This document shows positions 1 through 44,517 of a DNA stretch of 44,517 nt, piece by piece. The translations under genes were made by a program, and so were the position numbers. Origin of the DNA: a virus; the IMG/VR virus record IMGVR_UViG_3300028802_000002, positions 1 through 44,517 of that record; one strand, 5' to 3'. Position 1 is the stretch's first letter; each line of letters opens with the position of its first letter. Below the pieces are notes generated by a model, which was given only the letters and a program-made list of their open reading frames with translations, ran no database searches and had not been told where the DNA came from.

Positions 1-6142: not shown

Positions 6143-6175
6143 GGCGAGGAGGGAGGCGGGCCGGGGCCTCGCCGC
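6143..6175 (-). promoter_or_regulatory. 5' leader hairpin (GCGGCGAGG...CCTCGCC)
   Basis: The minus-strand RNA reads GCGGCGAGG-N17-CCTCGCC, between promoter P6 and the RBS. The same arms occur at 43818..43854. Confidence 0.5.
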
Positions 6176-6204
6176 GGCTGGCGTCTCGCCCCACCAGCAA
6201 GGAC

Positions 6205-6233
6205 ATTGTACCACATCGCGACAAGCGCGGCAA
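6205..6233 (-). promoter_or_regulatory. Sigma70-type promoter P6 (weaker -35)
   Basis: TTGCCG-CGCTTGTCGCGATGTGG-TACAAT. The 19-bp palindrome ATGCGACAC-G-GTGTCGCAT (6233..6251) abuts the -35. Confidence 0.6.
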
Positions 6234-6302
6234 TGCGACACGGTGTCGCATATTGGACCAAATATAGCAGTTGTAGCGCGGCAGCGTTGCAACCCCCCAC
6301 GA

Positions 6303-6329
6303 CCCCCGCTCGTTGAAAACGAGCGGGGG
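6303..6329. terminator. Strong GC hairpin bounding the GC-rich island
   Basis: CCCCCGCTCGT-tgaaa-ACGAGCGGGGG (11-bp arms). No clear U-tract on either strand. Confidence 0.45.
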
Positions 6330-6430
6330 CGGGACCCGTTTCGGCGTTATACGCTCCTCAACCCGCGTATGGGTGCATTCGTAAATCTTTATATGTTCCC
6401 GCCATATATTCGGAATACCATACTCACTAC

Positions 6431-6459
6431 TTGACACCAGCCCTAGCGCGTGTTAAAAT
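6431..6459 (+). promoter_or_regulatory. Sigma70-type promoter P7 (start of the late rightward operon)
   Basis: TTGACA-CCAGCCCTAGCGCGTGT-TAAAAT, 35 nt upstream of the ATG at 6495. Confidence 0.8.
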
Positions 6460-6477
6460 TCGCTCAGCGAATTTTAA
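6453..6477. promoter_or_regulatory. 25-bp perfect palindrome over the -10 and expected TSS of P7 (operator candidate)
   Basis: TTAAAATTCGC-tca-GCGAATTTTAA, read directly. Confidence 0.55.
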
Positions 6478-6494
6478 TCGCGGAGTTATACCCC

Positions 6495-7082
6495 ATGGCT
6501 GGTCCTTTCGATGATTTGGTAGGCGAATTAACCCCAGGCCAAGTAGGCTGGCTTCCTTTGGATGAGGAAGGTAATCCAACTGGTCCCGCAACAATTCATC
6601 CGCCTCCTCCGCCTGCTTTGGCTTGCTCGGTTATGTGTAATCCCAATTCGCCACTCCCCGAGGGCCAACATCTACTTATTACTCCTACTGGCGCTGATTT
6701 GGATCCCCCTCTCGTGTCCAACGTGGAACGCAGACCCGAAGATTACGTAGGCGTTGCCCCTCCCGCTATTGTTTCGCTTTCGCCCGCCACTGCCGTTTGC
6801 GGGACAGATCCCGATTTCGAAATGCATGTTAATGGAACTGGGTTTACACCAACAAGCGTCATTGTGTTCAACGGGCACGACGAACCTACGGATTATATTT
6901 CGGCCACCGATATTCATACCGGGGTCAAGCCATCCCTTTTCGTAGTCCCCGCAGTTTGCCCCGTTCAAGTTAAAGACAACTTTAGAACATCTAATTCGGT
7001 GAACTTTGAATTCATCGCGCCTGAAGCAGGCGGGGAATCGAGGCGGATAAAAGAGGATAACCGCAAGCAGTTTAGATCTTAA
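6495..7082 (+). CDS. Pro-rich protein with a C-terminal IPT/TIG-like Ig domain
   Basis: ATG at 6495 after a GGAG RBS; the ORF-track start at 6450 lies inside P7. 'PAIVSLSPATAVCGTDPDFEMHVNGTGFTPTSVIVFNGHDEPTDYISATDIH...VQVKD' follows the IPT/TIG pattern. Confidence 0.65.
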   Translation: MAGPFDDLVGELTPGQVGWLPLDEEGNPTGPATIHPPPPPALACSVMCNPNSPLPEGQHLLITPTGADLDPPLVSNVERRPEDYVGVAPPAIVSLSPATAVCGTDPDFEMHVNGTGFTPTSVIVFNGHDEPTDYISATDIHTGVKPSLFVVPAVCPVQVKDNFRTSNSVNFEFIAPEAGGESRRIKEDNRKQFRS

Positions 7083-7096
7083 CAGGAGGACCACCA

Positions 7097-7600
7097 ATGG
7101 CTGAGACGAAGACCCCACAGCAACTGAAAGCTGAAGAAGAAGCCCGCCAGAAGAATCAAGCCAATTCGGAGCCGAAGCGAGCAAGCTCCACGGTACCTGG
7201 AGCAGCCACCACGTATGGTAGAGCACCGGTTACTGTTGACCCCAAAGATCTCCCGGAAATGTCTATGACTTTGGATGAAGTCAAATCACTCGCTGGAGAT
7301 ATTCAGCGCGGCGAGTTGGCCCATATCAAGTTGACTCCTGAGGGCGAACCAACCGGTGCTGCTTTCAGAGATATTCCGAAGGCAGATGACATTACTGCCC
7401 CGGTTTATGGAACCCCCGCTGTCCAATTCGATGAATTGGTGACGCCAAGCGGTGCCCCCATCACGAAGCATATGAATCCGGAGCAAGCTATTTGGGATTC
7501 GGGCATGCTGGCCAGAAATCCAATCCCGGAGCCGGATGAGCGGCAGAAGAAATATAGACAGATTGGTGGCGGCGTGGTGAATCAGCCTGTTACGGTGTAG
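7097..7600 (+). CDS. Hypothetical protein (167 aa)
   Basis: AGGAGG RBS. Shares the short 'EG(N/E)PTG' motif with the preceding gene. Confidence 0.7.
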   Translation: MAETKTPQQLKAEEEARQKNQANSEPKRASSTVPGAATTYGRAPVTVDPKDLPEMSMTLDEVKSLAGDIQRGELAHIKLTPEGEPTGAAFRDIPKADDITAPVYGTPAVQFDELVTPSGAPITKHMNPEQAIWDSGMLARNPIPEPDERQKKYRQIGGGVVNQPVTV

Positions 7601-7603
7601 CAT

Positions 7604-8098
7604 TTGGACGACGAGCATGTACCCAATGATCTGGTCGCTCTCCCGACAATGCCATACGGTGAGCGACCAGCGGAATTGCCTCTCGACGTAGAGGAATGTA
7701 GAACTGCTATTTGGATGGGTCGCGGCAATATAACCGAGGCCGCGAAGTTACTTAAAATTACTAGTATTCGGTTACGCGCTTTTGTTAAAAAGTCGCCCTA
7801 CCTCACTGCGGAAATGCAGGAAGCAGCTGATAGACTCGTTGATATAGCGGAATCAAATGTCCTTGATGCGCTTACGGACGAATTGGATCCATCTCGGCGA
7901 GACACTATGTCTAGATTCGTACTTACTAACATCGGGAAGCATCGCGGGTGGGGAACCGCTGGATCAGGAAACCTCAATATTAAAAACGCCGTTGGTGGAA
8001 CTATTGTCGTCCAGTGGGCAGACGGAACATCATTTGGGTCGCCAGAACCGGAAGAAGACAACGCGAAGGTGATTGAACATGACGACACAGCCGCGTGA
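7604..8098 (+). CDS. Putative terminase small subunit or HTH DNA-binding protein
   Basis: TTG start. 'RGNITEAAKLLKITSIRLRAFVKK' looks like an HTH. The gene lies two positions upstream of TerL. Confidence 0.45.
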   Translation: MDDEHVPNDLVALPTMPYGERPAELPLDVEECRTAIWMGRGNITEAAKLLKITSIRLRAFVKKSPYLTAEMQEAADRLVDIAESNVLDALTDELDPSRRDTMSRFVLTNIGKHRGWGTAGSGNLNIKNAVGGTIVVQWADGTSFGSPEPEEDNAKVIEHDDTAA

Positions 8099-8348
8099 AG
8101 CAATTGAACCGTTATTGTCGCGCCTAGAGCGCGCAAAAATAGTCTCCGTACACCTCAGGAATGCGCTCGACGATGTCCCTTCTTCTGTCGAAGGCAATTC
8201 GCTGAAGTCACAGTTGGACCGGTTTTTGGCTCACGTTGAAAAGCAACTTCCTAAACCACCAGAGCTTAAAGTAGAGGAATTTAAACAACCCGAATCATTC
8301 TATCATGTGAATGATCCTCCTAAAAATCCAAACATCCCAGAGGAATAA
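8073..8348 (+). CDS. Hypothetical protein (91 aa)
   Basis: ORF with a GGTG RBS, between the putative TerS and TerL. Confidence 0.55.
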   Translation: MNMTTQPREAIEPLLSRLERAKIVSVHLRNALDDVPSSVEGNSLKSQLDRFLAHVEKQLPKPPELKVEEFKQPESFYHVNDPPKNPNIPEE

Positions 8349-9670
8349 TGCAAGCTGCGCAGGAACTAGTAACCCCGAGAATAACTATCCCGTATGTTCC
8401 GCGCGAGCACTTCAAAGCCTTGCATCTTTCCCAAAAGCGCTGGAAATTCGTCGTAGCGCATCGCCGCGCTGGAAAGACGGTGGCGTTATGCAACCAAGTT
8501 ATCCGAAAAGCCCTAGAGAACAAGCGGTCATTCCCACCCCCGCGCTATGGGTATATTGGGCCATCATTTGCACAAGCCAAAGATCTCGTGTGGGGGTATT
8601 ACAAGCATTATACGAATGTTCTTCCTTCGGTGAAGGTTACAGAAGGGGATTTGCAGATTGTGCTTCCCAACGGAGCGATGATCAACCTCTACGGGGGCAG
8701 CGCGGCATATGAACGAATGCGCGGATTGTATTTTGATGGAATCGTCGCTGACGAGTATCCTTTACTTAACCCTTCTATGCTTGGCTCTGTTGTTCGCCCT
8801 TGTTTGGCTGACTATCAAGGATGGGCGGTTATATCTGGCACGAGCAACGGAGATGATCACTTCCACGAACTCAAAAAGCGGGCCGAAAAAGAAATAGCAT
8901 ATTGGGATTTGTTCAATATACCCGTAACTGATACGGATGCATTGGACCCCGACGAAGTAATCGAGATGCGCAAGGACATGACGGGGGATGAGTTCGCCCG
9001 TGAAATGATGTGTTCTTTCGACGCACCCGTGGAGGGGAGTTACTACGGCGAAGTTCTCAACGATATACAACTACAAGGACAGATTACAGGTGTTCCGTAT
9101 GACCCCAATTCGCTAGTTATGACTTGGTGGGATCTCGGCATTGACGATGAGATGGTTATTTGGTTTGCGCAAATTTGTGGGAGGGAGATTCATGTCATCG
9201 ACATCATCCAAAATTCCGGAAAAGGGCTTGACTTCTATGTTGGACAAATTAAATCCAAGCCCTACCAATATGGGGTACACGTACTCCCCCACGACATTAA
9301 AGCTAGAGAGCTTGGCACTGGCGTTTCTCGCAAAGAAGTCCTTGACGGTATGCTCCCAAGCACTTTTGTCTGCCCACAACACACCGTCGAAGACGGAATC
9401 AGTGCAACTCGAGCTGCCCTTCGAATGATGTGGTTTGATAAGGTGCGGACAGAGCCGGGTTACACCGCACTGCGAAATTATCACAAAGGGCCAACGGGCA
9501 AACCGATCCACAATTGGGCTTCTCACGCTTCTGACGCTATGCGAATTGGCTGTGTCGCGCTGAATATGATCCGACCAATGATAGGTGGTAGCAACGTTAT
9601 TGGTATCGGGGAAGGTGCTCTGAGGCGGAACCTTAAGCGAATGGCCAACGGACCCAAGAGGATAAGATGA
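8348..9670 (+). CDS. terL: Terminase large subunit
   Basis: Walker A 'VAHRRAGKT', Walker B 'GIVADEYP', a C-terminal nuclease-like region, and a position upstream of portal. Confidence 0.9.
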   Translation: MQAAQELVTPRITIPYVPREHFKALHLSQKRWKFVVAHRRAGKTVALCNQVIRKALENKRSFPPPRYGYIGPSFAQAKDLVWGYYKHYTNVLPSVKVTEGDLQIVLPNGAMINLYGGSAAYERMRGLYFDGIVADEYPLLNPSMLGSVVRPCLADYQGWAVISGTSNGDDHFHELKKRAEKEIAYWDLFNIPVTDTDALDPDEVIEMRKDMTGDEFAREMMCSFDAPVEGSYYGEVLNDIQLQGQITGVPYDPNSLVMTWWDLGIDDEMVIWFAQICGREIHVIDIIQNSGKGLDFYVGQIKSKPYQYGVHVLPHDIKARELGTGVSRKEVLDGMLPSTFVCPQHTVEDGISATRAALRMMWFDKVRTEPGYTALRNYHKGPTGKPIHNWASHASDAMRIGCVALNMIRPMIGGSNVIGIGEGALRRNLKRMANGPKRIR

Positions 9671-9897
9671 ATCTTCCGGAGTTATTTGCTAACGGTTGGG
9701 TTGCTTTGGACTCCACGGAGTGCAAAGTCCACCGCATTGAAATAGATGGCACTATTCGGTTTTTTGCATTTTACCCCAAGAAATGGGACGTTCTAGAGCC
9801 AACCAGATTGACGCGGGCAAAAGACGGCACAGAAGTTGAAGTTTGTATGAAGAGCATTACTGAATGGGACTCGGTGGAACTTGAGGTTAAATCATGA
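9667..9897 (+). CDS. Hypothetical protein (76 aa)
   Basis: ORF with 4-nt overlaps to both neighbouring genes. Confidence 0.6.
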   Translation: MNLPELFANGWVALDSTECKVHRIEIDGTIRFFAFYPKKWDVLEPTRLTRAKDGTEVEVCMKSITEWDSVELEVKS

Positions 9898-12098
9898 ATA
9901 TTCCCGAGCGAACCATAAACGGGCAGCCCCTTGAGCGGCTATTCGACAACGGCGTTATAGGAAATACTGGCATCCGCTCCATCGACGCGCTGAACGTCAA
10001 CGAAGAGCCGGACGAGACTGTTTACGCCGCTGCGGTTCGTGCGATGATCGACGACAGCATTTCCTTCGAAGAAAGCACCCTTGGACCCGCCCGTGAGGAG
10101 AATTTGAGATATTTCTACGGCGAATACCCGGAGCAGGAAGGTGAGGGTAAATCGAGCGCTGTTTCTACTGATTTTCGTGATACTGTTATGGCTATCCTTC
10201 CCAGCCTTATGCGTATTTTTACTTCTACCGAAAATGTTGTGAATTGCTCACCAAACTACAAGGGCCAGGAAGAAATGGCCCGACAATGTACCGATTATTT
10301 GGGCTACGTGCTTTGGGAGGATAATCCGGGATTCTTGATTGTCCACGATATTTGCAAAGACGCTCTTAGGTGCAAGACGGGTGTTGTAAAATGGTGGACC
10401 GAAACGGATAAAGAAGTCACGGAGCAAGAATTCCACAGCGTAACTCAGGAACAGTTCCAGTATTTGGTCAGCGAGAATCCGACGCTAGAAGTGCTGGATC
10501 AGAAGGCATCGGAACTATACCCGGATACGCTCGATAGCCTCCGCGTGCGCTACGTTAAGTCGAAGCCCATGACGAAGATTGCTTCGGTGCCGCTGGATGA
10601 GTTCAGAATATCGCGGAAGGCCAAGGACGTAGAATGTTCGCCTCTCATTGGGCATGATCAAATTGTGAACGTGTCAGAACTGGTCCGCCAAGGCTACGAA
10701 CTAGGCGAATTGGCTGATTATATGAATCAAAGCGCTGATAATTATTCTACGGACAGGCTGTTCCGTAATTCCGGGCTGGATCAGGGAGACTTGACCGATG
10801 CTTGGGATGTTCGGTACGGGTGCTATTACATTCGTATTGATAAAGACGGTGACGGAGTGGCCGAACTTCGCGAAATTCACACTATTGGGGATGACCATAA
10901 TATTCTGTACGATGAGATTGTACAGCACGCCAATTTCGCTGTTTGGTGCCCTGATCCTGAGCCTCATACTTTGGTTGGAGATACTCCTGCTGATCTTGTG
11001 AAAGATATTCAGACCATTAAGACAAATATGCTCCGAGGTTCTTTGGACAGCCTTGCGCAGTCCATTTGGCCTCGCACGGTGTTCAATCAGACCGTTACTA
11101 ATACCGACGATGTTCTGAACGACGAGATAGGCGCACCAATTAGAACAACCAGCGATCCTGGCAACGCGGTGATGTCTATTACCCACCAATTCGTGGGTCA
11201 GCCCGTCTTCCAAATGTTTAACGTGATGGAGCAACTCCGCCAGTCAAGGACTGGTATTTCAGATGCATCGAAAGGCGTTGACCCTAGGGCTTTGCAGTCC
11301 ACCAATGTCACCGGCATTGATGCAATTGTACAGGGCGCGCAGGAGAGAATCGAGCTATGTGCAAGGATACTCGCCGAAACTGGTATGAAACAGCTATTCC
11401 GGGGATTGTTGCGGGAAATAGTCAACAACCCCAATCAGCAGCGCACTATCCAGCTACGCGGCAAATGGGTGGATGTCAATCCGTCCACTTTCGATCCCAC
11501 TATGCGAATCAGCGTCAATCCGACCTTGGGCAAAGGATCGGACATGACTCGACTTATGGTTCTGCAAGAAGTCAAAGCTACTCAAACAGCTATCATGACC
11601 CAATTTGGCGTTGAGAACCCTCTTTGTGGCGTACAAGAGTTCCGAAATACCCTTACTGACATTTTGGCCATCGCCAATGTCAAAAACGTGGGGAGGTATT
11701 ATCGTGAAATCGATGAAGCAACAATTAAGAGGATTGCGGAGACCCCGAAGGAGCCGGATGCAGCAACGCTTCTTGCCCAGAGCGAGATGGAAAAGAATCG
11801 TGTCAAGATGGCTACCGAAATCTCCAAGTCCAACTTCAACGATCGTAAACTCCGGGTGGACGACGATTTCCGACGAGACGACATGATTGTTAAAGGACTT
11901 CTTGATGCCGCTAAGATTGAGGCACAATTTGCCGTGGACGTTAATGAAGCTGAGTTTGAAGCTGAAAATACTCCGGTGGGCGAGGATTCGGGACCGCCAC
12001 CCATTCCGGTGCCGCCGGTAGCACAAAATTTGATGGGACAAGCGAATGACCAAGCTAGTATGCGACCTGTTCCAGCCGGACCCGGAGCGCCTGTCTAA
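9894..12098 (+). CDS. Portal protein
   Basis: 734 aa, immediately after TerL. 'FRDTVMAILPSLMRIFTSTENVVNCSP...KTGVVKWW' fits a podovirus-type portal pattern. Confidence 0.8.
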   Translation: MNIPERTINGQPLERLFDNGVIGNTGIRSIDALNVNEEPDETVYAAAVRAMIDDSISFEESTLGPAREENLRYFYGEYPEQEGEGKSSAVSTDFRDTVMAILPSLMRIFTSTENVVNCSPNYKGQEEMARQCTDYLGYVLWEDNPGFLIVHDICKDALRCKTGVVKWWTETDKEVTEQEFHSVTQEQFQYLVSENPTLEVLDQKASELYPDTLDSLRVRYVKSKPMTKIASVPLDEFRISRKAKDVECSPLIGHDQIVNVSELVRQGYELGELADYMNQSADNYSTDRLFRNSGLDQGDLTDAWDVRYGCYYIRIDKDGDGVAELREIHTIGDDHNILYDEIVQHANFAVWCPDPEPHTLVGDTPADLVKDIQTIKTNMLRGSLDSLAQSIWPRTVFNQTVTNTDDVLNDEIGAPIRTTSDPGNAVMSITHQFVGQPVFQMFNVMEQLRQSRTGISDASKGVDPRALQSTNVTGIDAIVQGAQERIELCARILAETGMKQLFRGLLREIVNNPNQQRTIQLRGKWVDVNPSTFDPTMRISVNPTLGKGSDMTRLMVLQEVKATQTAIMTQFGVENPLCGVQEFRNTLTDILAIANVKNVGRYYREIDEATIKRIAETPKEPDAATLLAQSEMEKNRVKMATEISKSNFNDRKLRVDDDFRRDDMIVKGLLDAAKIEAQFAVDVNEAEFEAENTPVGEDSGPPPIPVPPVAQNLMGQANDQASMRPVPAGPGAPV

Positions 12099-12339
12099 CC
12101 ACGAGACAGAGGAGAAGTCCCTGGAAGCGCGAGACTTGTTGGATAATCATGTGTTGCAAGAGGCGCTCAACGATATATATTCTAGGGCCGTGGGAACATT
12201 ACTGGACTCCGAAGTTGGGAGCTTGACAGCCGGGGCGGCGCATGCTACCATAAAATCCATCACGGATCTTATCGCACAGCTAGAAGAGTACATCGCCGAC
12301 CACAAGGTGAGGCAGAAGTACAATAAGGGAGATAAATAA
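12046..12339 (+). CDS. Hypothetical protein (97 aa) between portal and scaffold
   Basis: ATG at 12046 overlaps the portal 3' end by 53 nt, so the start is uncertain. Promoter P11 lies inside it. Confidence 0.5.
   Translation: MTKLVCDLFQPDPERLSNHETEEKSLEARDLLDNHVLQEALNDIYSRAVGTLLDSEVGSLTAGAAHATIKSITDLIAQLEEYIADHKVRQKYNKGDK
12223..12251 (+). promoter_or_regulatory. Sigma70-type promoter P11 (internal; ahead of scaffold and capsid genes)
   Basis: TTGACA-GCCGGGGCGGCGCATGC-TACCAT. Together with terminator 14516..14545 it brackets the scaffold and capsid genes. Confidence 0.6.
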
Positions 12340-13421
12340 TGGGTGACACGCCGCAAGTAGCCAACCGTGAAGTCCCCATGGATTCTATGTTTCCCAACGT
12401 GACTAATGGTAATGAAGTTGATGAGGAAAGCCCCGTAAAGGGTGGCGGCGATGAGGACAGCCCGGAGGATTTGATCTATGGCAAAGAAAACGATAAGGCC
12501 GGTCCAAGGGATCCTGGCAAGGGAGATAGACCGGATCGGCCAAGCGACGATGACGAAGGGGAGGCTGGAGAGGACGAGTCCGACGACGGGGATGACGATA
12601 CTGGAGCAGAAGAAGGGGAAGATGAAGAGGCCACCGAAGGCGACGAATCCAGCGATCTTTCCAAAAAGGTCGAAGTCACCGTGGACGGGGAGCCTGTAGA
12701 AGTAACTCTCAAAGAAGCCCTCGAGGGTTATGTTCGCACCGAGACATTTCATCGGCGCATGAATCAATTGGATGAGGCGAAAAAGATAGTTCGCCGCGCT
12801 GCTGCCGATGCTGTGCAAAATTATGAATACTCCATGAACGTCGCAAAGCAGATGCAAGCGCACATGGATACAATGATCCCGCCAGAGCCAGATTGGGACA
12901 AGGAATTCGCTGCGGACCCTGCTAAAGCGCGAGAGTTGCAGCGCTACTACGAGAAGGCTAATGGATTCCGCGCTCAGATGCAACAACAGATGAACGAAGT
13001 GGCTCAGAAGGCTGCTCAATCAAATCAAACTCAGTTGGCGGCGTTCGCCGAAGAGGAAGCCGCTAAATTCGAATCCGCGAATCGCAAGACATGGAGCGAC
13101 CCTAAAAAGAAGTCCAAGGACTTGCAGTCGATGCGCAAGACTGGCTTATCTTCCGGGTTCTCCGAAGAAGAATTGTCGCAAGTATACGACAGCAGGATGC
13201 TTCAGGTTCTCCTGAAGGCGTCCAAGTACGACCGGATGATGGCTGCTAAGCCCAAGCCAGTCATTCGTCAGCCGCAAGGCAAGCCTATACCTCCGGGGAC
13301 GGGAAGCGCTAAGTCGCGCACGGTCCACAAGGGAGTTAATCAGGCAATGAAGAGGCTCAGCCGCACCGGGAGCATGGAAGATGCTGCCGTTGTATTTGAC
13401 CAGATTCTTGCAAGAGGATAA
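12339..13421 (+). CDS. Scaffolding protein
   Basis: Highly acidic N-terminus (DDDEGEAGEDESDDGDDD), helical Q/K/E-rich remainder, and a position between portal and capsid. Confidence 0.7.
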   Translation: MGDTPQVANREVPMDSMFPNVTNGNEVDEESPVKGGGDEDSPEDLIYGKENDKAGPRDPGKGDRPDRPSDDDEGEAGEDESDDGDDDTGAEEGEDEEATEGDESSDLSKKVEVTVDGEPVEVTLKEALEGYVRTETFHRRMNQLDEAKKIVRRAAADAVQNYEYSMNVAKQMQAHMDTMIPPEPDWDKEFAADPAKARELQRYYEKANGFRAQMQQQMNEVAQKAAQSNQTQLAAFAEEEAAKFESANRKTWSDPKKKSKDLQSMRKTGLSSGFSEEELSQVYDSRMLQVLLKASKYDRMMAAKPKPVIRQPQGKPIPPGTGSAKSRTVHKGVNQAMKRLSRTGSMEDAAVVFDQILARG

Positions 13422-13426
13422 CTCTC

Positions 13427-14500
13427 ATGCCCGTAACAACCGGTGCCTTTACGACCTACGGGGCGAAAGGTAACAGAGAAGATCTGTCTAACTCTATTTA
13501 CAACATCGACCCATTCGATACGCCCGTCATGTCATTGTCGCGCCGCCGCAATGCCAAGAACCGGACATTCGACTGGCAGACTGAAAACCTCCCCGTCGTT
13601 GATCCGAACAACGCCCAGCTCGAAGGCTTTGTGAACGTCAATAGCACGGCTACTCCGACGGTTCGTTTGACCAACGTCACGCAGATTTCAAAGCGTGACG
13701 CAACTGTATCCGGATCGCAGGAAGCTTCCGACGCTGCTGGCAAGGGTTCGGAGCTTGGCCACCAAATGGCGATGGCATCCAAGGTCCTCAAGTCGGACAT
13801 GGAAACTATCATGTGCTCGCGGCAAGCCCGCGTGGACGGTGATGCAACGGCAACTGCTCGCCGAACCGAAGCTATCGCGCATTGGCTTGGTCGTGCGGTT
13901 GACAAACTATCTGCTCCTGCAGGTGCGGTTATTGGTGTCACTGCTGGCCTTCCGGTACTGGCTACCGATGCTTTCGCTGCAGTCGTTGGTGGCTCTCAAG
14001 TTGCTTTCACTGAAGTAATGGTTGGTGATGCGATGCAGAAGGCATACACCAATGGTGCTTCGCCGGACAAACTAATTGTTCCCCCGGCCATTAAGCGCAC
14101 TGTTTCGACCTTCGATGGTCGCAACGGTTCGCAAATCCTCGTTGGCAAGACCGAAGTGGTAGCCACCGTCGATGTTATTGCTACCGATTTTGGTCGTATT
14201 ACGTGCCTTCCGTCGCGCTGGATGCCAACTGACGTTGCATTCATTCTCGATGCTGACTACCTCGCTACTGCATTCTTCCGGAACTTCAAGACGGAACCCC
14301 TCGCCAAGATGGGTGATGCGGAAACCCGTATGATTCTGGCAGAGTGGGGCGTTGAGATGCGCAACCCGCTGGGCCATATTATGTTCAACGGTGTCAAGCA
14401 GGGTGCAGTTATTACAACGCTGACCACCCAAGCAGCGCTCGACGCAGCGAGAACACCTCACTCCGATCTTAAAGACGGCGTGATCGTCGATCGCAAATAG
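13427..14500 (+). CDS. Major capsid protein (SU10/P22-like, HK97 fold)
   Basis: N-terminal signature 'GNREDLSNSIYNIDPFDTPVMS...RTFDWQTENL'. Followed by a strong terminator. Confidence 0.85.
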   Translation: MPVTTGAFTTYGAKGNREDLSNSIYNIDPFDTPVMSLSRRRNAKNRTFDWQTENLPVVDPNNAQLEGFVNVNSTATPTVRLTNVTQISKRDATVSGSQEASDAAGKGSELGHQMAMASKVLKSDMETIMCSRQARVDGDATATARRTEAIAHWLGRAVDKLSAPAGAVIGVTAGLPVLATDAFAAVVGGSQVAFTEVMVGDAMQKAYTNGASPDKLIVPPAIKRTVSTFDGRNGSQILVGKTEVVATVDVIATDFGRITCLPSRWMPTDVAFILDADYLATAFFRNFKTEPLAKMGDAETRMILAEWGVEMRNPLGHIMFNGVKQGAVITTLTTQAALDAARTPHSDLKDGVIVDRK

Positions 14501-14515
14501 CTCCCCCGAGCCTTG

Positions 14516-14545
14516 CCACCCCCTTAACGGGGGTGGTCTTTCATT
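14516..14545 (+). terminator. Intrinsic terminator after the capsid gene
   Basis: CCACCCCC-ttaac-GGGGGTGG followed by TCTTTCATT. Confidence 0.8.
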
Positions 14546-14559
14546 ATATGGAGGAAGTC

Positions 14560-14712
14560 ATGCCGAGTAAATCTGCAAAGCAGGCTCGCACAATGGCGGC
14601 GGCTGCGCATAATCCCAAGTTTGCCAAGAAGGTTGGCATTCCGACCAAGGTCGCCAAGGAATTCAATCAGGCCGACAAGGGAACGGGCAAGATTCGACCC
14701 AAGAAAAAATAA
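14560..14712 (+). CDS. Small lysine-rich protein (50 aa; below the ORF-track cutoff)
   Basis: Hand translation gives MPSKSAKQARTMAAAAHNPKFAKKVGIPTKVAKEFNQADKGTGKIRPKKK. GGAGGAAG RBS. Its TAA overlaps the next ATG. Confidence 0.6.
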   Translation: MPSKSAKQARTMAAAAHNPKFAKKVGIPTKVAKEFNQADKGTGKIRPKKK

Positions 14713-16061
14713 TGCCGTCGCTTTGGGAGCGACTTTATGGGCTAGCTACAATGCCCGAGGAACAGGCCCAAGGGCAAGTTCGCGGATTGTTGTACAACAC
14801 TGCAGCCAACGTGGCTGGATTACCCCAGCGGGCATTCGAAGCGTCAGAGGAACGGCGGGCGGGCGGTGAATATGATCCCGCCCCAGCGGTGGAAACTGCT
14901 CTTAATGTAATGGGCACCGGGGCGATCGCCGGAGTTCCTGTAAAAGGCGCGGAATCAGTCCTTGGGGCGGGCATCATCCGGCCTAAGCCATTGATCGGCG
15001 GTTATCACGGAACTGGCAGTCCGACCGATTTTACAGAATTTCAATTACCTCCTAAGACTCACGATTTGGGTATTCATTCTACGATTGACCCAAACGTGGC
15101 TGCTCAGTATGCTCGCAACAAGCCTAGTTTCAACACTAGTTTGAGCCACCTTACCCCAGAAGATTTGCGTATACATGCCCATGCCAGAACTGTCCCAATT
15201 TTGGCTGATGTTCAGAATCCTCTCAAAGTCCCATTTGACGCTGGTAAATGGAATCAGGCTGAGAACGTAATCCAGCCGCTGGAAGATTTTGTAGCTAAAG
15301 GGGGACGTTACCAATTACCTAGGGGCCTTTTGGAAGATATGCGCAATATAGGTGGATCAGATCAAACGTGGCAGAACCAATTTGCCCCAATGCTTAAGGA
15401 TAGAGGTTACGATTCTGTATTTTACCCCCACGGCACTGATTACTCCAATAGGCCAATGGGTAAGTACAATACGTTTATGACTTTTGATCCAGCACAAACT
15501 GTACCAAGGTTTAGTCCACAAGGTCAAAAGCTGGCTGCGGAGCGTGGTGTTCACGAGCCTATGAAAAAAGATCCTGCGTATGATTGGGACGAAGGGGCAA
15601 CAAAATGGAATATTCCTAAGGGCCTTTTAAAGAAAATAGATGACCCTGAGCCATTTGGTCCTGTTAGAGAGGCAGTGGAAGCTAGAAAACAGAAGTGGCA
15701 AGAAAATTATGATAAAGAATTTGGTATCAATAAATCTATGCAAACATTTGCGGATTTAGAGAAAAAATTTAAAAACCAAGAAGTAACTGGCGAGCAGTTC
15801 TGGAAAGAATACGATAAAATATTTGAAACAAAGAATGTAAAACCGCTTGAACCTGTTTTAAAAAATAAGGATAAAGCGCACGACGATATGGCCAAAAAAC
15901 TTGCAGAAGACCTAAAAAATATGAAGATTAATGCGGGAGTTCCATATACTGGTGCGGAACATATACCGCCAAAAGAACCATTGTACGGCGCGGCAAAACA
16001 ACAAGCAGAAATAGATGCTATGGTGGCGAAGGCGAAGAAAAATAAGTGGGGCATAAAATAA
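14712..16061 (+). CDS. Virion-associated protein with a possible ART-PolyVal-like (ADP-ribosyltransferase-fold) domain and a Lys-rich tail
   Basis: 'IGGYHGTGSPTDFTEF', 'LGIHSTIDPNVAAQYA' and 'YNTFMTFDPAQTV' resemble the H / Y-x-T / (E)-x-x-FDPxQ layout. The expected Glu is not obvious. The 3' third is AT-rich. Confidence 0.45.
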   Translation: MPSLWERLYGLATMPEEQAQGQVRGLLYNTAANVAGLPQRAFEASEERRAGGEYDPAPAVETALNVMGTGAIAGVPVKGAESVLGAGIIRPKPLIGGYHGTGSPTDFTEFQLPPKTHDLGIHSTIDPNVAAQYARNKPSFNTSLSHLTPEDLRIHAHARTVPILADVQNPLKVPFDAGKWNQAENVIQPLEDFVAKGGRYQLPRGLLEDMRNIGGSDQTWQNQFAPMLKDRGYDSVFYPHGTDYSNRPMGKYNTFMTFDPAQTVPRFSPQGQKLAAERGVHEPMKKDPAYDWDEGATKWNIPKGLLKKIDDPEPFGPVREAVEARKQKWQENYDKEFGINKSMQTFADLEKKFKNQEVTGEQFWKEYDKIFETKNVKPLEPVLKNKDKAHDDMAKKLAEDLKNMKINAGVPYTGAEHIPPKEPLYGAAKQQAEIDAMVAKAKKNKWGIK

Positions 16062-16079
16062 TGAATACTATGCTGGGAC

Positions 16080-16108
16080 TTGACAGCGAACCGCAGGTGT
16101 GCTACCAT
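16080..16108 (+). promoter_or_regulatory. Promoter-like motif P12 whose -10 overlaps an ATG
   Basis: TTGACA-GCGAACCGCAGGTGTGC-TACCAT. The ATG at 16107 overlaps the last two bases of the -10. Confidence 0.45.
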
Positions 16109-16415
16109 GGCAGAGATTAAGCGAGTATATCGAGACGATGGTGCCATCAAGCGCACTATGATATGGGAAGACGACGCACCTGAGACAGTGCACGTCTATA
16201 CGGAACAGGACTTAACGCAAGCTCTCGAAAACAACAAAATAATGCGAGAGCTTCACCCTAGACGGTCAACTAACAAATTGTTAGCCCGAGGGGTACCCGT
16301 CTCAGTTTACGAAAAATCCGTGCTAGAAAATTGGGATGATGGTGATTGGGCCAAATGGCTCGATGATCCAGACAACCGGGCATTTCGTATATGGCAAGGA
16401 CGGGTGGGTAGATAA
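16107..16415 (+). CDS. Hypothetical protein (102 aa)
   Basis: ATG at 16107 has an AGGTG RBS. The alternative start is ATG 16158 if P12 is the functional promoter. Confidence 0.5.
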   Translation: MAEIKRVYRDDGAIKRTMIWEDDAPETVHVYTEQDLTQALENNKIMRELHPRRSTNKLLARGVPVSVYEKSVLENWDDGDWAKWLDDPDNRAFRIWQGRVGR

Positions 16416-17053
16416 TGGGCACATTTCTCACCGACAAGTGCACGGAAATCAGAGGTTGGTTGGCCATCGGCGAAGATGTTTATCCCGATGCGGTTGTTAC
16501 CGGGTGGATTCGGATGGCAGAAGAATATTTATCCACGGCCCTCCGCGTTAAGCACATGATTCAGATAGATACTTCGGTGCTCAGTTTGGGCAAAGCGTTG
16601 CTTCCTTTGGATTGGCAAGAAATTCGTTTAATTCGCTACCTCCCCGAGGGTGGTTTGTTGCGCTACCAGACTCCAGATCAATTTTTTAATCCGGAATTCG
16701 ATGATCCCCCGACCCTTCCTTATGATTCTCGTCATCGCCGTTATTGTATATTGGGTAATCATATTGTTGTTGGCGACATCTCAGTTGATGAGCCACTTCA
16801 GTTAGAATTAGCTTATTATCAAAATATCCCGCCACTTACGAATGACGCTAACAATTGGCCGAATGTGTACGCATTGACAGTGTACACCCTGAAGATTCTC
16901 CACATCGCGTCATTATATGCCATTGAAGATCAACGGAGTGCCGTGTGGGATCAAGAAGTAGTTAGGATGGTGAATGCTATGAATACACAGCACAAGATCG
17001 ATATGGCTAGCGGTTCTGTGTTGGTGCAGACAAGGCGGAAGACCTTTGGGTAG
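16415..17053 (+). CDS. Virion structural protein (possible head-tail adaptor)
   Basis: 212-aa ORF with a TAATG junction. The call is based on position only. Confidence 0.55.
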   Translation: MGTFLTDKCTEIRGWLAIGEDVYPDAVVTGWIRMAEEYLSTALRVKHMIQIDTSVLSLGKALLPLDWQEIRLIRYLPEGGLLRYQTPDQFFNPEFDDPPTLPYDSRHRRYCILGNHIVVGDISVDEPLQLELAYYQNIPPLTNDANNWPNVYALTVYTLKILHIASLYAIEDQRSAVWDQEVVRMVNAMNTQHKIDMASGSVLVQTRRKTFG

Positions 17054-17285
17054 GAAATACGGTCGAGGGAAGTATGGCCGAGGCACTTTTGACTTAAGTG
17101 AGAGCGTAGTATGGATACCGATTGATCCGCCGCCTGACAACTGGATTCCAGTTCCAGGGGTGATTCCGCCGGAGATTTGGACTCCAGTTTCGCTATTAAC
17201 AGATAATTGGGTACCAGAGACAGTTCTTTTGGATACTTGGGTTCCAGTGGCACCAATAATTGATAATTGGATACCGAGGGCATAA
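17046..17285 (+). CDS. Mini-protein with six W-x-P decapeptide repeats
   Basis: TTG start is the only in-frame start. N-terminal GRKYGRGKYGRG, then Trp at residues 23, 33, 45, 55, 65 and 75, each in a (D)xW(I/V/T)P context. Confidence 0.5.
   Translation: MGRKYGRGKYGRGTFDLSESVVWIPIDPPPDNWIPVPGVIPPEIWTPVSLLTDNWVPETVLLDTWVPVAPIIDNWIPRA
17106..17282 (+). repeat. Degenerate about 30-bp coding tandem repeat
   Basis: GACAACTGGATTCCAGTT / GAGATTTGGACTCCAGTT / GATAATTGGGTACCAGAG / GATACTTGGGTTCCAGTG / GATAATTGGATACCGAGG. Confidence 0.7.
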
Positions 17286-18133
17286 TGGCTGATGCATCCA
17301 CCCCCGTTCTAGGCTTAATTAAACCCGACGTCGGTGCTTCTGATGATACCTGGGGCGAGAAGTTAAACGGAAATTTTGATATTCTCGACAGCGCGTTTGG
17401 TTCTTCTCCGGATGGTGATGTTATCGGCCCTAATGTAGCAGGCGCTAATAATGTTGTTTTATTTAATGGTTCTAGCGGTAAAATAATAAAAGATAGCGGT
17501 TATACTGCTGCTGGTCTTAGTAATGTAATTGATCATAACGCGCTTGTTAATTATGTGGCGAGTGAACATTTTGGTGATGCACCAAATGATGGAAAGCAGT
17601 ATGTAAGGAAAAATAACGGGTGGCTTGAAGCCGCTATTGGTGGCGGCGGGATTATTAATAACTATCAGTACAATGCAACTACAAGTGCGCCTCCAGCGAG
17701 CGGTTCGCTTAGGTTTAACAGCACGACGATGACTAGCATCACTACGATATGGCTGAATTATACGAACTTCGATTCGATTGATTTGAAAAATTATTTTCTC
17801 CAAAAAGTTACGATTGGCGACACGTTTTATGTCCAGGATCGGGATGATTCCGCGAAGTGGCAATTGTTCCGTCTTGATGCGGCATATACAGATAATGGTA
17901 CTTACGCGACGATGCCGGTCACAAGGTTGAGTGGAGGAAATGCACTTACGGCTGCGCGCGTCATTGTAGTGCGAGAGAGCGCTAGTGTAAGTAACCCGGT
18001 CACTGAGGCTCCTGTAGATTCAACTACGTATGGGCGGGAAAATAACACGTGGGTTAGGATTCCAACGATTACTGTGGGTACGACGGCACCTTCTAGTCCA
18101 GCCGTCAATGACGTCTGGATTGACACAAACTAG
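17285..18133 (+). CDS. Tail fibre protein 1
   Basis: ATG at 17285 (TAATG junction). N-terminus 'MADASTPVLGLIKPDVGASDDTWGEKLNGNFDILD' is the common fibre-anchor motif and is paralogous to 25316..26266. Confidence 0.7.
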   Translation: MADASTPVLGLIKPDVGASDDTWGEKLNGNFDILDSAFGSSPDGDVIGPNVAGANNVVLFNGSSGKIIKDSGYTAAGLSNVIDHNALVNYVASEHFGDAPNDGKQYVRKNNGWLEAAIGGGGIINNYQYNATTSAPPASGSLRFNSTTMTSITTIWLNYTNFDSIDLKNYFLQKVTIGDTFYVQDRDDSAKWQLFRLDAAYTDNGTYATMPVTRLSGGNALTAARVIVVRESASVSNPVTEAPVDSTTYGRENNTWVRIPTITVGTTAPSSPAVNDVWIDTN

Positions 18134-18142
18134 GAGACGAAC

Positions 18143-18568
18143 ATGGTAGCCTTTAATAAATATTTTACGTTCATCGACGAGCTGTCGAAGGCCGGACACA
18201 ACCTACAAACCTGCACTTATAAGGCGGCGCTCACTAATACTGCTCCGACGCAGGCGAGTGATACGGTGTGGAATACGACAGTTGCGCCCGCGCCTGCGGC
18301 GGCGAACGGCTACACCGCAACCGGCAACACGGTGTCAAAGACCAGTTCGACGACTACGAGCGGTGTTTTTAAATTGATACTCGTAGATAGTGTATTCACG
18401 GCCACTGCGGGTGGCATAGGTCCATTTAGGTATGTAATTCTGTATAATTCGAGTGCGACCGATAAAGTGATCGGGTATTACGACTATGGGTCGAGTATCA
18501 CGTTGAATGACACCGAAACGTTCACGGTCGACTTCGACGCCGCCAACGGCGTGTTGACGCTGACGTAA
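18143..18568 (+). CDS. Hypothetical virion protein (141 aa)
   Basis: ORF with an AGGAGA RBS, between two fibre genes. Confidence 0.6.
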   Translation: MVAFNKYFTFIDELSKAGHNLQTCTYKAALTNTAPTQASDTVWNTTVAPAPAAANGYTATGNTVSKTSSTTTSGVFKLILVDSVFTATAGGIGPFRYVILYNSSATDKVIGYYDYGSSITLNDTETFTVDFDAANGVLTLT

Positions 18569-18578
18569 GGACAGTTGA

Positions 18579-21500
18579 ATGGCCCTCCCGGTAACAATCA
18601 CCGGAATCGCAACGGCGGTCGCGTCGGTTGGGCCGTTCAAGGCTAGTGTTGTTGGAGCGGAAACGCTTTATACGACCAACACGTCCGCCTCTGCAGGATT
18701 GACGTGGGGGGATACTGCTAGTGGTTGGGCCAGCAGGGGTCAGACCTTTACAACGACCACCGCGACATTGGTTTCGTCTGTCCGTCTTTCCATATGGAAA
18801 ACTGCATCCCCTACCGACAACCTGACTGTAAGTATTTACGCTACTGATGGCAGCGGGCTTCCGACTGGAAGTGCGCTGGGTACTTCAAATATTGTTGTCG
18901 GTTCTACACTTGGATCTACGGCGCTTACTGGCTTAAACAGCCCGACAACATTTACGTTCGCAACGCCGGTCGCGCTTTCTGCATCTACCAAATATGCACT
19001 GATGCCAGCGCGCAGTACCGGCTTAAACGCTACAAATTATTACAACATAACAGGCCAAGGTTCGTCCCCCTACGCCGGGGGCAACATGGTGAATTATAAC
19101 GGGACGACCTATACTGCGTCGTCAACTAACGACCTTGGCTTTGCTGTTTATGGGGTGACCCTCACCGACGCTTATTATTTCATCGGTCGCAGCAGCGCCA
19201 CCTCGACGACGTTGCAGGCGTACAAGTCTACCGATCCGGAAGATTCGTTAGTAATTGTTGACACCAAGGCTTCTACAAATGCTGGAAGGGCTATAGGTTT
19301 TAGTGCAGCAAACGAAAAGGCAGCGCAAACATTTACGACGATAGGAGCGGTAAGCCTAAAGTCCTTCACATTTTCCGGTGCCAAAACTGGTTCGCCAACA
19401 GATAACATTCTTGCGGATATTTATTTGGCTGATGCTAGTGATTTTCCAACCGGTTCAAGTCTTGGGCAGGGGTTGATAGCAGCATCTAGTGTACCTACTA
19501 CCAATTCAATTAATACAATAACTTGGACTACGCCTGTTGCATTGAGTGCTGCTACTAAATATTGCCTTGTGGTTTCACGAAGCGGAGCACTCAGTAATAC
19601 GAATGTTGTGTCTTGGTATGGTGGGACTGGTGATGTTTATGCTGGAGGAAAAGGAAGTGTATATGTAAGTGGAGCTTGGACAACAGACGCTACTACCCCT
19701 GATTACACTTTACGTTTATCCACGGGAACCGAAAGTGCGGCTTGGACTAGTATCGCGACCAAGACCGGGTTCACGACGGCGATCCAATTCATCAGTTCGT
19801 ATCAAGTCGGCAACGTCATCCACATGGTAATTACGGATGGCTCGACGACCAGCATCAACCATAAGTATCAGACGTTTGATTGCTCGACAGATACGTTCGT
19901 CACAGCCGAGACGATCAACTCGGCGCTGAACACAACGACCAGTACCGCCGCCAACTCGTATATGACTTCGATTGTGGTACGCTCGACCGCCGAAGTGGTC
20001 GTTCATTATAGTGCGGCGAGGATTTCGACGTTCTCGCAGACAGCGTATCGACGACGCACGGGGGTTGCGACGTGGGCCGCTGGCGTGGCGGTGTCCGCGA
20101 CGGGCGTCAATACTTTCTCGCCTATGGTGGTGTTGGGCGCGTCGGATCGACTGCATTTCCTTTGGTACAATTCCTCCAACACGCAGCAACGCCATCTGAC
20201 CAGTGCGAACGTATTGGGCACGGCGGCGTCCACGGGTGCGGGGTTATTACAGGATATAGCGACGTTCATTGATGCGGGACCTACCGTTCGATTTGTGGGC
20301 ATAGGTGCGTCCCATGCGGCTCGTTGGAGTAGTGCGGATAACCCGACGGTCACGACTGTCGGTGTTGCGACTGGTCAACCTGTTCGCATAGGTGACACTG
20401 GCGGCGTTTTTTATGCGCTGTATCGAGGAAGTGCGGATAGCGATCTTTACATTACTACATCGCCGGATAAAGGCGCGACATGGACTACAGGAATTAATGT
20501 TTTCACGGGTACTGTTGCACTAGCCGACGCTAACTTGTCGATGAATCAGTTGTGCTACACGCGCGGCACCAGCGTAGTCTTTCCGTACATCGTTAACGAT
20601 AATGGTACGCTGAGGTATAACGAATATTCGATCCCGCAACCGACGGCGGATGCGTGGAATGTCAACGACAAATCGGTGAATGTGGATTTGACGAATAGTG
20701 ACAGAACGGCGACGGCCAATAGTGGGACTGTTGGTGGCGTGCGTTCGTATCAGACGCGCACGAATGAGACGGCGGGAAAGTATTATTGGGAATATGTGCT
20801 CGTTGGTGGTACGCCTAATTTCGGTGCCCGTGCTCTTACGGAGAATCTTAGCGGCGCTTCGACTGACAGTTTTTCCGTTTCTTATAATGGAAATCTTAGT
20901 ATCGGTACGACTCCTGCTGGCTCGGGTTTGTTCACGGCGACTACAGGCGATGTCATTTGTTATGCGTGGGATACTGGTGCAGAGAAACTCTATGTCCGCT
21001 TAAATACCGGCAACTGGAATGATAACTCGACGGTTAATCCGAGTACTGGAGTTAACGGGGCGGATGCGTCGGCGATTGCGGCGGTGCCACTGGCGCTTGC
21101 AGTGAATTTCGATACGACTAGTGAAGCCGTTACGCTCCGAACGAGGGCTGCGGATCTAACGGTAGCTAATAAGCCATCCGGCTATACGTCGTGGATGGGC
21201 GAGTCGCTTGTCAGCGTCACGAACTACACGATGCCCGCTGCGACTGGTGCGATTGTGCTTGCGGGTCCGGCTAACAAGCTGGCGCGCTCCCGCGATTTCA
21301 ATGTCGATGTCGGCGCGATTGTGCTCGCAGGTATCGACGTTGTTCTGACTAAGGGCGTCGCGGTCACTCACTATACGATGCCAGCAGCGACCGGGACAGT
21401 TGTTCTTGGCGGCGTGACGACAGGACTAATTGCCACTCGTAAGTTGTCAATTACAGTTGGCGCGGTTGTATTAGGTGGCGTTGTTACTGGATTACGCGCA

Positions 21501-23891
21501 GCGCGATTTGTGCGGGCTACTGTTACGACATATGCGCTTGCTGGAAGTGTAGCGGGCGGTTTGAGGCGAATGGCGGCCCTGACGGGTACGATTACGCTAG
21601 GAGGTGTCGCAACAAAACTGGGGTACGGACGGAAATTCCCAATAACTGTTGGGAATATAGCGCTTGGAGGCGTTGTTACTGGATTACGCGCCGCGCGATT
21701 CGTTCGGGCTACTGTAACACCATACACGTTGACTGGCATTGACGTCACGTTGTCGCGCACGACGGCGCTTACGCACTATACGATGCCGACGACTGTCGGT
21801 GCGATTACGCTGAACGGTCAAACGGTTACGCTGAAGCGTACTTATATTGTCCCGCACACCGTAGGAACTATTACGCTCGGTGGTGTGGCAACGGCACTTC
21901 GAGCCATTCGCACCATGCCTGCTGTGAAGGGCTCGTTGTTGCTGACGGGCGTTGCGACGGGAACACTATACGGTCATAAGCTGACGGCGGTTGCAGGTGC
22001 CTTCACACTTACGGGTGTTCCGGTCACGCTGCGTTATGGCCATGTTGTCGGGGCGCTCACTGGCGCGTTTACGCTAAATGGTCAACCAGTATCGTTGGTA
22101 TACGGATCAGCTAAATCAATACTTGCGTCGACCGGAACAGTAACGTTGGCCGGTCCAGTTACGCGGCTCGTGTATGCTCGAAAATTCCCGATTGCTGCCG
22201 GAACAGTTACGCTTGGTGGCGTTGCTACGATACTGCGATACAATCATGTTCTGCCGGTGTCGGTTGGATCGTTAATTCTGAGTGGCATTGCTACAGCGTT
22301 GCGAACGGCACGTGTATTGCCTGTGACGAAGGGTGCGTTTACGTTCAATGGACAGAGTGTGGCGTTCCGCTATACAAGAGTTATGCCGGTCACGGCTGGG
22401 TCGTTCGTACTAAATGGGTTGGCCGCAAACCTTATATTCTCAAATAATCCGGCGAAAGTGTTGCCGGCAACTGTAGGAGCGATTACGCTAGGCGGCGTGG
22501 CTGTCACGTTCCGTCGCACGGATGTCCTAAAGGCAGTTACTGGAGCATATGCGCTAAACGGTGTTGCAGCAACGCTGCGGTACGATCATCGTGTCGTTGT
22601 CACGGCGGGTGCGTTTACGCTCAATGGGCAGACAGTAATACTAAAGCGTAATTACGCGGAAGTTAATACAGTTGGGACGTTCCTGCTAAATGGCTCGCCA
22701 ACGGGATTAGCTGTTGGACGAAAACTTGTCACGACTGTTGGAGCATTCTTACTTAATGGGGTGCCGGTAGGGTTCCGACGGACGAATGTCGGGGCGTCGG
22801 CGACTGGTGCGATTGTTCTGAACGGTGTGGCAGTCACACTTACCTATACCCAGACGGGGCCAATTGCAAATGCGTGGGATAAGACTAACAAATCGGCGAC
22901 GGTAACGCTATCGAATGGTGATCGGACGGCACGGGCGACAACGACAGCCGGTCAAGGCGCTAAGTCGACGCAGAAGCGTCTTTATGCGACTGCCGGGAAA
23001 TGGTACGCCGAGTTCGTGTGTGATGTTCGTGGTAGTAGCGATTGGGCTTGCGGTATGAGTCGAATAGCTCTGGATTTGACCGGAGGCGCGATTGTTGACG
23101 GCGCTGGTAACATAAAAATCAATAATGTTTTCCAGACGGCTATCGGATCGCTCGCCAACAACGATGTCATTTCGATAGCATATGACAGTGGCGGCAATCT
23201 GTTTTGGGCGCGCAAGAATAATGGAGTCTGGAATAATTCTGGAACGGCTAATCCGGCAACAGGAATAGGAGGATTTGATACTTCGTTCTTAGCAGGTTCT
23301 GGCGACGTGCCGCTGTCGTTTTATGGGTTGCTATCGAACACGCAGGCCACGGTTCGAACCCAGACGGCGATGTTTACGCAGACATTATCTTCGGTAAGCT
23401 CTTTTAAATCGTGGATGAACGAGTCGCTTGCAATTAGCTACACGCTGTCTGCGGCGACAGGTGCCGTTACGCTCGCTGGTTCGCCTACGGTATTGCGCGC
23501 CGCGCGGAAGATGACGGCGAGTGTGGGAACAGTAACGCTCGCTGGAACAGCGACCGGGTTGCGCTCCGCTCGCTTGGGCGCGTCGGCGAGCGGAGCGTTG
23601 GTGCTCAATGGGTTGCCAGCAACGCTGCGTTACGCGCATGTTATGGCAGCCGTCAAGGGCTCATTCCTATTGAATGGGCAAACGGCGTTGTTGCGCCGTG
23701 GCGCTGTCGTGGGTGCGGCGAAGGGTTCGCTCGTACTCAATGGTATTCCGGTGAATTTGGTATATCATGCTGTAAGTGGAGTAAATGTGTGGGGTGGGAC
23801 AGGTTGGGTGGACAAGCCAGCGAAAGTGTGGGCCGGAAGTGCATGGATGCAGAAGCCCGTTAAAACATGGAACGGGAGTGCTTGGGTGTAA
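18579..23891 (+). CDS. Giant multidomain tail or host-recognition protein (1770 aa)
   Basis: Two DUF4082-like modules ('GQTFTT...SPTDNLTVSIY...PVALSASTKYAL' and 'AQTFTT...SPTDNILADIY...PVALSAATKYCL'). One Asp-box 'SPDKGATW'. Two SPRY-like domains ('AGKYYWEY', 'AGKWYAEF'). About 25+5 22-aa repeats. C-terminal 'KPAKVWAGSAWMQKPVKTWNGSAWV'. Confidence 0.85.
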   Translation: MALPVTITGIATAVASVGPFKASVVGAETLYTTNTSASAGLTWGDTASGWASRGQTFTTTTATLVSSVRLSIWKTASPTDNLTVSIYATDGSGLPTGSALGTSNIVVGSTLGSTALTGLNSPTTFTFATPVALSASTKYALMPARSTGLNATNYYNITGQGSSPYAGGNMVNYNGTTYTASSTNDLGFAVYGVTLTDAYYFIGRSSATSTTLQAYKSTDPEDSLVIVDTKASTNAGRAIGFSAANEKAAQTFTTIGAVSLKSFTFSGAKTGSPTDNILADIYLADASDFPTGSSLGQGLIAASSVPTTNSINTITWTTPVALSAATKYCLVVSRSGALSNTNVVSWYGGTGDVYAGGKGSVYVSGAWTTDATTPDYTLRLSTGTESAAWTSIATKTGFTTAIQFISSYQVGNVIHMVITDGSTTSINHKYQTFDCSTDTFVTAETINSALNTTTSTAANSYMTSIVVRSTAEVVVHYSAARISTFSQTAYRRRTGVATWAAGVAVSATGVNTFSPMVVLGASDRLHFLWYNSSNTQQRHLTSANVLGTAASTGAGLLQDIATFIDAGPTVRFVGIGASHAARWSSADNPTVTTVGVATGQPVRIGDTGGVFYALYRGSADSDLYITTSPDKGATWTTGINVFTGTVALADANLSMNQLCYTRGTSVVFPYIVNDNGTLRYNEYSIPQPTADAWNVNDKSVNVDLTNSDRTATANSGTVGGVRSYQTRTNETAGKYYWEYVLVGGTPNFGARALTENLSGASTDSFSVSYNGNLSIGTTPAGSGLFTATTGDVICYAWDTGAEKLYVRLNTGNWNDNSTVNPSTGVNGADASAIAAVPLALAVNFDTTSEAVTLRTRAADLTVANKPSGYTSWMGESLVSVTNYTMPAATGAIVLAGPANKLARSRDFNVDVGAIVLAGIDVVLTKGVAVTHYTMPAATGTVVLGGVTTGLIATRKLSITVGAVVLGGVVTGLRAARFVRATVTTYALAGSVAGGLRRMAALTGTITLGGVATKLGYGRKFPITVGNIALGGVVTGLRAARFVRATVTPYTLTGIDVTLSRTTALTHYTMPTTVGAITLNGQTVTLKRTYIVPHTVGTITLGGVATALRAIRTMPAVKGSLLLTGVATGTLYGHKLTAVAGAFTLTGVPVTLRYGHVVGALTGAFTLNGQPVSLVYGSAKSILASTGTVTLAGPVTRLVYARKFPIAAGTVTLGGVATILRYNHVLPVSVGSLILSGIATALRTARVLPVTKGAFTFNGQSVAFRYTRVMPVTAGSFVLNGLAANLIFSNNPAKVLPATVGAITLGGVAVTFRRTDVLKAVTGAYALNGVAATLRYDHRVVVTAGAFTLNGQTVILKRNYAEVNTVGTFLLNGSPTGLAVGRKLVTTVGAFLLNGVPVGFRRTNVGASATGAIVLNGVAVTLTYTQTGPIANAWDKTNKSATVTLSNGDRTARATTTAGQGAKSTQKRLYATAGKWYAEFVCDVRGSSDWACGMSRIALDLTGGAIVDGAGNIKINNVFQTAIGSLANNDVISIAYDSGGNLFWARKNNGVWNNSGTANPATGIGGFDTSFLAGSGDVPLSFYGLLSNTQATVRTQTAMFTQTLSSVSSFKSWMNESLAISYTLSAATGAVTLAGSPTVLRAARKMTASVGTVTLAGTATGLRSARLGASASGALVLNGLPATLRYAHVMAAVKGSFLLNGQTALLRRGAVVGAAKGSLVLNGIPVNLVYHAVSGVNVWGGTGWVDKPAKVWAGSAWMQKPVKTWNGSAWV
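21219..22850 (+). repeat. About 25 tandem 66-bp (22-aa) coding repeats
   Basis: Unit resembles GAFTLNGQPVSLRYxxxxxxxx. The sub-repeats at 21477-21544 and 21669-21736 are nearly identical (GGVVTGLRAARFVRATVT). Confidence 0.85.
23439..23767 (+). repeat. Second block of about 5 copies of the same 22-aa repeat
   Basis: Follows the second SPRY-like domain and the duplicated junction 'SWM(G/N)ESL'. Confidence 0.8.
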
Positions 23892-24184
23892 TGGTCGAAG
23901 AAGCTAAATCATGGTTCAAGGAAAATTCGACGCTGATCTACTTCCTGATCGCGCAGGTGATTGCGATTGGGGCGTTCGCGGCTAGCGGTCTCGCCTACAT
24001 GGTCAAGCTCGAAACCCGCGTCACGATCATGGAGGAACGCGGCGCGGCTTACACGGTAGGTCGCATGGACGAAATGAAACTGAAGATCGCCGTGCTCGAA
24101 AGTCAAATTGAGAAAAACGAAGATACCATTGCGCGTGTTCGTGAACTTCTGTTGCGTGATTTCGGCAAGAGTATCACTAAATGA
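23891..24184 (+). CDS. Membrane-anchored coiled-coil protein (lysis-associated?)
   Basis: ATG at 23891 (TAATG junction). One TM helix 'LIYFLIAQVIAIGAFAASGLAYMV' followed by a coiled coil. Confidence 0.6.
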   Translation: MVEEAKSWFKENSTLIYFLIAQVIAIGAFAASGLAYMVKLETRVTIMEERGAAYTVGRMDEMKLKIAVLESQIEKNEDTIARVRELLLRDFGKSITK

Positions 24185-24549
24185 AAACTGAACGCCTAGA
24201 ACAAACGCTAAAGCTATTTGGCGAAGTGGAAGCCGAAAGAGTAGCGCTGGGCGTTGTTGATAAAGAAACAAAGCGTAATACTGACAATTTGGATTTGTTT
24301 GAAGCAATGCTGCGTGAAGCCTACGACGATGTGACAATGGTTGTAGCTGGACACCACATCATGGCCGTTCGTTCCGGCGAAGCATTGCCAATCGAAATTT
24401 CGAGCGCGGACACGTTGATATTTTCTCATGAAATGGCACAAGTAATTTGGAAGGATCGATACAAGGAAGTGCTAACCCGCCTAGCGACTGAACCGACGGC
24501 GACGCGGGATGCGTTGTTGCGGGAGCTTTACTTCAGGAGGGTGAGATGA
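24181..24549 (+). CDS. Hypothetical protein (122 aa)
   Basis: ORF with 4-nt overlaps on both sides. Confidence 0.6.
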   Translation: MKTERLEQTLKLFGEVEAERVALGVVDKETKRNTDNLDLFEAMLREAYDDVTMVVAGHHIMAVRSGEALPIEISSADTLIFSHEMAQVIWKDRYKEVLTRLATEPTATRDALLRELYFRRVR

Positions 24550-25103
24550 ATGAAGATCGCAAATTGACCAAAGCAGGCGCGAATCTGATCCATCATTTCG
24601 AGGGTTGTCTTAAGAAAGATGGCAGCCACTATAAGGCATACAAGTGTCCTGCAAATGTGCTGACAATTGGTCACGGCCACACCAATCATCACGGGCGTAA
24701 ATTCGATGCAACTTCTCGATGGACCCGCGAGGAATGCGATGAAGCATTTGCGGAAGATATGGTCGGTTTTGAAAACGCTGTACGTCGGCTGGTCAAGGTG
24801 CCTCTCACTGCTCATCAGTACGATGCGTTGGTGTCATTCTGCTACAATTGTGGAGAGGGAAACCTTGCTAAATCAACTCTCCTCAAAAAAGTCAACGCAG
24901 GAGATCACGCTGGAGCGGCTAAGGAATTCCCGAAGTGGAACAAAGGAGGAGGAAAAGTCCTCCCCGGATTAGTTCGCAGGCGGGCATCCGAAAGCTTGCT
25001 TTATCAGGGTATCCCCGATTTGGACTATGATGGGAAGGCAGACCCCAAACCGCCTAAGGAAGCAATGCCGCAGGCGGTTGATGTCCCGGAGGACGAGATA
25101 TGA
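24546..25103 (+). CDS. Endolysin, GH24 (P22 gp19/T4-type) lysozyme
   Basis: 'HHFEGCLKKDGSHYKAYKCPANVLTIGHGHT', 'VPLTAHQYDALVSFCYNCG' and 'LPGLVRRRASE'. Confidence 0.9.
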   Translation: MNEDRKLTKAGANLIHHFEGCLKKDGSHYKAYKCPANVLTIGHGHTNHHGRKFDATSRWTREECDEAFAEDMVGFENAVRRLVKVPLTAHQYDALVSFCYNCGEGNLAKSTLLKKVNAGDHAGAAKEFPKWNKGGGKVLPGLVRRRASESLLYQGIPDLDYDGKADPKPPKEAMPQAVDVPEDEI

Positions 25104-25312
25104 TCCAGAGCTTAATATATCTAGTAATATACCTGATCGTAATCGGACTTGTCCTTTGGCTATTGAATTACCTTATCGACAACGTGCCATTACAAGACCC
25201 ATTTCGACGAGTAGCCAAAGTGGCGTTGATGGTGGTTGGGGTACTGATTGTCATAGTTCTACTGCTGCAATTCGCTGGTATTCTGGGCGACGGTGTTCCG
25301 AGATTGAGGTAA
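25100..25312 (+). CDS. Holin (two TM helices, 70 aa)
   Basis: 'LIYLVIYLIVIGLVLWLL' and 'VALMVVGVLIVIVLLLQF'. Overlaps the endolysin stop. Confidence 0.7.
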   Translation: MIQSLIYLVIYLIVIGLVLWLLNYLIDNVPLQDPFRRVAKVALMVVGVLIVIVLLLQFAGILGDGVPRLR

Positions 25313-25315
25313 ATC

Positions 25316-26266
25316 ATGGCTGATACAGTAACCCCAAAGCTAGGCTTAACCAAGCCGGAAATTGGTGCGTCCAACAACACTTGGGGCACTAAGTGGAACG
25401 GCAATGCCGACATCATAGAAGCCAAGATGGTGCGGCAATCTATTCAATGGACAGTTACTACTGGCGATGATAATCCGGCGAGCACGGCTGGTCATTTTAT
25501 AATCACGCGTTACGGCAATGATACCCTTAGAATTGATGATCCGCTTGTCATCAATCGACAAAGTGGCAATGTTACGATACCAAAAATAAATATACCATTT
25601 AGCGGGGCTGCTCCGGCTGCTCCGCCTGCGGGTTCTCTTACTATTTACGCGGATAGCGCTGGTAATGTATATTTTATATTGCCTAGCGGCGTTATATCGT
25701 TTTTTGGTGTTCCTCCAGGAACTGTTGCTTATACCGCCGCCGCATCTGCTGATACTGGTTATGCGCTATGTCAAGGGCAAGCAGTAAACAGAGCAGCAAA
25801 TCCATTTTTGAATGCTCGCATTGGTCTTCAATACGGCGGCGATGCTACCAATTTACTTCTTCCCGACTGTCGTGGCCGTACCATTGCGATGATAGACACT
25901 GGTACAAATAGAATGGTTACCGCATTTAATGGGGCGGCGTTGGGCGCAGCGGGCGGCTTGGATTACCACTATCTAACGCTGGTGCAAAGCATATCGCATT
26001 CTCACGGCGGATCTTGCAGCGGCTCGGCAGCTGCGATAGGTGCTTGGCCTCACGGACATAACTTCGACAAGTTAACTGGATTGGGCGCGGGTGGCGGTGG
26101 TCCGTTCGGTTGGGCCAGCCAAACGGCTACGGCTACAACTAGTACTGATCTTAATCATGGTCACGGCGTTAGCGGCACCATCGCTTCTGATGCTCAAGGT
26201 GGGTCTAGTTGGCATCCCAATGCGCAGCCCACAATTTGTCTCAATGCTCAAATAAAGTTGGGGTAA
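25316..26266 (+). CDS. Tail fibre protein 2 with a phage tail-collar domain
   Basis: N-terminal 'MADTVTPKLGLTKPEIGASNNTWGTKWNGNADII'. Collar motifs 'NARIGLQYGGDATNLLLPDCRGR' and 'GGLDYHYLTLVQSISHSHGG'. Confidence 0.85.
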   Translation: MADTVTPKLGLTKPEIGASNNTWGTKWNGNADIIEAKMVRQSIQWTVTTGDDNPASTAGHFIITRYGNDTLRIDDPLVINRQSGNVTIPKINIPFSGAAPAAPPAGSLTIYADSAGNVYFILPSGVISFFGVPPGTVAYTAAASADTGYALCQGQAVNRAANPFLNARIGLQYGGDATNLLLPDCRGRTIAMIDTGTNRMVTAFNGAALGAAGGLDYHYLTLVQSISHSHGGSCSGSAAAIGAWPHGHNFDKLTGLGAGGGGPFGWASQTATATTSTDLNHGHGVSGTIASDAQGGSSWHPNAQPTICLNAQIKLG

Positions 26267-26267
26267 C

Positions 26268-27779
26268 ATGCCAGCTATTGAATTCCCAGCCGGGGTAACA
26301 ACCCTCCTGTCAAGATCAGCCAAGATCAGCAACTGGCGTGATGGTAATCTTATACGTTGGGATGATGGCAATACATTAAAGCCCATGGGCGGGTGGGAGC
26401 AAGTAGTATTGTCTGGTGGGCCATTTGCCTCCCGTGTTCGAGAAATGCACCGCTGGGTAGCATTGAATGGCATTATTTGGACTGCTTATCTGTGTGAACA
26501 GCACTGTTACGTGGAGTCGGGCAATTCGTTGACGGATGTTACACCAGTGGGCGGAATACCCGCGCCAGCCGGTCTTAACGCTGGCTACGGCGAACTAGAC
26601 TATGGTAAAAATAATTACGGCGTCGATGTCCCAGGTGCCGTGTCAACTCTTCAAAAATTCTCTGCCGCTTGGACACTCAATAATTGGGGCCAAGATCTGC
26701 TGGTTATGTGGAGTTACGAGGGTAAGTTGTACCGATGGAGTCCAACTACACCATCCAGCAAGTTAGTCGCAGTAACTGGTGCTCCAATAACCAATCGACA
26801 GTTCATAGTTACTCCTGAACGCCATGTTATGCTGTTTGGCATGGGCGGCAATTATGGTGATTTTGGTTGGTGCAGTCAGGAAGATCTGAACGATTGGAAC
26901 TTCGCCAGCATCACTAATACCGCCGGAATGTACACGGTAGACCCGTTATCGCCCATTGTAGCAGCTAGATTGTCAGCGGCGGGCATCTTAGTGTTTACCC
27001 CGACGATGACGCACGTCGTTGATTATATAGGTCTTCCGTACATATATCGTATTCGGCCGGTAGGTAGAATACCAACCCCCATATCTGCTTCGTCTGTTGC
27101 CGCTATTCCTGACGGTGTTGTATGGTTTTCCGTTGAGGGATTTTGGCTATGGAATGGGACTGCTGCTGATATTCTTCCGTGTTCGATTTGGGATACGGTA
27201 ACAAATCGGATGGATTTTGCGAGGACTGTTCGTGAGTCCAATGTGGTAAATGTTGCTAGTCGCGGTGAGCTATGGTTCTTCTGGGTAGACATTGCTTATG
27301 GCCTTGAAACCAGTCGTTACGTGGCCTTGGATTATAGGTCTAGAGTCTGGATGCCGGGATTTCTTAAAAGAACTTGTGGCTTTGTGTATGGCAATGATCG
27401 TAACCCGTTGATGTCGGATGGGTATAAGGTTTGGAAACATGAGACGGGGTTTGTATACCCTGAAGCACAATTTATGCCGTATCTTGAATCCCAAACGCTC
27501 AATATCGCTGGTGGCGAGAGGTGGATTACTATTAGCAAGATACACCCAGACATTATGGGCGATCGTACGGCGTTGGCTTTCTCGTTGGCGTTGAATAATG
27601 ATCGATCTAATTACAGCAAACAACGCTATACAGCACAACGCACGGTAAACCAGCATGGTTGGGTGGATATCCGAGAAACTGGCCGCGATGTTCGGCTACG
27701 TATCGATATGATTGCCAACAGGGATTGGAGCACTATTGGTCCAATCATCTTTGATAGCAAGCCAAGGGGTGGCCGGTAA
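26268..27779 (+). CDS. Tail or virion structural protein (503 aa)
   Basis: Large ORF in the tail module. No diagnostic motif recognised. Confidence 0.65.
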   Translation: MPAIEFPAGVTTLLSRSAKISNWRDGNLIRWDDGNTLKPMGGWEQVVLSGGPFASRVREMHRWVALNGIIWTAYLCEQHCYVESGNSLTDVTPVGGIPAPAGLNAGYGELDYGKNNYGVDVPGAVSTLQKFSAAWTLNNWGQDLLVMWSYEGKLYRWSPTTPSSKLVAVTGAPITNRQFIVTPERHVMLFGMGGNYGDFGWCSQEDLNDWNFASITNTAGMYTVDPLSPIVAARLSAAGILVFTPTMTHVVDYIGLPYIYRIRPVGRIPTPISASSVAAIPDGVVWFSVEGFWLWNGTAADILPCSIWDTVTNRMDFARTVRESNVVNVASRGELWFFWVDIAYGLETSRYVALDYRSRVWMPGFLKRTCGFVYGNDRNPLMSDGYKVWKHETGFVYPEAQFMPYLESQTLNIAGGERWITISKIHPDIMGDRTALAFSLALNNDRSNYSKQRYTAQRTVNQHGWVDIRETGRDVRLRIDMIANRDWSTIGPIIFDSKPRGGR

Positions 27780-27985
27780 TGATGAAGGTCCCTAAGTTTC
27801 AAGACCCCGATGTAACTAAATTTCTTGAGCAATTTCTTAGAGAAAAAGAAGGTTCTGACAAAGATGTTCTTAGTTCGACAACTGGTAATCGATCGTTGTT
27901 GTTATATTCGCCCAGCTTAAAGGTATTCGAAGTAAAGGTAACTGACGCTGGGGCGTTGACAGTAACCAAGGTATCTGGTACATGA
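27779..27985 (+). CDS. Hypothetical protein (68 aa)
   Basis: ORF with a TAATG junction. Confidence 0.55.
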   Translation: MMKVPKFQDPDVTKFLEQFLREKEGSDKDVLSSTTGNRSLLLYSPSLKVFEVKVTDAGALTVTKVSGT

Positions 27986-28380
27986 TTATTGCGGATCACA
28001 TGGTTGTCAAGGTAGCGAGAGCGTTGAGGCAGGCAAATAACCTGTATAATTTGGAAGATATTGAGCATGCATTAAATACTGGTGATATGCAAAGCCACGC
28101 TTACAAAGACACCATGGCAATTACTCAAATACATCAATTTCCACGTCGCAAGACGGTTAATATACTTTTCGTGATTGGTAATTTAGAGGATTCGTTGGTG
28201 CTGGAAGGTAAGGTCGAAAAATGGGCGAAGTCTATTGGCGCTGATCTTATCACAGCAATTGGCCGGGAGGGTTGGTGGGATCACCGCCTTCCGGGTTGGA
28301 AGAAACAAGGTGCAGTTTACTCGAAGGATATAGAACATGGGCGGCACAACTTCAACAACCACCGCACAGCAGTCGAATAA
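27982..28380 (+). CDS. Hypothetical protein (132 aa)
   Basis: ORF with a 4-nt overlap upstream. Confidence 0.6.
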   Translation: MIIADHMVVKVARALRQANNLYNLEDIEHALNTGDMQSHAYKDTMAITQIHQFPRRKTVNILFVIGNLEDSLVLEGKVEKWAKSIGADLITAIGREGWWDHRLPGWKKQGAVYSKDIEHGRHNFNNHRTAVE

Positions 28381-29389
28381 AGTACAGCTTCCTGCTTGGG
28401 TTGAAAAAGCCTCAGAGGAAAACTATAACTTTGCAAAGCAGGTAGCTGGACGGCCTCTGCAGCAATATGAAGGAGAGCGGGTCGCCGCGCCTTCAGCCTT
28501 GACCACGCAAGGTCAGGATATACTATCAAAGGGGGCTGGTTCCGAAACTGGAATGTATAACGACGCCGCCGATATCTACAGAGGCACCGCTGGCCCATTG
28601 GATATTAATCAATTTTTAAATCCGTACACGAGCGAAGTAGAGAACAACGCGATTCGTAATGCTAATACAGCACTTACGCAACAGTTGACCGGCATATCAG
28701 ATCAAGCCCAAAAAGCCAATGCTTTCGGTGGATCTCGTTTCGCTGTTCAGCAAGGTGTTGCTCAAGGAGAAGGTGTCCGAGGTATTGGTGATCTAACGGC
28801 GCAGTTACGCAAACAAGGTATTGATTTCGCCACTACCACTGCTCTGCAAGATCGAACCGGCCGACAAGCTGCCGCTGCTGGGTTAGTTGGCACCGCTGGC
28901 GCGCGACAAGGATCTCGTACTGCCGACGCTTTGAACCTGCTCGGTGCTGGTCAGGCGGAAACCGGCTCGAGGCAGAAGGTTATCGACGCCGCGATGGGTA
29001 AGTTCGACGAGGCACGAAACTATCCAGTCGAGAAGCTCAATCTTCTCCTCGCTTCGCTGGGCATGTCGCCATACGGCAAGACCGAAACCGGCACCAAAAC
29101 TACGAATACAGAAACTCCAATGGATTGGGCTACAACGGGGCTGGGTGTTCTCAAAGCACTTCCAGCTTTGGCTGCCATGTCGGATCGCAAAACCAAAACA
29201 GACATCACCAAAATAACAGACGGTGAGATACCGTTGTATTCTTACCGCTACAAGGATGACCCAAAGACATATCCGAAGGTGGTGGGACCAATGGCGCAAG
29301 ACATTGAAAAGAAATTCCCCTCCGCTGTCAAGAAGGCGGGTAAATATAAGATCATCGACATCAACAACCTTATGGAGGTGTTGTCATGA
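28337..29389 (+). CDS. Virion protein with a C-terminal S74-type intramolecular chaperone domain
   Basis: 'SDRKTKTDITKITDGEIPLYSYRYKDDPKTYPKVVGPMAQDIEKKFPSAV' follows the endosialidase-chaperone pattern. AAGGA RBS. Confidence 0.75.
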   Translation: MGGTTSTTTAQQSNKVQLPAWVEKASEENYNFAKQVAGRPLQQYEGERVAAPSALTTQGQDILSKGAGSETGMYNDAADIYRGTAGPLDINQFLNPYTSEVENNAIRNANTALTQQLTGISDQAQKANAFGGSRFAVQQGVAQGEGVRGIGDLTAQLRKQGIDFATTTALQDRTGRQAAAAGLVGTAGARQGSRTADALNLLGAGQAETGSRQKVIDAAMGKFDEARNYPVEKLNLLLASLGMSPYGKTETGTKTTNTETPMDWATTGLGVLKALPALAAMSDRKTKTDITKITDGEIPLYSYRYKDDPKTYPKVVGPMAQDIEKKFPSAVKKAGKYKIIDINNLMEVLS

Positions 29390-30051
29390 CACCCGAAGAA
29401 TTCCGTCTACAGTTTATGAAAAACAGGGGAATAACATTGGACACGCCTCCCCCCAATGTGGTGCAAACGGTGCCTATTACACCCACGGCGGCTCCTCCCC
29501 CGGTAGTTCCGCCACAACCCATAGTTCCACCTCCATCTGATGTTGTTCGCTTGGGGCCTGACGGCAAACTTTTAGGTAATCAAACGAGTAACAAGATAGA
29601 TAACCCAGCCGAATGGGTAACACCTCCAGTGGTTGCCCCTGCATCCACTGTTGCGGCTGCTCCGCCAGTAAGACCCCCCTCTGCCTTCCCCGCTGGCGGG
29701 GCTGACGCCGTTCCGTTCAGTCGTCCGGCTGTTGAGCCTAATCAAACTGGCGGTCTTACTTTGGCTTCCAATCCCGTTCAAGGCTGGGGTGGTACAGTTG
29801 GATTGCCTACGTCGCCCGAGGAAGCTAAGGCATTTGAAAAGGGCGGCAACTACGAAAAGCTGATGAGCGGTTTGGATGACGTCGCCAAGGGACTAAAGCC
29901 GAAAGCTCCGACTGGAGACACTGGTGCGGCGACTATTACACCCATGTCGACGCAGCCGAATGCGCCTAGTCAATTGTCCGCTCAATTAATGGATACGTTG
30001 CTTAAGAGCAAGATGCAGCCTCGTGGTCTTACTTTAGCGGGGAGATACTAA
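29386..30051 (+). CDS. Pro/Ala-rich putative internal virion protein
   Basis: Low-complexity Pro-rich ORF in the run of late genes after the tail genes. Confidence 0.6.
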   Translation: MTPEEFRLQFMKNRGITLDTPPPNVVQTVPITPTAAPPPVVPPQPIVPPPSDVVRLGPDGKLLGNQTSNKIDNPAEWVTPPVVAPASTVAAAPPVRPPSAFPAGGADAVPFSRPAVEPNQTGGLTLASNPVQGWGGTVGLPTSPEEAKAFEKGGNYEKLMSGLDDVAKGLKPKAPTGDTGAATITPMSTQPNAPSQLSAQLMDTLLKSKMQPRGLTLAGRY

Positions 30052-31814
30052 TGGACTTTGATATTGGCGACATCATTCGCAGACTTACGGGTGGGCAAGA
30101 CCCAAACGCAGCAGTTATGGGTGCGCGAGCCGAGATGCCTGCAGAACCAGCTTCTCGGGCACTTCCGCCGGTCCCGGAGACTTCTACTCCAACAGGTGCG
30201 ATAACGCCGGTTACAAATCCACAACCAGCGAAAGCTGCTCCAACTGTTACTCAGTCTCCCCCCGATTTGGCTAACATGTACATCAAGCTGATGGAGAAGA
30301 ATCAGAACGCGCAACGGTTGGACTCTGGTCTTTCGCTAATCGCGGCGGGATTGTCCAACAGCCCGACTAATCGTGCGGCGTTGATTTCAGCTTCTGGGCA
30401 TGGAGGCGGCGCTGGCGGAATGTCGCTGTCTGCCCAAGATATGATTAATTTCGAAAAACAGAGAGAATCCGCACAGAACGCTATTATCCGTAAGCAAGCT
30501 CTCCCGGCACTTATGAAGCAATATAATTTGTCTCCTGCTCATATCCAAGCATTGGAAGCGGGCGGCAAGTTGGATGAGGTTCTTACTAATTTTGCTACTC
30601 GTAGTTTGGCTCATATCACCGACGCTGAAACTGGTCAAGTCCATTTGGTCGACGATAGAGCGAGCGGCAAGCCTAGAGTTATTGCGACCATCGGCGGTGA
30701 GAAATCAGATCCGACACAGTGGGTTGATGGGCCTAACGGTCCGGAGCTGCGCAATTCTAGGACGGGCGCATTGGTTGGTGATAAAGGCGTTGGTCTTAAA
30801 ACAGAGCTTGAATTCAGGGATACTCCAGAGGGAGGTCTTACAGCCATTAACAAGCGAACTGGCGAAACTGTCGCCACTAAGATTGGCGGCGCTCCGACGC
30901 CTGAAACTGAGAAGTTCGAGCGACCGGATGGCAGCCAGTTTCTTCGCAACAAGCGGGACGGCAAGATTGAAGAAATTGCTCCGGCACGTAAAATTGGCGA
31001 CGCTATTCCGGCGCTTACTGAAGAATTGCATCAAGTTAATGCAGATCGTGCGTTGCGTGGTCTAGACCCGATGACTCACGAAGAGCTAATTAAGTTGAAG
31101 CAACAGCCCGGCGTCAATGTTAATGTTGCGGCAGATGGGACTGTACTCCCGGCTCCGGAAAAAGGGTACGACTACGAACGCGGTCCCGATCGCAAGCCAC
31201 TAATTGGTCCGGATGGCAAACCTAAGCTGTATAAAATACCGGGTGGAGGTCCAGAAGAGGAATCCACACTGGCTGCTACGAAGTTGGCCGAGGAGAAATC
31301 AGAAAAGGCTAAGAAGGAAGCCACAGCCAAGGCTAACCAAGCATTCGCTGCCAGCAACGTTAGCAACGCAATTGACAACGCTTTCAAGTATGTTGACAAG
31401 ATTGGTGCATCCGGTGTTGGTTCAAAGCTAGCCCGTGGTGTTCCGATTGGCGGTATGTCCTGGGATTCCTTGGATGCGGCGGTTAATTCCATCAACTCCA
31501 ACGTCGCCTTCGAACAGTTAAGGAAGATGAGAGAAGCTGCAGCCACCGGGGCGTCTGGTCTTGGCCAAGTTACCGAAAAAGAAAATCAGATGCTATCATC
31601 GGTTATCGCTGACCTTCGTGCGTATCAAGACACCGACCAGCTTAAGCGAGGATTGGCGCGCACGAAAGCGGCCATGGAATTGTTGGCCACCAATGACTAT
31701 AAGACCCAGGCGGATTTCGACATAGCCTTGGCCAAACGAACAGAAGAAATACAGTCTGATTATCACAACAAGTCTGGTCGCAGCAAATATAAAGTTACGC
31801 CAGTACCGAGGTAA
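30051..31814 (+). CDS. Putative internal virion or ejection protein (587 aa)
   Basis: Large ORF. The call is based on position only. Confidence 0.6.
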   Translation: MDFDIGDIIRRLTGGQDPNAAVMGARAEMPAEPASRALPPVPETSTPTGAITPVTNPQPAKAAPTVTQSPPDLANMYIKLMEKNQNAQRLDSGLSLIAAGLSNSPTNRAALISASGHGGGAGGMSLSAQDMINFEKQRESAQNAIIRKQALPALMKQYNLSPAHIQALEAGGKLDEVLTNFATRSLAHITDAETGQVHLVDDRASGKPRVIATIGGEKSDPTQWVDGPNGPELRNSRTGALVGDKGVGLKTELEFRDTPEGGLTAINKRTGETVATKIGGAPTPETEKFERPDGSQFLRNKRDGKIEEIAPARKIGDAIPALTEELHQVNADRALRGLDPMTHEELIKLKQQPGVNVNVAADGTVLPAPEKGYDYERGPDRKPLIGPDGKPKLYKIPGGGPEEESTLAATKLAEEKSEKAKKEATAKANQAFAASNVSNAIDNAFKYVDKIGASGVGSKLARGVPIGGMSWDSLDAAVNSINSNVAFEQLRKMREAAATGASGLGQVTEKENQMLSSVIADLRAYQDTDQLKRGLARTKAAMELLATNDYKTQADFDIALAKRTEEIQSDYHNKSGRSKYKVTPVPR

Positions 31815-31819
31815 CGACC

Positions 31820-32893
31820 ATGGCATTTGATGTAACCGGTCCTGATGGGAATACGTATAGAACCGATGCTCCGACACTTGAGGAAGCTATCAAGTCGGTC
31901 AAAGAGCATGTCCAAAAAGAATTTAACACCAAAGAAGCTAAGGATATCGAAGCATCGCCAGCGTGGCAAAGACCGTTCCAAGCTATAGAGGACGTTGCAC
32001 GGGTCGGTGTAGATACCGTAGCCGCTGGAATACCCGATTATTTGGCTGGTGGTGATCAATCAATGAAGACAGCAGCGGCTCGCGATCGCATGGGTTGGGC
32101 TGGTACCGCTTTGGATGTTGGTACGGCGGCTCGGTTCATACCATCGCTCGTCCCCAAGGCCATCAAGTGGGCTGCCGGCGGGCCATTGGCACGGACGGTC
32201 GTCGGATCGACGACGGCGGGGGGTGAGGGCGCGGTCTACGGGGGCGTCAACGCCGCGACGCACGATCAGGACGTCCCGACGGGGGCGGCGCTGGGCGGCG
32301 TCGGTGGGCAGATCGGCCATGCCATCGGCAGTGGCGTCAATCGGATAGTCAAAGCATTTTCGCCCAGCGATATACCCAAAACTACTGGTATTCTTAGCAC
32401 GTCTGGTTTGAAAGCTCCAACTAACGTGCAGAAGATCGAGGCGGCTATAAATCAATCCAATCAGGGTACTTCTGGTCCTCAAGCACAAAAACAAGTACAG
32501 GATAAACTTAAATCGTTAGTGGTAAACGCTAAACCTAAGGAATTTACTCCAACTCAGACTAGCCTAATGAAGAAAGTGTACGAAGGTGATCCGGCCACGA
32601 ACGTATCCAGAGAAGTTGGCGAGTTCCTGAACAACAAATTGTTGGCGGGCGGCGCTGGGATTGGCGCTTTGGCTACTGGAAGTCCATTGGCCGCAGCCGC
32701 TATTGGTGGCGGGATGTTAGCCGGTGGTAAAGTTCTGAAAGGTATTTCGCAAGGCGGCACCGAAGAGGCAGTCCAAAACCTCCGCCGCACTATGTTCAAG
32801 GTCCCCAAATTTAAAGGGCCGGTATCGGAGGCGGAGAAGGCCCGTATTGCCAATATGGTAAAGGTAGGATTGCTGTCGCAACAGGAAGATTAG
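31820..32893 (+). CDS. Gly-rich putative internal virion or membrane-interacting protein
   Basis: Gly/Ala-rich hydrophobic stretches ('LLAGGAGIGALATGSPLAAAAIGGGMLAGG'). Last gene of the late operon. Confidence 0.6.
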   Translation: MAFDVTGPDGNTYRTDAPTLEEAIKSVKEHVQKEFNTKEAKDIEASPAWQRPFQAIEDVARVGVDTVAAGIPDYLAGGDQSMKTAAARDRMGWAGTALDVGTAARFIPSLVPKAIKWAAGGPLARTVVGSTTAGGEGAVYGGVNAATHDQDVPTGAALGGVGGQIGHAIGSGVNRIVKAFSPSDIPKTTGILSTSGLKAPTNVQKIEAAINQSNQGTSGPQAQKQVQDKLKSLVVNAKPKEFTPTQTSLMKKVYEGDPATNVSREVGEFLNNKLLAGGAGIGALATGSPLAAAAIGGGMLAGGKVLKGISQGGTEEAVQNLRRTMFKVPKFKGPVSEAEKARIANMVKVGLLSQQED

Positions 32894-34392
32894 CGCCGCA
32901 TCCCAAAATATGAAAATACTGCCTGTGCTATGTTCTCTTTGGCTTGTAGCGCCATCGTTATTTTGTGGTCCAGCTTGGTCCCCCAAAGATCGATATACAA
33001 GCAACTGTCTGCGATTTGACCGTGGCGATGTATCCGATCTTCTATTTGACTTCTGTCGTCCAGAGAGTATGAGTTTTCCGCAAACACCATTGTGCTGCAT
33101 TTATCGGTTACGTCGGGGCCTCCAAGAAGAGTATGGCCATATTTCCCGGCCCTGGATTGGACAAGAATTACTCGACACTTACTGTCACCGTTGAATCGGT
33201 CTTTCTGTGCTTGGATTTCCTCCGGTTCCATACCGCCTTTGATCCAAGCGGGGTTATAGTCATGGAGGGATCGCTCTAATAAACTGAGCGTGTAGCGGTG
33301 AACGTATGGCACAACTACCTTGCCGTTGGCCTCTTCGATAATCTCGCGCACCAAATTAAATCGTGGATTCGCCTCGGGCGGCACCAATTCCTCAATATCG
33401 CCATTTTCCTTGATAATGAATCCACTTTGGATTTGGGCTAGCTTAATATATTTGGTTATGAAGGCGTCGACAGCTACGTTCTCCGCATCGTTAAGCCAGA
33501 GAACGAAATCGTCTTCCATGGATTTGTACATGTTGTCGAGTTTGAGGGTAAGTTGATATTGTCTGGAAGTGTATAATTTTGGGGGGAGATCGGTCCAATC
33601 ACTTTTAGCTGCCCGGAATATGTATTTTTCAATTTTGGCCGCGAGTAACTCTTCGTTTTGGGTACCCACCACCTTCTTGGCTTTGAATCCGCCCATCTTG
33701 CAGAACGTAGTTTTGAAGGGGAAGTATTTTTCATTGATGGCTCCTATAAATCGCATTTGTGCCCAAAGATCATGTGGCCCTTGGGTTACGGGTTTGCCAG
33801 ACAGAATGCGTCGGTATTTGAACACGTGAGCCAATGCGAGGGCTGCTTTCGTTTGCTGACTATTATACGTTTTGATTTGGATGGATTCATCCAGCACGAT
33901 CATTGCATTGCGGTTGGCGACGAATTTGCGGACGTATAGTTGCACTCCATCCTTGCGTATCGCCTCATAGTTGATGATAAGTACCGGGGGTCGGGTGAAT
34001 TGGGTGTTCATGAAGTGATCGTTAGCCCAATCGTTCCCGGATTCGTAGATGTGGGAGTGAACGTCGATGCCGTGTTTCTTTATTTCATCTACCCATCCGG
34101 CCTTGAACGAATTGGGGCAAATCACCACCAATCGGGTAACTTCCTTTTCTTTGACCAAGGACGTAAACTCCACCAAAGCGGTAAGAGTCTTCCCCAAGCC
34201 CATTTCCATGTAGTATGCAAATCCATCTCTTCGATATGATGCTTTGAGCGCCACTTCTTGAACATTTAGTAGTCCCAAGGTTGCCTCATTTTCAATTGGT
34301 CGTCGTTGTCCTGCCTCCGCAGCGTCACTTCGTGGTGGATGTGCTGTTCCAATCTCTCGTGCCAATTCGGGCCGTATGTTTCCGTCAGCCAA
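32890..34392 (-). CDS. SNF2-family helicase
   Basis: TTG start after a GGAGGA RBS. Motif I 'MEMGLGKT', motif II 'VLDESIQIK', motif VI 'QIEDRIHRHGQ'. Confidence 0.9.
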   Translation of the reverse strand: MADGNIRPELAREIGTAHPPRSDAAEAGQRRPIENEATLGLLNVQEVALKASYRRDGFAYYMEMGLGKTLTALVEFTSLVKEKEVTRLVVICPNSFKAGWVDEIKKHGIDVHSHIYESGNDWANDHFMNTQFTRPPVLIINYEAIRKDGVQLYVRKFVANRNAMIVLDESIQIKTYNSQQTKAALALAHVFKYRRILSGKPVTQGPHDLWAQMRFIGAINEKYFPFKTTFCKMGGFKAKKVVGTQNEELLAAKIEKYIFRAAKSDWTDLPPKLYTSRQYQLTLKLDNMYKSMEDDFVLWLNDAENVAVDAFITKYIKLAQIQSGFIIKENGDIEELVPPEANPRFNLVREIIEEANGKVVVPYVHRYTLSLLERSLHDYNPAWIKGGMEPEEIQAQKDRFNGDSKCRVILVQSRAGKYGHTLLGGPDVTDKCSTMVFAENSYSLDDRSQIEDRIHRHGQIADSCLYIDLWGTKLDHKITMALQAKENIAQAVFSYFGMRR

Positions 34393-34434
34393 TTGACGTC
34401 CTCCATGTGCATTTGGATTGCTATTACTACCTTG

Positions 34435-34728
34435 TCATCTTCCATTGCCCAAATCCTGTAATTTTAGCGCGACGTAGGCTAAAAACGCAAAGTTGGCTAC
34501 GTCCGCTAGTTCTACTAGCACATTGCCGTCGTGCTTGTCTTCGTTGAACTGCAGCTCGAACTCGTCTACCTCTAACTGCAACAAATCGAGGATGCCCGGA
34601 ATATCTCGCGTCGTGGGGGTTTCCTTATGGCTATTCTTGTCTAGCTTTATCATCATAGCTTCAAGGAACCCCTCCAGGAAATCGCCGTATTTCTGTAGCG
34701 ATGGCGGTACTTTGATTATTAGATGCAA
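34435..34728 (-). CDS. MazG-like all-alpha NTP pyrophosphohydrolase (MazZ candidate)
   Basis: TTG start after a GGAGAG RBS, overlapping the purZ-like stop by 10 nt. 'KLDKNSHKE', 'LEVDEFELQ' and 'LVELADVANFAFLAYV'. Confidence 0.7.
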   Translation of the reverse strand: MHLIIKVPPSLQKYGDFLEGFLEAMMIKLDKNSHKETPTTRDIPGILDLLQLEVDEFELQFNEDKHDGNVLVELADVANFAFLAYVALKLQDLGNGR

Positions 34729-35762
34729 CGTGGCTCTCCTATATCAGTTACTTTGGGACCGTAACCGGCCAAGAAATATACTGATTTTGTAATGTGGCGC
34801 ACTGCGTCGTTTAATTCCTCCAGTAGCTCTAGCTGATCCTCCGGTTGGAGGTAATCCATGTGGCTTATAAACACCACGTCGGGGTCGTTAGCATAGCAAG
34901 CATCGTAGAACTGATTGAGGGAGAATGACGCTACTCTTCGCACTCGGTCAGTTACCGTCGTCCGTTCTTCCGGGACGCCAATACTCTCCCAATTAGTTTC
35001 ATGCTGGTCTGAGTACCAATCCCCGCTAGTAAACCCATCAATATTCCCAACACGAATCGGAAAAGTTCGGATTGCCATGTAAGTATATGCAAGATGTCTT
35101 GGAGCGATTCTAGCATCGGCTAACCCCTGCATTACGGTGCACTCTCGGCTAGTCACCTTGGGGTAAAAGTGCGAATTGATCCCGAGGCTGAACCCCTGCG
35201 ATATCTCCATGAAATAAGCGTTGCGCTCGGGTTTGAGTCGGTGGTTCTGAATTACCACATTGGGCGCAATTTGTCCCAACGAGTTATTAGCGATAGCGTT
35301 TGGATGCCGCTCAATTTTCTTGACCAGCGCTGCACCAGTTCCACTCCGCGTGCCCGCTACTTCTGCTATGGGGCCGTGTAGCTCAGCTTGACGATCTTCA
35401 TCCGTCACAATAGCGGCGTTGGGGTGTACAAATATACTTACGCGCGGGTACATTTCGGCTTCTTTTTTAAGTATGTCCCGATCAATAATTGCCCCGGCTG
35501 ACAAGTACACCGGAACATGTATGCCGCGCATCGACAAGTACACGCTGAAGGTAGGTAATTGCTTTAGCACGATCTTGTTATCACCGAAATAGCAAGTATG
35601 CCCGCTATTTGGCCCGCCACTGTAAATGCATCCGTCGAAATTGATGGTTTTGTTCTGCTTAAACGCTTGTTCAGCCAAGTACGCGCTCAACGCCCCCTTT
35701 CCCGTTGAGCCGTACTGGCCGTCCACAACGCAATGAACGCCCTTGAATTTGAATAGCTGCAT
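34719..35762 (-). CDS. purZ: Shortened adenylosuccinate-synthetase homologue, PurZ-like
   Basis: 347 aa. 'DGQYGSTGKG' (PurA has GDEGKG), 'GGPNSGHT', 'GTRSGTGAA', 'EISQGFSL', 'FYPKVTSR', 'FPIRVGN' and 'TTVTDRVRRV'. Confidence 0.7.
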   Translation of the reverse strand: MQLFKFKGVHCVVDGQYGSTGKGALSAYLAEQAFKQNKTINFDGCIYSGGPNSGHTCYFGDNKIVLKQLPTFSVYLSMRGIHVPVYLSAGAIIDRDILKKEAEMYPRVSIFVHPNAAIVTDEDRQAELHGPIAEVAGTRSGTGAALVKKIERHPNAIANNSLGQIAPNVVIQNHRLKPERNAYFMEISQGFSLGINSHFYPKVTSRECTVMQGLADARIAPRHLAYTYMAIRTFPIRVGNIDGFTSGDWYSDQHETNWESIGVPEERTTVTDRVRRVASFSLNQFYDACYANDPDVVFISHMDYLQPEDQLELLEELNDAVRHITKSVYFLAGYGPKVTDIGEPRCI

Positions 35763-35764
35763 CG

Positions 35765-36151
35765 TTACTCCGGAAGTTTGTTGACCGGGATTATAGTAGT
35801 CACCATGTCTTTCAATTTGAGGGACTTGGGATCTACTTTCGGTTCGGGCGTTAGCATCGCGGCGAGCGCTGTATAACCCGCGCTGTCGATGAAATTGTCC
35901 ATGGAATAGCCATAGGTGGCGCGGGCGATCTTCACGAGGGTCATCATTTGGGCCACGTCGTGAGCCTTCAGGTGGAGTTCGTCACGGCTCGTGTAAGCAT
36001 GAGTGATGTAGTTACTCCACAGTTCGCCAATCATGTTGAAGGAGCGCTCGGTGTGGCCGTGCTCTTCCAGACGCTGACGAACAGCGCTGGCGGCATCGAG
36101 CAGGACGGATTCGGCAACTTCGAGCGGAGTATTTTTCAGCTTGGGATTCAT
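35765..36151 (-). CDS. Small all-alpha protein of a family common in phage nucleotide-metabolism modules
   Basis: 'HGHTERSFNMIGELWSNYI...HDVAQMMTLVKIARATYGYSMDNFIDSAGYTALAAML'. Its stop lies 2 nt before the purZ-like start. Confidence 0.6.
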   Translation of the reverse strand: MNPKLKNTPLEVAESVLLDAASAVRQRLEEHGHTERSFNMIGELWSNYITHAYTSRDELHLKAHDVAQMMTLVKIARATYGYSMDNFIDSAGYTALAAMLTPEPKVDPKSLKLKDMVTTIIPVNKLPE

Positions 36152-36154
36152 GCG

Positions 36155-36547
36155 TTATCCTTTGATTGAGAAGTAGTATTGGATCAGTTGCTTGTGGAAC
36201 GGTATATCACTCGTCGTTACCGAGAAGCAATCCGTCCGGTGGATTCTGGCTACTGGTCTGTGGAAATAGTAAACACCATCCTTCCATCCTATCATTACGG
36301 GAATAACGTGGCCAGCATTGCCAGCCGCGTCGTGAATACGTGCCAATTCAATCTGTTGTCTTGGCGTCGGACCGAATATGTGCTCCCTAATCATTTTGAT
36401 TTCGGCCATAAATACCGGCATAGCCAAGGGGATTAGTATCATGTCGAAAGTACCCACAGCGAATTGATCCTCGATTCGCCGCGCGTAATGTCCACTTGCA
36501 TGCATATCTCTGACAATACGCCGTTTAATTTCAGCTTCCGTTGTCAT
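36155..36547 (-). CDS. VRR-NUC / PD-(D/E)xK nuclease
   Basis: 'GTFDMILIP...VFMAEIKMIREHIFGPTPRQQIEL' gives the D...E-x-K...Q layout. Confidence 0.7.
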   Translation of the reverse strand: MTTEAEIKRRIVRDMHASGHYARRIEDQFAVGTFDMILIPLAMPVFMAEIKMIREHIFGPTPRQQIELARIHDAAGNAGHVIPVMIGWKDGVYYFHRPVARIHRTDCFSVTTSDIPFHKQLIQYYFSIKG

Positions 36548-36755
36548 CTAACCCCGCCTGTTTATACCACCATTCGGTAACGGTGAACACCCGCATCCCG
36601 TCTTCCGTCAGGTCGCTCATTCCAGCCACCTGGGATTTCGGCAGCCATACTTCCTTCTTAGCGCCCATCGTGGGGTGTATAAGATAGGCTTTGGCTGTGG
36701 TCACTTCGATGCTTGCCTCTACTTCGACCGTAGGGTCGCCGTCCCGATATGGCAT
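36531..36755 (-). CDS. Hypothetical small protein (74 aa; alternative GTG start at 36848)
   Basis: ATG at 36755 after a GGGAG RBS. 'TAKAYLIHP...EVWLPKSQV...FTVTEWWYKQAGL' is a recurrent small phage-protein pattern. Confidence 0.5.
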   Translation of the reverse strand: MPYRDGDPTVEVEASIEVTTAKAYLIHPTMGAKKEVWLPKSQVAGMSDLTEDGMRVFTVTEWWYKQAGLDDNGS

Positions 36756-36782
36756 TTTAGCACACTCCCATGTCCCTGTCAA
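36754..36782 (-). promoter_or_regulatory. Promoter-like motif P13 whose -10 overlaps an ATG
   Basis: TTGACA-GGGACATGGGAGTGTGC-TAAAAT. The ATG at 36755 overlaps the -10. It sits upstream of the nuclease/purZ/mazG/SNF2 block. Confidence 0.5.
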
Positions 36783-36789
36783 GTATTGT

Positions 36790-37074
36790 TTATCGGCTGC
36801 AGCGCCAACTCTTTCTACGATATACTTTCTTCTTACCGTGACGCTCACATTCGTCGTCGGCCTCTGCGTCTAGCTTGTTCTTTTCGGTCGCGTTAATAAC
36901 TGGAATCTTATCAGTCTTAACAGATCGGGTGGATAAATCAATGCCCCAACCTACCATTGAATTGCCATTTGCTTCGTATGCCTGCACTAATGCATCGCGC
37001 TTTATATCTTCACTTGGAGCATCAACAGCGAAAGCGGGGGTGGACAATAATAAAAGTATAGCAGCGTATCTCAT
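36790..37074 (-). CDS. Small secreted protein (signal peptide)
   Basis: 'MRYAAILLLLSTPAFA|VDAP' resembles a Sec signal with an AxA cleavage site. Confidence 0.55.
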   Translation of the reverse strand: MRYAAILLLLSTPAFAVDAPSEDIKRDALVQAYEANGNSMVGWGIDLSTRSVKTDKIPVINATEKNKLDAEADDECERHGKKKVYRRKSWRCSR

Positions 37075-37173
37075 TTGCCGTATTTCTCCTTGATGTAAAT
37101 ATTAACGCACGGTCCGAAAGGTTCTCCGGTTTCAGTCATAATCTCCTTTATTCTTTCATGAAATTCGTCCGCC

Positions 37174-38967
37174 TCACTCTTCGTAACGGTCGAGCTTGTC
37201 TCCGTAGCTCGCTTGTGCCCAATCCCGCCCCGAACCCAACCCAAATGGGATAGGGACGCTAATTTGGAGTTCTTCTGCCACATGTTCTATATTCCTTATG
37301 AGGTCTTTGGGGTCGTGATTAGGGTTACGCTGCCACAATAAACTGTCGTGAATAGTGAGTAAGATCTGAACATCGTTGGGATATGCATCTTCGTATTTGC
37401 ACGCCCGCAGTAAGCACATCTTGAGGTGCTCTCCACCGACATTTTGTATAATTCGAGATACGGCACGATACGCGAATCTGGGATCATCCAGATAAGCTCG
37501 TCGGCCAAGTAGGGTTTTGACATATCCTCGCCTCTTGAATACTGACACTGCGGTGTCCTGAAATAGCTTGATAGCTGGGAACGCGTCAGTGAGGAACCGC
37601 CTGTGGGCGTCTCTGGCCTGCTCTAAGGGCCATCGCATATGCCCCGCAAGCGTCGGTGGAGACATCATTGTGAGCATTCCCATACCCATCCGCTTAGCTG
37701 TCTCGCGATCTAATCCGAGGACTTGGGAGGCTCTATCATGAATGTCCATTGTACCTGATCGGTATCCATCGACAAGGGCGGGATCACCCGAATAGTGGGT
37801 AAATAATCGAGGTTCCTGTTGCTTAGCATCAGCTTCCTCGATGACGAATCCGCTATCAGGGACGACCAACCTTCGAACCACTCTACCGACATCGATATTG
37901 CGTTTTGGGAACGCTTGAAGGTTAGGTTCACTGCACGAGAATCTGACACCGGCTACTCCATAGTCGTCTGACTTAGACTGGTTAAGAATTGGGTGTACTC
38001 TTCCATTGATATTGTGTGTTTCAACAAGCGGAGCAATAAAGCTATCTCTCGCTTTCTCAAGGCGACGTACTCCAAGTATAGCGCCTCCGATTTCATTAGT
38101 TTCGAGCCACTTTTCGGTGAAGGAAATGGCACCGGCGTCGGTTCGAGCGAATTTGTCGTCGGTGTACCCATTGACTCGATATAGTTGCTCAACCGCTTTC
38201 GGCGACCGGACGTTGAAGCCGGGAACAAAGACTTTACTTTTCTCTTTGATGGCTTCTTCAATTTCGCCTCCTACTCGGCTGGCGTAATCAGGGTCAATCT
38301 TTAGTCCTCGGTGGTGGATTCTTGCGACATAAGGAAGTAGGTCACATTCGAGCTGCCACGGCTTTCGTAGCTCGTCATGGTCCAGAATATGTTGCTGAAC
38401 CTTCCATAATTCAAGCGTAGAAATACCGTCACCTGTGGCGTAGTCGACGACGAGAGGGTGGTCGCCTTCCAGCTTCCAAAACCTGCCCATTTGTTTTCGA
38501 TCAGGTAAGCCACCAAATCTCCTGGCCATTTCAGCATATAATTCATCCCCCTTCTTTGGCGTCACCTTGCGCCTAATACAACAATCATCTAATCCGTACC
38601 CTTGAGTAATATCGCTGATGATCGCCTCGTTGATCATCGTATCTTCGAGCGGACCTTCGAGTATGATACCATGGCGAAGGCATATGCGGAGGTCAAAACC
38701 CAAATTATGGCCAACGGTCCTAAACAACATGCGGCTGCGATCCTTGAAAGCACCCGCAAGCTCATGTTCAAATCCGTCCGCGTCTGGTATGTTTCCTCCG
38801 CCTTCATGCCGAACTGGTATATAAATCGAGTAATCTTCGTTAGTGATAACGTACCCGCAAATTTTGTCATTAACCGTTAGCCCCGTTGTTTCAGTGTCAA
38901 ATGCAATTGGTTTATAATGGCACCGGACAAGATCCAGCGCAAGTTGTGGATTGATACATTGCTTCAT
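37174..38967 (-). CDS. Family A DNA polymerase with 3'-5' exonuclease and no 5' nuclease domain
   Basis: Exo motifs 'IAFDTETTGL', 'GHNLGFDL' and 'YATGDGISTLEL'. Pol motifs 'EADAKQQEPRL', 'RETAKRMGMGMLTMM' and 'LLTIHDSLLW'. Confidence 0.9.
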   Translation of the reverse strand: MKQCINPQLALDLVRCHYKPIAFDTETTGLTVNDKICGYVITNEDYSIYIPVRHEGGGNIPDADGFEHELAGAFKDRSRMLFRTVGHNLGFDLRICLRHGIILEGPLEDTMINEAIISDITQGYGLDDCCIRRKVTPKKGDELYAEMARRFGGLPDRKQMGRFWKLEGDHPLVVDYATGDGISTLELWKVQQHILDHDELRKPWQLECDLLPYVARIHHRGLKIDPDYASRVGGEIEEAIKEKSKVFVPGFNVRSPKAVEQLYRVNGYTDDKFARTDAGAISFTEKWLETNEIGGAILGVRRLEKARDSFIAPLVETHNINGRVHPILNQSKSDDYGVAGVRFSCSEPNLQAFPKRNIDVGRVVRRLVVPDSGFVIEEADAKQQEPRLFTHYSGDPALVDGYRSGTMDIHDRASQVLGLDRETAKRMGMGMLTMMSPPTLAGHMRWPLEQARDAHRRFLTDAFPAIKLFQDTAVSVFKRRGYVKTLLGRRAYLDDPRFAYRAVSRIIQNVGGEHLKMCLLRACKYEDAYPNDVQILLTIHDSLLWQRNPNHDPKDLIRNIEHVAEELQISVPIPFGLGSGRDWAQASYGDKLDRYEE

Positions 38968-39185
38968 TTTTGCTCCGATGCGAGGGCGGCGCGGATGAAA
39001 TCAATGATGGCAGCATCATTATCGGTTTGGTGGTCGCTCTCGTGTAACTCCAATAGCTCCCGCAGCGCCGCCTCCAGCGCCTCGATGCGGTCGGCAGCTT
39101 TATCCAGATCAGAAGCAACACAATACCCGTAGTCGTTTGCATACTTGGTGGCATAGCTTCTGAGGTTGGCGACAAGATCGCTCAT
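38964..39185 (-). CDS. Hypothetical protein (73 aa)
   Basis: ATG at 39185 after a GGAG RBS. ATGA coupling to the polymerase gene. Confidence 0.55.
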   Translation of the reverse strand: MSDLVANLRSYATKYANDYGYCVASDLDKAADRIEALEAALRELLELHESDHQTDNDAAIIDFIRAALASEQK

Positions 39186-39201
39186 ATGAATCTCCAAAGA
39201 G

Positions 39202-39230
39202 GCGGGGAGCGCATTTGCGCCACTCCCCGC
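39202..39230 (-). terminator. Intergenic hairpin (partial terminator or processing site)
   Basis: GCGGGGAG-N13-CTCCCCGC, followed on the minus strand by CTCTTTGG. Confidence 0.45.
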
Positions 39231-39256
39231 AGTTGTCCGGTTATGGATTCACCGGA

Positions 39257-40078
39257 TCAGAATTTACCGGCTACTTTTTCATCAATTGGACGAGCAGTGC
39301 CGCTTGCAGGTTCGTCCTCAGCTTCATCGTTCGCGACCCAACTACCCTTGCTGAATTGCTCGAACAGTTGGCTGGTGATCGCCGCCCTACTCTCATCGGC
39401 GAATCCAGCCCCGGTGTAGGCAAAGTTAAAGTAGGGGCCTTCAGCCCCCTTTTGTTGCACCGAACTGATGTCGTACACCTGAGCAAAATGAGCCACTGGC
39501 TTGGAATCAATGCGGCTTAGCAGTTGTTGCATCGGCTTGATGCTCGACCGAGTATTGATGATAACCGAGGGCGATAGTTCGGGATAGTCCACGAGGAACC
39601 ACATCATGTTATACGTGAGGCTCGCCGCAGGTGCCGAATTGGAGTCCCCCGGAATACTGGTCCCGAACTGGTCCAGGCCGCTTTCGGCTACCGTCTTCGC
39701 CGTGCGGTAAGTTACCGATTGAGCCGAGCCTTTGGGCTTTACAGTAAATTCAGCATCAGCAGGGTCCCAATGAATCCCGTCCATAGCCCGAGCAAGTATA
39801 CCACGATCATCATTCCGTGGTGCCCAAAGGACATAGGACTTGCGGATGATAATTGGGATAGCCTTGATGTTAGGGCCGAGATTTTCTTGCGCCACGGTGT
39901 GCCAGAACTGACCTGCTTTAGCACCTGGAAACTCCTGTAGTTCGGGCGAAATGGCCTGCATCAGCTTGACGCGCGGAATAATACGATCCGACGAGTCGAT
40001 ATTACCAATCCGTTGCTTACCATATTGAGACAAGTGGGCGGGGACGCCGCCGCTATTCGCTTTGGTTACGTCGTTCAT
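39257..40078 (-). CDS. Putative ssDNA-binding protein
   Basis: 273 aa, with an acidic C-terminal tail 'NDEAEDEP...' ending in Phe, as in T7 gp2.5-type SSBs. Located in the replication module. Confidence 0.4.
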   Translation of the reverse strand: MNDVTKANSGGVPAHLSQYGKQRIGNIDSSDRIIPRVKLMQAISPELQEFPGAKAGQFWHTVAQENLGPNIKAIPIIIRKSYVLWAPRNDDRGILARAMDGIHWDPADAEFTVKPKGSAQSVTYRTAKTVAESGLDQFGTSIPGDSNSAPAASLTYNMMWFLVDYPELSPSVIINTRSSIKPMQQLLSRIDSKPVAHFAQVYDISSVQQKGAEGPYFNFAYTGAGFADESRAAITSQLFEQFSKGSWVANDEAEDEPASGTARPIDEKVAGKF

Positions 40079-40569
40079 TATTTCACCTTTGTGATCGATG
40101 TGTACGTCATGATGTTCGTTGTGAAGGTAGGTGCTGGCAATTCGGTACCCTCTGCGTTTAGCTCCTTAGCCAAAGCGCCGAGCGTCTGGGCGTTCACCGT
40201 CTCTTGGATTACGCCGCCGTGATTGTTGCCGCGCAGCCATTCGAACCCAGCCTGCTTGTCAGGCATGCTTGCTGACCAGCGCGTCCCAAGGGACACCCGG
40301 CCTACGCCTTCGATTGTGGTGGTCCGAATATTGTGCGCCCGCATTATTTCGGGCACCTGCTCGCGGGACAACTTTTCCTCAATTTGGGCGAGGGCCTCGC
40401 GGGCTTCTTTGATTTGCGCCGTTACCTGACGGAGCTTGTCGTAGTGCTTGATCACCTGAACAGGGTCGTTGGTGGCGATCGCCTCGCTGGTCTGATCCCT
40501 TACGGACCCTGTTATGTATACCAAATTCTCGCAGATTTTATTCAATAGGCTTAGTGTCGAATCTTCCAT
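40078..40569 (-). CDS. Coiled-coil protein, Gam/Gp157-like architecture
   Basis: N-terminal coiled coil, then 'TTTIEGVGRVSLGTRWSASMP...FEWLRGNNHGGVIQETVNAQTL', which parallels the Mu Gam layout. Confidence 0.35.
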   Translation of the reverse strand: MEDSTLSLLNKICENLVYITGSVRDQTSEAIATNDPVQVIKHYDKLRQVTAQIKEAREALAQIEEKLSREQVPEIMRAHNIRTTTIEGVGRVSLGTRWSASMPDKQAGFEWLRGNNHGGVIQETVNAQTLGALAKELNAEGTELPAPTFTTNIMTYTSITKVK

Positions 40570-40610
40570 GTGTTGCTCGCTGAACCGGCACGGGAGCGTG
40601 CCGTATCGAT

Positions 40611-40639
40611 ATCATACCACAGCCGCGCGGCCCTGTCAA
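40611..40639 (-). promoter_or_regulatory. Sigma70-type promoter P8 (replication operon)
   Basis: TTGACA-GGGCCGCGCGGCTGTGG-TATGAT, 41 nt upstream of the ATG at 40569. Confidence 0.8.
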
Positions 40640-40657
40640 GATATCCCTTCGATACGT

Positions 40658-40695
40658 GAACGCCCCTGCGAACTGGGGGGTCAACAGGGGCGTTC
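40658..40695 (-). terminator. Hairpin after 40740..41168
   Basis: GAACGCCCCTG-N16-CAGGGGCGTTC (11-bp arms), immediately upstream of P8. Confidence 0.55.
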
Positions 40696-40739
40696 GACGT
40701 TACAGAGTAATCTTACCCTTGAGGGGGCACCTTTAGGGC

Positions 40740-41168
40740 TTACTCTGCAGCGACAGCGGGCTTGGCTTCGGCAGACTTGTCAACAGCTGACTTCGCCGCA
40801 CCCGTGAGGGCGGGCTTCGGCAGATCGATTGACACTTCGCTTCCGTCTAGCCCGATTGCTTTGCCGTTCTTGCGAACGAACGTAGCGAGCATGTTGCGCA
40901 ATGTCATGCGAGCACGGCCTTCGGCACCGTGGCGCTTCTCAGCAACTTGTGCCTTGTAGTGGTCGACTTTTTCCTGCGCAATGCCGTTGGCTGCCATCAG
41001 TTCGAAGAACTTGTCGAAGCTGAATGAACCCTCAGCGTTGCACTGCTCTTTGATGAACATTGCGAGCGGATCTTCTCCGCCATTCTTATAACGACCGGCG
41101 TACTTAGACGGGACGATTGATCCCTTCTTAGGTGCTTCGGTTTCCGTGGTCTGGGTCGTGTCGGTCAT
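40740..41168 (-). CDS. Paralogue family member 4 (divergent: EGRARMTLRN)
   Basis: ATG at 41168 after a GAGGGA RBS, 30 nt from P9. 'FFELMAANGIAQEKV...HGAEGRARMTLRNMLATFVRKNGKAI'. Confidence 0.7.
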   Translation of the reverse strand: MTDTTQTTETEAPKKGSIVPSKYAGRYKNGGEDPLAMFIKEQCNAEGSFSFDKFFELMAANGIAQEKVDHYKAQVAEKRHGAEGRARMTLRNMLATFVRKNGKAIGLDGSEVSIDLPKPALTGAAKSAVDKSAEAKPAVAAE

Positions 41169-41198
41169 TTCGGTATTCCCTCTTGGTTGACGATCACC

Positions 41199-41227
41199 CA
41201 TCCTACCACAGACCAGCATCCCTGTCA
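41199..41227 (-). promoter_or_regulatory. Sigma70-type promoter P9
   Basis: TTGACA-GGGATGCTGGTCTGTGG-TAGGAT. Confidence 0.7.
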
Positions 41228-41243
41228 AGGTATCCTGAACATA

Positions 41244-43787
41244 TCACATACGGAAACGACTGTTCACGTTTCCGCGCCACAGCTTAGCTCCTAGTAATTC
41301 GGATTCGTTCACACCGAAGTCATCCTCAGTGAATACAAATCGGGATTCTAGCGGCACGCCGATTGCTTCGCTCATCTTATCAGTTAGTGTCCCAATCTTG
41401 TATTTAAATCGGTGAAATCTGCCCCCATTAGTTACCCACGGCTCGAGAAGTCCCGCGCTGTTAAATTCGTCCAGCACGTAGCGAGGCTGGACATGCTTTA
41501 TATGCATCGAATTGCAAACATCAATCACCCGCTTATTAAATTCGGCTGCGGTGAACGGCGCTGATATGTCTAGATCTTCCCAGATGCGACCTTCCTCCAC
41601 GATGAATTTCGCCACCCGCCTGGGGTAAGACATGTTGGATTCCATGATGTGAGAATCACTGCCACTCGACATAGCGACGTTCTCAACGTCGTGGCGGTTC
41701 ACTTTCATGGTGTTGAATATGTGCATGAAGTGCTCCCTTACATCCATGCGGCGAATAAACTGGTTGAACTCGTCAAAGAATGGCTTAAGTGTGATCGCCC
41801 AAATTCTGAATTCCGATTCGGTCTTGTTCATGAAGTCCCTGTCGTAGGTCTTCATATAGAACAACGCACGGTCCTGCGTATTCGCCTGTCCGATATTCAT
41901 ATCAAATCGATTGGAAGCAAATATAACTCGGGCAAAAATTCTATGGGTCTTCGAAGACTGGAACTTCTCTGCGCCGCCCATTCGGTCAGACCGGATCAGT
42001 TTCTTAATTTCGTCAGTGCTTGATTCCGTATGGAACTTCGCCTCGTCTATGAACACAAACATTTTGTTTATGAACGGCTCGACAGAGAACGCGCCTTCCA
42101 AAACTTTGGGCGATGCAGAACCCCATTGGTTCTGAAATAGCTGCTCCAAGAATATGTTGCCGAAGAAAGATTTTCCGACACCCTGTCCCCCCACGAAAAC
42201 AGGTGCTATTTGCTGCTTCTGTCCAGGATTCTGGACTGTCCATGCTATCCATTGTTTCAACCACCTTACTTGGGTTGGATTATCTTGACTTAGATAAGCA
42301 AATAACTGGTCCACCATAGAAATGCATTTGGCGGCCAGCTTGTCATCTAGGTTCTTGGTAGGCAGAATGGGCCAGCCGCGCCACGTGTTGAACATAGTTA
42401 GCGTGCCCATTTCGGAGTCTTGGTCGTCCGGGATAACGTCCCCGGAACGTGTCATCCTGAAGATTGATCCGGGTGGGAAATCAGGGTAGAGATTTCTGCC
42501 GCCAACGCGTCGTCGGAGCGGTGACGTTTCAAATAATTTAAATACAGGTTTGAGCTTGCCTCCAACTTCCATGAGGTCGTTTCGGTGCCGTCGGTCGAGT
42601 GCGGCTCCGTCGTGTGTAAATTCAGAGAGGGTGTAGAATCTATCACGATCGATGTACTTGTCGTCGGTTTCGTCATAGATATAACGGTCCGCCATTTGGG
42701 TAAGTGGGGACACGTCAACCCCTGGCATAAACACGGTTCGCAAGGCCATGATGGATTCGGCACCAACATCTCCCTCAAGACTTGGCCATCCGGGAATACG
42801 TGCATCCGGATTGTTATCGAGTTTCTTGATCGCATCACGGAATACTCTCTTTCTCATGAACAACTCGGGGTCGCTCATTTCGACGCAGATAAACTCCAGC
42901 ATCGATTCGGCTGTATCTTCTGACCCAATCGGGCAGAATGTTCCTTTGGATATACCATCGTTCTCATTAATTCCTTTGGACTCTCGAACCAATCGGGCAA
43001 GCCATCCAGCGACTTTAATAGCCAAATTCTGGCGTCCACCTTCTTGCCAGTGGGGCTGAATGATGTATAAGAACGTCCCAAATGCGATGCCGGTAATGAG
43101 GGTGGAGAATGATACTTTGCGCGACGTTGTAGCTGCAATTTCACTGATGTGCGCTGCTGCTTGGCTTTTCGAGGTATACCAAACCGATACATCGTGTTCG
43201 CCGTGCTGTGTCTTGTGCGCATAAATCGAGCCGGGCATAACGGTTTGGCGGGATTCTCGCACAGTGTTCAGCGTCGCGTTATCTGGAAGCGGAGCCATGG
43301 ATCGTAGCTCGCACTTAAATCGCTTGCTGTTTAGCTTGAATTCTTTGGGTTCAAACTCTTTCATCTGGTCGTAGTTATTCAGATCAGTTTCGTTGAGTTG
43401 AACCATAATGTGAGAAGCTATGCCGCGCGACAATCGCCCAAACGAAAAGCGAGTGTCGATCCCGAGGAACTTGAACGCTTTAAGGATACACGCGTTGTAA
43501 CGTACATCTTCTGCGTCTATGTCAACATCGAGCCAGCCAAACTGTAGATTGAAACCAAGATTGAGCACCCGCATGTCGGGGTTATCAATCCAGTCCTGAA
43601 GATTGGTGTCTCGGAATTTGCGTTTGTACCAGTCCGAAGCAAAAGGATTTTTGCCGGACATTTGCAAGAAAACAGCGCCTACTTGAATAAAATTATTGTT
43701 TATTTGTGCGGTTATTGATCGCTGTTGGTTTATTAGTTGTTCATCGGATTCGTTGAGCGCGAACCCTCCCTTTATGGATTCCATCAT
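41244..43787 (-). CDS. Bifunctional primase-polymerase (AEP) fused to an SF3/D5-like helicase
   Basis: N-terminal 'GWLDVDIDAED' (DxD) with a later His. C-terminal Walker A 'GGQGVGKS' and Walker B 'FVFIDEA'. Confidence 0.85.
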   Translation of the reverse strand: MMESIKGGFALNESDEQLINQQRSITAQINNNFIQVGAVFLQMSGKNPFASDWYKRKFRDTNLQDWIDNPDMRVLNLGFNLQFGWLDVDIDAEDVRYNACILKAFKFLGIDTRFSFGRLSRGIASHIMVQLNETDLNNYDQMKEFEPKEFKLNSKRFKCELRSMAPLPDNATLNTVRESRQTVMPGSIYAHKTQHGEHDVSVWYTSKSQAAAHISEIAATTSRKVSFSTLITGIAFGTFLYIIQPHWQEGGRQNLAIKVAGWLARLVRESKGINENDGISKGTFCPIGSEDTAESMLEFICVEMSDPELFMRKRVFRDAIKKLDNNPDARIPGWPSLEGDVGAESIMALRTVFMPGVDVSPLTQMADRYIYDETDDKYIDRDRFYTLSEFTHDGAALDRRHRNDLMEVGGKLKPVFKLFETSPLRRRVGGRNLYPDFPPGSIFRMTRSGDVIPDDQDSEMGTLTMFNTWRGWPILPTKNLDDKLAAKCISMVDQLFAYLSQDNPTQVRWLKQWIAWTVQNPGQKQQIAPVFVGGQGVGKSFFGNIFLEQLFQNQWGSASPKVLEGAFSVEPFINKMFVFIDEAKFHTESSTDEIKKLIRSDRMGGAEKFQSSKTHRIFARVIFASNRFDMNIGQANTQDRALFYMKTYDRDFMNKTESEFRIWAITLKPFFDEFNQFIRRMDVREHFMHIFNTMKVNRHDVENVAMSSGSDSHIMESNMSYPRRVAKFIVEEGRIWEDLDISAPFTAAEFNKRVIDVCNSMHIKHVQPRYVLDEFNSAGLLEPWVTNGGRFHRFKYKIGTLTDKMSEAIGVPLESRFVFTEDDFGVNESELLGAKLWRGNVNSRFRM

Positions 43788-43817
43788 TCCCCCGTCTCAC
43801 CCCTAAAGAAAATAACT

Positions 43818-43854
43818 GCGGCGAGGGGACTGGCCGGTCCTTGATCCTCGCCGC
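43818..43854 (-). terminator. Terminator-like leader hairpin between promoter P10 and the primase-helicase start
   Basis: The minus-strand RNA reads GCGGCGAGG-N19-CCTCGCCGC, followed by AGUUAUUUUCUUU. Confidence 0.55.
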
Positions 43855-43887
43855 AGGTTTGCACAGGGGGGCGTGCAACTGGTTGTC

Positions 43888-43916
43888 AGTATACCACAGC
43901 CGTGGGCGGCTGTCAA
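43888..43916 (-). promoter_or_regulatory. Sigma70-type promoter P10
   Basis: TTGACA-GCCGCCCACGGCTGTGG-TATACT, 100 nt upstream of the ATG at 43787. Confidence 0.8.
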
Positions 43917-44095
43917 GACGTCTTTCAGGTGTTCGGGATGTTCCGCTTCCCCGTATTAAGCGTACTGTACGCCGTGGGCGCTAGCGCGGGGTGGTGCTGC
44001 AGTGGGTGCCGCTGCGCCCGCCGCACCGCGTATCGTACGCCGGGTCACGGCGGTACCACCCACGGGCACGGGTGCCGTGCGGGTGGCTGGCCGCG

Positions 44096-44437
44096 CTAGT
44101 GGCTTGTGTTTTTTCCTTCAATTCGGTTTAATTCCTCGATCAGCTCATCTCTTAGATCAACAACAAAAGATCCAAGCCATTGATCCTTCGGTACTCTATC
44201 GCCTTCTGGAGTTACTTCGCCCATGCGCTGCGACGCCTCCATTATCATACAACTGATAAGGTGTAGCATCGCATTGCGAACATCGGCGGGGTGGGACTTC
44301 TCGCGTTGCGCATCGTCGAGCCAATGGAAATATGAACGCAGTACCTTGTCTATGACGGTGCAAGCGACGGGTACCGCGTCTGCCTCCTTAAATATAGTGA
44401 TCATGTCATCCATTAGCTTGTCTGTTAATTCTTTCAT
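44096..44437 (-). CDS. Hypothetical protein (113 aa)
   Basis: ATG at 44437 after a GGAG RBS, ATGA-coupled to the stop of the 187-aa gene across the contig junction. Confidence 0.65.
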   Translation of the reverse strand: MKELTDKLMDDMITIFKEADAVPVACTVIDKVLRSYFHWLDDAQREKSHPADVRNAMLHLISCMIMEASQRMGEVTPEGDRVPKDQWLGSFVVDLRDELIEELNRIEGKNTSH

Positions 44438-44517
44438 GTTTGCTCCGTTATTTTTGGCTTATACTTCATCTTGGTGTCAATAACCCAATCGTGGCTCATT
44501 TGTTTAGTGTCACCTAC
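44391..44517. repeat. Terminal overlap, copy 2 (identical to 1..127)
   Basis: Verbatim repeat of bases 1-127. Confidence 0.95.

Follow-up and report, generated by a model that had tools for sequence, protein, structure and literature searches.

Known Z-genome systems and the architecture of this locus

In the current model of Z-genome phages, PurZ is the source of the Z nucleotide, MazZ supplies dGMP, and a dATP remover, either DatZ or DutZ, explains why the DNA is free of adenine. The Z-cluster of cyanophage S-2L and vibriophage PhiVC8 has the arrangement datZ-mazZ-purZ (Sleiman 2021; Czernecki 2021; PMC8342488, PMC8065100), and the cultured podophage vB_OspP_OH (Wolominvirus OH, NC_070933; here OH), which forms part of a published Z-cluster comparison, encodes PurZ, MazZ-2 and DatZ (PMC8342488). 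The PurZ0 phages (Arthrobacter Wayne, Gordonia Ghobes) lack both DatZ and MazZ and have DutZ, DUF5664 and DmtZ instead (PMC12884076). Acinetobacter phage SH-Ab 15497 keeps DatZ and has in addition a DUF5664-DUF550 fusion (Zhou 2021) which, as cited in PMC12884076 and PMC8342488, is a dual dATP/dGTP pyrophosphohydrolase.

The window analysed here is the whole 44,517-nucleotide stretch of IMG/VR record IMGVR_UViG_3300028802_000002. A 127-bp direct repeat (positions 1..127, no strand assigned) is found at its termini, bases 1–127 matching 44391–44517 in an exact suffix/prefix match; the assembly is therefore circularly closed and represents a complete genome of ∼44.39 kb (about 44,390 bp). We conclude that it belongs to an uncultured podophage from soil whose structural module is SU10-like, a member of the group exemplified by Ochrobactrum phage OH, and that, judged from its sequence, its 2-aminoadenine (Z) module is a reduced one, comprising purZ, a mazZ of the MazZ-2 type and a PolA gene but no datZ. 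Searches of the window for tRNAs, Rfam families and phage DNA gave no matches.

All of the genes described below are on the minus strand. As in the window, OH runs from a primase-polymerase through to PolA, small ORFs, a nuclease, DUF6378, PurZ and MazZ-2, followed by an SNF2 helicase; its PurZ, PolA and primase-polymerase are 51%, 63% and 50% identical to those of the window, with no similarity at the nucleotide level. Between MazZ-2 and the helicase, however, OH has gp34 and DatZ (gp35, 183 aa), whereas the window has only a 59-aa ORF. The order PolA, nuclease, DUF6378, PurZ, MazZ-2, (DatZ), SNF2 is common to OH and ∼100 metagenomic loci. The occurrence of a PrimPol-helicase, PolA and SNF2 together with purZ, described in the first-pass annotation as an unusual combination, is thus the conserved backbone of this group. 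The ORF coordinates, motifs, GSTGKG P-loop and gene junctions of 10 and 2 nt given in that annotation were all reproduced.

Two of the neighbouring genes had been given names more precise than the matches bear out. The 847-aa protein encoded at 41244..43787, previously called a PrimPol-SF3 helicase, does match the helicase-type Pfam families DUF5906 and VapE-like, but its PrimPol label derives from the annotation of OH gp22 ('DNA primase-polymerase'), to which it is 50% identical over 774 aa. The 130-aa product of 36155..36547, previously a VRR-NUC nuclease, is a homologue of OH gp30 (tblastn 2.6e-12), annotated as a 'putative nuclease', and a D35...E49-x-K51 pattern is visible in it; the VRR-NUC designation itself is not upheld, as no match was found in Pfam, PHROG or the PDB and no similarity to the VRR-NUC protein of S-2L. 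The SNF2-family helicase gene (32890..34392; Pfam SNF2-rel_dom 8e-26, Helicase_C) probably has its true start near 34275, the proteins of relatives being 461–465 aa long and starting at the equivalent of '...LLNVQE'.

The PurZ synthetase

The gene at 34719..35762 encodes a 347-aa protein, annotated here as PurZ (N6-succino-2-amino-2'-deoxyadenylate synthase), that matches PHROG 1211 (2.4e-52) and Pfam Adenylsucc_synt (1e-17) and contains the motifs GSTGKG, GGPNSGHT, GTRSGTGAA, EISQGFSL, FYPKVTSR, FPIRVGN and TTVTDRVRRV. In phmmer searches of the PDB it matches PurZ from PhiVC8 (6FM1; 1.4e-42, 149.6 bits) and S-2L (7ODX; 1.7e-40, 142.6 bits), as against 1e-24 and 90.8 bits for the PurA-like 7VF6 and 6e-15 or weaker, at most 58.6 bits, for PurA. 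The PurZ state is found at 11 of 12 diagnostic positions, the sole exception being H301 (equivalent to F295). Ser19 of GSTGKG aligns with Ser14 of PhiVC8, where E. coli PurA has Asp, and this replacement of the catalytic Asp13 of PurA is kept in all members of the clade. The other residues in the PurZ state are Tyr17 (equivalent to F12; S-2L also has Tyr), Thr268 (equivalent to T262), Ile46, Pro154, Pro235, Tyr250, Trp258, Gly262, Ser279 and Tyr304. Across 84 unique PurZ sequences all of the dGMP-pocket and catalytic residues are conserved. [quoted passage not shown]

In a neighbour-joining tree the protein groups with PurZ, outside PurZ0 of Ghobes, and its identity to PurZ proteins is 34–51% compared with 28% to Ghobes PurZ0. 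The profile search and phylogeny that the first-pass annotation had proposed as a check thus yielded the PHROG 1211 match and a placement with PurZ; together with the PDB bit scores and the diagnostic residues, they identify the synthetase as PurZ and not PurA, as was first thought. The PurZ0 phages resemble the window in having no DatZ and in the Asp at the position aligned with Asp333 of PurA. They differ, however, in their P-loop (GSEAKG as against GSTGKG) and in the genes for dUTPase, NDT and DUF5664, which the window lacks; a PurZ0-type system was rejected on the basis of the P-loop, the tree and the absence of PF00692, NDT and PF18909 from the genome.

The pocket for the NTP donor is a separate matter. 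Its adenine specificity is attributed to Asn305, Phe306 and Gln308 in S-2L and to N-F-x-N in PhiVC8, with Gln308 of S-2L and Asn297 of PhiVC8 disfavouring guanine (PMC8342488). These adenine-contacting Asn, Phe and Asn/Gln residues are missing from PurZ of the window, which has Ser300-His301-Met302-Asp303-Tyr304 in place of the usual N-F-x-N-Y, only Tyr304 being kept; the pocket in OH, by comparison, is the canonical N-F-M-N-Y. Asp303 aligns with the Asp of 'TKLD' in E. coli PurA and of 'SFAD' or 'TMLD' in PurZ0. The same altered pocket occurs in members of the group that have DatZ, such as L009 and L035. The pocket aspartate suggests that PurZ of this clade may accept GTP instead of, or besides, ATP. 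The altered pocket had been overlooked in the first-pass annotation.

MazZ-2 and the DUF6378 protein

The mazZ gene (34435..34728), whose start codon is TTG and whose first 10 nt overlap the end of purZ, stop codon included, encodes a 97-aa all-alpha NTP pyrophosphohydrolase of the MazZ-2 variant, as found in PhiVC8, which also has a PolA; S-2L in contrast has MazZ-1 (DUF550) and a PrimPol as replicase. The protein contains EVDEFE and ELADVANFAFL, and tblastn matches it to OH gp33 (2.7e-7) and PhiVC8 gp26 (1e-3). The residues E53-x2-E56...E73-x2-D76, equivalent to Glu35, Glu38, Glu50 and Asp53 of S-2L MazZ, are invariant in sets of 26 and of 64 MazZ-2 homologues. An AF2 model (pLDDT 90.7) gave AF_0060 (2P06) as the top Foldseek match (probability 1.0, TM 0.58–0.66, E-values 0.03 or weaker), followed by a MazG-related protein and then a HisE domain, and Pfam PRA-PH is matched weakly by 9 of 26 members. 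The invariant acidic residues, the model and the Foldseek matches agree with the earlier description of this protein as MazG-like and specify the MazZ-2 variant. MazZ-2 lies directly downstream of purZ in all loci.

The nucleobase-binding residues of MazZ-2 differ from those of the dGTP-specific MazZ-1, and OH MazZ-2 shares 31% identity with an N-terminal domain that is fused to MazZ-1 in phage PMBT28 (PMC8342488). Homology of MazZ-2 to DUF5664 or DUF550 was considered and rejected, the signals being weak and non-significant, with a best profile-profile probability of 7%; enlargement of the DUF5664 alignment gave just two proteins. Domain fusions of MazZ-2 were mostly with homing endonucleases and were uninformative, apart from a single MazZ-2-HD fusion, P0260. 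Among the 64 homologues, no residue tracks the presence or absence of DatZ.

Upstream of purZ, 35765..36151 encodes a 128-aa protein ending 2 nt before the purZ ATG, for which DUF6378 (Pfam PF19905, 3.7e-20; 72.4 bits against a gathering threshold of 27.1) is a more specific label than the earlier 'all-alpha protein'. It also matches PHROGs 474 and 1167, labelled 'phosphofructokinase'. It keeps its place upstream of purZ throughout the group, with or without DatZ, and has the invariant residues His31, Gly32, Ser37, Phe38, Trp45, Tyr48, Lys74, Arg77, Asp89, Gly92 and Tyr93. An AF2 model (pLDDT 78) found no fold match in the PDB (all E>1), NTPases included, and profile comparison linked it to none of DatZ, DUF550 and DUF5664. 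A DUF5664-, MazG- or HD-like enzyme was rejected on BLASTP, hhalign and Foldseek searches against the PDB, all negative.

The first-pass annotation had suggested that one of the two small proteins flanking PurZ might stand in for DatZ. Both, however, occupy the same positions in relatives that have DatZ, so that neither is marked as a replacement.

DatZ is missing from its slot

With purZ and mazZ adjacent and datZ missing, the Z-cluster as defined by Czernecki et al. (2021) is incomplete in this genome. Searches of all six reading frames of the genome, by tblastn with three or five DatZ proteins and with a DatZ HMM that detected DatZ in 21 relatives, gave no match. In Pfam and PHROG scans covering essentially all ORFs, no HD-domain (PF12917, PF13023, PF01966), dUTPase (PF00692), NDT, DUF550 or DUF5664 (PF18909) protein turned up. 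A cryptic DatZ elsewhere in the genome was discounted, scans for the H...HD...D motif being empty along with these searches. Because the assembly is closed, the absence is genome-wide, and the earlier remark that the window has no HD-domain protein is borne out and strengthened.

The absence is widespread. Among 84 unique PurZ loci, 68 are informative, and DatZ is missing from 47 of these and present in 21. Basal branches of the neighbour-joining tree carry DatZ, from which it follows that DatZ was lost or replaced, and the absences fall in at least 4–5 places, an approximate count of independent losses given that the trees were built from BLOSUM62 distances without bootstrap. The gene order of the window is identical to that of the DatZ-containing OH and L009, and loci lacking DatZ show a clean gap of 50–220 bp between mazZ and SNF2; several closed genomes of ∼44 kb belong to the lineage without DatZ. 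A longer, 500-bp gap in the relative L007 was considered as a possible DatZ remnant, but it comprises an HNH homing-endonuclease insertion and the 59-aa ORF, with no pseudogene. These comparisons place DatZ ancestrally between mazZ and the SNF2 gene, and indicate that roughly two thirds of the group have since lost it or exchanged it for something else. The genes around it remain under purifying selection in genomes lacking DatZ (purZ, mazZ and DUF6378; dN/dS 0.06–0.16 for purZ and 0.03–0.22 for mazZ in DatZ-minus pairs). The cultured PurZ-type phages that were checked all keep DatZ, which implies that it is not generally redundant.

In the window the datZ slot is occupied by a conserved 59-aa ORF (w59; 34266..34445), whose sequence pattern hints at a ribbon-helix-helix and which was overlooked in the first-pass annotation. 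Within this clade, each of the 37 unique slots without DatZ contains it, and no slot with DatZ does. Across the PolA-to-SNF2 interval it is present in 15 of 20 genomes without DatZ and 0 of 13 with it (Fisher p=2.9e-5, uncorrected for phylogeny). Residues Asp16, Trp19, Tyr24, Trp28, Arg31, His35, Ile36, Glu39, Arg43 and Trp57 are invariant, dN/dS is 0.01–0.39, and Pfam and PDB profile searches with the family gave no match. In this subclade w59 thus appears to replace DatZ in the slot. In other DatZ-minus lineages of the group this position is empty or taken by unrelated ORFs or a homing endonuclease. The remaining ORF families that were enriched where DatZ is missing proved to be alternative-frame artefacts that reflect clade structure.

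The polymerase

The family A DNA polymerase (37174..38967, 597 aa) matches DNA_pol_A (2.2e-40) and DNA_pol_A_exo1 (6e-9) in Pfam, and no 5' nuclease domain, in agreement with its first description as a PolA with a 3'-5' exonuclease and no 5' nuclease; the exonuclease domain looks active. Its best PDB match is PhiVC8 DpoZ (7PBK), by the small margin of 149 bits to 125 for Klenow, and it is 29% identical to PhiVC8 DpoZ and 63% to PolA of OH. The DpoZ subfamily typified by PhiVC8 conserves insertion 2 in helix O (442–448) and insertion 3 at the fingers tip (473–491) (PMC8599892). In our alignment both are present in PhiVC8, SH-Ab 15497, Bm1 and PMBT28, and both are absent from PolA of the window, OH, L005 and L009. 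Insertion 1 (349–353) and the exonuclease helices E1 and E2 are of similar length and divergent sequence in this alignment, which includes no canonical PolA. The window polymerase is thus related to DpoZ, judging by these matches, but lacks two of its three hallmark insertions, a feature that had escaped the first-pass annotation.

How dATP might be handled

Given the identities of PurZ and MazZ-2, and the absence of DatZ, a Z-containing genome is a reasonable prediction for this phage. By homology, MazZ-2 would hydrolyse dGTP to dGMP, PurZ would join dGMP and aspartate to give dSMP, host PurB and kinases would turn dSMP into dZTP, and the phage PolA would place Z opposite T. Most likely there is no dedicated dATP triphosphohydrolase, and we propose that dATP would be kept low by components common to all members: MazZ-2, which may act on dATP as well as dGTP, and some preference of the polymerase for dZTP. 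The predicted outcome is DNA rich in Z, not necessarily free of adenine. For this account of a reduced Z module we judge the chances to be about even.

Precedent comes from SH-Ab 15497, whose fusion shows that one all-alpha pyrophosphohydrolase beside purZ can both supply dGMP and remove dATP, although no significant sequence or profile similarity links it to MazZ-2 of the window; DUF5664 alone, DutZ and the DUF5664-DUF550 fusion each hydrolyse dATP and dGTP (PMC12884076). PhiVC8 DpoZ favours dZTP ∼30-fold, though dATP is not fully excluded and traces of A enter with DpoZ alone (PMC8599892). That MazZ-2 is unchanged where DatZ has been lost fits a pre-existing dual activity, but equally fits no compensation at all. 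Against the proposal stand the lack of any profile-profile link from MazZ-2 to DUF5664 or DUF550, the absence of two DpoZ insertions from PolA, the strict exclusion of DatZ and w59, and the result of leaving datZ out in heterologous expression in E. coli, where some Z was still formed but A-to-Z substitution was lower (PMC8342488).

The same E. coli result, with some Z formed in the absence of datZ, also speaks for a different reading, in which adenine is not excluded and the DNA is mixed A/Z, or Z is partial or conditional, DatZ being an optional gene whose retention is set by host restriction pressure. The trace A entering with DpoZ alone points the same way, as does the patchy presence of DatZ in very close relatives whose modules are otherwise identical, with discordant dS of neighbouring genes indicating cassette exchange. 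All Z-phages so far analysed chemically are, however, reported to be fully substituted (PMC12884076, PMC8599892), and we regard this reading as rather unlikely. It overlaps with the favoured proposal and does not contradict it.

A protein of undescribed type could instead have replaced DatZ, and here w59 is the lead candidate, DUF6378 or one of the many ORFans being weaker ones. The mutual exclusion of w59 and DatZ at one position, and the purifying selection on w59, favour such a role and hint that slot content may matter; w59 could for example be a regulator or inhibitor that lowers the host dATP supply, or a partner that alters the specificity of MazZ-2 or PolA. A 59-aa protein that matches no enzyme family is, however, unlikely to be a hydrolase; DatZ-minus lineages without w59 in the slot show that w59 is no precondition for doing without DatZ, and the exclusion, whose statistic carries no correction for phylogeny, might stem from a single replacement that recombination then spread. 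In every member DUF6378 lies directly against purZ, a gene of this type also belongs to the Z-cluster of Bm1, an unrelated phage of Burkholderia, and the invariant polar residues of DUF6378 suggest an active or binding site. Yet it coexists with DatZ, has no fold or profile similarity to an NTPase, and occurs widely in phages whose DNA is ordinary (705 Mycobacterium phage records, and haloviruses). About 15 ORFs of the genome have no family match in the Pfam and PHROG scans. Taken together, a replacement of this kind seems to us improbable. A broader formulation, that a clade of PurZ phages widespread in soil has given up every known dATP-removing enzyme (DatZ, DutZ, DUF5664, DUF550) and excludes adenine by an undescribed route, possibly through w59 or DUF6378 and maybe coupled to a switch of the PurZ donor from ATP to GTP, is if anything more doubtful.

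It is very hard to credit that the module is decaying or repurposed, purZ and mazZ no longer serving Z-DNA after the loss of DatZ, or the PurZ-like enzyme having a different substrate: the donor pocket does depart from that of every characterised PurZ and PolA lacks DpoZ hallmarks, but the low dN/dS of both genes in DatZ-minus pairs, the retention of the dGMP-pocket and catalytic residues, and the occurrence of the altered pocket in DatZ-containing L009 and L035 all argue otherwise.

Implications for Z-genome phages

The aspartate in the donor pocket predicts a change of donor between ATP and GTP inside PurZ proper, and so bears on the proposed series from PurA through PurZ0 to PurZ. More generally, this is a natural and abundant PurZ-type lineage, with at least 47 unique DatZ-minus loci, in which the dATP remover has disappeared and purifying selection continues to act on purZ and mazZ. 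Since near-isogenic relatives with and without DatZ exist, the essentiality of DatZ becomes a natural experiment. One of three things must be true: MazZ-2 has both activities, selection is the work of the polymerase, or there are natural genomes only partly substituted with Z. Whichever it is, the pathway would be defined more closely, as would the smallest set of genes needed to engineer Z-DNA.

The purZ module and its relatives

The purZ gene (34719..35762, minus strand; 347 aa) lies between two small ORFs on the same strand: a 97-aa ORF of MazZ-2 type (34435..34728), which begins at a TTG codon and has a 10-nt overlap with the purZ stop, and a 128-aa ORF (35765..36151) that ends 2 nt before the purZ ATG. 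These ORFs and junctions, and all of the motifs quoted in the first-pass annotation, are present in the sequence. Assignment of the synthetase to the PurZ family is upheld by matches to PHROG 1211 (2.4e-52) and Pfam Adenylsucc_synt (1e-17); in the PDB it matches PhiVC8 PurZ (1.4e-42) and S-2L PurZ (1.7e-40), with values of 1e-24 for the PurA-like 7VF6 and 6e-15 or weaker for true PurA.

Ochrobactrum phage vB_OspP_OH (OH; 51% identity in PurZ) is the cultured phage nearest to the window; its order is primase-polymerase ... PolA, gp29, nuclease, DUF6378, PurZ, MazZ-2, gp34, DatZ and SNF2 helicase. Relatives were drawn from IMG/VR (13 loci), a scan of JGI metagenomes (80) and, for further loci, exact-protein look-ups, and gene order is the same in all loci collected. 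The co-occurrence of a PrimPol-helicase, PolA and SNF2 with purZ, at first thought unusual, is shared with OH and is thus the normal backbone of this group. Two labels were not confirmed as worded. The 'VRR-NUC' nuclease has no library or PDB match and is homologous only to OH gp30; for 'PrimPol', what stands is 50% identity to OH gp22 together with DUF5906/VapE-like matches. Beside the primase-helicase, two adjacent genes of the replication module (39257-40569, minus strand) match Pfam Pam3_Gp34 and DUF7307 (Pam3 gp33-like), families named after a cyanophage; the pair is kept in all relatives.

The window carries an exact 127-bp terminal direct repeat (1-127 = 44391-44517) of a kind typical of assembler overlap on a circular contig, and so represents a complete genome of ~44,390 bp. 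A 44,531-nt ENA contig carries an identical MazZ-like protein, and no nucleotide-level match to the window was present among 50,697 phage records. Searches of the window for tRNAs and Rfam families found none. Portal, capsid and adaptor make the structural module SU10-like; it includes a 1,770-aa ORF (18579-23891, plus strand) that has no Pfam match. A region of ~2.8 kb (~3650-6450) has raised G+C (53-56%) and ORFs overlapping in many frames; the coding and codon-usage signals are weak in all frames, and searches against Pfam, PHROG and phage DNA gave nothing there. The motif CTGTCAAGTAyCT, which contains TTGACA, occurs at 2851 and 4758, with inverted copies near 4797 and 6428; these recurring motifs may be phage promoters.

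Absence of DatZ

A DatZ HMM and DatZ queries (three or five of them), applied to all six frames of the window, did not find DatZ, the HD-domain dATP triphosphohydrolase, and no HD domain came up when essentially every ORF was scanned against Pfam and PHROG, in agreement with the first-pass annotation. That HMM does detect DatZ in 21 relatives. The Pfam and PHROG scans were likewise blank for the enzymes with which other Z-phages edit their nucleotide pools instead, namely DutZ (dUTPase-like), DmtZ (NDT-like), DUF5664 and DUF550, so the genome as a whole lacks every dATP-removing enzyme known so far.

De-duplication left 84 unique PurZ sequences, and a locus was scored as DatZ-minus only with the whole interval from mazZ to the SNF2 gene in view; 47 are DatZ-minus, 21 DatZ-plus and 16 uninformative. 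In neighbour-joining PurZ trees, which carry no support values, the OH-like basal branches are DatZ-plus and the DatZ-minus state appears in at least four to five places, one of them an entire subclade with the P-loop GSEGKG. DatZ-plus loci (among them L009, L035, L040, L053, L054, L057 and L061) are scattered within the window's own subclade. Loci without DatZ usually have just 50-220 bp between mazZ and the SNF2 gene. DatZ is essentially universal in cultured PurZ-type phages (for example, 38 of 38 in Vibrio), and PurZ phages are said 'mostly' to encode it (PMC12884076). We conclude that its absence is a feature of these uncultured phages, which apparently come from soil or rhizosphere samples.

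The DatZ slot

A conserved ORF of ~59 aa (34266..34445, minus strand) occupies the DatZ position, between mazZ and the SNF2 gene (32890..34392, minus strand; Pfam SNF2). It is present in every unique DatZ-minus locus (37) of the window's subclade, which is marked by an S-H-x-D-Y motif in PurZ, plus L055, and in none of the DatZ-plus loci, so that ORF and DatZ are mutually exclusive across the relatives. Counted over the stretch from PolA to SNF2, the ORF is carried by 15 of 20 DatZ-minus genomes and by 0 of 13 DatZ-plus ones (Fisher p 2.9e-5, ignoring phylogeny). The family has ten invariant residues, dN/dS of 0.01-0.39 and two variant C-termini, ...LKMRxPWDY or ...RSGWYDExARRTGKSAYKLP. No match was found in Pfam or the PDB; judged from the sequence, a pattern of a strand then two helices may resemble a ribbon-helix-helix protein.

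In other DatZ-minus lineages the slot is empty or holds either a homing endonuclease or small ORFs of unrelated sequence, and the 59-aa ORF is thus not universally needed for the lack of DatZ. HNH homing-endonuclease genes lie in, or are read through from, the slot in several relatives (L007 9880-10230, identical to L020; the L084 slot; metagenomic proteins P0116, P0121 and P0127). Synonymous divergence between L056 and L060 is 0.34 for PurZ, 1.40 for MazZ-2 and 0.87 for the 59-aa ORF, a several-fold spread between adjacent genes, and L005 and L011 are likewise discordant across the three. Such discordance points to cassette exchange and mosaic recombination around the slot, which appears to be a hotspot of insertion and exchange.

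The small all-alpha proteins

The 97-aa protein, described earlier as MazG-like, is an enzyme of the MazZ-2 type. OH gp33 and PhiVC8 gp26 are homologues of it, its acidic motif E53-x2-E56...E73-x2-D76 is invariant in MazZ-2 homologues, and its model (pLDDT 90.7) has all-alpha NTP pyrophosphohydrolases as best structural matches. The family is a large one; at E<=1e-3 it comprises 1,916 cluster representatives. In one metagenomic protein (P0260, 391 aa) a MazZ-2 domain (1-88) is naturally fused to a YfbR-like/HD, DatZ-type domain (193-289).

The 128-aa protein belongs to Pfam DUF6378, which is also carried by 705 Mycobacterium phage records and by haloviruses and is therefore not specific to Z (2-aminoadenine) genomes. 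A fold search against the PDB gave no match, profile comparison showed no similarity to DatZ, DUF550 or DUF5664, and we found no mention of DUF6378 in the Z-genome literature consulted. A DUF6378-type gene annotated 'phosphofructokinase' (L026 6407-7093) does lie inside the Z-cluster of Burkholderia phage Bm1, an unrelated PurZ phage, with PolA, PurZ, MazZ-1, DatZ and a helicase; this is a second independent DUF6378-purZ association.

The donor pocket of PurZ

PurZ is reportedly set apart from PurA by twelve positions (bioRxiv 10.1101/2025.10.22.683976), and the window PurZ has the PurZ state at eleven of them; the exception falls in the pocket for the NTP base. N305, F306 and Q308 hold the adenine in S-2L PurZ, where guanine is said to be disfavoured by a clash with the amide of Q308/N297 (PMC8342488). 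The pocket motif is F-L-N-F-x-N/Q-Y in canonical PurZ and F-[IV]-S-H-[ML]-D-Y in the window and its whole subclade (~38 unique members); in the window S-H-M-D-Y forms residues 300-304 (34851-34865, minus strand), where all characterised PurZ have N-F-x-N/Q-Y. The corresponding motif is L-T-K-L-D-V in E. coli PurA, whose sequence aligned cleanly at all conserved motifs, and L-S-F-A-D-Q or L-T-M-L-D-Q in PurZ0. The pocket Ser and Asp of the window PurZ thus match PurA (T-K-L-D) and PurZ0. The Asp aligns with PurA D333, which is the determinant of guanine specificity in that enzyme, and the PurZ of this clade is accordingly predicted from its sequence to use GTP or to have relaxed donor specificity. 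One sentence in PMC12884076 gives ATP to PurZ0 and GTP to PurZ, against that paper's own introduction, and we treat it as a slip.

A sister subclade of JGI metagenome loci (L082-L086, L091, L092 and L098), all DatZ-minus, has the P-loop GSEGKG, whose Ser and Glu make it intermediate between GSTGKG of PurZ and GDEGKG of PurA. Another relative, L100, combines the P-loop GSSGKG with the pocket L-T-F-L-D-Y.

The DNA polymerase

As first described, PolA (37174..38967, minus strand) has a 3'-5' exonuclease and no 5' nuclease domain (Pfam DNA_pol_A and DNA_pol_A_exo1). Among solved structures PhiVC8 DpoZ is the nearest (149 bits; Klenow scores 125), at only 29% identity. Two insertions, number 2 in helix O and number 3 at the fingers tip, define the PhiVC8-like DpoZ subfamily (PMC8599892). 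Both hallmarks are missing from the PolA of the window and of OH (L001 4981-6807), so selectivity for Z over A is not to be assumed; the polymerase of the OH-like group may be a subtype other than the characterised DpoZ.

Possible control of dATP

By homology, MazZ-2 would convert dGTP to dGMP, PurZ would join dGMP and aspartate to form its product dSMP, host enzymes would take dSMP to dZTP, and PolA would incorporate Z. We favour control of dATP without a dedicated enzyme, MazZ-2 probably acting on dATP besides dGTP, by analogy with DUF5664, DutZ and the DUF5664-DUF550 fusion. The residues with which MazZ-2 binds the base are unlike their counterparts in MazZ-1, which is dGTP-specific, and in PMBT28 the N-terminal domain fused to MazZ-1 is similar to OH MazZ-2 (PMC8342488). 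Some preference by PolA would add to this control, and DatZ-minus DNA may not be fully adenine-free. Against this view, we obtained no statistical link between MazZ-2 and DUF5664 and saw no residue shift in MazZ-2 accompanying DatZ loss, and omission of datZ lowers substitution in E. coli (PMC8342488).

Alternatively, an undescribed excluder could be the 59-aa ORF, which replaces DatZ in the window's subclade, or DUF6378, or an ORFan. The genomes could also be frankly mixed A/Z. A decaying module is disfavoured, since dN/dS in DatZ-minus pairs (purZ 0.06-0.16, mazZ 0.03-0.22, DUF6378 0.01-0.24) indicates that all three genes are kept by selection.

The window phage belongs to the PurZ/MazZ-2 phages and to the OH-like group; lacking datZ, it does not have a full Z-cluster, and its system is not of the PurZ0 type. 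The Z pathway itself is well known. New relative to the literature we found are that DatZ-less phages with PurZ proper are common in one environmental clade, that a specific small ORF takes the place of DatZ in the window's clade, and that PurZ of this clade has a PurA/PurZ0-like Asp in its donor pocket. The Z-genome model is not overturned; rather, the clade provides a clean natural test of the necessity of DatZ.
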